A stretch of DNA of 64,000 nt from a virus (taxonomy: Duplodnaviria > Caudoviricetes): the IMG/VR virus record IMGVR_UViG_3300047160_036126, positions 13,575 through 77,574 of that record, one strand, 5' to 3'. The notes beneath the pieces are model-generated. The model did not search any database and was not told the DNA's origin. It saw nothing but the letters and a program-made list of their open reading frames with translations. Shown here piece by piece: positions 1 to 64,000 of the stretch; position 1 is the stretch's first letter; every line of letters begins with the position of its first letter. Made by a program: the position numbers and the translations under genes.

Positions 1-151
1 TCGTTGCCTTGCGCTTGAGGGTGTTTTCGTAATCGGCTAGACGCCGTTGGGCTTCGGATAGATCGGCGGTGCGGAGCGAGACGCGACGCGGTTGTCCGTT
101 TTCCCGCGAGTAGGCGTAGTATTTTCCCCGGAAAAATGCGAGCCGCCACAT
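1..151 (-). CDS. int: Probable tyrosine integrase, N-terminal 50 aa only (runs off the left edge)
   Basis: Manual translation from ATG 151: MWRLAFFRGKYYAYSRENGQPRRVSLRTADLSEAQRRLADYENTLKRKAT, open to base 1. Resembles the arm-binding N-terminus (RxSLxTxDxxEA) of alphaproteobacterial phage integrases; catalytic domain not visible. Confidence 0.7.
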   Translation of the reverse strand, partial: MWRLAFFRGKYYAYSRENGQPRRVSLRTADLSEAQRRLADYENTLKRKAT

Positions 152-318
152 TCGACGAATTCCTGCATGGCCGTGGCGGCGATTCTTATCGGGCCGCGCG
201 GTAATCCGCCAAGCCTGAAATGCCGAAGTAGCCCGCGTTTGCAAAGCGCCCGCACGGTCGCCTCATGGCAATCAAGATGTTGGGCTGCAGTCTTCACGGT
301 GAAGGGCCGCTCGCTCAT
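37..318 (-). CDS. xis: Excisionase-like HTH protein (HTH_17/MerR-like)
   Basis: FTVKTAAQHLDCHEATVRALCKRGLLRHFRLGG...IRI; ATG 318 overlaps the upstream stop; adjacent to integrase. Confidence 0.8.
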   Translation of the reverse strand: MSERPFTVKTAAQHLDCHEATVRALCKRGLLRHFRLGGLPRGPIRIAATAMQEFVECGGSHFSGENTTPTRGKTDNRVASRSAPPIYPKPNGV

Positions 319-674
319 TTTCCGCCCCCGCCTGTTTGCTCGCGGCGCGGTGAAAAGGCAGGCCATTCCGGCCCGGTCATTCGGCGGCGTTGCGGGGGCC
401 AATCGGATGCGCCGGGAAGGGGCGCGGCTTGCGGTTGTGGCGGCTTTGTCTCGCGTGTCGGCTTGATCTGCGCGACGATTTCCTCGTTGGTGCGCAGATT
501 CGCGACAAACGCCTCGGCTTCTTCGCGTGTGGCGAAGTCACAGGTATGGCGTTGAGGCTGCTTGCGTTTAGGGCGTCTTCCTATCCAATTATGATGGCCG
601 GTGAAATCCCACCAATAGACGCGCCAAGGCAGGGATGGTTGAGGATCGAATGGGAGTTGGTGTGGCATAAGCAC
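315..674 (-). CDS. Hypothetical protein
   Basis: ATGA-coupled to xis; no recognised motif. Confidence 0.55.
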   Translation of the reverse strand: MLMPHQLPFDPQPSLPWRVYWWDFTGHHNWIGRRPKRKQPQRHTCDFATREEAEAFVANLRTNEEIVAQIKPTRETKPPQPQAAPLPGASDWPPQRRRMTGPEWPAFSPRREQTGGGGK

Positions 675-1152
675 CCGCTCCGCTCATAGACCAGCCGTTG
701 CGCGAAATGCGCCCGGCATCGGTCTTGCAGCGGCGGGCACCCCCCAGCCTCGGGCGTGGAAAATGGCTCTCCACGGAGAGCAGCCGATAGCGCGCTTTTA
801 GAGCGCCCTTGCGCGTCGTTGGCCTCCCGGCCCGGGCAGAGCGCTTCGGCTCAACGCCGTTTTTTCGGCGTGACGCCGAATAAGGTATCAACTTGGGATG
901 CGATTTTGCATGCGACAATCAGGCACAGCGCTTTTCGGCTGCCGCCGGTAAATCCCCGGCCCTATGGCGCGGAGGGCGATTTCCTGTTACTTCGCACAGG
1001 CGCTCCAAGCGTGCGAGGCCGGCTAAAGCTCAACGCCAGTTTCAGCGCTCCACAGATTGGTGATCGATTCGAGGTTCTGCACAAGATATAGATGCGGCAG
1101 CGAACATAATAAACCGCTGATTTTAAAGGGCGAAAGAGATGGGGTTGTGACC

Positions 1153-1256
1153 ATCCTATTTCAAGCCCATATTATGTGTGTGATCCGAACCCGGCCCATG
1201 TCGGTAAGTAGGATCGCACCGGGGAAGAGGCTTCGGCCTTTTCCCCCTTCTTTTGG
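1153..1256 (+). ncRNA. Candidate structured RNA convergent with the DUF3800 gene
   Basis: Stem GTGTGATCC(1178-1186)/GGATCGCAC(1211-1219); hairpin GGGGAAGAGGC-TTCG-GCCTTTTCCCC (1221-1246) followed by CTTCTTTT; G-U wobbles pair only on the + strand. Confidence 0.5.
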
Positions 1257-1262
1257 CGGCTT

Positions 1263-2033
1263 TCAGATTAGCACAATCCCCAGCGGATGGGTCCTGCTGG
1301 CCCGGATATTCAAGACAGGAGCGAGCCGGTCGAAATAATGTTGGGCGCCCTGCCTGCGAATGTAATTGTTTGGGGCGAACCGCTGTAAGAGAAAATACGC
1401 CACAGCATCGCACGCCTGAATCAAGTAGCTATATTTCGAGTCTCGTGAATTTGGATCTTCGATAATTTTATCGATCGGCATCATTCGGAAACCAGCGCCA
1501 TGGCCATAAAGCGCGACCGTGTGCGGGATAGGATTGTAAACCGCCATCTTCCGGATGAGCCTTTGCAGCTTCATACCCTCAGTGTCGTCGGTAATCACGA
1601 TGCCGTAATCCGTTCTGTGCGCGCCCGGAAAGTTGCCGTAATTCATTGTGTTTTCGAAGCGCTGAAATAGAACTTGCCATGCGTTGCTGAAGATATCGTA
1701 TGGCGGCGACCGATGACTTTTATCAACAATGACATTGGTGAAAGAAATAAAGTCGATCTTCGCCAGCTCGTCGAGGAAGTTGCGCAGTATCGCAAGTCGG
1801 ATATGCTTCGCCATGCCTGGAACGGGCGCATGGCGCACAAATTCGGCTGTGTGAATTTCTGTCCTCAGGGGCAACCCATACACCGCCCGAAGCGTCCTGC
1901 GAAATGCGATCAACCGCTGGATCAGCTCGCGCCATCGGCTTTCGTGCACAACGAGACTCGAAAGCGCAAAGTACCGGGTGGGAGACCTGACGAGCCCGCT
2001 GTCTCCGCTCTCGTCAACGTACATGAGATACAT
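1263..2033 (-). CDS. DUF3800 family protein (predicted RNase H-like fold)
   Basis: N-terminal YVDESGD..G and C-terminal IQACDAVAY motifs typical of DUF3800. Confidence 0.8.
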   Translation of the reverse strand: MYLMYVDESGDSGLVRSPTRYFALSSLVVHESRWRELIQRLIAFRRTLRAVYGLPLRTEIHTAEFVRHAPVPGMAKHIRLAILRNFLDELAKIDFISFTNVIVDKSHRSPPYDIFSNAWQVLFQRFENTMNYGNFPGAHRTDYGIVITDDTEGMKLQRLIRKMAVYNPIPHTVALYGHGAGFRMMPIDKIIEDPNSRDSKYSYLIQACDAVAYFLLQRFAPNNYIRRQGAQHYFDRLAPVLNIRASRTHPLGIVLI

Positions 2034-2077
2034 CGCGAGGGGCGGATGCTACAGCAGGCGCGTGCGCCGTACGGTTG

Positions 2078-2780
2078 TCACGCGGGAGTGTAGATGCCGC
2101 TCTCCGTGTTGTGCCGTCCAGCGGCATCGCCGATTTTTCGGTGAAATCGGAGGCATATGAAGTGAGTGGGTGCCTGATCGCATTTCGATCTGCCTTTGAA
2201 GAGTTGCATCCAAGGGCTGTTGCGCTGTTGCCGATCGCGCTCGGTTCGTTGCGTCCTTTGATCCTGGATGCGCGCTCGATTATTTCGGCGCCATTCTCTT
2301 AGAGCATTTTGTTGGCAAAGTATGCACTGCCTTGCAAAGTTGCCAGATTTTTGTTGAACTAGCCGGACATTGTCGTCCGTTAATGCATGACCCTTTGAGC
2401 AGTGTGTCTTGCGTGCATTATTGGCCATTATTGATTCCCCGCGCAGAACGTTTTCGGCCTGCGTTACCGGTTCGAGATGATAGGGATTTACACATAGAGT
2501 GAAGCGACATTTATGGTCGATCACAAGATCATCTGGAATTGGCCCAAATTCGAGTATGTAAGCTTCGCGGTGCATTCGAACCATTTTTGAGCATACATTC
2601 GCTACACCATAACCGGGGCTCGCTTTTGATAAGCCAAAATTTTGGCGAGCCCCGATCCAGATATGACAGCCCGTGTTTGGCTCAGGTATGGAGTATTTTT
2701 CGAGGCGCTCCTTTATGGAAACCTGGATGATTTCCCTTGTCGCATCTTGGAACAGAGTTTTTGCGTTTTTGGTTTTTCAT
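2078..2780 (-). pseudogene. HNH endonuclease (HNH_3 type) with an apparent +1 frameshift just after the start codon
   Basis: VIDHKCRFTLCVNPYHLEPVTQAEN. The frame stays open upstream of 2584 through PEPNTGCHIWIGAR (matching the paralog at 9861), but the coupled ATG at 2780 is one base out of frame in an A5 run. Confidence 0.7.
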
Positions 2781-3281
2781 TTAGGCTACACTATAGACGC
2801 CTCCATTGTTACCGATTTTCTGCTGCTTACGCAACAAAACAAGTGCATTTGATGCCGCGCTTGCCGCTGACTTATCGGTCCTCATACCCAGGGCTTCCAA
2901 AATTTGGCCCCGGTTCATTCCGTCAGGATGACGCTGTAAAAGATCGAGGATACGATTTGCGGTCTCGCCGCGCGGCCTGGTGAAGGCGCTGACACGTCCC
3001 CGCGTGCGAGCCGTAGTAGCGGCAGCGGGGGACGGGTCGAATTCGCCGTGCTGGATCGCCTGCAGGGCTTGCAGGGTGCGAACAGTTCGTTCGGCTGCCT
3101 CTAACTCCGTCCGCTTCGTTTCGACGATCTGGCGAGCTTCCGCGAGCTTGTCTTCGATGCCGCCGGCGAGCTGGTCGAGGAAGTCTTCAAGGGATAGGTC
3201 GGCTATCACTTTGCGGGCCTGGGCTGCGGCGGCCGCACCGTGTAACCGGCGAGGTTCTTCGGTTTGATGGTCTTCGGACAC
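2781..3281 (-). CDS. Hypothetical protein, coiled coil plus C-terminal winged-HTH-like domain
   Basis: NRILDLLQRHPDGMNRGQILEALG...ASNALVLLRKQQKI. Confidence 0.6.
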   Translation of the reverse strand: MSEDHQTEEPRRLHGAAAAAQARKVIADLSLEDFLDQLAGGIEDKLAEARQIVETKRTELEAAERTVRTLQALQAIQHGEFDPSPAAATTARTRGRVSAFTRPRGETANRILDLLQRHPDGMNRGQILEALGMRTDKSAASAASNALVLLRKQQKIGNNGGVYSVA

Positions 3282-3339
3282 AACCTTATCCTTTCGCTGA
3301 TGTGCCTTCAGCGAAAGGATGGGAAATCAGGTTATGGTG

Positions 3340-3900
3340 TCAAGAAGGCTGAAACTTTTCTATTTCGTTGCCCCATGTCGTCCAGCCCGGACGCGTGCAT
3401 CGTCCGAAAAGTTCACAGAAGGGCCCGTCCCATAATGCCTCGATATCCTCATACATTTGTTCTGGCTTGCGCGAGTGCTCCCGTACCGGCGCGACGATAA
3501 GATTGCGGACGTTGCGAACCCTCTGTTTCGGATGTCCGAGCGTGCCGAGCAACCAGAACTCTGCGGCGCTACGGTAGCAGTAGCCAGTTCCGAAAGCCCA
3601 TTTTTCTCCGGTGCTGGATTGCTTCGCCCATGCGCCGGCCGATTTGAAGGCGAACCCCCATGCCTTCATGGTATCGATCGCTTCGGGCAGGAGCGGAGAT
3701 GTCGCCCACATAATCAAAGCACAGTCCGGCCGCGCAAGCTGCGAAACCGGAAGGGCTTTGATCTCGGCAAGCGACATACATGTATAGTGCGAAACCGGAT
3801 TTTTCTTCTCGCCCTTCGCGCTGTAATTAGCGAAGCGCCACGGCGGATCGCAAAGGATGACGCCGTATCTTAGAGGAGTAAGGTTTTCAAACGGCCACAT
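3340..3900 (-). CDS. MT-A70 family N6-adenine methyltransferase (orphan)
   Basis: VILCDPPW catalytic motif, ALIMWAT, HSRKPE, ELFGR. Confidence 0.9.
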   Translation of the reverse strand: MWPFENLTPLRYGVILCDPPWRFANYSAKGEKKNPVSHYTCMSLAEIKALPVSQLARPDCALIMWATSPLLPEAIDTMKAWGFAFKSAGAWAKQSSTGEKWAFGTGYCYRSAAEFWLLGTLGHPKQRVRNVRNLIVAPVREHSRKPEQMYEDIEALWDGPFCELFGRCTRPGWTTWGNEIEKFQPS

Positions 3901-4150
3901 GGAGGGTGTCGGCCACCAGCTTCATGTAGCCGATGATATCGTGCCAGCTATCGTGAAACTCCGGGTCGCCATTTAGGATGCGAGCCGCTTTGTGGGCGAG
4001 CATTTCGAGGGCTTCACGCTTATCTGGCGTGAGTTTCGACCAATTGGGACTGTCGGCCATTGCCCGTTTGATGGCCTGAGAGATGCGCGCGTGTTCCTGA
4101 AAGGAGCCGTAACGCTTACCGCGTTCTTCTAGGGTTTGGGCGATGTCCAT
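3887..4150 (-). CDS. DUF6378-like phage protein
   Basis: LEERGKRYGSF...KAARILNGDP..DSWHDIIGY. Confidence 0.7.
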   Translation of the reverse strand: MDIAQTLEERGKRYGSFQEHARISQAIKRAMADSPNWSKLTPDKREALEMLAHKAARILNGDPEFHDSWHDIIGYMKLVADTLHVAV

Positions 4151-4161
4151 GGATCACCGCC

Positions 4162-4611
4162 TTATTCCTCGTCCTCTTCGTCGAGCGGCAACCCCGGTTC
4201 GTCCTTATCGATCTCCGGCTTACTACGGTGGCCGAGGTAAGGATTGATGTCGCTTAAAACGACGGTGACACTTCCACCTTGCGCTTCGACCAGGTCGTGG
4301 CGACCTTCGGCCATTTTGCTGCCCTTGAGCACGATCTTGAGGCCGTCTTTGACGACAACCTGTTCAAGCGTGCAGTGCATGGATTTGAAGCCGCGGCCGG
4401 CGACGATCTCGGCTGTTTTGCGTACGCATTCGGTCGCGGTAAATTCCGCGCTCGCCGCCACGTCCTTCTGCTGCGCCTCTTTCATACCCTTCCAGTCGGC
4501 GTGCTGCTTGAACATATTGAGGATGGCTTCGCGAAGATCGCCCACAAGTGTTGCGGCCTGGACGTCGATCTTTTCTTGGTCGGGTTTCTGCTGCGGTTTC
4601 TTCTTGGGCAT
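4162..4611 (-). CDS. Conserved hypothetical phage protein
   Basis: ATG 4611 preceded by an AGGGAG RBS; acidic C-terminus. Confidence 0.65.
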   Translation of the reverse strand: MPKKKPQQKPDQEKIDVQAATLVGDLREAILNMFKQHADWKGMKEAQQKDVAASAEFTATECVRKTAEIVAGRGFKSMHCTLEQVVVKDGLKIVLKGSKMAEGRHDLVEAQGGSVTVVLSDINPYLGHRSKPEIDKDEPGLPLDEEDEE

Positions 4612-4789
4612 CGTCTGCTCCCTGTTTTCTTGATTAGTTGAATTAAAATGCAGCGCCTGGTTCTGTAGCGTAAACGCTGAGCTTGCCTGCCTCGCTTCTA
4701 CGGCATCGTTATACACGACCGGCTATCGGACTCACGACCTGCTCTCATGCTGAACACAGGCGCTGCATCCATTCCCGTTAGGGAACTCC

Positions 4790-5152
4790 TTATGCCGGCT
4801 CCGGCTTACGATCTAGCATCTGAATGCTGCCATTGAATGGCCGCAGGACGATTTCGGTAGCGTTGTGCTTCACCCCATCCTTTTCGTATTGCCGATGCTC
4901 AAGGGCTCCGCGCAGGACAACGCGCGAACCTTTCTTGAGATGAGGGACGACGTGTTCAATCAGCGCGGCATTCCACAAGACAACCGGATGAAACTGCGAC
5001 CGAGTTTGTGTGGTACCAGCGTCGTTTTTCCATGTATCGGTTGTTGCGACCGAGAAGTTTGCGACTTGCTGGCCGCCTTGTAGCGAACGGACTTCGGGAT
5101 CGCGGGTGAGACGACCGAGTAAGGTGACTTCGTTAAGTGTTGCTTCAGGCAT
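4790..5152 (-). CDS. ssb: Single-stranded DNA-binding protein (OB fold only)
   Basis: LNEVTLLGRLTRDPEVR...FSVATTDTWK...KKGSRVVLRGALEHRQYE. Confidence 0.92.
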   Translation of the reverse strand: MPEATLNEVTLLGRLTRDPEVRSLQGGQQVANFSVATTDTWKNDAGTTQTRSQFHPVVLWNAALIEHVVPHLKKGSRVVLRGALEHRQYEKDGVKHNATEIVLRPFNGSIQMLDRKPEPA

Positions 5153-5232
5153 GGCACTTTCTCCCGTTGGTTTGTGGTTTAATGCACTGCACTTCGATCG
5201 GTTACGCCATTTCCTTTAAGGACGAAAGTTAA

Positions 5233-5667
5233 TCAATTATATCCTTCAAGGATCGCATTGATCTGGTCGGTTAATTCGTCTCGGTTGACGGTTGGCAGGA
5301 TGCGAGTAGTGATGATGTCGAGAACCCGATTGTAGAATTCTTCAAAAGATGTTTGCGACATGGCCGAGAAGCTAATCGATTTTGGCATGATGAATGGCAT
5401 GCCGTCTATCGTTGTTTTGGTTTCGAAGTATCCAGTCGCTACTTTAAGCGCGGATAACAAATCATAGGTGGTTGCATATTGCTGCTGGTGAGGGAACACT
5501 GCTTGCAGTAAAGCCCAGAGCTTACGATGATGCGCTGGATTGCGTGCTCTCCGCAGAGTCGCGGTTACAATCTCCCTATCATTGATGCTTTCGAGTCCTT
5601 CAAGACTGACGGGATCGGCCGCGGCGAGCTTCTGGCCTTCGCGCACAAGGAGCAGGTCGAGACTCAT
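5233..5667 (-). CDS. DUF1367/NinB-like recombination accessory protein
   Basis: RARNPAHHRKLWALL...PKSISFSAMSQTSFEEFY. Confidence 0.7.
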   Translation of the reverse strand: MSLDLLLVREGQKLAAADPVSLEGLESINDREIVTATLRRARNPAHHRKLWALLQAVFPHQQQYATTYDLLSALKVATGYFETKTTIDGMPFIMPKSISFSAMSQTSFEEFYNRVLDIITTRILPTVNRDELTDQINAILEGYN

Positions 5668-6302
5668 GCAGCCTCGCGATAGCCGAGCTTGGTGAGGCGC
5701 GCGAGCTTGTCCTGAAGCTTGGCGTTAAACTGCTTAAGCAGGGTCGCCATTTCGGACAGGTATGTTTCCTCGCGGCCGACACGGATGATTACCGGCGGTA
5801 GTTCCGGGTGATAGGAAACGAGGTCAACCCATTTGCGGCCGGTGACTAAAAGCTGGCCCTGTGTCTGGGGGCGATATTTTTGGTCGATCTTTTGGTCGAG
5901 CAGATATTGGATGTGGGTGTGCGGCGCGGGGCATTTCAGTTCGAGAAGGCCGTCAGCACCAATAATCCGGTCAGGGCTGCATCCCATTGTGCGTGCGTCG
6001 TCGGTGCAGAAGCCGACCGTCTTGGCTTCGACGCCCGTCTGCAATTCGTAAAAAGCTGCTGCGCTTGCCTCAAGCTCCTTACCGCGTTCCGTGTGTTCGT
6101 TGCCATTCCAATGATCCTCATCGATCTCGGCAATAGGTTTGCCGGTCATGATCTCCGCGATAAGCAGGTTGGCGTAAGCATCGGCCTGTTTAGATGGTCC
6201 GCCGGTAGGGCAGATGATTTTAGAGAATGCCGAAGCCGTCGGCAGACCAAGCCTCGCGGAATTCCATTCGTCGCTATATTGGGGGCAATCGACAGTTATC
6301 AC
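5664..6302 (-). CDS. YqaJ/lambda-exonuclease family recombinase nuclease
   Basis: EWNSARLGLPTAS, RGKELE, CSPDRII, LELKCP, QTQGQL. Confidence 0.9.
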   Translation of the reverse strand: MITVDCPQYSDEWNSARLGLPTASAFSKIICPTGGPSKQADAYANLLIAEIMTGKPIAEIDEDHWNGNEHTERGKELEASAAAFYELQTGVEAKTVGFCTDDARTMGCSPDRIIGADGLLELKCPAPHTHIQYLLDQKIDQKYRPQTQGQLLVTGRKWVDLVSYHPELPPVIIRVGREETYLSEMATLLKQFNAKLQDKLARLTKLGYREAA

Positions 6303-7087
6303 TGAGCCTTCGTCTTTCCAGCTTCTGATTTGAGTTTGTTTTCTTTATCTCTTTCCTTTTCCTTTGCTGCCAGCGCAACAGTGGCTTGCTTGTAGTTCTT
6401 GGCGGGAATATCGATTGCCTTTTCCACCTTCATATATTTCAGGAAATTTTGATGAACCTCTTCGCCTAAGGCCCGCGCTCGTTTATCGAGTTCGGCGGCC
6501 TGCTCTATGGTGATATTCCCGGTTTCGTGATTACCGTCCTTGTCGTCGCCCGTGCTGATATTCAGTAAGGCGCAGATTGCGACGCGCTTCGCATAGGTGA
6601 CGGACGATGAGGTCGCATGCGGAAGGGTCTTGTTGACCGTGCCGGCGATACCCGTCTTATCGAGCGGCATCGTGATCGTGGTTTCTTCTACATGGCCGCC
6701 TCGGTGCCAGAGTTCGGCCTTGACCGTGACGCTGGTGTCGGTCTGTGCGATAATCTTCGTGGCGGTGCCGAAGCCGTATTTTTCTAAAACCGGGTCGATC
6801 TCGACGTTAATGTCTTCCAGCGGGGCATATTTGGATTTGGTCTGAGTGTTTTCCTTGCGCCGCAATACCTTCGGCAAATGCGGCTTCATGAGAACGTAAT
6901 CTGCGGCAAAAGCCTGTTTCGCATTCCGGTTTAGAATGTGTTCTTGAAGCGACATAAGCTTTTCGAGCTTCGTAACATCGAAATTCGGATCGGTCGCCGC
7001 GCGTTCGATCATGTTCATGACTGCCGCACGTTCGTCCTGTGCGGCGGGCAATTGCTGTTGTTCTTCGATCTTCTGTACGGCGTTCAT
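6299..7087 (-). CDS. ERF family ssDNA-annealing protein
   Basis: SKYAPLEDI...SSVTYAKRVAICALLNISTGDDKDG. Confidence 0.85.
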   Translation of the reverse strand: MNAVQKIEEQQQLPAAQDERAAVMNMIERAATDPNFDVTKLEKLMSLQEHILNRNAKQAFAADYVLMKPHLPKVLRRKENTQTKSKYAPLEDINVEIDPVLEKYGFGTATKIIAQTDTSVTVKAELWHRGGHVEETTITMPLDKTGIAGTVNKTLPHATSSSVTYAKRVAICALLNISTGDDKDGNHETGNITIEQAAELDKRARALGEEVHQNFLKYMKVEKAIDIPAKNYKQATVALAAKEKERDKENKLKSEAGKTKAQ

Positions 7088-7114
7088 GGGTTTCTCCCTG
7101 TTGTTGGTTTGTTT

Positions 7115-7303
7115 TTAATCGTCGTGGTGTCGGCGTTCTCCGGCTATCAATTCCTGTTCGGCTTTCTCGGCGTCTGCGATGAGCGTATCGACCTTGCGCT
7201 CAAGGTCTTTGGATGTGAGCAAGTCGTTGCGGTCGCGGGTCTTGAAATACCGCTTCTGCGCGTCGCGCATAGCGCGAACATTGGTCATGAACGTGGTCGT
7301 CAT
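7115..7303 (-). CDS. Hypothetical protein
   Basis: Translationally coupled small ORF in the left operon. Confidence 0.6.
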   Translation of the reverse strand: MTTTFMTNVRAMRDAQKRYFKTRDRNDLLTSKDLERKVDTLIADAEKAEQELIAGERRHHDD

Positions 7304-7581
7304 TTCCGCACCTTCGCCTTGATGACGCGCGCAGCATCATCCATCCCCTTGCGGGTAAGCACCTTGCCTTGCATTGGCTGCAACGCGCGCTGTGCTTCCT
7401 CTATAGCGGCACTGGAAATCCGTGCTGCGTACTCGGCCTGCGTCACTCGCTGGATGTTCGCGCGACTCGCTTCCTTGATGGCGTCACTGCGATTACCGTA
7501 TTCCGTCAAAGCGGCAAGCCCGATAAACAAGATCGCCATTGCGACGAAGGAAAAGCCGATATTTTTTATCGCCCAATTCAT
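7300..7581 (-). CDS. Hypothetical membrane-anchored protein
   Basis: N-terminal hydrophobic helix; ATGA overlaps on both sides. Confidence 0.6.
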   Translation of the reverse strand: MNWAIKNIGFSFVAMAILFIGLAALTEYGNRSDAIKEASRANIQRVTQAEYAARISSAAIEEAQRALQPMQGKVLTRKGMDDAARVIKAKVRK

Positions 7582-7859
7582 TCACTCGCCTCCCTCACCA
7601 TCGTTTCAAGATCGCCGCCCCGGTGATACCAGTCGTTCACGGCGTCCATGATGCGCTCGTTGGCGCGGCTGAGCGGTGGAACGGATGGCATCCATCCGTC
7701 TGCGAAGCGTTGGTCATATTCGGCTTGCCCGGCCTCGTAGTCGAGAAATGCCTTGACGGCCTTCTTGTCATCTTTAGTGACTTCGCTGTGATAGTCCCAG
7801 TAAAGTCGTAAGACAGTGAGCTTGGCGCGCGCCAATTCTTTTTCAGAGCGGTGGATCAT
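7578..7859 (-). CDS. Hypothetical protein
   Basis: ATG 7859 overlaps the stop of the upstream ORF. Confidence 0.55.
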   Translation of the reverse strand: MIHRSEKELARAKLTVLRLYWDYHSEVTKDDKKAVKAFLDYEAGQAEYDQRFADGWMPSVPPLSRANERIMDAVNDWYHRGGDLETMVREASE

Positions 7860-8077
7860 TTCAGCACCTTTGCGTCTTTCAGCGCTTTTCGGCATTCGTG
7901 GCGGAAGACCTGGACCGATGTGAAGCGGCCAACGCCGTATATCTTTCGTGTGGCGCTCCGGCGCAACCATGCGCTGTTGTAAAACAAATAAATAAGAGTG
8001 CCCGCGATGATGAGAGCAAAGGCCGCATAGCCCCAAATTGGGAACGAGCAAAATCCTGCAAGATGTCCGTGGCACAT
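7856..8077 (-). CDS. Small membrane protein, first gene of left operon 1
   Basis: GGAG RBS; one transmembrane segment. Confidence 0.55.
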   Translation of the reverse strand: MCHGHLAGFCSFPIWGYAAFALIIAGTLIYLFYNSAWLRRSATRKIYGVGRFTSVQVFRHECRKALKDAKVLK

Positions 8078-8111
8078 GGGGGCTCCTTGTTATTGCTTTT
8101 GCTTGTGCCCA

Positions 8112-8139
8112 AAGTTAACCAAGAAAGGTTATTTGTCAA
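8112..8139 (-). promoter_or_regulatory. Leftward sigma70-type promoter with a palindromic operator in the spacer
   Basis: Minus strand TTGACA(8139-8134)-N16-TAACTT; operator TAACCA-AGAA-AGGTTA at 8116-8131. Confidence 0.55.
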
Positions 8140-8209
8140 TTAATATCCGCAGAAATCTGCGCAAGGAAATTTCGTTCTTGCGGTAGTAATAAAAAGCGTT
8201 TGATTTATT

Positions 8210-8225
8210 TAACCATTCCTGCTTA
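8210..8225. promoter_or_regulatory. Second copy of the operator, upstream of the rightward HTH gene
   Basis: TAACCA-TTCC-TGCTTA, one mismatch to TAACCA-N4-TGGTTA. Confidence 0.5.
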
Positions 8226-8236
8226 TAGATTAAGCT

Positions 8237-8518
8237 ATGAAGGACACTAAGTCTGCTACCCCCCTCGAAGCTGCAATCCGCAAGATAGGGATGAAGCCAT
8301 CGCGCTTGGCAAGATTGTTTGCAAAAAAGAAGAAAAGCAAGAGTTCGAATCCGGCGGCTCGCATACACGATTACTGCAAAGGTAACATATTCCCTGAATA
8401 TGATAACGCCGTGGTGCTGCATGGAATCGTAGTGGGCGCCGGCGGCCGTATTGAGTTGGAAGACATCATCGACCCTCCGCAGCGCAGGGAGAAAAAACGC
8501 AATGCTACTCCTCGCTGA
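8237..8518 (+). CDS. Cro/XRE-like HTH regulator
   Basis: PLEAAIRKIGMKPSRLARL...IHDYCKGNIFP; first gene of a divergent operon. Confidence 0.65.
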   Translation: MKDTKSATPLEAAIRKIGMKPSRLARLFAKKKKSKSSNPAARIHDYCKGNIFPEYDNAVVLHGIVVGAGGRIELEDIIDPPQRREKKRNATPR

Positions 8519-8789
8519 TATATTCAATCATCTCATTCATGAGTCCTGGTTCACTGCGGCGCTTATAGCCACCATCCTCGTGCTTGGCAGTCTTATTGCC
8601 GGATGGTCGATGCATGATGCTACGCTGGTGTCAAAATGCAAACAACTCGCTGCAGACCTGGAGCTGGCGCAAGGTCATAACCGTCACTGGCAGCGAAAGC
8701 TCAAAGAGGAAAAAAGCCGGCGCATGGCAATCATTGGGACCCGCGGTGCTTTTGTAACCAATGCCAAGCGAAAGCAAAAGAAGGGATGA
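8502..8789 (+). CDS. Membrane-anchored coiled-coil hypothetical protein
   Basis: Transmembrane segment followed by a coiled coil. Confidence 0.55.
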   Translation: MLLLADIFNHLIHESWFTAALIATILVLGSLIAGWSMHDATLVSKCKQLAADLELAQGHNRHWQRKLKEEKSRRMAIIGTRGAFVTNAKRKQKKG

Positions 8790-9026
8790 ATGCCCCGTGG
8801 CCTCAGCTATTCCGCTCGGCGCCGTCTGTACAAGGAACTATTCGCGCGCGACGGCAATCTGTGCTGGATCTGTGGTGAACCGATAAGCCGGAACAATCGA
8901 GGCAAAACCATGAGTCGCACTTTGGATCGCGTCATCCCCGGAAAACAGGGTGGAACCTATCGGCCGGACAATCTTCGACTCGCGCATAAGCTCTGCAATG
9001 AACTGCGGGGAGCATCGCCCGCATGA
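8790..9026 (+). CDS. Small HNH endonuclease-like protein
   Basis: CWICGE...TLDRVIP..QGG...DNLRLAHKLCN; catalytic DH appears as DR. Confidence 0.8.
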   Translation: MPRGLSYSARRRLYKELFARDGNLCWICGEPISRNNRGKTMSRTLDRVIPGKQGGTYRPDNLRLAHKLCNELRGASPA

Positions 9027-9232
9027 CACAGGACGGATTTCTCAAATCTCTCAGCGATAACAAGACCGCCGTAACCATTTATATTGTCAACGGTGTCAAA
9101 TTGATGGGCGTGATCGCGTGGCACGATCAATACACGATCGGCCTCTGCCGCGACGGCCGCACGCAGATGGTCTATAAACATGCAATCGCAACCGTGATGC
9201 CGAATGAACCGCCGCAAGTATCAGGACGCTGA
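9023..9232 (+). CDS. hfq: Hfq-like RNA chaperone (phage-encoded)
   Basis: QDGFL..., Sm1 VTIYIVNGVKLMGVI..HDQY, Sm2 QMVYKHAIATVMP. Confidence 0.92.
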   Translation: MTQDGFLKSLSDNKTAVTIYIVNGVKLMGVIAWHDQYTIGLCRDGRTQMVYKHAIATVMPNEPPQVSGR

Positions 9233-9333
9233 AGCCGATTTGCTTCTTTGGCGCATGCTTGGCTGTAATCTCCATGGCGAGCTGATAGAATGTTATGCTA
9301 GTATTACGGGATGGGATAACTCGGTAGCGACCA

Positions 9334-9846
9334 ATGCTGCTCACCGATCTGCTTTTGCTTCTTGCGATATTCATGGCAATTCGAGCGTGCCCGAAGAAAG
9401 GCCCCAAGCCGAAGAAAGAACGCCGCTGGCTTCGACGCAATAAGGCGCCACGCAAACGCGGTAGGTTTCACGCAGGACGCCCATCGCGATTTCCTCCCGA
9501 TTGGGCTTGGGCGCGCCAGCAGCAATATAATCGGATCATGCAAACTACCTCGGCGGAAGCCGCTGTATGCGCCGTCCTTCGGAATCTTGGCATACAATAC
9601 GAACGGGAACATATCGTAATGCGCCCAAATGGGCGGCCACTTTTTGTAGATGTGTGGGTGCCGTCGCTTCGGATTGGTATGGAACTGGACGGCTCTCACC
9701 ATCGAGACTGTCTAGACGTATATGATATTCCGCGTGATCAATGGATAGAAAAAGAAACAGGATTTAAAATTCTGCGCCAATGGAATAAATGGGCTACCGA
9801 TCCAGGATTGGAATATAGATTGAAATCCGTACTTAAATTGCTATAA
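9334..9846 (+). CDS. DUF559/Vsr-like PD-(D/E)xK endonuclease
   Basis: EAAVCAVL...YERE...FVDVWVPSLRIGMELDGSHH; start uncertain. Confidence 0.75.
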   Translation: MLLTDLLLLLAIFMAIRACPKKGPKPKKERRWLRRNKAPRKRGRFHAGRPSRFPPDWAWARQQQYNRIMQTTSAEAAVCAVLRNLGIQYEREHIVMRPNGRPLFVDVWVPSLRIGMELDGSHHRDCLDVYDIPRDQWIEKETGFKILRQWNKWATDPGLEYRLKSVLKLL

Positions 9847-9860
9847 ATGCGAAACGCCGG

Positions 9861-10556
9861 ATGCTTGAACATCGCGGCGTTTCTAAACCAATAACAGGGA
9901 TGGCTGCCATGGTTTCGTGCAGTGTAATATCACTACCAGATAATTTACAAAATAAGATTATGCCAGAACCAACGTCGGGTTGCTGGTTATGGATCGGGGC
10001 TAGAGATCCGAGAGGGTATGGCCGCAGGACGGCGCAGGATCATGGTGAGAGATTAGCACATAGAGCGGTGTACAAAATACTACGAGGGCCAATACCGCGC
10101 GGTCTATTTTTATGTCATACGTGTGACAATCCTCCTTGTGTAAATCCTTCGCATATGTTTGTCGGAACACAACTCGACAATATGAGGGACTGCTTTTCGA
10201 AAGGCCGAGGACAAGACTTGCGCGGAGAAGAAAAGTATTGTGCGGTGTTAACAGAGAAAGATGTGATTGAGATCCGCCTTTCTAAGGAAATAACTCGTGA
10301 TCTGGCAAAAAGGTATGGGGTAAATAAAGCGTCGATCACAAGTTGTCGGCTCGGAAATACATGGAAGCATCTTAACGAAAAGTATCCACCATTAAAATTT
10401 TTTGATATTCTGACGAATGAACAGAGATTTACGGCCTTTCACGATAAACGTCCTATTATGGAAATTGCGCGCGACTATGGAGTAGCCTACCAGAGTATTT
10501 GGCAGCTTAAGCGCAGGGGGCTTAAGCCTCGTGGTCGCCCGCCTAAACATCGATAG
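9861..10556 (+). CDS. HNH homing endonuclease (HNH_3) with C-terminal HTH repeats
   Basis: PEPTSGCWLWIGA, LCHTCDNPPCVNPSHMFVGTQLDN; start uncertain. Confidence 0.88.
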   Translation: MLEHRGVSKPITGMAAMVSCSVISLPDNLQNKIMPEPTSGCWLWIGARDPRGYGRRTAQDHGERLAHRAVYKILRGPIPRGLFLCHTCDNPPCVNPSHMFVGTQLDNMRDCFSKGRGQDLRGEEKYCAVLTEKDVIEIRLSKEITRDLAKRYGVNKASITSCRLGNTWKHLNEKYPPLKFFDILTNEQRFTAFHDKRPIMEIARDYGVAYQSIWQLKRRGLKPRGRPPKHR

Positions 10557-10669
10557 AGAACATCAGTAATGCTGAACCGCCTGTCGCCGCACCGGAAAGC
10601 CCCGACGTTCCCTTCGCCCAATCCTGAGCCTTCCTTGCGCCGCGCACAGGGGCTATAGGATGCGTCCTT

Positions 10670-10945
10670 ATGGCCTTCGAAGACGATGCACTGCGGCTCT
10701 TAAAACTGAATTCGGAGATTACCGAGCTGACCGTCAGGCTGTGGCTGCGGCTTGGGCGTATGACTGAAGAGGAGTGGGAAGCCGAGCGCCAGCGGCGATT
10801 GAGACGAATGAGGGTTGTTGAGCGAATGGAAAACGGAATAGTACTAAAAGGCGATGCCCCGATAATGGCCGATATGATCGATGAGGCTTTGCAGGCCAGG
10901 GAAAAATACAAACGAATGCTTGAAGGAGACCGCGATGCGCCGTGA
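10670..10945 (+). CDS. Hypothetical protein
   Basis: Helical ORF coupled to the next gene. Confidence 0.5.
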   Translation: MAFEDDALRLLKLNSEITELTVRLWLRLGRMTEEEWEAERQRRLRRMRVVERMENGIVLKGDAPIMADMIDEALQAREKYKRMLEGDRDAP

Positions 10946-11423
10946 TCCGGCCAGGGCCGTGAAGCTGCTCGACCTCATGTTGGAATTCTTTGGCGAGGAC
11001 GGTCACAGGTGGGCGCGCGGCTGGCATGATCCAAGGACAGGGGCCAGGTGCCTTGTGGGAGCAATGAACCATCTTCGGAGCCGCCACAGGATTTGTCGGG
11101 ATGGTGCTGGTCGGTATCTTGACGATGCGTTGCCCGCCCGGTGGCGCGGCTTAATAAAGTTCAATGATGAACACGAGGGCGGCTGGTTTGAAGTGCTGAT
11201 GGTTCTGGCAAAAGCGCGGCAACTCGCTTTATGCGAGCTTAGCGGCACACCGAAGCCAGTAAAGGCGCACCAGCCACGCCGTGAGGCGTCATTGAGGGCC
11301 CGAATAGACCTCTTGAGCCAAATCTATGAAGACCGCTGCTCGCCAAGGGTGCGCTGGATAACCAAGGATACCTATATCCTTTGCCCCAATGAGCCGGTCG
11401 AGGCGCTCCCAATGGCGGCCTAG
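10935..11423 (+). CDS. Hypothetical protein (DUF6197-like)
   Basis: GAAGGAG RBS before ATG 10935; RWARG...RCLVGAM motif. Confidence 0.55.
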   Translation: MRRDPARAVKLLDLMLEFFGEDGHRWARGWHDPRTGARCLVGAMNHLRSRHRICRDGAGRYLDDALPARWRGLIKFNDEHEGGWFEVLMVLAKARQLALCELSGTPKPVKAHQPRREASLRARIDLLSQIYEDRCSPRVRWITKDTYILCPNEPVEALPMAA

Positions 11424-11720
11424 CCGGGCTTTAACTGCTCTGCCAGCGCCCAAATGGCCTCGGCTATCGTCGGAGCCTGCGCACGTGCTAGCGGTTCATC
11501 CACGGCCTTCTGACGCAGATCGGTGGCCTCTGCAACGGTGATGCTGCCTGTGCGGCCCTGCAAGGCCTTCTGATAGCGTTCGTCGATGATCCTGGCGTAG
11601 GGCGCGGGATAGGCACGGGCGATGATCTCGCGCCCGGTTGCTATAAGTTCGATACGGGCAAGCTGGTGGCGGTCGATCAAGGCGCTTGAGCTGGGTTTCG
11701 GGGGTGGCTGGCTTTGGCAT
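11420..11720 (-). pseudogene. Hypothetical protein, probably split by a +1 frameshift
   Basis: MPKPATPETQLKRL (ATG 11720) reads on naturally into IDRHQLARIELI... in the adjacent frame near 11680. Confidence 0.4.
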
Positions 11721-11723
11721 GGA

Positions 11724-11927
11724 TCACCACGGGATGGGCCGTCCATCATCACCCCTACGCCACGGAATAACCCTGCCGTCCTTATCGAGCCTACGGGTGC
11801 CGTATTGTTCGAGGGGCAAGGATAGGTTTGAGTGGATTTCGCACAGCTTGTTTTCCGCTCGCATGGCGACTTCCCAGCCGCAGATGATACACTCGCGCTG
11901 GATATCTTGGTTTGCTGGGTTTGGCAT
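11724..11927 (-). CDS. Small Cys/His-containing hypothetical protein
   Basis: CIICG...CEIH. Confidence 0.5.
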   Translation of the reverse strand: MPNPANQDIQRECIICGWEVAMRAENKLCEIHSNLSLPLEQYGTRRLDKDGRVIPWRRGDDGRPIPW

Positions 11928-12043
11928 TCAGGCATCATACTAAAAAGCCGCGGATATGCACAACCCTGCCAGCGCGTTTTCTTTCATCAAGCGCAGTATC
12001 TGTTTTGCTCATCTTGGCTTCCCCTCATCGTCCACCAAATATG

Positions 12044-12280
12044 TCATTTAATCTGCTTAATTTCCTTCAGGATAGCCGCGAAGCCTTCGGCAGCCAGCCT
12101 TAGATCCATGGCCGAGCCGTAGGTGATGCAAAGCTTGTCGGGTTCGGCCCACGGCCCCTTGAGGCTTCCTTCGGAATTACTGCGCAACTCGCGCGTGCCG
12201 AGGGCCCGCTCCAAAACGTCGAACCTGGTGCTCAATTCGTTTTTCAGTCGCGCCGCGTGGTCTTTTCGGATGACGGGCAT
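12044..12280 (-). CDS. Hypothetical protein
   Basis: GGAGG-like RBS, in operon. Confidence 0.55.
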   Translation of the reverse strand: MPVIRKDHAARLKNELSTRFDVLERALGTRELRSNSEGSLKGPWAEPDKLCITYGSAMDLRLAAEGFAAILKEIKQIK

Positions 12281-12648
12281 AGAGCCTCCCTAAATTTTCT
12301 TGCGGCATAGCGCACATTGTGAGCGTAACGGCGCGCGCGGATGAGGTTGAAGGCGGTCCTTGGCCGTTTCTGGCGCCGGCGAAGCTCGCGCACCGTCATC
12401 GGCCTTTCGGGAATTGCCGCATGCCGCACGCGCGCGTTTGCCGCGTCGACGTCTTCTGGCATCTGGGCAGGGGCAATGCGCAATCCGGCAAGCTCGTGGC
12501 CGCGGACGATGGCCTCGTCGAGGTCTTCAAGGATGTCGATGCTCTTACCTGCGCGCACCTCATATTCTCCCGGCCGCATACTGAGGTGCACGCCCTTAAG
12601 GGCGAGGTCGCGTTGTGCGGCGGTGAAGCGCTCGGCGGCCGAGGTCAT
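12244..12648 (-). CDS. Hypothetical protein
   Basis: ATG 12648 overlaps the upstream TGA. Confidence 0.5.
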   Translation of the reverse strand: MTSAAERFTAAQRDLALKGVHLSMRPGEYEVRAGKSIDILEDLDEAIVRGHELAGLRIAPAQMPEDVDAANARVRHAAIPERPMTVRELRRRQKRPRTAFNLIRARRYAHNVRYAARKFREALCPSSEKTTRRD

Positions 12649-13019
12649 CCGGCAACCCCCGGCACGGCGAACAAGGCATTTCGACATGCCGTCCCGATAG
12701 ATCGCAGGACGGCCGGGGACGCTTTGCTGGCGGACAAGTAGCCTGATGCGTCGGACGTGGTGGAAGTCCCTTCTGCAGTATCGTCGGCGTGCAGGACGCC
12801 AGCGATGATCGTAGTGCTGCCGTTGTCGGATTTGGGATCGGGTATCCGGGTGGCACTGAAAACTATATCGACGTTGCCATTGCGGTCGGGCCTCTCGTCA
12901 CATTGCAAGCGCGCCGGAAGGCCATGCGCTCCCAGCTCTCCATGTTCTTCTTGGGCCAGCGCCTGAAAGCTGATTAAAGCCGCGGCAAATACGATTGCGA
13001 CCTGAGAAAGTTTATCCAC
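12645..13019 (-). CDS. Secreted hypothetical protein
   Basis: Signal peptide-like N-terminus ending ALA-Q; two Cys. Confidence 0.6.
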   Translation of the reverse strand: MDKLSQVAIVFAAALISFQALAQEEHGELGAHGLPARLQCDERPDRNGNVDIVFSATRIPDPKSDNGSTTIIAGVLHADDTAEGTSTTSDASGYLSASKASPAVLRSIGTACRNALFAVPGVAG

Positions 13020-13060
13020 TTATAGCTCCATTCTGCTATAGGGCGGGTTTAGTCATGCTG

Positions 13061-13351
13061 TCACCCTGCCGGACTTGCACCGGCTCGGCTCGCTACAGCG
13101 AACCGTCTTTCGACTTTGCGGTCTAGTCTCGTGATGACATGAGGGTGATTTCGCGGTGTCTGTTTGACTAATCTTCCACCTCTTCGCTCTCTGGCAGAGT
13201 TAATCAAATCTCTACATCTTTGACACGATTTGTAATCGCCTGCCCAGCCCGAACATCGTGAGCATCTGTTACCACCCATTTCTTTAGGCGCTTCCGTTTT
13301 CTTTTCAGGTGCAGGTAAGCTTTTTAAGTTTTGTCGATAGATGTGTGGCAT
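13061..13351 (-). CDS. Zn-finger hypothetical protein
   Basis: CSRCS...CQRC. Confidence 0.55.
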   Translation of the reverse strand: MPHIYRQNLKSLPAPEKKTEAPKEMGGNRCSRCSGWAGDYKSCQRCRDLINSARERRGGRLVKQTPRNHPHVITRLDRKVERRFAVASRAGASPAG

Positions 13352-13357
13352 TATCAG

Positions 13358-13579
13358 TTATTCTGCAAATTCCAAACAGTCGTAATGAAGCCGATCGTCC
13401 TGCTTCCTTCCAGGCCAGCGGACACGCACTATCTCGGATTTGCTCTGCGGTTGTCGATTGACTACTCCTATTTCCTCGCCCCAGAGCGATAACAATGGTC
13501 GTTGTTTGCGTCCTTGTGGCGACAGCCGAACCTTATCTCTGATCCTGAACGGGTTTTCGGTTTCTTGTTTGTCGGTCAC
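13358..13579 (-). CDS. Small hypothetical protein (SH3/KOW-like)
   Basis: GTG 13579 overlaps the upstream stop; FRIRDKVRL...GVV...VRVRW. Confidence 0.55.
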   Translation of the reverse strand: MTDKQETENPFRIRDKVRLSPQGRKQRPLLSLWGEEIGVVNRQPQSKSEIVRVRWPGRKQDDRLHYDCLEFAE

Positions 13580-13950
13580 GCCGCCTCCATCAATTCGCGC
13601 GCGCGGACTTTGCTCGACTCCGGCATCTCCCAGCATTCGCCCCAATGGGTTTTGATCTCGATGCCGAACGGCTTGAGTTTTTTGCGCATCTTGCAAATCC
13701 ATACGTCGAGGATCTTCTCACCCGGCGGCTCGTCGGCCTCGGTGCTGTACATTGCCGCAATGAAGGCTTCGACTCTTGGCGCCCGATTGTTAAGCAAAAC
13801 GTTGAACATTTCTGCTTCGCTGCGAGTGAGGTTGAAATAGGGCGGCGGCATATCCGCTCCCTTAAGAGCCTTCTTAAGCAGGCGGATCTCTTCACGCAGC
13901 GTCTCGTTCTCGACGTCAAGAACTTCTGCCCTCGCCTTCCAGTCGATCAT
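13576..13950 (-). CDS. Receiver-less CtrA-like OmpR winged-helix protein with an N-terminal coiled coil
   Basis: DEPPGEKILDVWICKMRKKL...IKTHWG closely matches CtrA DEPELKIIDVFICKLRKKL...IETVWG; no receiver domain. Confidence 0.82.
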   Translation of the reverse strand: MIDWKARAEVLDVENETLREEIRLLKKALKGADMPPPYFNLTRSEAEMFNVLLNNRAPRVEAFIAAMYSTEADEPPGEKILDVWICKMRKKLKPFGIEIKTHWGECWEMPESSKVRARELMEAA

Positions 13951-14774
13951 GCGGCCATCCTGTTACCGGCACGGACCCAGCCTTGGGCGACGGCTTTCCA
14001 CAATTGCATGCGGTGATCGACATCGGAATGGGCGGCGACTTGACGCCGCCATTGGTCGATCGATTTGCTGCGCACGACCGTGACGAGATCGGCGGCGGAA
14101 TGCGCCCAGCCGAATTTGGCGTCGAACAAGACGGCCGCACTGGCAAGGATTTCATGCACGACGACCGGCGCCCGCTTGGCAGATACCAGCACCTTTAAGG
14201 CCTTGGTCGCCTTTTCCTCACCCAGGCGCCCAACCAGGCGCACGATAGCGCCGGCGGCCATGGTATCTCCAACTTCCCATTCTGGCGCCTGAACCTTCGC
14301 AATGGTTACGCCGGCCGCCTGGGCAACCTTCCGGGTGAGAAGGGCCGCCTCATCGCCGGCGACGATTTTGGCATGGAAGATTTGAAGGGCGTTCATCGTG
14401 AGACGGTGGGTATTCTGCTCGATGAAGGCCCGCGCGCGCTGCTTCAATTCGGCAGCTTTCACCACCATCACCGGGATTTTGTCGATGTCGCCGCGGCTCG
14501 CGGCTGCAATAGCGGTGTGCTGTCCGTCTATCACGCATAGCTTGCCATCCGTACCCTCTGCACAGATCGGCGGCTTGATATGTAGCCAGTCAAAATTTTT
14601 GGCAATCTCGCGAATAAGCTTGATCGATCGCTTCGTGAGATCCCGCTGATATTCGCCTTCGATGAAAAGCTCTTTTGGGTCGATCCATTTGAAGGAAGGC
14701 TGTTCGGGGGAGACTGTTTCGAGCTTCAGGCTGGGAAGGGGGATCGGCTTAACGAGACGAAGCTTTGCTGACAT
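13947..14774 (-). CDS. ParB-like N-terminal domain protein (DUF6551-like)
   Basis: EYQRDL, CVIDGQHT. Confidence 0.7.
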   Translation of the reverse strand: MSAKLRLVKPIPLPSLKLETVSPEQPSFKWIDPKELFIEGEYQRDLTKRSIKLIREIAKNFDWLHIKPPICAEGTDGKLCVIDGQHTAIAAASRGDIDKIPVMVVKAAELKQRARAFIEQNTHRLTMNALQIFHAKIVAGDEAALLTRKVAQAAGVTIAKVQAPEWEVGDTMAAGAIVRLVGRLGEEKATKALKVLVSAKRAPVVVHEILASAAVLFDAKFGWAHSAADLVTVVRSKSIDQWRRQVAAHSDVDHRMQLWKAVAQGWVRAGNRMAA

Positions 14775-14794
14775 GCGCCCTCCCGGTTGTTGAT

Positions 14795-15016
14795 TTAGAG
14801 GGCTGTTCGGTCATGCCTGCACCGTTTGGGTTGTTTGTCGTCGGGTTGGAAAATCAACACGGAACCGTCAGACCGTTCCAGTCTAGCCTCCACGATAAGG
14901 CGGCCCGCCTGCTCGACGCAGGCATCGCAAATATAACAGGACGGTCCGGCGATAAAAAGAAACCGCTCGCTGGCGTAGGCGCCGCAGAATGAACAACTGA
15001 GATTCTTGTTGCTCAT
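14795..15016 (-). CDS. Stand-alone ClpX C4-type zinc-binding domain
   Basis: LSCSFCG...FIAGPSCYICDACVE versus ClpX LYCSFCG...LIAGP.V.IC.ECVE; no ATPase domain. Confidence 0.85.
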   Translation of the reverse strand: MSNKNLSCSFCGAYASERFLFIAGPSCYICDACVEQAGRLIVEARLERSDGSVLIFQPDDKQPKRCRHDRTAL

Positions 15017-15471
15017 GCTGCCGGCCTCTGGTCAGAAAGTTGCGGGAGCATCTTAGAATTTATAGCGCGGTCGAGGACAGTCTCGCCGGTTGGCAAAAGC
15101 ATTTGACCAAGGAACGCGCCCTCGAAACTTAGGATGCCACTCTCGATTGCCATCACCTGGCCCTTGATCCAATCGCGCAGGATCGAGTAAACGGCCTTTC
15201 CGCCAATGTCCAAGGCACGCTGCTCCCATTCGGCGCGGGAAGCGCGACGGCGATGACTATAAGGATTTTCTTTCAACCAAGCGGCTGCGTAACCCTTTGC
15301 AGAAGCGCGGACGCAGATCGGAATATTGCGGAAGGTGAATTGGACGATAAGTTCGCCCTTCTCGAAATCCTGCATATGACCAAAATTCTGGACGCCAAAG
15401 CGCTGCAAAATCCTTTGCACCTCGTCCATTGCTTTCGCGCCGGTAGTGGCATCCTGATACGGCAGGCTCAT
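15013..15471 (-). CDS. Conserved hypothetical phage protein
   Basis: ILRDWIKGQVMAIESGILSFEGAFL; coupled ORF. Confidence 0.65.
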   Translation of the reverse strand: MSLPYQDATTGAKAMDEVQRILQRFGVQNFGHMQDFEKGELIVQFTFRNIPICVRASAKGYAAAWLKENPYSHRRRASRAEWEQRALDIGGKAVYSILRDWIKGQVMAIESGILSFEGAFLGQMLLPTGETVLDRAINSKMLPQLSDQRPAA

Positions 15472-15641
15472 GCGCGCCTCTCTGCTGTGCGCTGTGGCTT
15501 GGTTCGCGAATTGTATGAGATCGGAAGATCAAGAATCTTTCGCTCTACAATCACGGACATGCTTAAGCCTGTCTCCTTGCGGATATGCTTAAGCCTAGGC
15601 AGAACTTTCTCTGATAAAAAGAATGTGTGATTTTTCTTCAT
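15468..15641 (-). CDS. Ribbon-helix-helix (CopG/Arc-like) regulator, not in the ORF track
   Basis: Manual translation MKKNHTFFLSEKVLPRLKHIRKETGLSMSVIVERKIL... (57 aa); strand-helix-G-helix pattern; ATGA-coupled to the next gene. Confidence 0.65.
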   Translation of the reverse strand: MKKNHTFFLSEKVLPRLKHIRKETGLSMSVIVERKILDLPISYNSRTKPQRTAERRA

Positions 15642-15654
15642 TGAGAGATTGTAT

Positions 15655-15678
15655 GAATAATAATTATTCAGTTGTCAA
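15655..15678 (-). promoter_or_regulatory. Leftward promoter 2 with a palindromic operator
   Basis: Palindrome GAATAAT-A-ATTATTC (15655-15669) beside minus-strand TTGACA (15678-15673). Confidence 0.45.
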
Positions 15679-16114
15679 TAAGCGGGTTCCTTGTTTGACG
15701 CGCCGCAGGCAAGTCAATAAAGGAGACGTTCCTCGTCTCGACGAGATTACGTGACCACGCAAAGCGGCGTGGTCAAACCCTGCAACCGCGGAGCGGCGCG
15801 CAGCCATGGGCGAGCGGGGTTGACCGCAATAGCCGTGCCGCGTGGTATTGAGCAATAATGTTTCGTTCCGTTGCCGATATAAATAAGCGATTATTATTTA
15901 AGCGTTGGACATGCTATATTTGGTCGCAGACAGGGCCGATTCTCGGTTTTGTCTATTCACCGCAAGGTGGGCGGGTTTGGGTGTTGCAACGCCTCGATCC
16001 TGCTCCTCGAAAGGGGATCGGCCCGCTACCTTCGCATCTTTCGAGGTCTCTCCTTTGGCTTTGTATTCAAAACGATTGCAAAAAAAATGGCCCCATTTGA
16101 GGTTCTGGGAAGAG

Positions 16115-16474
16115 ATGTACGCGCTTGGGTGGCGAACGGAAGTTGGTTATGGACCAGCTATATATCAAGAGGACATACCGTCGGCCGCGGGGGTTTATCT
16201 TTTTGGATTAATCGACATATCTTTCGGTAAACGGCTTAAGCCGGTTCGGGTGGCATACGTAGGAAAGTCGCGTAACTTGGCGCGCCGCCATATTGACCAT
16301 CCAATGCTCAGGTTTATTAGGCGAGATGTCGGCCTGTGGTGGTCCATAGACCTGTGGTTTAAGAGACTGGATGAGGGAGAAATTACTTCGGAAGAGATTC
16401 GGCTGATCCAGGCATTCAATCCGCCTTATAACATACAACACAGACTGCGCGGATTTCATGGACAGGCTATTTAG
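16115..16474 (+). CDS. GIY-YIG endonuclease
   Basis: GVYLF...AYVGKSRNLARR...E..LI..FNPPYN; start uncertain (ORF open from 15905). Confidence 0.8.
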   Translation: MYALGWRTEVGYGPAIYQEDIPSAAGVYLFGLIDISFGKRLKPVRVAYVGKSRNLARRHIDHPMLRFIRRDVGLWWSIDLWFKRLDEGEITSEEIRLIQAFNPPYNIQHRLRGFHGQAI

Positions 16475-17126
16475 GATTGATTTCTATCCGCAGGATTGGC
16501 TCGTCAAAACTGGGGGTCTCACGCCCGAACAGTGTGGTGTTTACATTCAGGTCGTTTCGCTGATTTATGCTTCGCGTGGTCCTGTTGAATTTGATCCCGC
16601 TCGTATATCGAGACTCGTCCAGGGCTGTACGGTGCGAAGGGCAAAACGAGTGTTAGATGAGTTAATTGCTTTAAAAAAGTTACATGTGTTTGAGGGATTT
16701 TTGAGCAATAATCGGTGCGAAATTGAGTTGAAAGTAAAGAAAAACCAATTGGAATCTAACCGAAAAGGTGGGGAAAATTCGGCAAAAAAGAGGTGGGGTG
16801 CTAATGAAAACAGAGGCATAGTTGTAAGTCACTTAGAAAGTGACTTAATAACCCCGTCCCCGTCCCCGTCCCCGTCCCCGTCCCCGAAAGAATACTTCTT
16901 TGAAGGTAAAATAATAAAGTTGACGGAAAAGGATTTTAATCAATGGCGATCGTCTTACCCGAACATTCGAGATTTGCGGGCTACGCTGCAGCGGCTTGAC
17001 GATGGTGCCGCGCGGAAATGGGGAAAGGGTTGGTGGCATCCGTGTTCTTCGACTTTGGCCAAAATTAACGCGGAAGAGAAAACAACAGCACGGGCGCCGC
17101 TGCACCCAGGGGCGATTACGATATGA
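16458..17126 (+). CDS. DUF1376/YdaU-family phage replication initiator
   Basis: FYPQDWL...LTPEQCGVY..., LSNNRCE; PSPSPSP linker; directly upstream of the helicase. Confidence 0.82.
   Translation: MDRLFRIDFYPQDWLVKTGGLTPEQCGVYIQVVSLIYASRGPVEFDPARISRLVQGCTVRRAKRVLDELIALKKLHVFEGFLSNNRCEIELKVKKNQLESNRKGGENSAKKRWGANENRGIVVSHLESDLITPSPSPSPSPSPKEYFFEGKIIKLTEKDFNQWRSSYPNIRDLRATLQRLDDGAARKWGKGWWHPCSSTLAKINAEEKTTARAPLHPGAITI
16825..16886. repeat. Inverted repeat plus (CCCCGT)5 tract inside the initiator gene; candidate lytic origin
   Basis: TAAGTCACTT-AGA-AAGTGACTTA (16825-16847); CCCCGT x5 (16852-16881). Confidence 0.5.
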
Positions 17127-18421
17127 AGGAAACGGATTCTTTGCCGGTTAATCACGATGTAGAGGTCGGCCTAATAGCCTGCGCAATGCTGGGGCCGAAG
17201 CTTTGGCACGAAATGGCATTCGTGGCACCAGATGATTTCGTCGATCCGTTCAATGGAAAACTTTGGGCGTTGATACGGGCGGCATATGAGCGGGGGGAAA
17301 GCCCCCAGGTGCAGGCGATAGGGGATGCGGCCGGCGGCACGACGGATGAACGTAAGCAGATTACGGATTGGCTTGTGAGTTGGATGTCTAGGACGATCAC
17401 GGTTTTGTCGGGTGTCGATTATGCGAAGATGGTTCATGATTATGCGGAGCGCCGAAAAATTATCGACTTGGCGAACAGGATTCAATTTGAGGCGGCCGAT
17501 GTGTCGGGCGCGCGGATTGCGGCGGATATCGCCGCCAAGGCCGTCAGCGAATTGACGAACATCGTTTGCCGTAAGCGCGAGACGTTGAGTGCATTTGAGG
17601 TGGGTATGCAGGTGGTAAATAATCTCGCAAAACCGATGGACTTTTGTTCTACGAAATTCCCGCGGCTTGACGGTGCGCTTGGCGGCGGATTATTTCAAAA
17701 CAAATTTTACGGCATCGGCGCCCGGATGAAATCCGGCAAAAGTCTCCTCATGTCGACGCTTGCTTACAACATGACGGTTATGGGGACCAGCCGGGTTTTA
17801 TATCTGTGCCTGGAAATGGGATATGAGGAAACGTTTCAGCGCCTTCTGGCGCGAAAGATGGGTTTTAATGCATCGGAATTTCTCGATCCGATTAAGCGGC
17901 TCGACAAGGGGTTCCGAGAGAACGCTCGCACAGCGGCCGCGACATTCAAGGATTGCGGGTTATTTTTCAAAGCGAGGCCACGGATCGATATTGACGATTT
18001 GAAATCGATCATCGCGCAGGAAGGTCTGCGGGGTCATGTGGACGGGATAATCATCGATTATTTGCAACTCGTTACTGGAAAAACAAAGTCGCAAACACTG
18101 GCTGACCATTACGATCATGTGGCGCAGACAATGGCCGAAGCCGTGAAGCGGTATCCGATTTGGATTCTGACTGCGGCGCAGCTTAATCAAGAGGGCAATA
18201 TCCGCGGTGGTGAAGGCTTATTGAACGCGTGCGATATGACTTTCGCCCTGCACAAAAAGGAATTTGCACCGGATTGGCAGGGGACGAGGGTTTGTGATGA
18301 AGCGTGGCTCGAAATGATGGCGAGCCGGTACACACAATACCGAAATATCGGTTCCGAGCAAAGTGCCGGTTACAGGATTGAAACACAGATTGGGCCGATG
18401 TTCTGCGAGCAACAGCTATGA
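17123..18421 (+). CDS. dnaB: DnaB-like replicative helicase
   Basis: Walker A GARMKSGKS, CLEMG, IIDYLQLV, AQLN. Confidence 0.88.
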   Translation: MKETDSLPVNHDVEVGLIACAMLGPKLWHEMAFVAPDDFVDPFNGKLWALIRAAYERGESPQVQAIGDAAGGTTDERKQITDWLVSWMSRTITVLSGVDYAKMVHDYAERRKIIDLANRIQFEAADVSGARIAADIAAKAVSELTNIVCRKRETLSAFEVGMQVVNNLAKPMDFCSTKFPRLDGALGGGLFQNKFYGIGARMKSGKSLLMSTLAYNMTVMGTSRVLYLCLEMGYEETFQRLLARKMGFNASEFLDPIKRLDKGFRENARTAAATFKDCGLFFKARPRIDIDDLKSIIAQEGLRGHVDGIIIDYLQLVTGKTKSQTLADHYDHVAQTMAEAVKRYPIWILTAAQLNQEGNIRGGEGLLNACDMTFALHKKEFAPDWQGTRVCDEAWLEMMASRYTQYRNIGSEQSAGYRIETQIGPMFCEQQL

Positions 18422-18553
18422 AAATCCCGATCCGTGGGTGGCGGCGGAAGCGCGGGACAGGTTCGAGATGTTGCTGGTGGTCTGAGGGAATTTCGGTTGA
18501 ATATGCGTGATCGGTTCGCATGCGGAACGATTGGAGATCACCCTATAAAGCCT

Positions 18554-18582
18554 TTGACATTAAAGATTTTTCGACTTAATCA
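18554..18582 (+). promoter_or_regulatory. Sigma70-like promoter for the operon containing sciP and gcrA
   Basis: TTGACA-N17-TAATCA; followed by a 9-bp GC hairpin at 18609-18639. Confidence 0.5.
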
Positions 18583-18644
18583 ATAATTGTTCGAGTCGCA
18601 TTGAACAGCGGCCCGGTTCGCGATAGCAGCCGGGCCGCATTCCA

Positions 18645-19088
18645 TTGAGGCCGCTCGTGCCGAAAAAGAAAAAACCTCAGCCGCAAAAATCAGAAACGGG
18701 ATTGGAAGTCAGCATTTGCTTGGCACTGGCGGTAATTTTTATTGCCGCGTTGCTTGTGCGGGGATGGATGGAAATCAACACGGTTGCTCAGCTTCGCGAT
18801 GACAACAAGGTTCTGACCGCTGCGAACCATCAATTGTGGGACGAAGTGGATAAGCTGAAAGCGGAGAAGGTTGAAACGTTGCCGGCCGCGGGTCCACAGC
18901 ATATTTTTCTGCATGATGACCCGCCGAAAGAGCGTTCGGCTGATAGCCTAAATCTGGCTGAAGCCGTGCGCCACGGCGACCACAGGCGCGACAACATCGA
19001 AACGGATAAAGCCGCGGTTCACGCGGAGGAGGCACGCACGCCGGACGACGCCGGAGAGGAAGGCCAATGCCCGGTGTGCTCGAAATAA
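18645..19088 (+). CDS. Membrane-anchored coiled-coil hypothetical protein
   Basis: Single transmembrane segment then coiled coil; start uncertain. Confidence 0.5.
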   Translation: MRPLVPKKKKPQPQKSETGLEVSICLALAVIFIAALLVRGWMEINTVAQLRDDNKVLTAANHQLWDEVDKLKAEKVETLPAAGPQHIFLHDDPPKERSADSLNLAEAVRHGDHRRDNIETDKAAVHAEEARTPDDAGEEGQCPVCSK

Positions 19089-19267
19089 CCCGTTTCACTC
19101 CGCGCCGGAAGGCCGAGCTGGTTCATGCAATCGCGACCGGCGCGGTTAGCGATTACGAGGTGATGCAGCGGTATTCGATGTCTCCGCAGGAACTGCTCGA
19201 TCTCAAGCGTCTCGCACCGCAAGGGCGAAAGGCGCTGCGCGTGACGAAGCGAACGGTTTCCGCATGA
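19067..19267 (+). CDS. sciP: SciP-like (DUF1153) CtrA-inhibitor homolog
   Basis: RFTPRRKAELVHAIATGAVS..EV.QRYSMSPQEL...G..ALRVT matches the SciP pattern RW..RRKA.VV.AV..G..S..EA..RY.LS.EE....G..GLR.T. Confidence 0.8.
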   Translation: MPGVLEITRFTPRRKAELVHAIATGAVSDYEVMQRYSMSPQELLDLKRLAPQGRKALRVTKRTVSA

Positions 19268-19713
19268 TGAATTTAACCCCAGAGCAACTGCAAGAAATGT
19301 ACGTCGGCCAAAACAAGTCGATGAACGAGATCGCGCGGATAAGCGGCATGCCCAAGGGCACAATCGTGAGTCGGTTGCGCAGGTTGCGGCTGAGGGGGTT
19401 GATCGGGTTCAAAGCTCGCGGGCCGGCGAAAGTATTACACAGGCCGCGAAAACCTGTTGCCGATAAGCCGAAACCAGTGCCCGTAGTGGTACAGCCCAAA
19501 ATTGAGATGCCCATTCCAGTGGCGCCGGTGAGCCTCCTGAAGGTCAACGACAGGCTTTGCCGGTATCCGCTGGATTATAAGATCGACGGGTTTTCGGCAT
19601 GCTGTGGCGGGGAGGTGGTGGCGGGGACGCCCTATTGCGCGGATCATGCTGGTATTTGCTTTATTGTGAAGCCGCGGGTGCCGCCGCGAGGTCATCGGGC
19701 GATCGGGGAGTGA
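19264..19713 (+). CDS. gcrA: GcrA-like cell-cycle regulator
   Basis: N-terminal HTH (SMNEIAR...TIVSRLRRL); C-terminal SLL..NDRLCRYP...CG...GTPYCADH. Confidence 0.85.
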   Translation: MMNLTPEQLQEMYVGQNKSMNEIARISGMPKGTIVSRLRRLRLRGLIGFKARGPAKVLHRPRKPVADKPKPVPVVVQPKIEMPIPVAPVSLLKVNDRLCRYPLDYKIDGFSACCGGEVVAGTPYCADHAGICFIVKPRVPPRGHRAIGE

Positions 19714-19940
19714 GTTATACGCCGTCTTTCGAAATCTGGTATGATCGCAGTCTGTGTATTTCTTACCGATTTCGGATTTTCCGCGATGGCTTCTGTAGCA
19801 TAAGATTTGTAACGGCCAAGGAAGCGCGGTTTTTTCTCAGGTATTGGTACGGGGTCACGGGTGCTCCAGAATTCGGCTTTCCGTCTTAAAATATTGTTGC
19901 GCGCGCTGGACATTTGCAGCAATACTCGCAGTAATTAGGC

Positions 19941-20585
19941 ATGCGCGCGGCTACACCTTTGGTAAAACAAACGGAATTACCGGCTTTTCTGGTCGAGCGG
20001 CGTGCGGTCGCGCGCAAAAAGGAGCGCAAGATTTCGGCGCCGCGTCCTATCGGCGACGTCGGCACCGCGGAAATGAAACGACAGCAAAAGGTGACGCTGG
20101 AAGTGCGTGAACGGTCATCGACCGGGCATGCGACGATGATGGGCGCGCGTGTGGAATCGCAGTTTCCGATTGATCGGTATAAGGCGCGCAAAGAGCTCGA
20201 TCCGGCGAATGCCTGGAGGAATTTGATGCTGTGGCAGGCGGCTGAGCGGCTGCGCGAGGATTTCCAGGCTTCAGGCCTAGCGCCGAAATTGTGCGGAAGT
20301 TTCGAGCCGCGGGTGACGGGCGGACGTCAGACGTTCGAGGCGGATCATCAGGTCGACGCTCTCAGGCGCTACAAGAAAGCGATGGATGCTGTGGCGGTGA
20401 CGCTGCGGTCTGTGGTGTTCTATGTGTGCATCGCTGGTGAGGCTGCGAACGAGTGGGCGCGGCGGAACGGAGAAATACCGCAAGCGGGCCTGCCGATATT
20501 GCGCTTGGGCCTCGCGGAGCTTGCGCACCACTACGGTTATGCGAAAATTCCAGTGACAGACAAGACGTCGCTCGCTGGAGAATAA
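19941..20585 (+). CDS. Putative late-gene regulator (DUF6456-like, Q-position gene)
   Basis: QAAERLREDF..., VVFYVCI.G..., LRLGLAELAHHYG; last early gene before the packaging genes. Confidence 0.55.
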   Translation: MRAATPLVKQTELPAFLVERRAVARKKERKISAPRPIGDVGTAEMKRQQKVTLEVRERSSTGHATMMGARVESQFPIDRYKARKELDPANAWRNLMLWQAAERLREDFQASGLAPKLCGSFEPRVTGGRQTFEADHQVDALRRYKKAMDAVAVTLRSVVFYVCIAGEAANEWARRNGEIPQAGLPILRLGLAELAHHYGYAKIPVTDKTSLAGE

Positions 20586-20644
20586 TCGGTGTGAGTGTCT
20601 CACCAAGGCTCAGGAGATTGCCGTCGCCCTACGAGGTGGCATCG

Positions 20645-21193
20645 ATGCTGTTCTCGGGCGCTGCACTCGCAGTTAGCATTTTTAGCTGCAGCATCAGCAA
20701 GGATAGTTACTCTGTGAGCAGGGAGGCGGAAGATGCTCAGAAAGAGAACGTCCTCATTGTGTGCGTAAATGCTCTGCCTTATCCAAAATTTATAAGCACA
20801 ACAATTCGTAACACACTGGATTCCCTTAAGGCGGGGTGGACCGCTCGAATTACGAATAATAGCCGGAGTGCAGTTAATATCGGGTCGTTGTTTGTTGATA
20901 TCACTAAGACGAAGCCGGATTCTCCCGGATCTCGTACGAACGTATCGGTGAGTTATTCAGCGGATAAATATGGTGCTCAATATTCGCTCAACGACGCAGC
21001 GATTTACATAGAACCAGAAAAAAGTATTACGGTTGGCTTCGATGAGGCTATTAGCGTATCGCCTAGTGAGGTAGAAGGTTATGATTCGCCGATGGCCGGA
21101 GACCCTCTAGAGCCGTTAGCATTGGCAGTAATCACGCTTACGGCTGAGACTAGCCGGGGCAAACGTTTCTCGGCGCGTTGTGGAACTTACTGA
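20645..21193 (+). CDS. Membrane-anchored or lipoprotein hypothetical (moron-like)
   Basis: MLFSGAALAVSIFSC N-terminus; lower GC. Confidence 0.5.
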   Translation: MLFSGAALAVSIFSCSISKDSYSVSREAEDAQKENVLIVCVNALPYPKFISTTIRNTLDSLKAGWTARITNNSRSAVNIGSLFVDITKTKPDSPGSRTNVSVSYSADKYGAQYSLNDAAIYIEPEKSITVGFDEAISVSPSEVEGYDSPMAGDPLEPLALAVITLTAETSRGKRFSARCGTY

Positions 21194-21212
21194 GGCTTTT
21201 CGTGGATTCATA

Positions 21213-21304
21213 TTGACGCAGCATCATCCTGAATGATATAAATATCGCATGCTGAATTAGTGTCAGCGAAATTCGCCGCCACCTTTTGGGTTGCGGCGTT
21301 TTTT
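21213..21304 (+). promoter_or_regulatory. Candidate late promoter followed closely by an intrinsic terminator
   Basis: TTGACG(21213)-N18-TATAAA; hairpin CGCCGCCACC-TTTT-GGGTTGCGGCG plus T6 at 21274-21304. Confidence 0.5.
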
Positions 21305-21424
21305 GTGCGTTTTCATTGGGCCGTAGCCGGATAGTCGGTGAACCCCGGCATTCAGCGGTGTTCTTAACCTGGGATGCTGAGCTGATGGGCAGGCTGGGAA
21401 GACAGCCAGAACAGCCGAGGTAGA

Positions 21425-21598
21425 ATGTCGATCAATATCAAGAAATCGCATCGTGGGAGGCTGCATAAAGCATTGGGTGTTCCGTTGGGCAAGAAATTGA
21501 CAATGGCCGAAATTCAGAGAGCGGAGCATAGCAGAAGCGCGAGCGTTCGACGCGAGGCGAATTTTGCCGCTGCAGCAAGGCATTGGAAACACAAGTAA
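21425..21598 (+). CDS. Small basic phage protein, not in the ORF track
   Basis: MSINIKKSHRGRLHKALGVPLGKKL...ANFAAAARHWKHK; GAGG RBS. Confidence 0.65.
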   Translation: MSINIKKSHRGRLHKALGVPLGKKLTMAEIQRAEHSRSASVRREANFAAAARHWKHK

Positions 21599-21616
21599 CT
21601 TTGATTCAGTTCGATC

Positions 21617-21922
21617 ATGCCATTTGAAAAAGGAAAATCAGGTAATCCGGGTGGCCGCAATAAGGAACATGAGCGGCTGAAAAAGCTCGCGCTGAGCTAT
21701 TGTCCGGCTGCGATCAAGAGATTGGGCGAGTTGATCGCATCGAAGGATGCGCGCACAGCCGTTGCAGCGTCGAGCGCGATTTTGGATCGCGGTCTTGGCA
21801 AACCAGCGCAGGCGTTGGAGCACAGCGGTATGATCGCGACGACGCACGAAGAATATTTAAAACAGCTTGATGCAGGGAATGACGCCGACGGAGAAGGAGA
21901 TCCGGCTTCGGTTGCGGGATGA
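21617..21922 (+). CDS. terS: Terminase small subunit
   Basis: MPFEKGKSGNPGGR; AASSAILDRGLGKP. Confidence 0.8.
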   Translation: MPFEKGKSGNPGGRNKEHERLKKLALSYCPAAIKRLGELIASKDARTAVAASSAILDRGLGKPAQALEHSGMIATTHEEYLKQLDAGNDADGEGDPASVAG

Positions 21923-23309
21923 TTTCGAATATTACGCCCCGAGATGCCTGAAAATACGGACGAAGAGCGGTGCAATCGAACCGCTTAGGTTAAACGGCGC
22001 CCAGAATTTCTTTCACGATAAACTTGAAGACCAGAAGCACCGGACCGGGAAGGTTCGCGCCCTGGCGCTGAAAGGGCGACAACAGGGCGTATCGACTTAC
22101 ACCGAAGGGCGGTTTTTCCATCGGGTTACAAACCGGCGGGGGACACGGGCATTCATCCTCACGCACATGGATGACGCCACCAATAACATCTTCGGGATGG
22201 CGAAGCGGTTTTACGACTATTGCCCGGCGGTAGTAAGGCCGATGCTGGCGGCTTCAAACGCCAAGGAGCTGGTCTTTAATCGCCTGGACAGCGGCTACAA
22301 GGTCGGGACTGCGGGCAGCAAGGGAACAGGCCGCGGCGAGACGCTGCAACTGTTCCACGGGTCTGAGGTGGCCTACTGGCCCAATGCTGATACGCATGTC
22401 GCCGGTGCGCTGCAGGCGGTACCGGACGAGCCCGGCACTGAGATCATATTAGAAAGCACGTCGGCGGGGCGCCAAGGCCTGTTTTACGAGATGTGCGTGG
22501 CCGCAATGCGGGGAGAGGGTGAGTACATCCTCGTCTTCATGCCGTGGTTCTGGCAGCGAGAATATCGGAAACCGGTCGGAGTGAATTTCGAGCTCACGCG
22601 TGACGAAGCGGCGTATCAAGAGGCTTACAAGCTCGATCTCGATCAAATCGCCTGGCGCAGGGCGAAGATCACGGAATTGAATGGCGTCCACAATTTCAGG
22701 CGGGAATATCCCGCGACGCCGGAAGAGGCCTTTGAGGCGGAAGTGCCGGGGGCGCTGTGGAAACGGGAGCAAATCGACAAGTTGCGGGTAGCGAAAGCGC
22801 CCGACCTTAAGCGTGTCGTCGTAGCGCTGGATCCTTCAGGGGGGGATAAATCGCGCAATGATGAAGTGGGGTTGGTCGGCGCCGGAGCTGATGGACAGAA
22901 GCACGGGTATGTGCTGGCCGATGAATCAGGCCGCTACAGCCCGGATGCATGGGGCCGAAAGGCGGTTGCGCTTTATCACCTGCTGAAGGCCGATCGGATC
23001 GTCGCCGAAGCGAATTTCGGCGGCCAGATGGTCGAGCACGTCATTCGTACGATCGACCCGAACGTTCCGGTGAAGCTGGTGCACGCCTCGCGCGGCAAGC
23101 AGGCGCGCGCGGAGCCGGTAGCTGCGCTTTACGAGCAGGACCGCATGCACCATGCGGGCATGTTCATCGGGCTCGAAGACGAAATGGTCACCTGGGTCCC
23201 CCTGACGTCGACAGACAGTCCGAACCGGGTCGATGCGCTAGTCTGGGCTGCAACGGAGCTTTTAATAGACGGGCCGGGCACTGCGAACGTGGCGCCGCTG
23301 AGGCTGTAA
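21879..23309 (+). CDS. terL: Terminase large subunit
   Basis: LKGRQQGVST Walker A, FHGSE, ILEST, VALDPSG nuclease motif, NRVDALVW. Confidence 0.95.
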   Translation: MTPTEKEIRLRLRDDFEYYAPRCLKIRTKSGAIEPLRLNGAQNFFHDKLEDQKHRTGKVRALALKGRQQGVSTYTEGRFFHRVTNRRGTRAFILTHMDDATNNIFGMAKRFYDYCPAVVRPMLAASNAKELVFNRLDSGYKVGTAGSKGTGRGETLQLFHGSEVAYWPNADTHVAGALQAVPDEPGTEIILESTSAGRQGLFYEMCVAAMRGEGEYILVFMPWFWQREYRKPVGVNFELTRDEAAYQEAYKLDLDQIAWRRAKITELNGVHNFRREYPATPEEAFEAEVPGALWKREQIDKLRVAKAPDLKRVVVALDPSGGDKSRNDEVGLVGAGADGQKHGYVLADESGRYSPDAWGRKAVALYHLLKADRIVAEANFGGQMVEHVIRTIDPNVPVKLVHASRGKQARAEPVAALYEQDRMHHAGMFIGLEDEMVTWVPLTSTDSPNRVDALVWAATELLIDGPGTANVAPLRL

Positions 23310-23346
23310 CGACAATGCAAAATAACTGGACAGGGAGAAATGCAAC

Positions 23347-23898
23347 ATGACCGCTACGGAGAGTGAATTTTTTGGCAACGGCACCGCATCCTTTGGATTG
23401 GAGGGTAATCTCACAGCCCAAGCCAGTGCTGGCGTAAACCCGGCCGCGACTGGTGCGGATAAAGTTTTGGCGGTTTACTCGTTGCCGGCAAATTCGCTGG
23501 ACCAGGCAGGGCGGGCGGTCGCGATAAGCGCGTCGGGGTCGTACGGTTCAAACACCAACACGAAAGAAGTGAAAATTATTGTCGGTGCAGCGGCGGCCGT
23601 TGTTGGATCGACTATCGGTTCGGGCGGCACAACCATTGCCGACAGTGGCGCCGTTACGACCAATGGGACAGGCTGGCAGCTCAGCGCCAACATCTTGAAA
23701 TACGGCGCCGCTGGCTCCAACACGCAGATCGGTTCGCATACTGGCGCACAGAATGGCAGTGCTGGCGGCGCTTTGTTGGCGCCCTCGGCGTTGACGTTGG
23801 CCGAGAATCTCCCGATTCTTATTGCGGTCGTCGGTAATGCGACGACGGCAACAACGGATATCGCGCTCAATGCGTTCACGGTGAAGGCCGCGAATTAA
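23347..23898 (+). CDS. Gly/Ala/Thr-rich hypothetical protein, possibly a virion decoration protein
   Basis: GGGAG RBS; between terL and portal. Confidence 0.6.
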   Translation: MTATESEFFGNGTASFGLEGNLTAQASAGVNPAATGADKVLAVYSLPANSLDQAGRAVAISASGSYGSNTNTKEVKIIVGAAAAVVGSTIGSGGTTIADSGAVTTNGTGWQLSANILKYGAAGSNTQIGSHTGAQNGSAGGALLAPSALTLAENLPILIAVVGNATTATTDIALNAFTVKAAN

Positions 23899-23901
23899 CG
23901 A

Positions 23902-25296
23902 ATGGTTTCGGCTGTTCGCCAAACATCGGCGGCCGTTGATGAGATGGCCGAGAATTGGCCGCTGATCGATGCCTTGATGGGCGGCACGAAGGCAATGCGG
24001 GCCGCAGGTAAGGCGTACTTGCCCCAATGGCCGGCAGAAGATGCTGAGAGTTACCGGGCGCGGTTGGCGACGGCGACGCTGTTCCCGGCATATGAGCGGA
24101 CGGTCGCTGTCATGACCGGCAAGCCTTTCTCGAAGCAGGTGACGCTTGGCGAGGACGTGCCGCTGCGCCTGAAGGATTGGTCTGAGAATATCGATTTGCA
24201 GGGGCGCAGTTTGCATGCGTTCGCCGCCGATCTCTGCGTGGAGGCGCTGGCGCACGGTTTCGGCGGAATTCTGGTCGATACGCCGCCGAAGGCCAATGAA
24301 GTCAGGACGGTCGCAGACGAGCAGAAAGCAGGGATCCGGCCGTATTTCGTGCACGTCGCTCATGACGCGATTTTGGGGTGGCAGACGCAGCGGGTTGGCG
24401 GAAGCATCCAGCTCTCGCAATTGAGAATTCTCGAAAGCATCGAGGAGCCGGACGGGCCGTTCAAAACGAAGAAGGTCGAACAGGTACGGGTGCTGGAACC
24501 CGGCAGGTGGGCGATCTGGCGCAAGGCTAAAGGGGACGACGCGGATAGCTGGGCAGAGTTCGAAAGCGGGGTCTCGTCGATCGACGATGTGATTCCTTTC
24601 GTGCCGATCTACGGCAAACGGAAGGATTTCATGGCCGGCGTGCCGCCAATGCTTGAGCTCGCGCATGCGAACGTTGAGCACTGGCAGAGCAAGTCAGACC
24701 AGCAGACGATTTTACATATCGCGCGTGTGCCGGTGATGTTCGCAAAGGACATAGGCACAGCGCCGCTGGAAGTGGGCGCCGGCGCGCTGATTAAGGCATC
24801 GTCGAAAGACGCCGATCTGAAATACGTCGAGCATTCGGGCAAGGCGATTGAGGCCGGGCGAGTATCGCTACTCGATCTCGAGGACCGCATGCGTCAGACG
24901 GGCGCCGAGCTGCTCGTTATTAAGCCGGGCAATACGACCGAAGTGCAGACGATCGCCGACAACGAACAAAGCATGTGCGATCTGCAGCGCATCATGCAGA
25001 CATTGGAAAACGGGCTCGACCAGGCGCTGGGTTTCATGGCGCGGTATGCCGGGGAAAAAACCGGCGGCCATGTGACGGTTTACCGGGATTTCGGCGCGGC
25101 GACGCTGGCGGAGGCCTCGGCGCAGCTCTTATTCGAGATGCGCGGAGATGGGTCTCTTAGTCACGCTACTCTGCTTGCGGAAATGAAGCGCCGTGGTATT
25201 CTGAGTCCTGATATAGATGTTGATGCGGAAATAGTTGAAGCGAATAAAGAATTGGCTTCACGCGAACCACAAAGGAAAGAAAACATTAACATTTAA
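23902..25296 (+). CDS. Portal protein (DUF4055 family)
   Basis: LMGGTKAMRAAG..YLP, Y.ARL..ATLFP, HWQS.SDQ..ILH. Confidence 0.88.
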   Translation: MVSAVRQTSAAVDEMAENWPLIDALMGGTKAMRAAGKAYLPQWPAEDAESYRARLATATLFPAYERTVAVMTGKPFSKQVTLGEDVPLRLKDWSENIDLQGRSLHAFAADLCVEALAHGFGGILVDTPPKANEVRTVADEQKAGIRPYFVHVAHDAILGWQTQRVGGSIQLSQLRILESIEEPDGPFKTKKVEQVRVLEPGRWAIWRKAKGDDADSWAEFESGVSSIDDVIPFVPIYGKRKDFMAGVPPMLELAHANVEHWQSKSDQQTILHIARVPVMFAKDIGTAPLEVGAGALIKASSKDADLKYVEHSGKAIEAGRVSLLDLEDRMRQTGAELLVIKPGNTTEVQTIADNEQSMCDLQRIMQTLENGLDQALGFMARYAGEKTGGHVTVYRDFGAATLAEASAQLLFEMRGDGSLSHATLLAEMKRRGILSPDIDVDAEIVEANKELASREPQRKENINI

Positions 25297-25365
25297 ACAC
25301 AACGAAGCCCCAGACGCTTTGTCGAGCGCTGAGGCTTCTAACCAAAACGAACAGGGAGGTTCGAA

Positions 25366-25965
25366 ATGGCTGTTTTATTCAAATCATGTATTGTGGCTGA
25401 TTGCAATGGTAACGCTCATCCGGAAGCGAGAGGAACGCGCGGGTGGTGCAGGAAGCATTACACACGTTGGCAAAAGTTTGGGTCAACCGATTTGCCGGCG
25501 AATGCAAATGGTAAGTGTCAGAAATGGCTTTTAGAACACGCTGGATACGATAAAGCTGAGTGCTTGATTTGGCCATTTGCTCGCGGGCCCGAAGGATACG
25601 GCAGGGTTCAATTTCGCAAGAAAATAACAGCGGCGCATCGAGCTATCTGTATTTTGGCTCATGGAGAGCCTAGCTTGAGGTCGTTGCATGCAGCGCATTC
25701 ATGTGGAAATGGATATGACGGATGCGTTAATCCGTCCCATTTGCGGTGGGCAAGTAAAAAGGAAAATGAAGCCGATAAGCTTATTCACAATAAGCATAAT
25801 CGGGGACAGCGTCATGGGGCGGCTAAGCTAACTGAGAAGGATGTGAGGGAAATAAGGGCGTTACGTGGTGTCCTGACTCAGATAGAAATTGCGCATATTT
25901 ATGGGATTAGCCCTGCATATGTTTGCGGCTTGCAAGCATTTCGTACGTGGGCGTGGGTAAAATAG
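25366..25965 (+). CDS. HNH homing endonuclease
   Basis: CLIWPF, HSCGNG..GCVNPSHLRWAS..EN; preceded by a GAAGCC...GGCTTC hairpin. Confidence 0.88.
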   Translation: MAVLFKSCIVADCNGNAHPEARGTRGWCRKHYTRWQKFGSTDLPANANGKCQKWLLEHAGYDKAECLIWPFARGPEGYGRVQFRKKITAAHRAICILAHGEPSLRSLHAAHSCGNGYDGCVNPSHLRWASKKENEADKLIHNKHNRGQRHGAAKLTEKDVREIRALRGVLTQIEIAHIYGISPAYVCGLQAFRTWAWVK

Positions 25966-26063
25966 TTGGTTCTGCAAGTTTAAGCCGCAGCGCGGATGCG
26001 AAGCGGCGGCCAAGGGATCGGATGATCCCAGTGACAGCCGGATGGCTGAGGAAGTGAGTGCCG

Positions 26064-26840
26064 ATGAAGTTGAAGCTTGATGACGCGGGCCATGTTGTCG
26101 TTCAGGACAATAAGCCTGTTTATGTTGACGACAATAACCGTGAAATAGCCTTCGATTATCCTTCGACTTTGGCGACGATTTCGAGGCTGAACGGCGAGTC
26201 GAAGACTCACCGCGAAGCCAAGGAAGCGGCGGAAGGAAAACTGAGAGCGTTCGAAGGGATTGACGATCCTGAGAAGGCACGGAAGGCTCTTGAGACGGTC
26301 AAGAACCTGGACGACAAGCGACTGGTGGATGCCGGCGAGGTCGAGAGGATCAAGGCCGAGGCGAAATCTGCTTTCGATGAGCAGCTTAAAGCCCTGGAGA
26401 AAAAGCATAAGCCGGTCGAGGCGGAACGCGACAGCTTGCGGAGCGAGCTGAAGCAGGAACGCATCGGCATGGCGTTTGGCCGGTCGAAATATATCGGCGA
26501 GAAACTCGCAATTCCTGTCGATCTCGTGCAAGCGCGGTTCGGCAGCAATTTCGATATCGAGGACGGCAAGATTGTGGCGAAAGACGCTGCGGGAAACCGC
26601 GTCTATAGCCTCGCCAAGCCGGGTGAGATCGCTGAGTTCGACGAAGCACTGGAAATCCTCGTCAGCCATTATCCCAATCGGGACAACATCCTGAAGGGGT
26701 CTGGAGGATCGGGCGGCGGTGCTGGCGGTTCCGGCGGCGGCAACAGCGGCAAGAAGCAGATGACGCGCGCGCAGTTCGACGCGCTCAGTGCGGCTGACCG
26801 CATGGCTGCGATGAAGGCAGGAACTGCGATTAGCGATTAG
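26064..26840 (+). CDS. Capsid scaffolding protein (DUF6651-like)
   Basis: MKLKLD..G.VVVQD.KPVY, NGESK.HRE, AEFDEALE.LV..YP. Confidence 0.8.
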   Translation: MKLKLDDAGHVVVQDNKPVYVDDNNREIAFDYPSTLATISRLNGESKTHREAKEAAEGKLRAFEGIDDPEKARKALETVKNLDDKRLVDAGEVERIKAEAKSAFDEQLKALEKKHKPVEAERDSLRSELKQERIGMAFGRSKYIGEKLAIPVDLVQARFGSNFDIEDGKIVAKDAAGNRVYSLAKPGEIAEFDEALEILVSHYPNRDNILKGSGGSGGGAGGSGGGNSGKKQMTRAQFDALSAADRMAAMKAGTAISD

Positions 26841-27466
26841 GGTTGTCGCGGCCAGACGCAGTACTCTTTGAGCCAGCCCCATGCGTGCCCAGCTTTTATG
26901 TGGGCGATGTGGCTTGGCGAAACGCCGAATTTTTTCGCAATGTCCATTTGCCGTTGGTTTTGAGAGAAATGGCGGATGGTGAGTATGTCGTTTTCGGTAA
27001 GTCTCGATGACCCTTGGTTAGTGCCGCGATTTGAGGTGCCGTGAAGAATTTTGTCAGCATGGTTGCGAGCGCTGGTGGCCCAATAAAGATGTTTTGGCGA
27101 AAAACAACCTTTATTTCCGTTTCCACAAGTGTGTGCGGCTTCATGTTGAGGTGAAGGCGGTTCGCCATGTGCAGCTATGCATATCAGGCGAGAGGCGGTT
27201 GTCAGGTGGTAAGTCTCAGGATGGTGAACGCGCCCATATCCGTCTTTGCCGATGTGAAAAGGCCAAATCAGGCATTGATCTCCAGAGTAGTTTTTATTTG
27301 CTTCGATACAATCAAGTGCCGGTGAGGGAATTGGTCTCGTTTTGAGGGGATCGCCGGTTCGTTTGAAACGCTGGTAATGCATGGAGCAATATCCGAGCTT
27401 GCCGTTCATTGACCTGTGAGAATTTCGTGCGCAGCCTTCCGCTGTGCATTGCTTGAATTGTTGCAT
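26837..27466 (-). CDS. HNH homing endonuclease, antisense to the late operon
   Basis: CLIWPF, AHTCGNG.KGCFSPKHLYWATSARN; paralog of 25366. Confidence 0.88.
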   Translation of the reverse strand: MQQFKQCTAEGCARNSHRSMNGKLGYCSMHYQRFKRTGDPLKTRPIPSPALDCIEANKNYSGDQCLIWPFHIGKDGYGRVHHPETYHLTTASRLICIAAHGEPPSPQHEAAHTCGNGNKGCFSPKHLYWATSARNHADKILHGTSNRGTNQGSSRLTENDILTIRHFSQNQRQMDIAKKFGVSPSHIAHIKAGHAWGWLKEYCVWPRQP

Positions 27467-27614
27467 ATAAGATTCCCTTGTTGTTTAAGGCGGTTTACAT
27501 AGGTTATTCCGCAATACAATGAGGTAGTCAAGTCCGAAACCTGGATGGGGATCGGAGTTTGGTCGCTTGCGGCCTTTTGTTCTGATCGTAACCTTAACCA
27601 GATGGAGAAGTACT

Positions 27615-28784
27615 TTGGCTAACACTTTGAGCAACCTTATACCCACGATCTATGAAGCGCTGGACGTCGTCTCGCGCGAGATGATCGGTTTCATTCCGGC
27701 CGTTTCGAGGGATAGTTCCGCAGAGCGCGCCGCGCTCAACGAGACGATCCTGGTGCCGGTCACGCAGGCGCAGACCGCACAAGACGTGACGCCCGCCGTG
27801 ACGCCGCCGGATACTGGCGACCAGACGGTCGGTAACGTGTCGATGACCATCCAGAAATCGAAGATGGTGCCGATCCGCTGGAACGGCGAACAGCAGAAGG
27901 GCTTCAAGAGCACGGGAACTTATGAGCGTGTGCTGCGCGAGCAGTTTGCGCAGGGTTTCCGCACGCTGGCCAATCTGGTTGAGACGGATTTGTTCAACGC
28001 GGCTTATCAGACCGCGTCGCGGGCCTATGGCACGGCTGCGACCACGCCGTTTGCGACGGCTGGCGATCTTTCGGATAGCGCAAACGTCCGCAAGCTGCTG
28101 GACGACAACGGTTGCCCGCAGACTGACTTACATCTGGTGTTGGGCTCGGCTGCGGTCGCTAATTTGCGCGGCAAGCAAACGATCCTTCTGAAAGCCAATG
28201 AAGAAGGCAGCAATGCTTTCCGTCGTACGGGCCAGATTGCCGATGTGCCGCTTGACGGGTTCATGCTGCACAACAGCAACTCGATCAAGCAGGTAACGAA
28301 GGGCGGCGGCTCGTCCTATGTGACCTCCGGTGACTCGCCTCCGGGAACGACCTCGATTGCGCTTGTGACGGGTTCTGGGACCGTGCTTGCCGGGGACGTC
28401 GTCACCTTCGCGGCGGACAGCAACAACAAGTTCGTTGTGAACACCGGCGTTACGGCCCCGGGCACTATTGTGCTGGGCGCTCCCGGTACCATCGTGGACG
28501 TGCCGACGGCGAACGCTATGACGATCGGCAACAGCTATACGCCGAACGTTGCGTTCACACGGTCTGCGATCCAGCTCATCACTCGTGCGCCGGCGATGCC
28601 GGAAGGCCCGAACGGCGAGTCTATGGACCTGGCCGAAGACGTGTTGATGGTCGAGGATCCTGTGTCGGGCATCGTCTTCGAAGTCTCCATGTATAAACAG
28701 TTCCGCCAGATGGCATATTATGTTGCCCTTGCTTGGGGAGCGAATGCCATTAAGCCCAATCATATCGCAACGCTTATGGGATAA
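27615..28784 (+). CDS. Major capsid protein (P22 coat-like)
   Basis: TTG start after GGAG; ANTL..LIPTIYEALDVVSRE..GFIP; ends AWGANAIKPNHIATLMG. Confidence 0.88.
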   Translation: MANTLSNLIPTIYEALDVVSREMIGFIPAVSRDSSAERAALNETILVPVTQAQTAQDVTPAVTPPDTGDQTVGNVSMTIQKSKMVPIRWNGEQQKGFKSTGTYERVLREQFAQGFRTLANLVETDLFNAAYQTASRAYGTAATTPFATAGDLSDSANVRKLLDDNGCPQTDLHLVLGSAAVANLRGKQTILLKANEEGSNAFRRTGQIADVPLDGFMLHNSNSIKQVTKGGGSSYVTSGDSPPGTTSIALVTGSGTVLAGDVVTFAADSNNKFVVNTGVTAPGTIVLGAPGTIVDVPTANAMTIGNSYTPNVAFTRSAIQLITRAPAMPEGPNGESMDLAEDVLMVEDPVSGIVFEVSMYKQFRQMAYYVALAWGANAIKPNHIATLMG

Positions 28785-28860
28785 TACTTGCAGTGTTGTC
28801 GGTTAGTATTTGACGGTGTAAGAAGAGTGGCCGTGGACGGTATGCCCTGCGGCCACTTTT

Positions 28861-28940
28861 AAGCCCCAAACGCGGAGGAAGCGATGCCGAGGAAAGACCG
28901 GAACGTCGAAGAAGAGGAAGCCCCAAACGCGGAGGAAGCG
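28861..28940 (+). repeat. 23-bp direct repeat
   Basis: AAGCCCCAAACGCGGAGGAAGCG at 28861-28883 and 28918-28940. Confidence 0.9.
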
Positions 28941-29075
28941 GATGAGGGCTCGTCTGAGGCGGCGGCGGATGATCCGCATGCTGGCCTCGTGAAAATGAAG
29001 CGGGATGACAAGGTCATCCACGCGCATCCAACGGCTGTTGCCGAGCATATCAAGAACGGCTGGAAGCACGCCTGA
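28884..29075 (+). CDS. Small virion-associated protein
   Basis: LVKMKRDD..IHAHPTAVAEH..NGWK. Confidence 0.6.
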   Translation: MPRKDRNVEEEEAPNAEEADEGSSEAAADDPHAGLVKMKRDDKVIHAHPTAVAEHIKNGWKHA

Positions 29076-29094
29076 TTTCTGGAAGGCGTAAACA

Positions 29095-29487
29095 ATGGCC
29101 CTGACGGCACAAAATATCGTCGATGTTCGTCGATATTGCGGCTATAGCGTGAGCGGGGATACGACTTCATTTCCGGCACGGGAATTCGTTTATACGGACC
29201 GCAGCTTGCTGGGCATGTCGATTGAGTACCGGCTCGCGCATCTACAGCCTGAAGAAGAAAACAGGATAACAGGATTTTTCCTGCCTAATCTCGCCGCACG
29301 CGAGCAGGAAATTCAGGACGCGTCCTGTAATCTCGATACCGATCAGGCCGCCGTGTGGCGCCGCAACCGCAGCGAGGTAGGTGATCGGCGGGATTTATTC
29401 ACGGCGCTGCGTATCGAGCTTTGCGACTTTTTGGGTTTCGCGCCGGGGCCGGGTATCACGCGGGCGACGAGGCTCGTGAGGGCGTAA
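29095..29487 (+). CDS. Head-tail adaptor/head completion protein
   Basis: DVRRYCGY...E.RL..L..EEE...NLDTD.AAVW.RN; position after the capsid gene. Confidence 0.7.
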   Translation: MALTAQNIVDVRRYCGYSVSGDTTSFPAREFVYTDRSLLGMSIEYRLAHLQPEEENRITGFFLPNLAAREQEIQDASCNLDTDQAAVWRRNRSEVGDRRDLFTALRIELCDFLGFAPGPGITRATRLVRA

Positions 29488-29705
29488 TGAAACTCAAGGC
29501 GCGCGTGAAATCGCTTCTGGAAGTGCCGGAAGTGGTGCGGGCCTTTTATTGCGTTCAGGGCAGTGAATTCGTGCTGCAGGTCGACGGCATGGTGGCTAAG
29601 GACCGGCTCGATGAGATGCGGAATTCGAATATCGCGCTGAGGCGCCAGATTGAACAGATGGGCGGCAAGCCATGCTCTGCCCTCGGGTATTTTAACGGAG
29701 CTTAG
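29487..29705 (+). CDS. Hypothetical protein resembling a scaffold N-terminal fragment
   Basis: LKARVKSLLEVPE..RAFY...FVLQVDG. Confidence 0.45.
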   Translation: MKLKARVKSLLEVPEVVRAFYCVQGSEFVLQVDGMVAKDRLDEMRNSNIALRRQIEQMGGKPCSALGYFNGA

Positions 29706-29709
29706 GCCG

Positions 29710-30564
29710 ATGCACAGCAGTCAGGCCCGCATTCAGGAACGGGTCTGGCGGGGATACGGGCAAGCTGCGCTGAGGCTGGGCTCGATCTACAGGTTTTACA
29801 GGGTTGGCGGCCACACGCTTGCGCGGCCGAAATACGACACGGGCAAGAAATACGACCGGCGTCTACGGTATGATTCTGGCATCAGCTACAAATCCAATGT
29901 CGGGGATTTCGACACGGCCGGCGTGCGGTTTGACGAAGGCGGCTCTTGGGATGAGCCAGACGACCCGGACGCAGTAAGCCAGACGCAATACGATAGTCCC
30001 GGTGCGATCTGGGACAGCGGAGTAGCGTTCGACCAGCCCGGCAATCTAATCGCAGAGCTTTACGTCTCCCTCAATGCCGAGGACATGAAATACGGCCGGC
30101 CAAACAAATACGGTAAGGCCACATGGTACGCGCTCGTCGATGCCAAGGATTTGCAGTCCGGAGATTATTTTATTGGGCAGCAAGGGACGTTTTTCATCGC
30201 GGCGATGCAGCCGCTGCTGCCGATCTTGGCCGTGGAGTGCAATCGCATCGTTAATATCTTCGAGCCTCTGGTGCAAACCGGTACCGGCGCCGTCGGCTAT
30301 GGCGGCACGACCGGCGACAATATGAAGGAAAAGGCCGATCGCCGTCCGTGCAGTATTTTGCAAGGCACGAAAGGCGAGAGAAGCGAAGGTAATTTGCCGG
30401 GAGATACGCGCAGTCCGTGGTGGACGGTCTTGCTGCCGGATTCAGGGATCATCATCGAAGCCGACGACATTCTGATCGACGATCTGGGTCATCGTTACGT
30501 GGTTTCGTCGGCGGAGCACACGGATCTTGGGTACAGGTTGAGCTGCATGGAAGCGTTGCCATGA
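29710..30564 (+). CDS. Head closure/neck protein with an aromatic-Asp repeat insertion
   Basis: VWRGYGQAALRLG...; YGKATWYAL.D; position. Confidence 0.65.
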   Translation: MHSSQARIQERVWRGYGQAALRLGSIYRFYRVGGHTLARPKYDTGKKYDRRLRYDSGISYKSNVGDFDTAGVRFDEGGSWDEPDDPDAVSQTQYDSPGAIWDSGVAFDQPGNLIAELYVSLNAEDMKYGRPNKYGKATWYALVDAKDLQSGDYFIGQQGTFFIAAMQPLLPILAVECNRIVNIFEPLVQTGTGAVGYGGTTGDNMKEKADRRPCSILQGTKGERSEGNLPGDTRSPWWTVLLPDSGIIIEADDILIDDLGHRYVVSSAEHTDLGYRLSCMEALP

Positions 30565-30684
30565 TGCGTGGGCGAAAGCGCACGCGGGCAGTGATTGCGC
30601 TGTTTCGGTTCGTGGCGGCCTATTGTGAGAGAGATGAGCGGCAGGCGCTGAAACTGCTGATGCGCGCTTTTGCGGAGAGGCAGG

Positions 30685-31722
30685 ATGGCCGACATCGGGG
30701 ACGTGCTCAACGTGCTGGTGCAGGAATGCGCGCGCGCAGTGTATCCGCCGCTCCCTGATTGGGACGTGGATGGCGAAACCTGGGATAGCGGCGAGAAATA
30801 CGACCGGGATATCGATCAGGTGCTACTCGCGGCGCAGGCGCAGTACGACGCCGGTCTTTATTGGGACGCCCCGAACAAGCAATGGGACGTGCCGGGCAAG
30901 GTAAGTGTTTCTGGCACCGATGTGGTGATTTACGCGGGCTGGCCGGCTTCCGACAACCTGGCAAAGGATCTAGCGAACAAGAAAAGCCACATCACGGTTT
31001 TTCCAAGGCAGGATGAGCGCAACACGACGCGCTATCCTGAAAATGAATATGTGACGCTCGATCCAGTGCCGACGCTGCAACTGTCGGTTCGGTATCTGGC
31101 GGGCGGCGCAACGGTGTTCGACGCGAACGGCGCGCTCTGGGATGCGGTTCGCGAATATTGGGATGTAAGCGGTGCCGTGACGGTGGTTACGGTCGGCGGC
31201 CGCGTTTCGGTGCCCCAGAACGTGGCGCTGCGGGTTAATGGGAAATTTTACGTCTATCCGGTTCAGAAAGGCGACACGCTTCAATCGGTCGCCGCGGCCC
31301 TTGCGGGGCTCGTCGGTGCCGATATTCCGGGTACCGCGGCATCGGGGCAGGATATTGCGATAGGGCCGTCAGGCAGGCTCCAGGCCGCCCGTGTGGGCGG
31401 TTTCGGGACCGTGGCGCGCGAGGTGCGCCGGCAGGAGCGGGTGATTCAGATTACGGTCTGGACGCCGACGCCGGGGCTGCGCGACGTGCTCGGCGCGGCG
31501 GTGGATGCGGCTCTTGCGGAGAAACGGTTTATTCGCATGCCGGATGGTTTCGGCGCGCGGCTGATTTACAAGAATTCGCCGGTGACGGACATGTTGGAAA
31601 AAGAAGCGCTTTACCGGCGCGATCTGAATTACACCGTCGAATACGGCACCACGATTTCAAAACAGGTCGCGCAGGTGATCGCGCCTTTTGCGAACGTCAA
31701 CGATTTCACCATCACAGCCTGA
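30685..31722 (+). CDS. Tail terminator/completion protein with aromatic-Asp repeat insertions
   Basis: MADI.DV..., RRQERVIQITVW.PTP, YRRDLNY.VEY. Confidence 0.65.
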   Translation: MADIGDVLNVLVQECARAVYPPLPDWDVDGETWDSGEKYDRDIDQVLLAAQAQYDAGLYWDAPNKQWDVPGKVSVSGTDVVIYAGWPASDNLAKDLANKKSHITVFPRQDERNTTRYPENEYVTLDPVPTLQLSVRYLAGGATVFDANGALWDAVREYWDVSGAVTVVTVGGRVSVPQNVALRVNGKFYVYPVQKGDTLQSVAAALAGLVGADIPGTAASGQDIAIGPSGRLQAARVGGFGTVAREVRRQERVIQITVWTPTPGLRDVLGAAVDAALAEKRFIRMPDGFGARLIYKNSPVTDMLEKEALYRRDLNYTVEYGTTISKQVAQVIAPFANVNDFTITA

Positions 31723-31731
31723 GAGGATTTC

Positions 31732-31863
31732 ATGCACCTTACCGTAATCGAGCCGTTTGGCGATTTTCAGCGGGGCGACAAGATAAAAGAGCCTGAAAAG
31801 GTGGATGAGATCCTGAAAGGCGATAATTCCCGTCATGTGGTGAAGACGGCAGACGCCGAATAA
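31732..31863 (+). CDS. Small protein upstream of the sheath gene, not in the ORF track
   Basis: MHLTVIEPFGDFQRGDKIKE... (43 aa); GAGGA RBS. Confidence 0.55.
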   Translation: MHLTVIEPFGDFQRGDKIKEPEKVDEILKGDNSRHVVKTADAE

Positions 31864-31888
31864 TTCCTCTTAATCCAGCGGAGACAGT

Positions 31889-33439
31889 ATGCCCATTTAT
31901 AATCTCGGCGCGCTGAATACGGCGGCGCTCACGGCTCCTGACGTCTATATTCAGAAAGTCACGCCGCAGACACGGTTCATCAACGGCGTGCCGACGGATA
32001 TTCTGGGCCTGGTCGGTGCGGGTTCGTGGGGACCGGTCAATAGTCCGGTTCTGGCGGTGGGCGACACCTTCGGGCCGGTGACCTTCCGCAAATACGATCT
32101 CGCGACCGCAATTTTGATCTCCTCGCAGGTCGGCGCCAATAACGTGCGCGCGGTGCGGGTGACGGACGGCACGGATGCGGCTGCGACGGCGACGTTGCTT
32201 GACGGCAGCTCTGCGACCGGAGCCACCCTGACGGCTTACTACACGGGTGTGGTCGGCAACACGCTTTCTGCAATCGTTGGCTCCGGCACCAAGGCCAGCA
32301 CCACGAAGGTGACGATCAACCGTCCGGGCTATGCCTCTGAAGTCTATGATAATATTTCGGGTTCCGGCGCCACGCTTTGGGCCAATATCGTCTCGGCGAT
32401 TAATAGCGGCCAAACGGGCCTTCGTCCACCATCGCAGCTTTGCGTGGCGACGGTCGGATCTTCGACGGCGGCACCGGCCAGCGGTTCGCGGTCGTTTTCC
32501 GGCGGCGCCGACGGCGCGGGTAGTGTTTCGGATTCGACGGTTGTCGGTGCGGATGCAACTTTGCCGTCTTCGAGGACGGGCATGTACGCGCTTCGCGGGT
32601 CTGGCGTGCAGGTCGCAAATCTGATCGATCTTACGGACAACACCCAATGGTCGAATATCGCGACTTTCGCCGATAGCGAAGGTGTTTACATTCCTCTGCC
32701 GGGAGCTTCCGGCCAGAATTACAGCACCGTATCGAGCAATTTAAGTTCGGCTGGCGTCGATACGCCTTCGGTCAAGCCTTTAGTCGGCGATTGGGTCTAT
32801 TGGCAGGACACGGTCAATGGTGTGTTGCGGCTTATGTCGCCGGCGACGTTCTGCGCCGCGGAAATCGCCGCGCTAGCTCCTCACCTCTCTACGCTCAACA
32901 AGCAGTTGCCGGCGGTCGTCGGCACGCAGCGCAACTCCCAAAACCAGCCCTATACCACGGCGGAAATCGGCGCGATTGCGCAGGCGCGTCTCGACGTGGT
33001 CGCCAATCCGTGCCCCGGTGGCCCCTATTACGGCTTCAGGACGGGGCGCAACGGGTCGAGCGATCCCACGCGCAACGGCGACAATTACACGCGCATGACG
33101 AATTTCCTTGCCCTCACCTTTGCGGGTGCATTCGGCTTTGCAATCGGCCAGCCGCAGACGGTGAGCCTGCGCCGGCAGGTCAAAGCGGCGTTCGACTCGT
33201 TCCTTTGGAACCTGGCCGATCCGACGCGCTCCGGCGGCCCAATGATCGGCGATGTGAACGGCGGTCCGCCGTTCTCGGTCGAGATCGACAAGAACAATAA
33301 TCCGGATGCGCGCGTGGCTCTCGGCTACATGCAGGCCGACGTGCAGGTGAAATATCTGAGCATCGTTTGGTTTTTTCTCGTCAACCTCGAAGGCGGCCAG
33401 ACGGTTTCGGTGCGCCTTGTCGGTCAGCAAGCCGCCTAA
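31889..33439 (+). CDS. Tail sheath protein
   Basis: PDVYI..., GSWGPVNSP, GDNYTRMTNFLA, V.YLSIV.FF.VN.EGGQTV. Confidence 0.92.
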   Translation: MPIYNLGALNTAALTAPDVYIQKVTPQTRFINGVPTDILGLVGAGSWGPVNSPVLAVGDTFGPVTFRKYDLATAILISSQVGANNVRAVRVTDGTDAAATATLLDGSSATGATLTAYYTGVVGNTLSAIVGSGTKASTTKVTINRPGYASEVYDNISGSGATLWANIVSAINSGQTGLRPPSQLCVATVGSSTAAPASGSRSFSGGADGAGSVSDSTVVGADATLPSSRTGMYALRGSGVQVANLIDLTDNTQWSNIATFADSEGVYIPLPGASGQNYSTVSSNLSSAGVDTPSVKPLVGDWVYWQDTVNGVLRLMSPATFCAAEIAALAPHLSTLNKQLPAVVGTQRNSQNQPYTTAEIGAIAQARLDVVANPCPGGPYYGFRTGRNGSSDPTRNGDNYTRMTNFLALTFAGAFGFAIGQPQTVSLRRQVKAAFDSFLWNLADPTRSGGPMIGDVNGGPPFSVEIDKNNNPDARVALGYMQADVQVKYLSIVWFFLVNLEGGQTVSVRLVGQQAA

Positions 33440-33453
33440 CCCCGGAGCCATAA

Positions 33454-33885
33454 ATGCCAGTGAATAATTTTACCATCGGCCGCGACGTAGCGCTCGTTAT
33501 TCAGACGCCGAACGGGCAGTTGAACGTGCCGGGGATCACGGATTTCACGGCAGATCCCATTGTCGCTGAGCTTAAATCGAAGCCGCTGAGCGGTATTCCG
33601 CAATACGGCTATATCCCGGATGGCTGGTCGATTTCGGTCAAGATCGACCGCATGGACGCGACGGTCGACAATTTCTGGGCCCAGTTTGAGGCCGCCTATT
33701 ACGCGGGCGGCAACCAGGTCGGGGGCACGATCTTCGAGACGATCCGCGAGCAGGACGGCAGCGTGAGCCAGTGGCGCTATACCGGTGTCGTGCTCAAGCT
33801 TGCCAAGGCTGGCGATTTCTCTGGCGACAAGAAGGTCGAGCAGACGCTCACCGGCATGGCTTCCCAGAAGATTCGTGTGAGCTAG
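33454..33885 (+). CDS. Tail tube protein
   Basis: Size and position after the sheath gene; PDGWS. Confidence 0.8.
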   Translation: MPVNNFTIGRDVALVIQTPNGQLNVPGITDFTADPIVAELKSKPLSGIPQYGYIPDGWSISVKIDRMDATVDNFWAQFEAAYYAGGNQVGGTIFETIREQDGSVSQWRYTGVVLKLAKAGDFSGDKKVEQTLTGMASQKIRVS

Positions 33886-33893
33886 GAGAGGTC

Positions 33894-34253
33894 ATGGGTG
33901 AGACGCCAGGCCAGGAGATTGCAAAACCTCGAACGATCACGGTTACTGACAGTCGAGGCCGCAAGATCGAAGTGCGCAAGGTTAAGACGCTGGACCGCAT
34001 GCGGCTTCTGGAGCTGGTTGGGCCTGAATTGTCGGCCAATGACAGGTATGTCGGCCTTGCAGCATTGGCTTATGGCGTGATTTCGATAGATGGCGATGCC
34101 GTGCCGCGACCGGCTTCGAAGCTTGCACTTGAAGCGCTTCTCGATCGTCTCGACGACGATGGTTTTAATGCCGTCGCGCAAGGAATTGTCGAGAATTTTT
34201 ATGAAACTGACAAGACGCCAGATCAAATAAAGGACGCAATAAAAAACGGGTAG
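33894..34253 (+). CDS. Tail assembly chaperone (G)
   Basis: TDSRGRKIEVRK; position between tube and tape measure. Confidence 0.8.
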   Translation: MGETPGQEIAKPRTITVTDSRGRKIEVRKVKTLDRMRLLELVGPELSANDRYVGLAALAYGVISIDGDAVPRPASKLALEALLDRLDDDGFNAVAQGIVENFYETDKTPDQIKDAIKNG

Positions 34254-34423
34254 AGCATCCCGATTTGCGGGCCTGTCTTTGGCTTGTCAAAAATGGGGTG
34301 CCTTTCGACGTTGCTTTCAGTCTCGATGAAGGTGAAAGGCTGGCCTACGCGATCATTTTCGGAGAGTTCGAAGGAAACGCCTGGGATTGGCGGCGGATGC
34401 GGTGGCAGGATCGGCAGCCATGA
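33894..34423 (+). CDS. Tail assembly chaperone GT, -1 programmed frameshift product
   Basis: Slippery A AAA AAC at 34241-34247 in X XXY YYZ phase; the -1 frame has no start codon of its own and reads RVEHPDLRACLWLVKNGVPFDVAFSL... to TGA 34423. Confidence 0.8.
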
Positions 34424-34890
34424 GGGAATTCACCGGCTTTCTGGCGTTCGCCGAGCATCTGATCACGTTGGGTGTGAAGGAGAAGATTTTGCAGCATGGG
34501 TGCCTCGAAGAGGCGTGCGTGCAGATCGAACACCGGGCCAAAGAAAAATTCGGCGAATATCAGGAGCAGGCGGGCCCGTTTGAGGCCTGGGCACCTCTGA
34601 GTCCGGCGACGATCGAGGATCGCATAGCGAAAGGCTATACGCCGGACGATCCACTACTGCGCAGCGGCGCAACGCGGGATTCGATCGAGCATAAAATTAT
34701 CGGCAATGAAGGTCATGTTGGCTCGGACAGCGATATTTTGCTCTGGCTGGAGCTGGGCACCTCGAAGATGCCGCCGCGCAGCACATTAGGCGGGGCAGCA
34801 TTCGAGCTGGAACCGAAAATCAGGGAAGAGATCGGGATTGAATACGCCGCCTTCCTGTCGGGAGGAAAAACAAAGGTGCCAATCAAATGA
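34420..34890 (+). CDS. Virion morphogenesis protein (HK97 gp10-like)
   Basis: WAPLSPATI.DR...PLLRSG..RDSI, ELGTSKMPPRS. Confidence 0.7.
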   Translation: MREFTGFLAFAEHLITLGVKEKILQHGCLEEACVQIEHRAKEKFGEYQEQAGPFEAWAPLSPATIEDRIAKGYTPDDPLLRSGATRDSIEHKIIGNEGHVGSDSDILLWLELGTSKMPPRSTLGGAAFELEPKIREEIGIEYAAFLSGGKTKVPIK

Positions 34891-36416
34891 CGGACGCATA
34901 CAAAATCGGCGTATCCGTCGTCCTTACGAACCTGATTGGGACCGAACTTACCCGCATCGCCAAGGAATTCGAGGTTGCCGATAAATCGGCGGCGGGATTT
35001 AGCGTTGCGCTCGGCGCCGTGGCGGTTGCGGTCGCTGGCGTGACGGCCGCGATGGTGGCGGGAATTAACGAGGCAAGGAAATTCCAGGTCGAGGTGGCGA
35101 AATTCGCTCTCTTTGGCATGAGCGACAAGACAAACCGCGACGCGCAGTCCTTTGCCGAGAACATGAAGGTGATTGGCACGAGCGCCACGGAGGCCATGCG
35201 TCTCGTCAACGAGGCCCAAGGTGTGTTCCGGGAATCTGGCCTTTCGGAAGACCAGGCGCTGCGCGGCGCGAAGATGTCGGCGCCGCTGCTGGCGAAGATC
35301 GATTTCATCAGCAAGGCCCTCGACGAGGCGAGTGCATCGAAGATGCACGGCTCGGCACAGGCCATGCTGCGCTTCATCGACATGCAGGGCGGTTTGAACG
35401 ATCCGGAACGGTTCAATCAGATCGCGAATGCCGGCTTTAAGGCAATCCGGTCGTCGGGGGGGAACATCGATTGGGAGCAGTACCGGCAGTTTCGCGCACG
35501 GGGCGCATCGGCCGCGGCGAACCTTTCGGATGCGGCCTTGTTCGGCGAATTCGAGCCGATAATTCAGGAATTGAAGGGAAGCACGGCAGGTTTCGCGCTG
35601 CGGACGGCCTATAACCGGATGAACGGAATTATCCGGCTGCCCAATCAGGCGGCGCACGAGCTGGTGAAGATCGGTGCGTGGGATCAGAGTCAAATCGAGT
35701 GGAATTCGCTGGGCGGCATCAAGCGGTTCAAGGGAAATCCGCTGGTTGAAGCAGATTTGTTCGCAAAAGACCCCGTGGCTTATTACGAGAAATACATCCT
35801 TCCGTTTTACGAAAAGAACCATCTCACGCAGGAACAGCGGACGCGGGAAAATGCGCTGCTGTTCGGAAGCACCGGCGGCAATCTCTTTTCAATCATCGAG
35901 CGCCAGGGCGGCGCAATTCACCGATCGGCCGATGCATGGAACAAGGCGCTCGGCATTGACGCATCAGTGGATGTGGCGAAGAAGACCGTGGACGGCCAGC
36001 TCGTCAATCTGACGGCCGAGTGGGCTACGCTGATGAAAAATATCGGTACAGACTTGCTTCCCGCGGTCAATAGCGGGCTGCAAATTCTGTCCGGCATACT
36101 GAAGGCGATAAACGATAATTGGCAGAAAATCGGCAACACGTTGTCGTTTATCGGCAAGGGGTTGCACGGCGGCGACTTTGGGGCCTGGGCCGCAAATGGC
36201 GCGCTGGATTTGCTCGGTGTAGGTTCCGCAGCGCCGCCGCCCAAGCAACAGTCCTTCACGCTGAATAACGTGACCAAGCTTGACGGGCGTGTCTTGGCTG
36301 ACAGTACGACGAAATATCAGGTCGAGGGATTGGCGAAGATGCCTTCGACGGGCAACGATTATGACTTGCGCGCCACGCCTTACATGCCGGGCTATGGAGC
36401 CCTTGGCAGTTACTGA
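34887..36416 (+). CDS. Tape measure protein (short, 509 aa)
   Basis: Ala-rich helical protein in the tape-measure position. Confidence 0.7.
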   Translation: MTDAYKIGVSVVLTNLIGTELTRIAKEFEVADKSAAGFSVALGAVAVAVAGVTAAMVAGINEARKFQVEVAKFALFGMSDKTNRDAQSFAENMKVIGTSATEAMRLVNEAQGVFRESGLSEDQALRGAKMSAPLLAKIDFISKALDEASASKMHGSAQAMLRFIDMQGGLNDPERFNQIANAGFKAIRSSGGNIDWEQYRQFRARGASAAANLSDAALFGEFEPIIQELKGSTAGFALRTAYNRMNGIIRLPNQAAHELVKIGAWDQSQIEWNSLGGIKRFKGNPLVEADLFAKDPVAYYEKYILPFYEKNHLTQEQRTRENALLFGSTGGNLFSIIERQGGAIHRSADAWNKALGIDASVDVAKKTVDGQLVNLTAEWATLMKNIGTDLLPAVNSGLQILSGILKAINDNWQKIGNTLSFIGKGLHGGDFGAWAANGALDLLGVGSAAPPPKQQSFTLNNVTKLDGRVLADSTTKYQVEGLAKMPSTGNDYDLRATPYMPGYGALGSY

Positions 36417-37183
36417 TGCCTGTGCTCTTGACGCTGGGGCCGCTGCTTTTCAGCGACTTCGAGGTGCCGGATAGCATTAATTTCGGCGGCGAGCAAATGC
36501 TTGTCGTGCGCAAGCTGGTAGGCGGTGATCGCGTGATCGACGCGATGGGCCGGGACGATGACGATATTCGCTGGTCCGGGCGCTTTCGGGGCGACCAGGC
36601 CGAGACGCGCGCAGCGCTGGCGGATTCGCTGCGGGTCGACGGTCAACCGATAACCTTGGCGTGGTCGAGCCGGCGGTATCTAGTCGTCGTAAGGGATTTC
36701 AAGGCGCAGTTTCAGCAGCCGTTCGAAATTCCTTATTCGATTGTCTGCACGGTGCTGCAGGATCTGAGCGTCCCGATCGCATCGCTAGCCGGCGATATAA
36801 ACGCTGCAATAAATTCGGATGTGACGGGTGCCGGAGTTCTGGGCACCGGCCTCAGCATGGCGGATGTGTCGGCAGGCCTGGCGGGTGTCTCGGCCGCCGT
36901 GGGCATAGTGAACAATTTCCCTGGCGCTCCGGTTTCGCAGCTTATTCAGGTGCAGACTGCATTGTCGGTCGCACAATCGGCGGTGACGGGCAGGCTGAAT
37001 TCGCTGAACGGCGTGGTGGCGAACGCAGGGAGCGTGGCGGGGGTAGTGGGCGGCCTGGGTCCGCAATCGATCGCGGCGTCTCTATCGGGTCAGGCGACGG
37101 CGTTTCAGCAATTGGGTCAGCTTTATCAAATTCAGGCGTTGCTCGGCCGGACGTCCGTGAATGTGGCAAATGCCGGGAGTTAG
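36416..37183 (+). CDS. Tail/baseplate initiator-type protein
   Basis: LTLG...F..FEVP..I.FGG.Q.L...L.GG.RVIDAMG. Confidence 0.6.
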   Translation: MPVLLTLGPLLFSDFEVPDSINFGGEQMLVVRKLVGGDRVIDAMGRDDDDIRWSGRFRGDQAETRAALADSLRVDGQPITLAWSSRRYLVVVRDFKAQFQQPFEIPYSIVCTVLQDLSVPIASLAGDINAAINSDVTGAGVLGTGLSMADVSAGLAGVSAAVGIVNNFPGAPVSQLIQVQTALSVAQSAVTGRLNSLNGVVANAGSVAGVVGGLGPQSIAASLSGQATAFQQLGQLYQIQALLGRTSVNVANAGS

Positions 37184-37194
37184 GCGGGTGAGCC

Positions 37195-37380
37195 GTGAAA
37201 ACAATTACTGTAACCGGTGGTGATCTTTATCATATTGCGCTCGATCAGCTAAACGATGCGACGCAATGGAATCGCATCGCCCAGCTTAACGATCTCCTCG
37301 ATCCCGTACTCTCGGGCGTCACAACCCTCAAAATCCCTTCCATCAATGCGCAGGCCGGCGGCGGCGTGCTCGTGCTTTAA
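37195..37380 (+). CDS. Tail X / LysM-like small baseplate protein
   Basis: GGDLYHIA...L.DATQW.RIA.LN.L.DP. Confidence 0.7.
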   Translation: MKTITVTGGDLYHIALDQLNDATQWNRIAQLNDLLDPVLSGVTTLKIPSINAQAGGGVLVL

Positions 37381-38490
37381 ATGGCCATCTCCGATCTTCA
37401 GGGCCAAGGCAGTCGCCTCCGGAGGCCGTATGGCAGCATTTTCGTCAATCAGAGCGACATTCTGACGGGCTGGACGGAATTCGAGGTCACGAACGCAAGT
37501 CATTTTGCTTCCGACACGTTCCGGATTGCAGCATCCATTGCGCGGTTGCCGCCAGATCTTGGCATTGCGTATTGGGGGGATTCGGTCGATGACGAGCTCG
37601 AAATTTTCGCGGGCTTCAAGGACGAATCAGGCGTCTCGACGCAAAAGAATTCGCTGATTTACGGCCAGGTTGATGAAGTCGAAATTGATCTCGTCAGGCA
37701 GACGCTTACACTGTCGGGCCGCGATCTGTCGGCGCGGTTTCTGGACGTCAAGACCGCCGAGCATTTTCAGGACCAGAAGGCGAGCGACATAGCGGTCAAG
37801 CTGGCCGCGCGCCATGGCATGAAGGCGTCGGTGGAACCGACGAAGCAGCGGGTCGGCGGCTATTACGAATATTACCACACAAGGATGACGAAGGATCAAT
37901 CCGAGTGGGACCTGCTCATGTTTCTGGCCGAGCAGGAAGGCTACGATCTTTGGGTTTCCGGGCAGACGCTTAATTTTCAGCCGCCGGTACCGGACACGGC
38001 CGATCCCTATTTGCTGCTATGGTCTGATTTGGGCCAGGGCAACCGCGTCGCGAATTTCGAAAGCCTGAAACTGCATCGCAGCGAGACGCTCGCGAAAGAC
38101 GTGATCGTGCGAGTGCAGAGCTGGAACCAAGCGCAGGAAACGGTCATCACGGCCGAAAATCACCGCAATCAGGCAAACAAAAGCCAGAGGGTGGGAGGAA
38201 CGGCGCAGGTCTATACCTTCTATCCGCCGAATTTGACGAAGGATCAGGCGGACAAATGGGCAGCGGCCAAAGCCGAGGACATCACGAAACATGAGCGGGT
38301 GATTGCTGGCACATTGCCGGCCGACAATCTGCTCAATAACCGGTCGCTCATAAAGCTCGTGGGCACGGGCACGAGCTGGGATCAGCTTTACAATCTCGAT
38401 AGCGTCACAAGGCGCATGTCGGTGACGGAAGGCTATTCGATGGAATTCCGCGCCAAGAACCATTCGACACAGAGCACAATACTGCTATGA
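37381..38490 (+). CDS. Baseplate hub (late control D / Mu gp44-like)
   Basis: LTLSGRDLS..F.D, SEWDLL.FLA..EG; position. Confidence 0.75.
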   Translation: MAISDLQGQGSRLRRPYGSIFVNQSDILTGWTEFEVTNASHFASDTFRIAASIARLPPDLGIAYWGDSVDDELEIFAGFKDESGVSTQKNSLIYGQVDEVEIDLVRQTLTLSGRDLSARFLDVKTAEHFQDQKASDIAVKLAARHGMKASVEPTKQRVGGYYEYYHTRMTKDQSEWDLLMFLAEQEGYDLWVSGQTLNFQPPVPDTADPYLLLWSDLGQGNRVANFESLKLHRSETLAKDVIVRVQSWNQAQETVITAENHRNQANKSQRVGGTAQVYTFYPPNLTKDQADKWAAAKAEDITKHERVIAGTLPADNLLNNRSLIKLVGTGTSWDQLYNLDSVTRRMSVTEGYSMEFRAKNHSTQSTILL

Positions 38491-39041
38491 GCTGGATGGG
38501 GCGCCTTCGCAATCAGATGCGGCAGGAAGCGCAGCGCGCGGTGTCTCAGGTGACATTGCCGCGGATGGGCATAGTCACGAATTACGATCCTGACCGCTAC
38601 GCCGCGCGCGTGAAGTTGCAGCCGGAAGGGATAATGACCGGCTATTTACCGGTGACGACAATATGGGTCGGTAACGGCTGGGGCTTCTACGCGCCGCCGT
38701 CGATCGGCGACGTTGTCGAGGTGCATTTCCAGCAAGGCGGCAAGGAAGCTGGATTTATCGTCAATCGCTTCTATAGCGCGAAAACGCAGCCACTGTCGGT
38801 TCAATCAGGTGAGTTTTGGGTGGTGCATAAGGCTGGCCCATACCTGAAATTCATGAATAACCAGAAGGTTACTCTTCATAGTGGGGCTGAAATCGACGTG
38901 GGCAATCTGGGCGGAACGCTGCACAAGCTTATCACGGATGCGTTCGTTCCGCTGTTCAACAACCACACCCATGCGGGCAGTCCGATACCGGATCAGCAAA
39001 TCACGGCCGCGCATCAGACACAAATCCTGAAGGCGAATTAA
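38487..39041 (+). CDS. Baseplate spike (gpV-like)
   Basis: NYDP..Y.ARV.LQP, P.IGD.V.V; C-terminal HTH iron-binding motif NNHTH. Confidence 0.85.
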   Translation: MSWMGRLRNQMRQEAQRAVSQVTLPRMGIVTNYDPDRYAARVKLQPEGIMTGYLPVTTIWVGNGWGFYAPPSIGDVVEVHFQQGGKEAGFIVNRFYSAKTQPLSVQSGEFWVVHKAGPYLKFMNNQKVTLHSGAEIDVGNLGGTLHKLITDAFVPLFNNHTHAGSPIPDQQITAAHQTQILKAN

Positions 39042-39042
39042 C

Positions 39043-39420
39043 ATGGAAGTCTGGCACGCGTTCGGGGGTGATCTTGTGGCGAGCGCGAACGGCGATTTGC
39101 TCACTGCGGATAGCGTGGACGCGAGCGGCCAGCGCGTGTTGCGTCGCCTCTTGACGAACCAGAAGGATTACATCTGGCAGCCGGATTATGGGGCAGGCCT
39201 ACCGGCAAAGATCGGCGATCCTTTCGACGTCGCAACGATCGATAGCATCGTAACGGGGCAGATGTATCTGGAAGAATCAGTTGTGCGCGATCCGCCGCCG
39301 GATATCGGGGTGGCGTCATTTCCTAATGGGATGTTCGTAGACATCAAATACACGGAAGCCGATTCCGGCCAGCCGGTGGTGCTCAATTTGCCGGTGACGG
39401 CGCAAGGTGCAAATGGCTAG
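39043..39420 (+). CDS. Baseplate wedge subunit (gp25/W-like)
   Basis: QRVLRRLLTN..DYIWQPDYGAGL. Confidence 0.75.
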   Translation: MEVWHAFGGDLVASANGDLLTADSVDASGQRVLRRLLTNQKDYIWQPDYGAGLPAKIGDPFDVATIDSIVTGQMYLEESVVRDPPPDIGVASFPNGMFVDIKYTEADSGQPVVLNLPVTAQGANG

Positions 39421-40537
39421 TCTGGCGACATTGGCTTTCTCAGACCTGGTCCGCAACATGGTCGCGGCGATCCAGGCGAAATCGACGGCTCTCTTGAATT
39501 TCACCGTCGGCTCTGTACTGCGCGCGATCATAGAGGCAATCGCCGGCATGACGCTGTGGCTGCAGGGCCTCATCGTCTATGTGCTTACGCTCACGCGGTT
39601 CAATACAAGCAAGGGCGCCGACGCGGATAGCTGGGCGGCTGATTTCGGTTTCGCGCGTCTGGCGGCCGTCGCAGCGACGGGCAATGTCACGTTCACGCGC
39701 TTTACGACGACGACGCAATCGATTGTGCCGTTTGGCACGCAGTTGCAGAGTGCGGACAGCACGCAGAATTTTACCGTGGTCACCGACCCCAGCAACCCGG
39801 CCTATAACGCCGGTTTGGGGGGCTATGTAATTTCGATCGGCACGGCAACGCTTACGGTCGGCGTGATGGCGAACGCGGCCGGCTCTGCTGGCAATGTGTT
39901 GGCGAATACGATCACCTCGATGGGCCAGGGTATTCCGGGTGTCGATACGGTCACGAATGCATCGGCGTTCACGAACGGCCTGGATGCCGAGGTCGACACC
40001 TCGTTCTATGCGCGTTTTGTTCTGTTTATTGCTTCGCTCGCAAAGGCGACAAAGACGGCCATTCAGGCGGCGATTGCCAATGTACAGCAGGGGCTGCAGG
40101 AAACGATCACGGAGAATTACGACTACAGCAGCGCCTATGATCCAGGCTCATTCTATGTAGTCGTTTCAGACGGCGATTCCGCGCCGTCATCGGACCTTTT
40201 AAACACGGTCGGCACGGCCATCGATAACACACGCGCGCTGGGCATTCGGTTCGCGGTTTTTGCGCCGGTCTTCGTGAATGCCAATGTGAACATGACGATT
40301 ACCTCGGCGGCCGGGCTCGATCATCCGACGGTTGTGGGCAATGTCGGGCTGGCGGTTACGAATTTCCTTAATACTTTGCCGCTCGGCGCTGGACTGCCGT
40401 ACACGCAGCTTGCGGCGGTTGCGTATGGCGTGGCCGGGGTGGTCAACGTCACGGCTGTGACGCTGAACAGTGGCACCAGCGATATCGCGGCCAATGCGCA
40501 GAATCAGGTGATCGCCGGCACGGTTACGATTAGTTAG
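39413..40537 (+). CDS. Baseplate J-like protein
   Basis: GSVLRAIIEA, A.G.DAD.W..DFG..R, AATG.V.F, NG.DAE.D. Confidence 0.88.
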   Translation: MASLATLAFSDLVRNMVAAIQAKSTALLNFTVGSVLRAIIEAIAGMTLWLQGLIVYVLTLTRFNTSKGADADSWAADFGFARLAAVAATGNVTFTRFTTTTQSIVPFGTQLQSADSTQNFTVVTDPSNPAYNAGLGGYVISIGTATLTVGVMANAAGSAGNVLANTITSMGQGIPGVDTVTNASAFTNGLDAEVDTSFYARFVLFIASLAKATKTAIQAAIANVQQGLQETITENYDYSSAYDPGSFYVVVSDGDSAPSSDLLNTVGTAIDNTRALGIRFAVFAPVFVNANVNMTITSAAGLDHPTVVGNVGLAVTNFLNTLPLGAGLPYTQLAAVAYGVAGVVNVTAVTLNSGTSDIAANAQNQVIAGTVTIS

Positions 40538-40545
40538 GACATTGG

Positions 40546-41214
40546 ATGGCGACGGGTGATGCGCAGGACATTCTTGGGCGCATTAAAGCGCTTCTGCCGC
40601 GCCGCTGGTTTCCCGACAGCACGCCGGTGCTGGATGCGCTTCTTTCAGGCCCGGCTTGGGCTTTGGCGCTGGTTTATTCACTGATCCAGTATGCGAAGGA
40701 CCAAACGCGGATTGGCACAGCGACGGACGGTTTTCTCGACTTGATTTCATACGATTATTTCGGCACTGCGCTGCCGCGGCGGCATAGTGAGCTGGACGCG
40801 CCGTTCCGCGCGCGCATTCTGGCTACTCTACTGAGGCCGAAGGCGACCAGGCCGGGCATGATCGCGTCGCTGGTGAATTTGACCGGCCGCACGCCGATCA
40901 TTTTCGAGCCGTGGCGGGTTGCTGATACCGGTGCCTGGGGTGGAACTGTTGGCGGGTTTGCATGGAACACGGCAGGCGCATGGGGATCGCTGCGGCTTAA
41001 CGCGCAGGCTTTCATCACGGCCTATCGGCCGGGCTCTTCGGGTATTCCTAACGTGGCTGGCTGGAATTCGACTTATGCAGGGTGGGGAGCGCCATATCTG
41101 TCGTTGTGTTCGCTAAGCCAAATTCAGGGCGCGGTAACCGATGCTGATATTTACGCGACCGTTGACTCTGTGAAGGCGGCTGGAACGACGATGTGGACAA
41201 GGCTGTCCGATTAG
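40546..41214 (+). CDS. Baseplate wedge protein (tail I-like)
   Basis: RIGTATDGFLDLI..DYFG; G/W-rich C-terminus. Confidence 0.7.
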   Translation: MATGDAQDILGRIKALLPRRWFPDSTPVLDALLSGPAWALALVYSLIQYAKDQTRIGTATDGFLDLISYDYFGTALPRRHSELDAPFRARILATLLRPKATRPGMIASLVNLTGRTPIIFEPWRVADTGAWGGTVGGFAWNTAGAWGSLRLNAQAFITAYRPGSSGIPNVAGWNSTYAGWGAPYLSLCSLSQIQGAVTDADIYATVDSVKAAGTTMWTRLSD

Positions 41215-41298
41215 AATTAACAGAAACGAAGTGGACAATTTGCCGCAATAGGATTAAATAATCGACACCTCCGGGGGAGGGCGAAACCCGGAGCGTGC

Positions 41299-42732
41299 AT
41301 GGATCGAAAGATTGCCTATACAGGCGAAATCGCCCTCGTAGACGATTTTCTCAACACGCAGCGCTTTATTATGACCGCGCTTGGGATGGCCTTGCAGGCT
41401 ATTCTTGGCACGGGAACGGTGGTCGATGGGTTAAACTGCACGCCGAACTCGCCGGCGGATCTGCATGTTATCGTCGCCGCCGGATCGATCTACGCTCTCG
41501 AAAACCTCGACAGCACGGCTTATGGCGATCTTTCATCCGATACAGCGCACCAGATCGTCAAGCAGGGCATCGTTCTCGATAACACGACGCTCAGTTGCCC
41601 GGCTCCGCCGACAACCGGCCAGTCGATCAATTATCTCATCCAGGCCGCATACCAGGACGTCGATACTGACTCGACGGTCCTTCCTTATTTCAACTCCTCC
41701 AATCCCGCGGTTGCTTATAACGGCCCCAGCAATACTGGTGTTTCACAGAACACGACCCGTAAAGGGCAATGCACAATCAGCGTGAAGGCCGGGACGGCCG
41801 CGACGACCGGCACGCAGACGACGCCGGCGGCGGATGCGGGATTTACAGGATTGTGGGTTGTGACGGTCGCGAACGGCGCGACCACGATCACTTCCGGCAA
41901 TATCACCAAAGCCAGCGCCGCTCCGTTCATCAATTACAAGCTTCCGCAGCTCGCGCCGGCGGTGGTGAGCCGCACGGCACTGACAGGAAACACGACCTAT
42001 TATGTGACGCCTTCGGGCAACGATAGCACGGGCGATGGAACGTCAGGCAGCCCGTGGCAGACGATTCAGCATGCCGTGAATGTTATCGCGAGCACGATTG
42101 ATCTGGCCGGTTACACGGTGACGATCAAACTCAATGCGACGGGGAGCTACTCGGGAGTAAATGTCAAAGGGCCATGGGTAGGCGGTCCTTATAACGCCGT
42201 TACGATTGTGGGAGATACTGGGACTTCCTCCAATACGGTCATAACCGGCGGCGTCAATTGCAATGATGGCGGGATCGCAATCTCGAATCTTCAGGTGCAA
42301 AATTCGAGTGGCGACGCAATCGGGCTTGATGCGGACGCGCAAATCGATATCGGCAGTGCGATTGTCTTCGGCACGACAACGGGCAGCCATGTCGATGTGA
42401 AGAATGGCTCGATAGCGACCTTGCAACATAATTATAATGTTACCGGCGGCGCCGCGGTCGATCATTTCGCGGTTGGGCCGGCCGGCACGATCAATGCCGG
42501 CAGCATCACGGCGACGGGCAGCTCAAGCCTTACCTTTGGCACATACGCCAATGCGAGCAATTGTGGCGTGCTTTATGCTCCGAGCTATGCATGGTCGGGT
42601 TTCTCGGGCGTAACGGCTGTGCAGTACGGCGTCCAATTAAATGGGGTGATTAATATCAACGGCGCAACAGCGGCCGGGTATTTCCCTGGCGGAAGCAGTG
42701 GATCAACAGCAACCGGCGGTGAGATCGGCTAA
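41299..42732 (+). CDS. Tail fibre/spike protein
   Basis: MDRKIAY.GEI.L..DFLN attachment domain; YYV..SGND..GDG, PW.TIQHA; predicted beta-helical C-terminus. Confidence 0.8.
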   Translation: MDRKIAYTGEIALVDDFLNTQRFIMTALGMALQAILGTGTVVDGLNCTPNSPADLHVIVAAGSIYALENLDSTAYGDLSSDTAHQIVKQGIVLDNTTLSCPAPPTTGQSINYLIQAAYQDVDTDSTVLPYFNSSNPAVAYNGPSNTGVSQNTTRKGQCTISVKAGTAATTGTQTTPAADAGFTGLWVVTVANGATTITSGNITKASAAPFINYKLPQLAPAVVSRTALTGNTTYYVTPSGNDSTGDGTSGSPWQTIQHAVNVIASTIDLAGYTVTIKLNATGSYSGVNVKGPWVGGPYNAVTIVGDTGTSSNTVITGGVNCNDGGIAISNLQVQNSSGDAIGLDADAQIDIGSAIVFGTTTGSHVDVKNGSIATLQHNYNVTGGAAVDHFAVGPAGTINAGSITATGSSSLTFGTYANASNCGVLYAPSYAWSGFSGVTAVQYGVQLNGVININGATAAGYFPGGSSGSTATGGEIG

Positions 42733-42744
42733 GGGAGAAAGAAA

Positions 42745-43224
42745 ATGCCTTTGGATAAACATCACAAGATCAATTACGCAATCGGGCTGGTCGCGCTCGC
42801 GGGATCGCTGCATGCGGCAAGCGTTGCGCATAAGCCGGTCGACGTGACGATTGCTCCCCCCGCCCAGGAACAAAAAGTCGGTCGTCATGAATGGGCGCCG
42901 CTGGGCGGCGATATGACCGTGAAGCTCGGTGATGCGTTGCAGGGGATGAAGCCGGGCAAGGTCACGATCTATTGCGCGAACCTTCATTGCAAGCGGCTGG
43001 CGACCGATCTGGATGATGCTTTTCAGGTTGGGCAATGGGATTCGCAATTCGAGGACCGCGCGGTCGATAGCGAAGAGGACGACGGTCTGTTTGTCGGGCC
43101 GCCGGGCGCTGAAGCCGAGCATCTGGCCGATGTGATCGAGGAAACCACAGGGCTTAAAGCCGAAGTCGTGCCGATCGACGGCATCGACGGGCTCGGGGTG
43201 ATTATCGGAAAGAAAGGGAAGTGA
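42745..43224 (+). CDS. Secreted hypothetical protein
   Basis: Signal peptide-like N-terminus. Confidence 0.6.
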   Translation: MPLDKHHKINYAIGLVALAGSLHAASVAHKPVDVTIAPPAQEQKVGRHEWAPLGGDMTVKLGDALQGMKPGKVTIYCANLHCKRLATDLDDAFQVGQWDSQFEDRAVDSEEDDGLFVGPPGAEAEHLADVIEETTGLKAEVVPIDGIDGLGVIIGKKGK

Positions 43225-43225
43225 G

Positions 43226-44632
43226 ATGAAAAGAATTAATCGCTTCGGGGCTGCATTCCTCTTTCTGCTGGCCGTGTTTCTGAGCCAGGCAAGCTGGGCC
43301 ACGACTCCGACGGTCGATCCAACGGTGCCGGCGCAGAACTCGCCGCTTTCGTCCGCGACGATGCGCGCGCAGTTTCAGAAAATCTATAACGATCTCGTTA
43401 CCGCATTCAACGGTGCGATCTCGGCGATCACAGGGGATGTGACAGGATCAGTATCGAGCGGGACCATCAATCTTGCGCTCAATAACACTGCGACCGCCCG
43501 CGGCGATCTGGGGCTTGGCGCAACGTCGTCGGTCACCTTCGGCGCCCTTACTGTCAACGGCATCGCAGTGGCTAACCTGAATTCCGCTGCGCTGCCGACG
43601 GCGCAAACCGGTACGGTGCGGCAAGGCGGCAACGCCAATGGAACCGTGGCCCGCGATGAACTGGATGCTTTCGGTGCAGCCGCTCATTATACGGCTGTGC
43701 GTTGGGACGGTACGAACGCTTCGCCGACAACACTGCAATCGGGCGATTTAATCGGGAGCTTTAACGGTTTCGGCTACAACGGCACAGCCGTTGTGGGGCC
43801 GCAGGCATCGCTTCAGCTTTTCGCAAATCAGAATTGGAGTGTGGGCGCGAACGGGAGCTATGTGACGATTTCGACGACGCCGAACGGTTCGGCAACTATG
43901 GCTGAAGTGTTCCGTTTCAATGCCGATGGAGGCATGACGACACCAAGCGTTACGGGTGGCGACAAGGGTGCCGGCACGCTTAACGCAGCCGGATTGTACG
44001 TGAACAACGTAGCGGTTCTGACGGGGCTTGTGAACCTGGCGAGCGGCGTCACAGGAAACCTGCCGGTGTCAAATCTCAATAGCGGCACGAGCGCAAGTTC
44101 GAGCACGTACTGGCGCGGTGACGGGACATGGGCGGCCGTGCCCGCTGGCGGCGTTGCGATGGTTACGCCAGCTTCGTATTACACGAGTGACACGGCCGGA
44201 AATTTGTTTCCCGCTGTCTATTCAGGTGGCGGCGGCAATGCCGCCCCGCATGACGCGGGATGGGGGGTTGTGGCCTCTCTCGCGGCAAGTCCCGTTCTTG
44301 AAATGCGCTTTCAGATGCCGCCGTCAATTCCGTCAAGCGGCACATTCAAGCTGGTCTCCTATTGCCTTGCGAACGCGTCAAGCGGAGTTATGAAATATAC
44401 GCCGTCCGATGCGAATGTGGCGGCCGGCTCATCGCCCTCGGCAGCAACTCTCACGGGGGATACGCAAGTGAGCCAAACGTGGTCTGCTGCCGATGTGTAT
44501 GTGGTGAACAAGACAACTTTAAGCGCGACTCCCACGGCGGACGGGGTTTCGGTTGTCGCGGTCACGTTTAATGCTTCTGGCTGGACTTTAGCGGCGAGCC
44601 CGGTTTGCCGGTGGGTCGAGCTATGGGAGTAA
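43226..44632 (+). CDS. Fibre-like protein with an N-terminal signal peptide
   Basis: MKRINRFGAAFLFLLAVFLSQASWA; TVDPT.P...S.T.R motif; YWRGDGTW. Confidence 0.65.
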   Translation: MKRINRFGAAFLFLLAVFLSQASWATTPTVDPTVPAQNSPLSSATMRAQFQKIYNDLVTAFNGAISAITGDVTGSVSSGTINLALNNTATARGDLGLGATSSVTFGALTVNGIAVANLNSAALPTAQTGTVRQGGNANGTVARDELDAFGAAAHYTAVRWDGTNASPTTLQSGDLIGSFNGFGYNGTAVVGPQASLQLFANQNWSVGANGSYVTISTTPNGSATMAEVFRFNADGGMTTPSVTGGDKGAGTLNAAGLYVNNVAVLTGLVNLASGVTGNLPVSNLNSGTSASSSTYWRGDGTWAAVPAGGVAMVTPASYYTSDTAGNLFPAVYSGGGGNAAPHDAGWGVVASLAASPVLEMRFQMPPSIPSSGTFKLVSYCLANASSGVMKYTPSDANVAAGSSPSAATLTGDTQVSQTWSAADVYVVNKTTLSATPTADGVSVVAVTFNASGWTLAASPVCRWVELWE

Positions 44633-45396
44633 GACGCACACTTCTAGCCGCCTTCCTCACCCTCGCGCTTTTGATTGCGCCTAATTGTTATGCCGCGCGC
44701 GGGTTTGACACGTTAGGTAGCAGTACGACGGATCAAATCACAACCAGCTACACAACAGGAGTATCAACCACATACTCACTTTCAATGTGGGTATGGATAA
44801 AAAGCACCGGCAATAACGGTTTTGGCTATTTCTTTACTCAAGGCGGAGGTTTCCCGCAGAGTACAAATGCCTTCATGAATATGGGTAATAGTACGACTAC
44901 GGTAGGCTTCGGCCAGGTTTTTTCTACGACAAGTGGGTCATGGACTTTTTCATCTGCTCCGTTTGGCGCGTGGCAGAATATTGTCATAACCTATGATAAC
45001 TCATCGACATCGAACAACCCGACGGTTTATGTTAATGGCTCATCCGTGTCCGTTACTCGTTCAACTGCTCCCGTAGGAACAGCAACGAGAACCGCGCACT
45101 CAATGGCGATCGGTAATAGCGCGGATTCCAGCCATAACGCCTTCGACGGCAAGATTGCGGAATTCGGATGGTGGAATGGAGCAATATTAACCGCTAACGA
45201 AGCTAAGTCACTTGCTAATGGAGTATCGCCTTTAAAGATTCGGAACGCGCAATTGTCTCTTTATCTTCCTCTATATGGTTTGTCCTCTAGCGAACCTGAC
45301 TGGGGGCCATCGCATAGCACGCAAACTGTTACGGGAACGGCATTTGCTAATAATCCGCCTACAAGCGGGTTTCCTCTACTAGATTACGTTCGATAA
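44623..45396 (+). CDS. LamG/concanavalin A-like protein with a signal peptide
   Basis: SLSMWVWI, WQNIVITYD, VYVNG, FDGKIAEF..WN..LT..E. Confidence 0.8.
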   Translation: MGVRRTLLAAFLTLALLIAPNCYAARGFDTLGSSTTDQITTSYTTGVSTTYSLSMWVWIKSTGNNGFGYFFTQGGGFPQSTNAFMNMGNSTTTVGFGQVFSTTSGSWTFSSAPFGAWQNIVITYDNSSTSNNPTVYVNGSSVSVTRSTAPVGTATRTAHSMAIGNSADSSHNAFDGKIAEFGWWNGAILTANEAKSLANGVSPLKIRNAQLSLYLPLYGLSSSEPDWGPSHSTQTVTGTAFANNPPTSGFPLLDYVR

Positions 45397-46929
45397 GTGG
45401 CGATGAGGGTTCTTGCGTTCATCGCCTTGTTGTTTCTCTCCGCGTCTGCATGTGCTGTTCCCCTGCGCGGGGGTGTGGCGAATTTAGGAAACATTGGGAA
45501 CAGCGATTTCGTCGCGAAAACAATCTTTCAGCGCGCGGCCGGGGGCACTTCTAAAACGGTGAGTTTCTCGGGCACCTGGGCCGGGACCACGCCATCAAGC
45601 GTTGAAGTGCAGGTTTTAAATTCTTCAAGTTTGTCGGTCGCTCAAGGTTGGACGGCTTTAAGTTCTCTTTCGACGACAGGCGGAAGCTATTCGGGAAATC
45701 TGAGCGTGCCACAAGGCGGCTGGTATTTTTGGCAGTCGCGCGGCAAAGACAGCTCGGGGAATGTTCTCTATACGAGCGCGGTCACGGGCAACAAATTCGG
45801 CGTCGGGATATTGGTGTCATGTATTGGCCAATCCAATATGTGGAATTCGTTTTTATTCACTTCGGGTTCGCCGCCGACTCCGAGTGACTTAACGGTTCAA
45901 TATCAGGGCACTTTCAACGTGGGCGGCGGCTTTAACAGTTACCTTATTCCGCCAACATTGGATGCGGTTACTGGCGATGGAGCGATCACGCTTGCGAACA
46001 AATTACAGGCGGGTTTTAACCTTCCGATTGCGCTAGTTTCTTATGCCATTCCCAACACCGGGCTTGAAGCAAATATTTCGGGCAGTCTCGGATATTGGTT
46101 AAATCTTGCCACGAATCAGCCGTACACGAATTTCATAGCTGGGCTGGCAACAATCGGCGGCGATTCCGAAATCCTGCTTTGGACGCAGGGCGAGAACGAT
46201 GCGCAGGCAGGCGTTCTAGGTCCGGCATATGAATCGGATTTAACGACTATATATTCAAGATTTCAGTCCTCAATTGGTAGATCGACATCAAATTTAAAGT
46301 TCTTTGGCACACAAACGGGGGTATGTACTTCGTGCGGATCGACATTTACGAATATTAGAGCAGCGCAAGAAGATTGGTTTAATAATACAACCGGCGCGAT
46401 TTTTACAGCGTCGGCTATCGATATACCCGTATCGGACGCGAATATTCACTACACTGTAGCCGGTATGGTGAGAATGGCTCTGCGCGATGCGCAGACAATA
46501 CTGTACGCCTATGGACTCGCCGCGTATCCCTCTAAGGGGCCAGTTATTGCATCGGCCTCTAGGGTGGCTGGTTCGGCCGTCGTAAAAGTTGCCGTCACGC
46601 CAGGCGCGGGAACGCGGCTTCAGGATACCTCGGGGAGCACAGCGGGAACAGGTTTAAGCGGATGGGTTGTAAAAGTAAACGGAACGACGGCGACGATATC
46701 TAGCACCGCAATTGTAGAACCGGCTGAAGTCGATCTTACTTTAAACTCTGTTCCCGCAAATGGCTCTACGGTTACGCTTACTTATCTTGCTGGAAATAAT
46801 CCCATCAATAACGATACTCAAAGTATTGTGTACGACAATACGTCACCTCAAGGCGATACGATAGGGTTGCCGCTCCTTCCTACGGTAGGCGCGGCGCTGG
46901 ATGGTGTTATTCCTGTAACTCAAATGTGA
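45397..46929 (+). CDS. SASA-type SGNH carbohydrate (sialate O-acetyl) esterase with a signal peptide
   Basis: GQSN, WTQGENDA, D.NIHY blocks. Confidence 0.8.
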   Translation: MAMRVLAFIALLFLSASACAVPLRGGVANLGNIGNSDFVAKTIFQRAAGGTSKTVSFSGTWAGTTPSSVEVQVLNSSSLSVAQGWTALSSLSTTGGSYSGNLSVPQGGWYFWQSRGKDSSGNVLYTSAVTGNKFGVGILVSCIGQSNMWNSFLFTSGSPPTPSDLTVQYQGTFNVGGGFNSYLIPPTLDAVTGDGAITLANKLQAGFNLPIALVSYAIPNTGLEANISGSLGYWLNLATNQPYTNFIAGLATIGGDSEILLWTQGENDAQAGVLGPAYESDLTTIYSRFQSSIGRSTSNLKFFGTQTGVCTSCGSTFTNIRAAQEDWFNNTTGAIFTASAIDIPVSDANIHYTVAGMVRMALRDAQTILYAYGLAAYPSKGPVIASASRVAGSAVVKVAVTPGAGTRLQDTSGSTAGTGLSGWVVKVNGTTATISSTAIVEPAEVDLTLNSVPANGSTVTLTYLAGNNPINNDTQSIVYDNTSPQGDTIGLPLLPTVGAALDGVIPVTQM

Positions 46930-46939
46930 AGATGCTCGA

Positions 46940-48082
46940 ATGAAGAAAGCGCTTTTCCTTGCGGTACTGGTTTGGTTGCTGCCGTTTCACGTGTTGGCTT
47001 TGACGTCAACAATTGATCCGACGCAGCCGGAATATGACTCCGACGTCGACTCGGATACAATCCGCAATCTGGCGCAGCATGCCTATAGCGACATCAACAA
47101 TATCTATAACATCATCGGGACCGGCGGAATTTCTCTCGTAGGCGTTCCGGCAAATTCGATTTTATGGAATAGCAACGGATCGATAGCTGGTTTCCTTCCG
47201 AGCGGCGATTGTACGTTTAGCCCTTCTCAGGGCACGGTTATTTGTTCGACCGTTCAGGGTCTAAACCCATTCAATGCTAGCAATATCACAAGCGGGGTGT
47301 TAAACCCAAACCAGCTTCCACTCCCCACTTCAAATACTGTTGGCGCGATTAAGAGCTCATCGGCGCCGGCGCATAACTACGCTACTGGCGTGAACACTTC
47401 AGGGGTAATCACTTACGCTCAACCTGCCGCTGCGGACGTAACTGGGCTCGCGCCTTCCGCTACGACTGACACAACAAATGGATCGAACATTTCGAGTGGA
47501 ACAGTCGGCACGGCCAGGTTGCCGTCTGCATCTATTTTGACCGCTCTGTTGAATGTTTTCACAAGCAGTTTACAGGGTCTTGTGCCAGCTTCGGGCGGGG
47601 GTACGACGAATTATCTCCGTGCCGATGGAAGCTGGGCGTCGCCACCTGGCGGCGGCAGTGGAACCGTAAATTTGGGTTCGGCGAACCAATTGGGCTATTA
47701 TGCTTCTAGCGGAACCACAATCTCGCCCGCGACGGTGGGGAATACGTTGGCTATTGTCGGCGGCACGATTAACGGCACTCAGCCAGCCGATCGCATTGTC
47801 ACAGGTACGAGCGACACGATCACATCGGCTGATTGTGGCAAGATCATCGTTTACAACAATAGTTCTGCGGTGTCGGTCGGAATAGCGGCGGCATCTACAA
47901 CCGGCCTCACGCAAGGCTGCGCGTTCGGCATAAATAATAAAGGCGCAGGCACAGTTACTTTTACGCCTACGACGAGCACGATCGATGGGAGTTCGTCAAT
48001 GGCTGTTAATCAAAATAAGGGTTGCTGGGTGCGAAGTGACTCAACGAATTATCAAAAAGATTATGGCGCCTGTAACCTGTAG
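46940..48082 (+). CDS. Fibre-like protein with an N-terminal signal peptide, paralog of 43226
   Basis: MKKALFLAVLVWLLPFHVLA; TIDPTQP...S.TIR; YLRADGSW. Confidence 0.65.
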   Translation: MKKALFLAVLVWLLPFHVLALTSTIDPTQPEYDSDVDSDTIRNLAQHAYSDINNIYNIIGTGGISLVGVPANSILWNSNGSIAGFLPSGDCTFSPSQGTVICSTVQGLNPFNASNITSGVLNPNQLPLPTSNTVGAIKSSSAPAHNYATGVNTSGVITYAQPAAADVTGLAPSATTDTTNGSNISSGTVGTARLPSASILTALLNVFTSSLQGLVPASGGGTTNYLRADGSWASPPGGGSGTVNLGSANQLGYYASSGTTISPATVGNTLAIVGGTINGTQPADRIVTGTSDTITSADCGKIIVYNNSSAVSVGIAAASTTGLTQGCAFGINNKGAGTVTFTPTTSTIDGSSSMAVNQNKGCWVRSDSTNYQKDYGACNL

Positions 48083-48095
48083 ATTTGGAACTAAT

Positions 48096-48242
48096 ATGGA
48101 TGAAATAGTTTCGTGTGTCCGATGCGGAAAGGTTATAGCTCAAGATAAAGCGCATTATTCCACGCCATATTGTGATTGTCTCGCGGGCTGCGACCACCCT
48201 TTATGCGATAGGAGTTTAACAGATGTGGAGAAAGTGTTTTGA
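48096..48242 (+). CDS. Small Cys-rich protein
   Basis: CVRC...CDC..C.H..C. Confidence 0.4.
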   Translation: MDEIVSCVRCGKVIAQDKAHYSTPYCDCLAGCDHPLCDRSLTDVEKVF

Positions 48243-48318
48243 TGGTAGGTGACTTACAACCCTTAATAGTGTAAGATTAGGATGTCGCAGGCTTAAACCA
48301 AAGCAAAGGGGGCGAAAC

Positions 48319-48768
48319 ATGGACGGCGATCAGGGAGCATTAAACAAATTTGAGCATGGCGAGTGGTCTGCCGGCTTTCATGATCTGAAAGTTAGTCTCG
48401 ATAAGTTGTTGGGCCGCGCTGAAAACGACGCTCAAACACTTTTCACGCTTGGCCTCAAAACCTTAACAAACGATCTTAAAACGCCCCTCGGTCAGGCTGC
48501 GGCAACGGCTATTGGAACTGCATTAGCTGATGGCGTGGCAGGAAAGACGGTGGCGCAGATTGGCGCCGACGTGTTGCCGTCACTTGAAAGTAGCGTTGTT
48601 GCCGACGCGAAAGCAGCCGGCCAGGATGCGGAAAATGTCGTCTTGAACACCGCGCGCGTGATGTTGCTCGGTTCGCAGGCACAAGCGGCGGCACCCCCTA
48701 CTCCGTCGGCTGCATCTACAGGTGCGGCGGGTTCTGGCGGCGCTGAACCACCTCCGGCAGCGGTTTAA
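48319..48768 (+). CDS. Hypothetical protein, lysis region
   Basis: Strong RBS; Ala-rich. Confidence 0.6.
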   Translation: MDGDQGALNKFEHGEWSAGFHDLKVSLDKLLGRAENDAQTLFTLGLKTLTNDLKTPLGQAAATAIGTALADGVAGKTVAQIGADVLPSLESSVVADAKAAGQDAENVVLNTARVMLLGSQAQAAAPPTPSAASTGAAGSGGAEPPPAAV

Positions 48769-48770
48769 CC

Positions 48771-49085
48771 ATGCAGCTTCCGTCAGCTAGTAATAGTGCC
48801 GGCACGCTCGCCGGAACGGTTGTCGGTGGCATTATCGCGGCGTCGGTGCCGACAATGCCTTGGGCGATTGCAGCGGCGGCGGCTGTTGGTATGACGCCGC
48901 TTGGTTTCGCCGGCGGGTTGGCCGTCGTTGCCACAGCGGCCGTCAATTATGCTGTGACACATTGGGCAGAGGCGGCGAACCTCAACGACAAGCTGAAGGA
49001 CTGGTGGCCCCTGCTGCATCCGCAACAGAGCTTTCCACAAGATCCGCAGCCGTCTGCGAACGTGAGCAATATTAATAAATCTTAG
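48771..49085 (+). CDS. Holin candidate
   Basis: Two to three hydrophobic segments; upstream of the endolysin. Confidence 0.45.
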   Translation: MQLPSASNSAGTLAGTVVGGIIAASVPTMPWAIAAAAAVGMTPLGFAGGLAVVATAAVNYAVTHWAEAANLNDKLKDWWPLLHPQQSFPQDPQPSANVSNINKS

Positions 49086-49093
49086 TATCGGTC

Positions 49094-49495
49094 ATGGCTG
49101 ACACAACTGTGGTTTCTCCCTTGGTACCTGGTACATCCGATTTCGGGCTTGGTGTGATTGCTGAGCGTGTCGCCGGGCTGCAAACGGGCCTCAAAAAGGT
49201 TGAGGATATTCAGCGCGATTCTTTCATGATGATTAAGGAAATGCGTGATCAGCACACAACGATTATCGAAAAACATGGGCGGCTTGAGGAACGTGTCAAG
49301 GCGACTGAGGATGTCGTTGATGAACACGATAAGGCATTAAATAAAAAGGCAGATAAAGAATCTTTAAGCTCACTTAATGAAGCTGTCGAAGATTTAAAAA
49401 TAAGCAAAGCCAAGGTAATCGGAATTGCGGTCGCGGTGAGCACAATTGTCGGCGTGGCCGTTGCGTTGTTGCCGGTCATTTTTAAAGTGCATTGA
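49094..49495 (+). CDS. Coiled-coil protein with a C-terminal transmembrane segment (lysis-associated)
   Basis: Long coiled coil plus VIGIAVAVSTIVGVAVALL. Confidence 0.55.
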   Translation: MADTTVVSPLVPGTSDFGLGVIAERVAGLQTGLKKVEDIQRDSFMMIKEMRDQHTTIIEKHGRLEERVKATEDVVDEHDKALNKKADKESLSSLNEAVEDLKISKAKVIGIAVAVSTIVGVAVALLPVIFKVH

Positions 49496-49560
49496 CCTGT
49501 TGCGCAATATTATTGCGTTGTCATCTTCCGGTTGTATAAATAGTTTGTAAATATGATATA

Positions 49561-49788
49561 GTGCCGCGCGTCAGTAATGACGGGAGCGGCATGCAAACTC
49601 GCACTCTCATTCTTGGTTCCGTGTTTACAGCACTCATCCTTGCTGCGCCTATCTATGGGCCGTTGGTGGGGAAAATATTCATAGATCGTGTTTCAGCCGC
49701 ACTCGACGCGCGATTAAAGCCAGGTATCAGCATCGATGCGCCTCCTCCTCTCCCCTCCACCGAAAAACAGCCTATAGGTGACGAATGA
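49561..49788 (+). CDS. Small membrane protein
   Basis: One transmembrane segment, Pro-rich tail. Confidence 0.45.
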   Translation: MPRVSNDGSGMQTRTLILGSVFTALILAAPIYGPLVGKIFIDRVSAALDARLKPGISIDAPPPLPSTEKQPIGDE

Positions 49789-49955
49789 ACAATGAAGAAC
49801 GGCCGGTAAGGCCCGCAGAACATGGCCGCGTTCAAACAGTGGCTACATCGGATGGACGGATAGTTACGGTGAATGAGGACGGGCTCGGGGGCTTGCACGT
49901 TGCCGCCTTTAAGCCTGGGAAGAATGAGCCGTACAAAAGAGCGGATTTGTCGTGA
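49785..49955 (+). CDS. Hypothetical protein (56 aa), not in the ORF track
   Basis: ATGA/GTGA overlaps on both sides. Confidence 0.5.
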   Translation: MNNEERPVRPAEHGRVQTVATSDGRIVTVNEDGLGGLHVAAFKPGKNEPYKRADLS

Positions 49956-50137
49956 GCGACCCTTTCCAGGAGGGGCATGCTGCACAGCGCCGGAAGCAAG
50001 CCGATGAAGCGGCGAAGCGCGAAGTCACCGCACAGCAAGACCGGATAAAATCTGTTACGGCGTCGCATAATGCGCGGCGCGCGGCGGCCGCGGCACCATA
50101 CAAAGGCTATCCTTGGCCGGAGCCTTTTTATCGATGA
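49952..50137 (+). CDS. Hypothetical protein
   Basis: Coupled small ORF. Confidence 0.5.
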   Translation: MSDPFQEGHAAQRRKQADEAAKREVTAQQDRIKSVTASHNARRAAAAAPYKGYPWPEPFYR

Positions 50138-50325
50138 AATCGGGCTTCTTCAGACCTGTTGTCGAAGCCCTTAAAGCCGCTGGCTATGAGTTTCAGCGCG
50201 TGCGTGCCAATCATCACATTTTCAGGGCGCCACAACGGCCTTTAATCAGTGTGCCGGCGAAGCTCGATGATCGCAATCTTGTGCAAAATATCCTTCGGCG
50301 TGCGGGGGCAACCTTTGACAGATGA
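50134..50325 (+). CDS. hicA: HicA-family (dsRBD-fold) protein
   Basis: LKAAGYEFQRVRANHHIFR...ISVP...NLVQNILRRAG. Confidence 0.7.
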   Translation: MKSGFFRPVVEALKAAGYEFQRVRANHHIFRAPQRPLISVPAKLDDRNLVQNILRRAGATFDR

Positions 50326-50533
50326 GGATCAAATCGCGGCATTTGTCGCAGTGGGTCGAGTTACTCGGCTGCCGACTGCGCACGCCGTCGCGAGCCAGCA
50401 TGCAAGGGCGATTTCAGAATTTGATAAAGCCGCGCACGAAGTAGCCATTCAAACACGCAAGCGCGACCAGGTCATGCGGTTTGCAAAAACATCGGCGCAG
50501 CGCCGCCGTATGATGGCGGCGGGGCCGCGATGA
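50315..50533 (+). CDS. Hypothetical protein
   Basis: TTG start; QIAAFVAVGRVTRLPT. Confidence 0.45.
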   Translation: MTDEDQIAAFVAVGRVTRLPTAHAVASQHARAISEFDKAAHEVAIQTRKRDQVMRFAKTSAQRRRMMAAGPR

Positions 50534-50973
50534 GCGGTTCGCGCGATCCGGCCGATTTAGACCCCAGTCTTCAACAGCTCGCTCAGCAATTCCTCGAGCA
50601 ATGCGCGGCGGCGGGCATCGAAGCTCTTTTGACGGTCACATACAGATCAGCGGAGGAACAGGATGTCGAATACGCAAAGGGTCGAACTGAACCGGGCCCT
50701 CGGACGACTAATGCCCAGGGAGGCCAAAGTCCGCATAATTGCGTTCTGCCCGATGGCACGCCGGCGGCTCTCGCTTTCGATTTTGCGCTATTCGCTGATG
50801 ACGGGAAGCGCCTTGACTGGGACGGTGACGATCAGCGGTGGCAGACGGCGATAAAAATTGGGGAAGGCCTCGGCCTAATATCAGGCGCGACGTTTCCGGG
50901 GCATCTTTGCGACCGGGATCATCTTGAGCTTAAGGGGTGGAATTCACCCGAGCAAACTCCCCAAAATACCTAA
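50530..50973 (+). CDS. Endolysin, peptidase M15 (L-Ala-D-Glu peptidase-like)
   Basis: TYRS.EEQ...YAKGRT, TNAQGGQSPHN, AFD, DRDHLE. Confidence 0.9.
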   Translation: MSGSRDPADLDPSLQQLAQQFLEQCAAAGIEALLTVTYRSAEEQDVEYAKGRTEPGPRTTNAQGGQSPHNCVLPDGTPAALAFDFALFADDGKRLDWDGDDQRWQTAIKIGEGLGLISGATFPGHLCDRDHLELKGWNSPEQTPQNT

Positions 50974-51481
50974 TAGCAGCGTCATTGTAGGCTTTAGCAG
51001 CTTCGATTTCGTCGCTAAAGAGGCCTAAATAGATCGGGCTGTTGTCGATTTGTATTCTCGCATCCCATTTATTAGCCGATGCATTCCAGCGAACGCCTTT
51101 ATATTTGGATGAGCAATTCGCGCGCTTGAATGCGTTTTGTAAATTTTGCCCGCAGGTTGCCCATCTTAGATTGCTTTTGCAGTTGTTGAGCCCGTCCCCA
51201 TCCTTATGATCGATAAGTGTGCCAGGCTCAGCATTAAGTACAAGACGGTGCATTTTCAAGGAAGCGCGTTTTTTTCGTGGATTATATAATCTTCCGTTAT
51301 GAAATTTTCTAGTTTCGGACTGACCAATGTTTATATTGGTAATGGCATAAAATGCGTCTCTGCGCTTGTCGTGGTGTACATGCCAATTTAATCTGTTAAG
51401 CCGACCAAAATCATCTTCGTCTACGATAGCGAACTTGCCTTGCGTGAGCGGTATTAGTCTCGTATTGGATGAGATAGTCAT
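50930..51481 (-). CDS. HNH-AP2 homing endonuclease
   Basis: LTQGKFAIVDEDD, IDHKDGDGLNNCKSNLR, SSKYKGV, YLGLF..E.EAAKAYN. Confidence 0.9.
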   Translation of the reverse strand: MTISSNTRLIPLTQGKFAIVDEDDFGRLNRLNWHVHHDKRRDAFYAITNINIGQSETRKFHNGRLYNPRKKRASLKMHRLVLNAEPGTLIDHKDGDGLNNCKSNLRWATCGQNLQNAFKRANCSSKYKGVRWNASANKWDARIQIDNSPIYLGLFSDEIEAAKAYNDAAIRYFGEFARVNSTP

Positions 51482-51708
51482 GGCGCGATTAACCCGCGTT
51501 CGTGATTAGAGCCGGTGTGCTTCCCCACGAAGCCATCGGCTTGAGTTTATTTACAGCAATACTTAGAGAAGTTCAATTGCTAACGGTGATTCGAGAGATT
51601 GCGCTAAACTTCGGCAAAACGTTCTAAACTTCATTCCGCGACGAAAGAGCGCATTTAAAAAGCGATAAAGGATTCTTGCTTTTCGGAAAAATCCGTAGGC
51701 TTGACGGC

Positions 51709-52519
51709 ATGAAACCGCTGTGGTGGTGGCCCGTAGTCGATGCCCTGATTTTCAGATACCAGCTTTTGCGAATCTATTTTTACGAGATTATCGCACTGCC
51801 TTGGCGGGCAATCCTCATCCTCACGGTTCTGGCAGGCATAGGCTATGGAACCGCGTGGGCAATCAATCAGGTGCCAGATGCTACAACCGCAAGCGGCGGA
51901 CGCCCTACAGTGGCAGGGAAACACATACCAGGCCGGCCAATGGGGCTACAGCGCAACCTGGCTGCACCGCGACTGGCTAATCAACGGCGATAGCCTGCCA
52001 TGGCAGGCATGGTATTTCTCGAAGGTGCCGCCGCATGCCGCCGCCCCGGTCTATAGGCGCATATTAAACGGCCACTGGGCGCAAATCCTAGAAATCCACG
52101 GGGAATGGATGCTGGCGTCAATCATCCCATGGCCTGCCTTCGTCGCGGAGATGCACCAGGCCCGTTATAGGATGAGGCGGTATTATGTGGCCTATCGGGG
52201 AGAGTGCATAGGTGCCCTGGTCTGCCTGCTCATGGCCCTGGCTGGCTTCTGGATAGGGCTGCTAGGGATGCCCTTTACCGTTGTCGGCCTGCCGCTGATG
52301 GGCATGTTCCTGCGCCATGCGTTTCAGAATGGCATGGCCCTGCGAAAGATTACCGTTGTCGATCCTGGGCCTTACATGCCTCCGCTTCCTCCGCCAACGC
52401 CTGATCCTATCGCACTGCCTTTCGGAACTTCCGAATTCGTGGAGGACACCGACGAAGCCGTAAGGGAAATGGGCAAGTCGTCGTTCCATCTCCCGGCGCA
52501 GCCGCCTTGGCATAAATAA
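51709..52519 (+). pseudogene. Membrane protein upstream of T4CP; two overlapping frames suggest a +1 frameshift near 51.88 kb
   Basis: Hydrophobic N-terminal part in one frame (51709-51993) and the remainder with TM helices in the next frame (to 52519). Confidence 0.4.
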
Positions 52520-52565
52520 CACCACAGGCACTATCCCATAGCCGTTTAAAGGGAGTAAGGCGAAG

Positions 52566-53906
52566 TTGGATGACATTTGGGGTACTTCGGGCGGCGTTTA
52601 TTTAGGCTACGGCTGCACCAATCTTGAAGGGCCGCCAGAAAACATGAGTCGAAAGCCAGTCCAATATGTTGGGGACAGGCATCTAATTACGGTCGGGCCG
52701 TCAGGTGTCGGCAAGTCACGCAAGGCCCTGACGCCGGTGCTTTTGTCATGCCCGCATTGGAGCATGATCGTAATCGATCCCTCGGCGGAGCTTGCGCGCG
52801 CCACGGCGGCGCACCGGGCGAAATATGGCGAGGTCTATTTCCTCAATGCCTATGGCGTGCAGGGCTTCCAGCGCGGCAGCCACAACCCGATGTTGGCTCT
52901 CAACCCCGAAAGCGAGCTATTCGTTGACGACGCCTATGGGCTGTCGGAAGCGATCATCACGCCCAACCCCCAAGCCCGCGAACCGCACTGGCCGCTCTCG
53001 GCGCAAGACCTGACGACCGCCAGCACGATGTACAACCGGCTGAAGTTCGGGGACATCGGCTCGTTCAACGATGTTCGCAAAGACCTGACGAAGACCGCCG
53101 CCGCGTTCCGCGAGACAATCAAGCATATGCGGGAGGTCGCCATTGCGAAGGATTGGGAAGTCCTAGAACACAAGGCCAATCGGTTTCTTGATATAAAGCC
53201 CGACGACAAGGAACTGCATTCGATCCTATCGACGGCGCAGACGGAAACCAGGTGGCTCGATAGTCCGCCTATTCAACGAAGCCTTGAAAAGGGCTTTATA
53301 GATTTTGCTTCGTTTAAACAATCCCCGAAAACGGTTTACATAATTCTTCCGGCCAAGCGCATTGTGACACAAGCGGCATGGATGAAATTGGTGCTTACTT
53401 CGGCCTTGCAGGAATTAATCGGAGATGAACGGAAACCGAAGGTTCCTGTTCTTGTTGCAATGGACGAAGCCTTTCAGATTAATTTCCCGGCACCGTTGCC
53501 GGTACTCGTCCGCTATGCACCTTTAGCGCGTAAATACGGGGTGAAATTCTGGACGTTCTTCCAAGATATTTATCAATTAGAAATGTGCTTCGGCAATCCC
53601 GGTTGGAAAAGTTTTGTCGCCAATACTGGCGTACAGCAATTCTTTGCTCCGACCGATATGGACACAGCCGAGTTCATTTCGAGACGCGCAGGCACTACGG
53701 CAAAGGCAATTCCAAACAGCAGCTATAGCGCCGATTTGAGTACCGGCCTGCGTAGCGGCTCGGCTGATGCAAGCTTTGCCTGGGCCGAATTTCCGGTCTT
53801 TCGGCCCAATGACATAATCAATATGGATCAAACGCTTGTGTTTTGCCACAAGCTGAAAAAGACGTTGATTGCCTTTCTTCCCGATCCATCGGAGATGAAA
53901 GGCTGA
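52566..53906 (+). CDS. virD4: Type IV coupling protein (VirD4/TraG family)
   Basis: HLITVGPSGVGKS Walker A, VIDPSAEL, AMDEA Walker B, QDIYQL. Confidence 0.85.
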   Translation: MDDIWGTSGGVYLGYGCTNLEGPPENMSRKPVQYVGDRHLITVGPSGVGKSRKALTPVLLSCPHWSMIVIDPSAELARATAAHRAKYGEVYFLNAYGVQGFQRGSHNPMLALNPESELFVDDAYGLSEAIITPNPQAREPHWPLSAQDLTTASTMYNRLKFGDIGSFNDVRKDLTKTAAAFRETIKHMREVAIAKDWEVLEHKANRFLDIKPDDKELHSILSTAQTETRWLDSPPIQRSLEKGFIDFASFKQSPKTVYIILPAKRIVTQAAWMKLVLTSALQELIGDERKPKVPVLVAMDEAFQINFPAPLPVLVRYAPLARKYGVKFWTFFQDIYQLEMCFGNPGWKSFVANTGVQQFFAPTDMDTAEFISRRAGTTAKAIPNSSYSADLSTGLRSGSADASFAWAEFPVFRPNDIINMDQTLVFCHKLKKTLIAFLPDPSEMKG

Positions 53907-54024
53907 ATGGATGTTTTGGTTTCGCGTGCGTCTATTTTTAGAGGGTGTTTATGACCATACTGTGTTGCCGGTGATAGTTCTTTGCCAAGAGATAAGTGAT
54001 CGCCGCAAAGCAAAGAAGAACAAA

Positions 54025-54468
54025 TCAAGGATGCCGCGCCCGTGACTTCTTTTGCTGCCGCCGGGTTTGTTGACGTTCGTAGATATCGCGGACGGCCTGT
54101 TGCGCGAGCATGGCAATCTCAGCCTTGCGTTGATCTTTGATTGCCCGAAGCGCAGCGGCCCGTTCAACCGGGTTCTTGATTTTCATCGCCTCTTTCATTC
54201 TAGCGTCGTATCGTGATAGTACAGCGATCTTAGCCGCCGCGATTGCAGCCTTGAGTTCCCCCGAAATCGGCGGATCGGGCATTTCTTTCGTCCAGCCGAG
54301 TTCATTGCGGCACAGCGTCCATAAAAGCGGGAAGTGAGGCAAACGCGATAGGCGTTCCTGGCGCTTCTTGGCTCCTCTCGTTTGATGGACGGCAGCGATT
54401 GAGCGGAATTCGCGTTGCGACCGGCTTTTGCCCTTTTTCGGCTTGCCGTGGCATTTGGGCGAGGCCAC
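54025..54468 (-). CDS. Basic helical hypothetical protein downstream of the relaxase
   Basis: Starts 4 nt after the relaxase stop. Confidence 0.45.
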   Translation of the reverse strand: MASPKCHGKPKKGKSRSQREFRSIAAVHQTRGAKKRQERLSRLPHFPLLWTLCRNELGWTKEMPDPPISGELKAAIAAAKIAVLSRYDARMKEAMKIKNPVERAAALRAIKDQRKAEIAMLAQQAVRDIYERQQTRRQQKKSRARHP

Positions 54469-54472
54469 GGCC

Positions 54473-56326
54473 CTAAAGAGAGTTACCCCCGTAACGCTCT
54501 CGGTCGCGGCTGCTGTATTGCTCTACCTCTCGGTCGCTTTGGGCGTTCTCGCGCAAGACGCGCTCCATTTTGGCGTCGGTGACTTCCTGTTCCTGGCCGC
54601 GCCCCGCCGAAGGTGCGGGCGTCTCGCGTCCCTGATGACGGGCCTGCAACTCGGTTTCCTGCTGGCGCTGGGATTGCTCGCGCTGTTGGGTCTGTTGCTG
54701 TTGGCGCTGTTCGGAGAACTGGTCGCGGTTCTGCTCGATGAAGTTGTCGCGCTGCTTTCTGAGTTCCGCCGCGTCGAAGGCGTAGTTGTCCGCGTCTGCG
54801 CGTGTACGCATCGTCTCTTCGGCATTGCGAGAGCCGGAGATGCAAAAGGATGTTTCCGAGCATTCGTATTCGGTGCGGGCCATATAGTCTTTTTCCTGAA
54901 TTTTGTAGCGGAATTCCATATCTTCCCGCTTGATCGGGTCTTGCTCGGCTTGAATTTCACGGTGCAGCCGGTATTGATCCTGCTTGAACATATGGTTTTC
55001 TATTTCGGCTATGCGGCCTTTGGAAACCATCCAATCGGTGATGTCATAGCGGCCTGACGATACAGCGAGGCTATAGCGAAGATTGGCGTCAACGATCTCG
55101 CCGCCCTGAACCTGTTGGTCGTATTGTTGCTGGTGTGAGGTTTTCTTGCGCTCAGCCTCTTCGGCTTCTGCGTAGGATTCCTTTTGCTGCTGCCTTGCCG
55201 CGTCCTCCGCCTTTCCGCGCCAGCGGTCGAAATCACGCTGGCTCTCGATCTGACGATATTCTTCAAGTTTGCGGTGGACATCGGCGGCTTCTTCCCAGCC
55301 TTCCTTGAGCTGTTTGCCACGGTTCTGGACGCGCTGCTTTTCCTCTTCCTCGTTCAAACGATTTTGGTGGTCCTCGGGATGAAGCGGGACATGCGCGCGA
55401 ATCTCATCCTCGCCAACTGGCCGCCAGCCTTGGTTTTGCTCGCGCTTGTGGTTGCTGTCGTCCACGATCTCTTGAACGGTCGGCATCTCTTCGGCTTTCT
55501 TCTGCTGAAGTTGCTGGATTTGGGAAGTCACTTTGTCGATAGCCACGGCGTACTTCTCGGCCTCGGCCTTGTCGGCCAGTTCGCGTTCTTCGTTACGCGC
55601 GCGGATTTCCCGGTTTTCATCGCCGGTCGGCGTGGGGACACCCTGTAGCTCGGCCTGGTTCTGCTTGTTGCCAAGATGCTTGGTCGGCTCGCGGTCAATG
55701 CCCTGTTCGGCGTAGCTGAGATGAGACCAGCGGTCGGGCAATCCGGCTTTTTCAAAACCTTCGTTGATCTTCTCGGCAATCGTTGCCCGCATCCATTCCG
55801 TTTCGGACGCCTGCTCGGCAAAGGCCGTGAGGTAGCGGATTTTCTTATCGGCAAAACCGTCGGGGCCTACCTCTTTCATATTGTTAACAAGGTGGCCGTG
55901 CCAGTTGTCCTTGTTGCCGTGTTGGGTCGGTTCGTGAAGGGAATAGGCGGCCATATATCCGTAGCGGTCGCAGAAGGCGTGCGCGATGCTTTTTACGATC
56001 TCGAAATTCTGTTCGGGTGTGAGTTTGCCGGATAGGGCGAAATTCCAGTGCTGGGCAAGGCGGGCATTGATGCGGCTGTCGTCCGTCTGTACCGCGTTCC
56101 AGGTTTCGGCAAGCCGGTCGAGGTCGAGGAATTGTTCGGGCGCTTCGGCGCGCGCTGCCATGCCGTAGTCCCAGACGTCGCCTTTGTGATTGCGGCGGCA
56201 AGTTTCGCCTGTCTCTTCATTGTACAGATTTTCGCCGGTAATATAGGCGACGGCTCCAACGGCGGATTTTCCTTTTCCGCGACTGACAGGTTTGACGTTG
56301 GCGTGATACTGGCTTGGCGTGGCCAT
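54473..56326 (-). CDS. mobA: MobA/MobL (MOBQ) relaxase
   Basis: YHANVKPVSRGKGKSAVGAVAYITG (catalytic Tyr), SLHEP...NWHGHLV, HLSYAEQGIDREPTKHLG. Confidence 0.92.
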   Translation of the reverse strand: MATPSQYHANVKPVSRGKGKSAVGAVAYITGENLYNEETGETCRRNHKGDVWDYGMAARAEAPEQFLDLDRLAETWNAVQTDDSRINARLAQHWNFALSGKLTPEQNFEIVKSIAHAFCDRYGYMAAYSLHEPTQHGNKDNWHGHLVNNMKEVGPDGFADKKIRYLTAFAEQASETEWMRATIAEKINEGFEKAGLPDRWSHLSYAEQGIDREPTKHLGNKQNQAELQGVPTPTGDENREIRARNEERELADKAEAEKYAVAIDKVTSQIQQLQQKKAEEMPTVQEIVDDSNHKREQNQGWRPVGEDEIRAHVPLHPEDHQNRLNEEEEKQRVQNRGKQLKEGWEEAADVHRKLEEYRQIESQRDFDRWRGKAEDAARQQQKESYAEAEEAERKKTSHQQQYDQQVQGGEIVDANLRYSLAVSSGRYDITDWMVSKGRIAEIENHMFKQDQYRLHREIQAEQDPIKREDMEFRYKIQEKDYMARTEYECSETSFCISGSRNAEETMRTRADADNYAFDAAELRKQRDNFIEQNRDQFSEQRQQQQTQQREQSQRQQETELQARHQGRETPAPSAGRGQEQEVTDAKMERVLRENAQSDREVEQYSSRDRERYGGNSL

Positions 56327-56343
56327 TTCGGCCTATTTTGGTG

Positions 56344-56385
56344 GCGATTTCGGAGAAATCGCGTTAAGTGCGCTGCGCACCCTTC
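56344..56385 (+). other. oriT: Origin of transfer (MOBQ-type oriT)
   Basis: Perfect IR GCGATTTC-GGA-GAAATCGC (56344-56362) followed by TAAGTGCGC (56365-56373), the RSF1010-family core; lies between the divergent relaxase and accessory genes. Confidence 0.8.
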
Positions 56386-56482
56386 CCCCGATATAATACC
56401 CTTTCCCGCACCATTTCCGGCCTGCTATAATTTGCGCGGTGGGAAACTATCACACCCTACCGGCAGACCAAAGGCTTTCCTG

Positions 56483-56857
56483 ATGGCATCCTTACTCGAT
56501 GAAGAGCAAAAGCTGAGACAACGGGAGAAGGCCAGAATTGACGAAGCATGGCAGGCCAAGGCTAAAGCCAATCAGGCCAAGGCCAAGCTCACGGCTCTCA
56601 AACGGCAAATTACAGCTACGCGCAAGGGATTTATCATAGAAGCGTGGTACGAGGGATTGACCAAGGGGGAGCTAAAGCCGAATGAGCTTGATGCCCTCAA
56701 ATCCGTCCTAAGACGTCATATGATAAAGCTTGAGAAGCGCCCCGATTGGGAGAAGCGGGTCAAGGACAATTGGGCTGTGTTGGACGATATTCTAGCAGAT
56801 AGTCCGAGTGTCCAGCCACCGGAGGAATTGGAAGATGCATGGAGAGAAACCGCTTAA
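56483..56857 (+). CDS. Relaxosome accessory protein candidate (MobC/TraC-like)
   Basis: Coiled-coil protein divergent from the relaxase across oriT. Confidence 0.5.
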   Translation: MASLLDEEQKLRQREKARIDEAWQAKAKANQAKAKLTALKRQITATRKGFIIEAWYEGLTKGELKPNELDALKSVLRRHMIKLEKRPDWEKRVKDNWAVLDDILADSPSVQPPEELEDAWRETA

Positions 56858-56904
56858 GCGCCCGTGCAGCGCAAGCAGGTTAGTCCGAGAGTCCGGAGGT
56901 CGCT

Positions 56905-57177
56905 ATGCCGGTCTTGCCGTTCAAAATCCTGACACCTAACACCTATGATCCCGGTGAATGGGAAGCGGTCTTAACCTGGGCATTGCCTCGCAAGCCGTCC
57001 GTTGAATTTGTGGATAGATTGACGCGATGCACTTTGGAATATCTCGATTGTTTTTCTCGCCGTATGCCAGATGAGCGATTGAGGCAGGAAAGGATTGATT
57101 ACCTGATAACCCTTGCGTCTGTTCGCTTAAAACAACTTACAAGAATGAGACGGGATGCAGAGAGGATAATGAAATGA
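56905..57177 (+). CDS. Hypothetical protein
   Basis: GGAGG RBS. Confidence 0.55.
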   Translation: MPVLPFKILTPNTYDPGEWEAVLTWALPRKPSVEFVDRLTRCTLEYLDCFSRRMPDERLRQERIDYLITLASVRLKQLTRMRRDAERIMK

Positions 57178-57578
57178 GCGACCGCGAGACTGACGAAAAC
57201 CGGATTGCCGATCTTGCCCGCGCTCATGACCTAATATTTAGGCGCAAGGGTAGCTCCTATGTGTTCAAGGACTTCACGGCCCACGGTTACAGGCAGGCTC
57301 TTGGCTATGTTGAAGGCTTTGCCGCCGCCGCGAATGATGCTGTGGCCCTGAAATCCGAAATGCCCGGAAAAACTGTATATCGGCTGATCGTTGCAGAAGA
57401 CCCTTACGACATAAAAGTCTATGAGGCGATTTACGGTATGAGCCAAACGGAAGCGGTAGATCACCTTATCGAGAAAAGTTGCTGGCGGGACGATATGCCC
57501 AAATTCGTCGGCGGAAAAGGAACGCCACAAGATAGGCTGACGGCGCTCCGGGCAGCTTTCAAGGCTCAGCTAGGGTAA
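57174..57578 (+). CDS. Hypothetical protein
   Basis: ATGA-coupled. Confidence 0.55.
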   Translation: MSDRETDENRIADLARAHDLIFRRKGSSYVFKDFTAHGYRQALGYVEGFAAAANDAVALKSEMPGKTVYRLIVAEDPYDIKVYEAIYGMSQTEAVDHLIEKSCWRDDMPKFVGGKGTPQDRLTALRAAFKAQLG

Positions 57579-58051
57579 ATTCCCCGGATGCGGTGCCAGA
57601 GACGGGTGAGGCGCTTGGGCTCCTCTCTTGACTGGACGTGATGCGGTGCTTGCCATCGAAATCCATTAGGTCGCCAACTTGGGTCTTCATAATTGCCGGG
57701 TTCGGCCATGCGTTTTATGAGATATTGGACTTGTGAATTTTCTTCCGGGGAAACCCAAGCCTTCGGTCCTAGCTGGTAATAAAGCCCTAGAACATTTAAG
57801 CGCCATTCGGTCTGCACGATCCGCATTTGAGCCATGCGAAGTTTGCGGCGTTGCTCGTCTTCCGGTTCCCGTTCTTCCTTGAAGCCGTAGCGTTCACCCT
57901 GAAGGGCATCGCCATAGACCTGCGCAAAATGGCGCGACCATGAATGGATTTCGGCCAGCAATTCCACGCTGGCGTCAAGCGGGATCGGAAGCGCGACTGC
58001 GTTCCATACGTCCTGTTCCATAGCTTCGAAGGTTAGCTTCTTCTCGGTCAT
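57566..58051 (-). CDS. Hypothetical protein
   Basis: Last gene of the ardC operon. Confidence 0.55.
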   Translation of the reverse strand: MTEKKLTFEAMEQDVWNAVALPIPLDASVELLAEIHSWSRHFAQVYGDALQGERYGFKEEREPEDEQRRKLRMAQMRIVQTEWRLNVLGLYYQLGPKAWVSPEENSQVQYLIKRMAEPGNYEDPSWRPNGFRWQAPHHVQSREEPKRLTRLWHRIRGIYPS

Positions 58052-58380
58052 TCGATCCTCTTCAAAGCCTCTACCGCCGCCGCGTGGGCAAGATCAATGT
58101 CCGACCAATCGACATGCTCGCCGTGCGCCTCGCCGTTGTCGTAGGCCATGACCAGCAACCGGCAGGCGTTGACTAACTGGTCAAAAGCGTTGACTGCGCG
58201 GACGATGAGGGCGGCGTTGGCCAGATTTTCGGGGTGTGGTTCGTTCGGTTTGGTAGGTTGTCGGCCACTCGGTAATGCTGCGATAGCCGACGAGTTGGCG
58301 ATGATATAGATATATTGTTCTGTCTCCATGAGAGACCATGGGCTAGGTGTCGTCTCGCGGATTGTGTCGGTGTCAGTCAT
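58048..58380 (-). CDS. Phage-type small protein (TPxPW...ANA.LI family)
   Basis: TTPSPW...ANAALIVRAVN. Confidence 0.6.
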   Translation of the reverse strand: MTDTDTIRETTPSPWSLMETEQYIYIIANSSAIAALPSGRQPTKPNEPHPENLANAALIVRAVNAFDQLVNACRLLVMAYDNGEAHGEHVDWSDIDLAHAAAVEALKRIE

Positions 58381-58685
58381 GGCTCGCCTTTCTGCCCCTC
58401 GGCCTTAGCAACGATGGCGCGCGCTTTTTCGAGGCGTTCTGTCTGGGTTTTGCCAAACTGATGGGTAGAGCGGAACGCTTCAAGAATGCGTGTCACGCCC
58501 TTTAAGGCGTCCAGCAATTCCGGCGCAGCGGCGATAAGCCGTGCATTTGCCGTTGTTTCAGATTTTATTTCCCCGTTGCCATTCGAAAGCTGGCCGCAAA
58601 TCCATGCCGTTGGCGACATAATGCAAAGCTGTCCGGTTACTGGAGCTTTTTCTATCTGCCATGGTCCGGGTGTGTGCCTGCTCAT
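58377..58685 (-). CDS. Phage-type small protein (HTPGPW...ANARLIAAAPELL family)
   Basis: HTPGPW, ANARLIAAAPELLDAL. Confidence 0.7.
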   Translation of the reverse strand: MSRHTPGPWQIEKAPVTGQLCIMSPTAWICGQLSNGNGEIKSETTANARLIAAAPELLDALKGVTRILEAFRSTHQFGKTQTERLEKARAIVAKAEGQKGEP

Positions 58686-59548
58686 GGGGTAGGCTCCTGC
58701 CCTTCCAGCCGTGGAGCCGGTCGCGCTGGCTGACTGCCCTCAAGTATGAAATCGGTCGCCGCTTGGGCCTTTGAAAAAACCGTGATGACAATGCGTTTGT
58801 CCTCGCGCATCGCCTCAACCCAGTTGTTGAGATATTTGGCCGTCTCGGCGCGCGGCTCTGGAACAACGCCAGCCTGAGCGGCGGTCAAGGCCGCCGAAGT
58901 TTCAGCGATTAATTCCTCAAAGGCATAGGCCCGGTCGCCAAATCGTTGTCCGAGCTCGCGGTTAAGCCGCGTCGGATGCGCAGTCCAGTGCGCGAGTTCG
59001 TGCAAGACAGTGCTGTAAAATCCTTCCTGCGAAAGGAATTGCTCGGCCTTTGGCATGATGATCCGGTCTTGGCTCGGTATATAAGCCGCACGGTCGCCGC
59101 CATAGGAGATGTCTGCGCCGGTTGCGGTGATGATCCGGTCACATTCGGCATGGCGTTCAATTGGTGTGCGGTTCTTGGTCGGGATAATCGGCGCGTCGTC
59201 GCATTGCGCGATGTTGAAAACGGCATAGGTGCGAGCCATTAGGATTTGGCGTTCGTCGTCCGCTTCTCGGTCTTTGACGGTCAGTGGCTTCCAAAAGAAA
59301 ATACGGGTGGCCTTCTCGCCTTTGCGGACTTGGGCGCCAAGCTCTGCCCATTGCCGATAGGTTCCCCAAACCTGAGAAGAATATCCGGCAACCCCAAGGA
59401 TCGGGATGTTGATCCCGCGATAGCTGCGCTTCGTGATGATGTTCTTTGCGATGCCGTCGCCAAGCCACGGCCTGCGCCAATCGCTGCCGTTTTCGAGCAT
59501 GAGTTTAAGTATTTTGTCGGTGATTTCCTGTGCGAGGTCTGCTTTCAC
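58682..59548 (-). CDS. ardC: ArdC ssDNA-binding antirestriction protein
   Basis: WRRPW, YRGIN..IL, WGTYRQW..LGAQVRKGEK, VFNIAQ, HELAHWT, YAFEELIAE. Confidence 0.93.
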   Translation of the reverse strand: MKADLAQEITDKILKLMLENGSDWRRPWLGDGIAKNIITKRSYRGINIPILGVAGYSSQVWGTYRQWAELGAQVRKGEKATRIFFWKPLTVKDREADDERQILMARTYAVFNIAQCDDAPIIPTKNRTPIERHAECDRIITATGADISYGGDRAAYIPSQDRIIMPKAEQFLSQEGFYSTVLHELAHWTAHPTRLNRELGQRFGDRAYAFEELIAETSAALTAAQAGVVPEPRAETAKYLNNWVEAMREDKRIVITVFSKAQAATDFILEGSQPARPAPRLEGQEPTP

Positions 59549-59583
59549 TGGTCAACGCGTCTCTCCCTTCTTCTTGCTCTTGG

Positions 59584-60102
59584 CTAACTATCAATCGAAA
59601 GATCGTTGAGACAGGCGAATTCCCCCTGTTCTTTTAATGCTGCATCATTATATGCCTTGGCAGCTTCAATTTCAGTGTCGAAATAGCCGAGATATCGTTG
59701 CTTCTTGTTGAATTTTATTCGCGCAATCCATTTTTCGTAGTTTTTATCTTTATAGACGCCTTTGTATTTGCTGGTTTTCGTGACGAAGATGCGGTTCATA
59801 TTATTTTGTGAATAGGTTGCTGGCCGCAGATTGGATTTACGATTGTCTAATCCGTTCCGATTCCTATGATCGGCGAATCTTCCCTTCCCAAGCTTCAATA
59901 TAAATCTGTGCATGGGCTGGCGGGTATTGGCATGTAGAGCATACTCTGTGAACGAGCGGGGTTTTATATATCTGCGATGATGCCAACGGTGCTGGTTGAC
60001 GCGCTCGTAATCTTCTTCATCAATAATCGCCCATTTCCCCTTCGATAAATAAATCATAACAGGGTCTTTGGGATGCCATTCATTATTTGATATAGTCGTC
60101 AC
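59584..60102 (-). CDS. HNH-AP2 homing endonuclease, paralog of 50930
   Basis: LSKGKWAIIDEED, DHRNRNGLDNRKSNLR, SKYKGV, YLGYF..E.EAAKAYN. Confidence 0.9.
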   Translation of the reverse strand: MTTISNNEWHPKDPVMIYLSKGKWAIIDEEDYERVNQHRWHHRRYIKPRSFTEYALHANTRQPMHRFILKLGKGRFADHRNRNGLDNRKSNLRPATYSQNNMNRIFVTKTSKYKGVYKDKNYEKWIARIKFNKKQRYLGYFDTEIEAAKAYNDAALKEQGEFACLNDLSIDS

Positions 60103-60147
60103 GTCTCCTCTGTTCTGCCCTTCGCGGGCTCGTTGGTCTTCGCTGAC

Positions 60148-60354
60148 TTAAATCACCGCCGCCAGTTCCGCCTCATACCTCTCATTCCCTTCGCGGAAGC
60201 GGTCGGGATCGTGGGTTTTCAACATATCAAGTGCCTCGTCTGCGGTGTGGCGCATCCGAATGAGGGCGTCGAAGGCGTCCTCAATCGACAGTTGGCCGTC
60301 GCTCCATTCGTCAAGGATGGTTTCGAGTTCGAGCATGTACTGATCCTCGGTCAT
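60148..60354 (-). CDS. Hypothetical protein
   Basis: Coupled ORF. Confidence 0.55.
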   Translation of the reverse strand: MTEDQYMLELETILDEWSDGQLSIEDAFDALIRMRHTADEALDMLKTHDPDRFREGNERYEAELAAVI

Positions 60355-60659
60355 GCGGCCCCCAGTTGCTCGTAGATCGCCCGCGCCTGCTCGGCGGTGG
60401 TGACCCGGTTATCAGGATCGCAGAACGCCGCATTCTCGATGTGGAACCGCTCGGCGGCGTGCAATTGCGGGATGAGTCCGGCGAGTTGGTCATCCTCGCA
60501 ACCGCCGCTTACTTCCATGACGCGGCTCTTGCGAAACTCGGCCTTGCGTTCAAGGTGATAGCGGTTGGTGAAATATCCGCGCCAATTTTCGCCCATATCC
60601 ACGATTTGATAATGCCGGGTTTCAGCGACGATGTTTTCCATAGGACGGCTCCCTGTCAT
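60351..60659 (-). CDS. Hypothetical protein, first gene of the ardC operon
   Basis: Start ATG 60659 or 60641 (GGGAG RBS). Confidence 0.55.
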   Translation of the reverse strand: MTGSRPMENIVAETRHYQIVDMGENWRGYFTNRYHLERKAEFRKSRVMEVSGGCEDDQLAGLIPQLHAAERFHIENAAFCDPDNRVTTAEQARAIYEQLGAA

Positions 60660-60672
60660 TGAATAGTAAAAG

Positions 60673-60688
60673 TAACCAGTAATGGTTA
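60673..60688. promoter_or_regulatory. Operator TAACCA-N4-TGGTTA upstream of the ardC operon
   Basis: TAACCA-GTAA-TGGTTA, perfect palindrome. Confidence 0.6.
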
Positions 60689-60791
60689 TGACCTGAATTG
60701 ACGGATATTGGAAGAAAAAAGTGCTACTTGGCGCGCAATAAACTTGCGAATTTCGAGTTGTTGGAATCCAGCTATTTTGTTACTATAGGGA

Positions 60792-61259
60792 ATGTTTAAA
60801 CTTACGGGAAAACGTTGCTTTTGGTGCGATATACCTCTTGTTTTGGCCATCAAGGATTTCCCCGCCAACCTGCCACTCCCGAACAGCCAGACGAAAGACC
60901 ACCTCGTTCCGAAAGCGAGGCGGGGCAGAAAGAAGGTGGCTTGCTGTTATGAGTGCAACCAACTCAAGGGCGGCATGGACCCTTTTGTGTTCCGGTCCCA
61001 ACATCGGCCCCATGTGTCCGAACGAAAAATCCGGGATGCTTTGGCTGGGCAAATCCCAATAGAGAATCAACGCCAACGTAAAGAAGCGCGTAGGCGAATC
61101 CGCCGACAAAAAGAGAATATTATGAGCAGCACGATAGTCGGTTATATTTCGACAAGGCACGTTCTTACGCGCCGAAATCCTTTTGCGCGCGATATGCGCG
61201 TGAAGCTGATCGCGGAGCGTGTGAAATTTTGTCGTGAAACTCCTATCGAGCGGTGCTAA
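60792..61259 (+). CDS. HNH endonuclease
   Basis: CFWC...TKDHLVP...ACCYECNQLKG. Confidence 0.85.
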   Translation: MFKLTGKRCFWCDIPLVLAIKDFPANLPLPNSQTKDHLVPKARRGRKKVACCYECNQLKGGMDPFVFRSQHRPHVSERKIRDALAGQIPIENQRQRKEARRRIRRQKENIMSSTIVGYISTRHVLTRRNPFARDMRVKLIAERVKFCRETPIERC

Positions 61260-61348
61260 TTTACTTGCGGATGCCCCGGCGTCCTTCCCCTGCCGCAATG
61301 AAATGCTCAGGTGCCGGGGTGACGGCTTAATGCCTTCGGGCGGCTATC

Positions 61349-61513
61349 TCAATCGTCTGCGTTGATGTCGTAAGTTGTTCCTTCTTCGTCTGTCACCTCA
61401 AAGTGATCGGCGCGGTTGGAAGGATCAAGCTGAATGCGCCGGGCTTGGCGAGCAGCTTGCTCCGGCGTTTCAGCCTCGATCTCTATTGTCCACGTCACTG
61501 TATATTCAGGCAT
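61349..61513 (-). CDS. Small acidic protein, not in the ORF track
   Basis: MPEYTVTWTIEIEAETPEQAARQA... (54 aa); GGGGAG RBS. Confidence 0.6.
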   Translation of the reverse strand: MPEYTVTWTIEIEAETPEQAARQARRIQLDPSNRADHFEVTDEEGTTYDINADD

Positions 61514-61526
61514 GGAACTCCCCCGA

Positions 61527-63299
61527 CTAAGCCGGAGTGCGGAGCAGTGCCGGAAGCCAGCCGGTTGTTTTCAGCTTCCGCTCGGCGAGTGCCGTGAGTT
61601 CGGATTTCTTGAGGCCAACCGGGGCGGATGCCGGGTCTTTCGGGCATTGTTCTTTCAGCGCCGCCGTGATCTGCGCGGCGGATACCCGGCTGAAATAATT
61701 CTCCGCTGTCGGTTGCCACCATTCGGCCATGTCGAGCTTGAGCGCTTCGGCAAGGTCGGCGTGGTCGTCACTGTCCGGCTGCACGGTGGTCGTATCGACC
61801 GTGTGACCGGCGCAGAGGGCGAGAATGCCAAGCAGCGTCTTTTGATCCTGCTTTGTCAGCCAGCCCCACAGCTTGTCCACGTCCTTCGGCATGCCCTTGC
61901 GCACGGCTTTCGTCGTCGCCTCAAGCTGCTTGTGGGCCTTGGTGCTTTCGAAGCCTTCGGGGAGATAGGCAACGCTTGCGTTGATCTTGAGCGAGCCGGA
62001 AGTGCGGCCATAGATCACATCCACGGCGAGCGAATGCACCACGGCGACAAGCGCCACCTTCGGGTTTTCGGCGAGCATCGCCTGTAGCGCTGCCGTCCGG
62101 TGCGCCGTGAGATTTTGCACCAAGGCGGCGGATAGGTGGGCTTCGTCGTCCTTGTCGGTCTTTTTGCCCTTTGACTTTTTGGCCTCCGTTTTCCGCTCGG
62201 CCTTCATATCCTCCGGGCTGACAAGGCCGCGATGGAGTTCGGCCTTTCCATTGTGGGCGATTGTGATAACCACGCCCGATTTTGCCATGTCGTCGGCGGA
62301 AAAGCTCGCCTCGGTCTTGATTTCCGCCAGCCGTTCCTGGATATGGTCATAGCGGTCTTGTGCGTTCTCGTCCTCGCCGTCCAGTGCCTCTTGCTCCTCA
62401 ATGAGCTTATCGGCTTCCGTGCGCGCCTCTTTCGAAAGAGTTGGTGTGAGCTTGCGGAATTTCTGTTGCTCGCTGTATCCAAAGTCCGGTTTGATCTCTA
62501 CCCACTTCCAGCCCTTGGCGCGAAGATCGGCGGCGATTTGTTCAAGCTTGGCTTGCGCGAGTTCATTTAAAAGTACAGGATCGGCAAAATAACCTTGGTC
62601 GTCGGCATCAAAGAGGTCGCGCACGACTTCGCCGCCCGCTTCCTTATAGGCGTCCGTGCCAACGAATAGAGCGAGTTTGTTGCGCCGCGCGTCGATATAC
62701 TTTTCAAGCAGCGCGTCGCGGATCGTGTCGGCGTCTTCGTAATCCCGGCATGCCTTCCATACTTTTTCCTGTTGCTTGTGATCGTCGCTCACGGTGAATG
62801 CCATGAGCATTTCGAGCGTCATGTCACCGGCGCGGTACGCCTTTATGAGCTTCGGGCTGACGACCGCCAGCTTGAGGCGTTGTTCGACCACTTTGGGCGT
62901 CACGCCGAATTTCGCGGCGATGGTGTCGTTCCCCTGCCCATCGTCGGCCAGCCTCTTGAACGCCTCGAACTGGTCGGCGGGGTGCATGGCCGCGCGCATC
63001 TCGTTCTCGGCGAGGCTGATTTCGTGATCGTCTTGGCCGTTGAGTACGTGCGCGGGAATACCGGATTCCAAATCGGCGGGCAGGCGCTTCTCCTTGGCGA
63101 GAAGTTTGAGCGCTGCGAGACGCCGCATACCGGCGACGACTTCGAATTTGTCGTCCTGCTCGCGCACTTGAAGATTTTGAAGGAGGCCGAGTGCCGCGAT
63201 GTTGTCGGCCAGTTCCTTGATGCCTTCGTTGGTGTGAGTTTTGCGGACGTTCGCGGCGGATGGGATTAGTTTATCGAGAGCGATATTCTGTATTTGCAT
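61527..63299 (-). CDS. ParB/RepB/Spo0J-family protein of the plasmid leading-region type
   Basis: NVRKT, GLLQNLQV, EVVAGMRRLAAL, SLAENEMR..MHPADQF. Confidence 0.88.
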   Translation of the reverse strand: MQIQNIALDKLIPSAANVRKTHTNEGIKELADNIAALGLLQNLQVREQDDKFEVVAGMRRLAALKLLAKEKRLPADLESGIPAHVLNGQDDHEISLAENEMRAAMHPADQFEAFKRLADDGQGNDTIAAKFGVTPKVVEQRLKLAVVSPKLIKAYRAGDMTLEMLMAFTVSDDHKQQEKVWKACRDYEDADTIRDALLEKYIDARRNKLALFVGTDAYKEAGGEVVRDLFDADDQGYFADPVLLNELAQAKLEQIAADLRAKGWKWVEIKPDFGYSEQQKFRKLTPTLSKEARTEADKLIEEQEALDGEDENAQDRYDHIQERLAEIKTEASFSADDMAKSGVVITIAHNGKAELHRGLVSPEDMKAERKTEAKKSKGKKTDKDDEAHLSAALVQNLTAHRTAALQAMLAENPKVALVAVVHSLAVDVIYGRTSGSLKINASVAYLPEGFESTKAHKQLEATTKAVRKGMPKDVDKLWGWLTKQDQKTLLGILALCAGHTVDTTTVQPDSDDHADLAEALKLDMAEWWQPTAENYFSRVSAAQITAALKEQCPKDPASAPVGLKKSELTALAERKLKTTGWLPALLRTPA

Positions 63300-63310
63300 G
63301 GCGAAATCTC

Positions 63311-63370
63311 CCCTTTGGCAGATTGTGAGAAAATAACCATCTTTGGTTACTCCTTGTTATTGCCAAAGGG
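63311..63370. promoter_or_regulatory. Nested inverted repeats with a central operator upstream of the parB-like gene
   Basis: CCCTTTGGCA(63311-63320)/TGCCAAAGGG(63361-63370) flanking TAACCA-TCTT-TGGTTA (63334-63349). Confidence 0.6.
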
Positions 63371-63415
63371 AATCAAAATCCGCGAAGTATTATTGCTTTG
63401 TTTATTGGGTATTGC

Positions 63416-64000
63416 TTATGGCGCTGTCCTTAACTGCTCGAAAGTGGGACAATCGGGCATAAAGCTCCAAAACACTTCAAAGGATGAGACTTCTGACGAC
63501 GCCCAGACAAAGGGTAATAGGCTCTCCATGTCAGGGAGCACGTCAATCTGGCCGGTCGGCACATTCCTAATCTGAAGATCGGCAAGCTCCAAATCATAAG
63601 GCATCGGCATGAGAGGTTCTTTGAGCTGGACGATAATTTCCCGGCCTCTGTCCTCAATGGAAACCGGCAATGGCGGCGCGGGATCTATATCCTTCTTGGT
63701 GAAAGTGAACGTTAGGTGCTTACCCTGATGGTCGGGGTCAAATGTTGAGACAGTCTTCTGAATAGTTACGCGTACATTTTTAACCGGCCACACCCCTGTA
63801 TTCCTAAGCCGAATTTGAAAGATGACGTTCCTCTTATCTGGGCACCCGTATGCATATCCGTGCACAACGAACGCGGCCGCTTTTAGTTGCTGTACCCGGA
63901 CTTCGTTTTGAAACCAGTAGTAATTGAGGAATGGGCTGGCGAGCGAAATGACCAACGCCGCCGTGGAAATCGCGAGCGTTAGTCTCTCGTGTCGCGTCAT
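63416..64000 (-). CDS. Membrane-anchored hypothetical protein (start at the window edge)
   Basis: N-terminal transmembrane segment LTLAISTAALVISLASPFL. Confidence 0.55.
   Translation of the reverse strand: MTRHERLTLAISTAALVISLASPFLNYYWFQNEVRVQQLKAAAFVVHGYAYGCPDKRNVIFQIRLRNTGVWPVKNVRVTIQKTVSTFDPDHQGKHLTFTFTKKDIDPAPPLPVSIEDRGREIIVQLKEPLMPMPYDLELADLQIRNVPTGQIDVLPDMESLLPFVWASSEVSSFEVFWSFMPDCPTFEQLRTAP

Follow-up and report, generated by a model that had tools for sequence, protein, structure and literature searches.

A MOBQ mobilisation module in the accessory arm of a contractile-tailed provirus: a phage that may also travel by conjugation

We analysed a window of 64,000 nucleotides, the right 64 kb of a 77,574-bp IMG/VR record (G000), in which a myovirus-type virion gene set is followed by genes for a coupling protein (T4CP) and a MOBQ relaxase, an oriT, and ArdC-type and ParB-type genes, an order proposed in a preliminary description and confirmed here by family searches. 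With a probability of roughly 0.55, we interpret the record as a single temperate contractile-tailed phage whose accessory arm, situated after the lysis genes and before the integrase/att end, has taken up a mobilisation core of IME type (oriT, MOBQ relaxase, and soluble T4CP) that is passed on and controlled together with the rest of the phage. Because this kit is intact and an equally placed kit occurs in two distant relatives, the phage lineage may also spread through the mating pore of another element. If so, the element would be a self-transmissible virus and a hitch-hiker on conjugation at once; we found no published description of such a phage.

Genes were called by Pfam and PHROGs searches. 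The virion module (21867–48082, plus strand; PHROG matches) comprises terminase (21867–23309), portal (23902–25296), major head protein (27567–28784), sheath (31889–33439), tape-measure, baseplate, and fibre genes, with the fibres ending at about 48082. It is followed by an endolysin gene (50530–50973, plus strand; phrog_15351, 1.5e-17) and by an HNH+AP2 endonuclease gene (50930–51481, minus strand; Pfam), the final gene ahead of the transfer module. DnaB-type replication genes are present, and the 5′ part of a tyrosine integrase gene occupies positions 1–244 (minus strand; PF00589, 2e-21), the whole gene spanning contig positions 12763–13818 (351 aa) and adjoining the early-left operon. The terminase, portal, major capsid, sheath, baseplate, lysin, and integrase together identify a temperate contractile-tailed phage, of which the nearest named portals are those of Caudoviricetes sp. 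MW202621 (54% identity) and Caulobacter phage DMCA (46%); the host is probably an alphaproteobacterium. The term prophage, used in the preliminary description, holds insofar as IMG/VR classes the record as a provirus, but host flanks are not visible: the record was trimmed to gene boundaries, and therefore neither attL nor attR can be seen. The parent contig is 85,424 bp long, with 7.85 kb beyond the record, and the right record end lies 0.7 kb past the ParB-type gene.

The T4CP gene (52566–53906, plus strand) encodes a VirD4/TraG-family protein that matches PF02534 (1.7e-39, 136 bits), PF12696 (61 bits), and PF10412 and has Walker A and B motifs; Walker A (G44–S51) and D300/E301 are invariant across 24 homologues. 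We found no N-terminal transmembrane anchor in this protein, in which Walker A begins at residue 44 and KD averaged over 19 residues peaks at 1.14. The gene directly 5′ (51845–52519, plus strand) encodes a 224-aa membrane protein with a hydrophobic hairpin at residues 115–155 (KD 2.45) and no family match in Pfam or PHROG, which is a possible separate membrane anchor for the T4CP. The 617-aa relaxase (54473–56326, minus strand) matches the MobA/MobL family (PF03389, 3.8e-29) with 102.5 bits, where the curated cut-off is 26.7, covers profile positions 1–222 of 224, and is 30–37% identical to annotated MobQ relaxases over its first ~230–290 residues, its best plasmid matches being annotated MobQ. 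It contains AVAYITGE (residues ~23–31) and HEPT...NWHGHLVNN (residues ~131–148), which we take, by eye, to be the catalytic Tyr motif and the histidine triad (H...HxH), respectively. A basic 147-aa protein without Pfam or PHROG match is encoded 3′ of the relaxase gene (54025–54468, minus strand).

The predicted MOBQ-type oriT (56344–56390, plus strand) consists of the inverted repeat GCGATTTC-GGA-GAAATCGC followed by GTTAAGTGCGCTGCGCACCCTTCC. The repeat (56344–56362) and the ensuing GTTAAGTGCGC agree with the core of the MOBQ consensus, NWACCNNTAAGTGCGCCCTYNN (PMC3832669); relative to the MOBQ expectation of an inverted repeat followed by TAAGTGCGCCCT, the repeat and TAAGTGCGC are present and the last three consensus bases differ. 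This variant nick-region tail recurs in the relative G002 (AAGTGCGCT...ACCCTTC), which has a different inverted repeat and AAAGTGCGCTAACCCTTC in the equivalent place. The oriT had been called intact, and the inverted repeat plus TAAGTGCGC adjoining the relaxase gene, placed alike in G002, are compatible with this. The intact T4CP (Walker A and B), relaxase (Tyr and His motifs), and predicted oriT (repeat and nick core) argue for a mobilisation core within one phage, as do the sister relaxases of G000 and G002 with their similarly placed oriT sites. The earlier remark that no T4SS was recognised also held: the ORFs scanned across the 77.6-kb record include none of VirB4 size and none with a T4SS family match, so that oriT and relaxase are present and mating-pair formation genes absent, the gene content of an iMOB element; the one integrase is shared with the phage. 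Mobilisation as the function of these genes is made less secure by the T4CP without the usual membrane anchor and by the lack of a known helper T4SS in the host.

HUH relaxases are relatives of rolling-circle initiators. The relaxase, oriT, and ATPase could thus have been co-opted for a job internal to the phage, such as rolling-circle initiation of late replication or packaging-linked DNA processing, and have ceased to be conjugative. The missing T4CP anchor fits this idea, and in a maximum-likelihood tree the T4CPs of G000 and its relatives G001 and G002 sit on branches 1.0–1.4 long, compared to a median of 0.14, which could mean changed function. We nevertheless judge such co-option unlikely: the whole T4CP subfamily is short (446–470 aa) and island-borne relatives share the anchor-less form, the phage itself encodes DnaB-type replication functions, and the full conjugative layout is kept, with repeat and nick core, convergent T4CP and relaxase genes as in islands, and ArdC on the leading side.

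Right of the oriT are three small ORFs of 124, 90, and 134 aa (56483–57578, plus strand; no PHROG matches), after which the genes described here lie on the minus strand. A 161-aa ORF and two tandem phrog_1273 genes occupy 57566–58685, the latter at 58048–58380 and 58377–58685 (PHROG profile, 2.3e-6 and 2.8e-20). The ArdC-type antirestriction protein (58682–59548) combines an ArdcN ssDNA-binding domain (PF08401, 1.5e-29, 103 bits) with a zincin peptidase domain (PF18818, 1.2e-42, 145 bits). Next come a second HNH+AP2 endonuclease gene (59584–60102; Pfam), a 102-aa ORF without family match (60351–60659) directly 3′ of a palindrome at 60673–60688, and a gene for a 590-aa ParB/KorB-type DNA-binding protein (61527–63299; ParB_N, PF02195). 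Residues 1–187 of this protein give a profile match to Spo0J/ParB/Noc structures that includes the HTH (2e-18); its CTPase domain and HTH align with Spo0J 1vz0 (residues 26–180) and Noc 7ng0 (residues 4–184). A 194-aa membrane protein whose ATG is the final three bases of the record (63416–64000) has no homologue in G001 or G002.

The preliminary description had noted phage-type genes within the module, and they are there, although the family it named is corrected to the tandem phrog_1273 pair at 58048–58685; the second HNH+AP2 gene is, as proposed, a paralogue of the one beside the endolysin (40% identity). Its assignment of the ParB-like gene to a plasmid module did not survive: this family is present in 77 IMG/VR records, is common in prophages, and belongs to phages no less than to plasmids. 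Genes typical of phages border the core on either side, with lysis genes and HNH-AP2 on the left and two phrog_1273 copies, the HNH-AP2 paralogue, and the ParB-type family on the right, which supports its membership in the phage.

We compared G000 with the relatives G001, G002, G006, and G007. The first two are independent IMG/VR provirus assemblies in which the order tail, T4CP, relaxase, ParB is the same as in G000, so that the search for relatives with the same fusion succeeded; this repeated linkage is further evidence for one element and argues against misassembly or a chance neighbour. From terminase to fibres, G000 is syntenic with both, with proteins 45–80% identical, and in the module identities are 37–39% for T4CP, 25–35% for relaxase, 37–48% for ArdC, and 38–42% for the ParB-type protein, with all frames open. 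It is highly improbable that the module is a passive passenger or the product of chimeric assembly. Surveys hold that conjugation genes in phage-plasmids are rare and possibly reflect co-integrates or assembly artefacts (PMC10123127), but the arrangement here occurs in three separate assemblies from different samples, the catalytic motifs are intact, and open frames at 25–48% identity imply long purifying selection.

Other comparisons weaken the case for a single inherited unit. G006 and G007 (portal identity 65–67%) lack a MOB module downstream of the fibre genes, which makes the module accessory; G006 carries Rep_3 and ParA in the corresponding arm. The T4CPs of G000, G001, and G002 fail to group together in the maximum-likelihood tree (AU test of monophyly, p = 0.088), and while the relaxase of G000 is sister to that of G002 (SH-aLRT 95), that of G001 falls in another branch; thus, modules have been swapped. 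Elsewhere, relatives of the T4CP and relaxase reside in chromosomal islands where an integrase is found at a distance of 7–8 kb and these virion genes are absent; such islands are the likely kind of donor, which favours capture of the core by one phage.

These observations also suit two neighbouring elements, in which an integrative mobilisable element or an integrase-less cis-mobilisable island, perhaps one that accumulated at a shared att site or that rides along like a satellite in response to the phage regulator, would lie beside the prophage and excise and move by itself. T4CP/relaxase pairs of this family normally reside in islands with their own integrase, two close phage relatives are without the module, and the T4CP and relaxase trees suggest repeated exchange. 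In addition, the record borders were set by an automatic caller, which may swallow a neighbouring island, and the only integrase of G002 (61155–62249), located beyond the ParB-type gene and the module, adjoins the module and could be its own. We consider this arrangement doubtful. The tyrosine-integrase search returned a single match in the 77.6-kb G000 record, the serine-recombinase search returned only a 5′-truncated resolvase at the contig start, and we found no att-like direct repeat bracketing 51.5–64 kb, in agreement with the earlier claim that neither a second integrase nor an att site separates the modules. The sole candidate att repeat is a 16-mer at contig position 12078 and window position 63491, within the 194-aa membrane protein gene (p about 0.06), without supporting ORF logic. 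The early-left operon of G002 runs to the other record end without an integrase; the integrase positions in G000 and G002 therefore give the same circular order of virion, lysis, MOB, integrase, and early genes. One integrase per record, beyond the module in G002, and a 51.5-kb junction with neither second integrase nor att-like repeat favour one phage over two neighbours, as does the phage-typical right flank of the core.

Palindromes link the early region to the transfer arm. In G000, TAACCA-N4-TGGTTA occurs four times compared to an expectation of 0.06, exactly at 60673 and 63334 and with one mismatch each at 8116 and 8210. The latter two near-palindromes (8116–8131 and 8210–8225) lie in a divergent early intergenic region (8076–8236) between leftward ORFs (7856–8077 and 7578–8075) and a rightward 93-aa ORF (8237–8518). 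This region also contains the 14-mer CTCCTTGTTATTGC (8083–8096), which recurs at 63350 beside the exact palindrome TAACCATCTTTGGTTA (63334–63363 with the 14-mer), 35 bp upstream of the ParB-type gene. G002 has its own palindrome, GCAACA-N-TGTTGC, with five perfect copies, two of them early (1136 and 6483) and three in the arm (53799, 56176, and 59444), none in the virion genes, and an expectation of 0.06 per 20 kb. Thus, each lineage has a specific palindrome joining early region and arm, and this co-variation is evidence for one element and against two. An operator shared with the phage switch had been proposed; the palindrome is indeed shared, but rather than that operator its copies may be sites to which the ParB/KorB-type protein binds. 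Across 140 surveyed loci with relatives, no general pattern of palindromes recurring upstream emerged.

In the mechanism we envisage for a single mobilisable phage, both parts would be excised together, dock to a helper pore, and be transferred. Derepression would switch on early genes and transfer arm together, and Int would generate an excised circle of roughly 65 kb. The relaxase would nick the plus strand immediately past the 3′ side of the inverted repeat (~56373) and remain on the 5′ end, and the T4CP would pass the relaxase–DNA complex to the T4SS of a co-resident conjugative element. The arm right of the oriT would enter first, with the transferred strand serving as template for the minus-strand ArdC and ParB-type genes; the phage body and relaxase gene would enter last, and the element would recircularise and then integrate or grow. 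Against this reading, a genome of about 65 kb may be a tight fit for the capsid; terminally repeated relatives (portal identity 46%) measure 47–50 kb. More tentatively, and at well short of even odds, we propose that genomes of this temperate tailed-phage lineage combine two horizontal routes, virions and mobilisation by a borrowed T4SS, and that the ParB/KorB-type protein of the first-entering arm binds the lineage-specific palindromes at the early switch, deciding between a quiet stay and zygotic induction in the recipient.

The deduced direction of transfer, from the order of repeat and nick, points to the right record end ~7.6 kb away, and no excisionase was identified, as would be expected if the module worked while integrated, with oriT nicking driving Hfr-like transfer of the arm and of host DNA past the right end for the benefit of gene flow rather than phage spread. 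As the module's main role this is quite improbable, because it leaves unexplained both the retention of the module in three diverged phages and the tie to the early-region palindromes. Hfr-like transfer would be compatible, as a side effect, with a phage mobilised as one excised element.

KorB of IncP plasmids and ParB of N15, with its dispersed sites, are ParB-family proteins with CTPase and HTH that act at short palindromes at the promoters of several modules. The protein studied here shares this architecture and has scattered candidate sites, one before its own operon, but G000 is without a ParA partner. Like RSF1010/R1162, G000 has a MobA/MobL catalytic domain in which the Tyr and His motifs occur and a predicted oriT, an inverted repeat then TAAGTGCGC, that precedes the relaxase gene in divergent orientation; it differs in that the resemblance (~30–37% identity) is confined to the first ~230–290 residues with an unrelated C-terminal half, in the nick-region tail (GCTGCGCACCCT rather than CCCT), and in having its own T4CP and no recognised MobB or MobC. 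Phi1207.3, a "conjugative prophage" of Streptococcus pyogenes for which contact-dependent movement between cells is reported, is an unrelated phage of a Gram-positive host, and the cited texts describe no such relaxase/T4CP/oriT module for it (PMC4260502; PMC5154133). Phage-plasmids (P1, N15, and SSU5 groups) have similarly hybrid phage/plasmid gene content, and the close relative G006 carries Rep_3 and ParA. G000, by contrast, has an integrase, a phage set that looks complete, and neither plasmid Rep nor ParA among the ORFs scanned, and is not classed as a phage-plasmid. P1-derived plasmids that gained mob/oriT have lost phage functions, and conjugation genes in phage-plasmids are rare (6/222) and suspected artefacts (PMC7969092, PMC10879196, PMC10123127). 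A close parallel in gene content is with iMOB IMEs and CloDF13-type mobilisable plasmids, which carry relaxase, oriT, and their own coupling protein (PMC11389934): the minimal kit, the absence of mating-pair genes, and the dependence on a helper pore are alike, and the nearest T4CP and relaxase relatives of G000 sit in such chromosomal islands, whereas the kit here is carried by a tailed phage that seems autonomous, with its full complement of virion, lysis, replication, and integration genes.

The only tyrosine integrase gene of the record occupies contig positions 12763–13818 (a single match), and the window starts inside it. The gene order that follows resembles that of phage lambda: a leftward early operon encodes MT-A70, YqaJ exonuclease, and ERF proteins, a divergent region lies at ~8.1 kb, a gene for a DnaB-type helicase stands to its right and before terminase, and the terminase, portal, head, sheath, tape-measure, baseplate, and fiber genes come next in this order, followed by the endolysin gene (50530–50973) and then the transfer module. 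At least five HNH-type genes are present in the record (2078–2584, 8790–9026, 9861–10556, 50930–51481, and 59584–60102); the second of these belongs to the early rightward operon and is a 78-aa ORF with matches to PHROGs of HNH endonucleases. For the 12.5 kb that precedes the integrase, the relatives have no equivalent; this stretch may be another island or satellite. It carries genes for DUF5681, a 436-aa AAA_25 ATPase, an HTH_3 protein, and a 568-aa HATPase_c protein (L001:2200–8623, where L001 is the full contig), together with three copies of GTCCTC-N6-GAGGAC within 65 bp (L001:5426–5490). At the contig start is a 5′-truncated resolvase (L001:1–486) that lacks its first ~45–55 codons, including the catalytic-serine region, and whose stop codon forms the record border; no serine recombinase other than this broken gene at the far left was found in the record.

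A preliminary description placed a set of conjugative-transfer genes directly after the virion genes, and the analysis confirmed a type IV coupling protein (T4CP), a MOBQ relaxase, a putative oriT, ArdC, and a ParB-type protein at this position. The T4CP (52566–53906) matches PF02534, PF12696, and PF10412, and its Walker A and Walker B residues are invariant across 24 homologs. Like its whole subfamily of 446–470 aa it has no transmembrane segment; it is directly preceded by a separate membrane ORF of 224 aa (51845–53906 for the pair), and the two may form a split coupling protein. The relaxase (54473–56326) has a complete MobA/MobL domain with the Tyr and His motifs present, and its 30–37% identity to annotated MobQ relaxases is limited to the first ~230–290 residues. 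The putative oriT, 18 bases upstream of the relaxase gene, consists of an 8+8 inverted repeat followed by GTTAAGTGCGC, in agreement with the core of the MOBQ oriT consensus as quoted (PMC3832669). To the right of the relaxase and oriT are ArdC, a second HNH-AP2 gene, two phrog_1273 genes, and the 590-aa ParB-type protein (61527–63299). This HNH-AP2 copy is 40% identical to the copy beside the endolysin, in agreement with the proposed paralogy, and neither a T4SS gene nor a second integrase was found in the record, again as described. The module is real, intact, and conserved. Its conjugation-specific core (51.8–56.4 kb, with or without ArdC) is embedded between phage-typical genes. We consider it unlikely that the module has been repurposed for a job internal to the phage.

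A search for relatives with the same fusion was successful: T4CP alignment identified G001 (46.6 kb) and G002 (62.3 kb), IMG/VR proviruses that come from other samples. Each shares the gene order of the window between terminase and fibers, at 45–80% protein identity, and after the fibers encodes a T4CP, relaxase, ArdC, and ParB-type protein at 25–48% identity, with every frame open. Inert cargo or an assembly chimera is very improbable. The putative oriT of G002 has an equal design and place with another inverted repeat, TGCAAACGC-GT-GCGTTTGCA, followed by AAAGTGCGCTAACCCTTC. The only integrase of G002 lies at the right end of its record, beyond the module, and its early-left operon ends at the left end, so the circular order would be virion–lysis–MOB–int–early in both lineages; their int/att cassettes have opposite orientations and are only 27% identical. 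Among 50 portal-sharing IMG/VR records, only G001 and G002 have a MobA/MobL gene. Two close phage relatives, G006 and G007 (portal 65–67%), have no module, and after its tail fibers G006 encodes a Rep_3 initiator, ParA, and a HerA/FtsK-like ATPase (L120:376–5019). Its major head protein is 80% identical, and G006, which has no integrase, is a phage-plasmid candidate within this clade. The lack of the module in these two relatives and the plasmid-type genes of G006 indicate that the arm is a variable slot, in which this phage clade swaps plasmid-type modules. A further record, G056 (L281–L283; 40,229 bp, circular, 95-bp terminal repeat, called viral), encodes ArdC, a ParB-type protein, a 717-aa T4CP, and a relaxase; this record, probably a plasmid, lacks virion homologs and was rejected as evidence of packaging.

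T4CP/relaxase pairs, convergent as here, are also found in chromosomes of alphaproteobacterial MAGs and in Paraburkholderia. No virion gene of this set lies within 10 kb of them, and where checked, a tyrosine integrase is 7–8 kb away; these loci are IME-like islands. In the relaxase tree, our record and G002 are sisters (SH-aLRT 95) and G001 falls elsewhere. The three phage-linked T4CPs have long terminal branches (7–10 times the median), suggesting that the T4CP evolves faster once the gene is in a phage; they form no clade, with monophyly not rejected (AU p = 0.088). We read this pattern as capture from the IME pool, partly vertical descent, and later module exchange. Among 50,697 phage records, the relaxase or T4CP was matched only by two cyanophage records and a handful of tiny virome contigs (22–38% identity). 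At the nucleotide level, the phage and plasmid collections contain no near relatives; the sole match is a 61-bp stretch of the ParB-type gene, 90% identical to the ParB genes that large conjugative plasmids of enterobacteria and Pseudomonas carry. The initial reading of this gene as part of a plasmid module did not survive: its family is present in 77 IMG/VR records, almost none with a MOBQ gene, and lies within 3 kb of a record end in 30 of them. Metagenome contigs gave at least 477 hits to the family, and one relaxase-free viral record (L213/G057) likewise pairs ArdC with a ParB-type gene.

An operator shared between the phage switch and the module had also been proposed. The palindrome, TAACCA-N4-TGGTTA, is real, with four sites against an expectation of 0.06; the 160-bp divergent early region and the arm each contain two of them. 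A 14-mer found only at 8083 and 63350 adjoins one of these sites at each position. The palindrome of G002 is another one, GCAACA-N-TGTTGC, with five exact copies, of which two are in the early region, three in the transfer arm, and none in the virion genes; one arm copy precedes the operon that includes the ParB-type gene. A lineage-specific site common to the early region and the arm in two lineages is hard to explain if the arm is an unrelated neighbor. A separate neighboring IME or hitcher is a rather doubtful alternative, and the module is very probably part of the phage. Because Spo0J/Noc-like CTPase and HTH domains are present in the ParB-type protein and a TAACCA-N4-TGGTTA site lies 35 bp before its gene, a KorB-like role on the palindromes is an attractive possibility from sequence. 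A survey of 140 loci with relatives revealed no general pattern for the family: an upstream palindrome repeated within the locus was seen at only 2 of them. No homology was detectable between the small candidate regulators of our record and G002, the ORFs adjoining the sites have no family matches, and a sigma-70 consensus scan around the palindromes gave no sites. The co-varying palindromes provide a concrete, testable regulatory link.

The record is one contig of 77,574 bp, of which the window is bases 13575–77574, and is classed by IMG/VR as a provirus. It begins exactly at a stop codon (base 1) and stops exactly at an ATG (last base), indicating excision from a larger contig at gene borders; a circular record was rejected, as there is no terminal overlap and gene-border cutting explains the ends. 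The T4CP is also recorded on one contig of 85,424 bp, so ~7.85 kb of flank exists beyond the record. The last 51 bases had no exact match in viral, metagenome, or genome contigs, and a metagenome scan with the ParB-type alignment returned 80 other loci, none from the parent contigs of our record, G001, or G002. As stated in the preliminary description, a repeat search found no att-like repeat at the junction of the virion part and the transfer module. Comparison of the integrase side with the right end gave a single repeat of at least 16 nt, the 16-mer TTCTGACGACGCCCAG, identical at contig 12078–12093 (670 bp beyond the integrase stop) and window 63491–63506 (190 bp past the start of the ParB-type gene); such a repeat has a probability of ~0.06 by chance. 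It is the only att-like candidate, its flanks are unrelated, and the rebuilt empty site yields no sensible gene. The record has no tRNA gene, nor does G001; G002 has tRNA-Met and tRNA-Ser genes just upstream of its terminase region (L006:17483–17653).

Relaxases generally have the inverted repeat 5′ of nic and transfer 5′ to 3′, and here the inverted repeat precedes the nick core on the + strand; the stretch to the right of ~56373 would thus lead, with the relaxase gene at the tail end. Within those leading 7 kb, ArdC and the ParB-type gene are encoded on the − strand and would have the transferred strand as their template. Plasmid leading regions, which are enriched in anti-defense genes, have a comparable arrangement (PMC13478746), and ArdC is an establishment gene (PMC6294495). 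We infer that Int would excise the element, that the soluble T4CP, possibly together with the 224-aa membrane ORF, would dock to a helper T4SS, and that the element would recircularize after transfer. Hfr-like transfer from the integrated state we think distinctly improbable. A dual route by virion and mating pore is a plausible hypothesis.

Phages and conjugative elements are usually treated as separate transfer routes. If the dual route is real, a phage leaving by a mating pore would escape receptor-limited host range and could enter adsorption-resistant cells, and an autonomous virus acting as a hitcher of conjugation would blur the helper/hitcher scheme. Autonomous phages are absent from the conjugation-mobilized elements listed in reviews of hitchers (PMC11389934). 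In E. coli, 6 of 222 phage-plasmids reportedly carry conjugation genes, a rare occurrence for which co-integrates or artifacts are suspected (PMC10123127), and mob and oriT sequences are found in plasmids derived from P1 with loss of phage functions (PMC10879196). The module described here would be a MOBQ, alphaproteobacterial case, and Phi1207.3, termed a conjugative prophage, is different from this phage.
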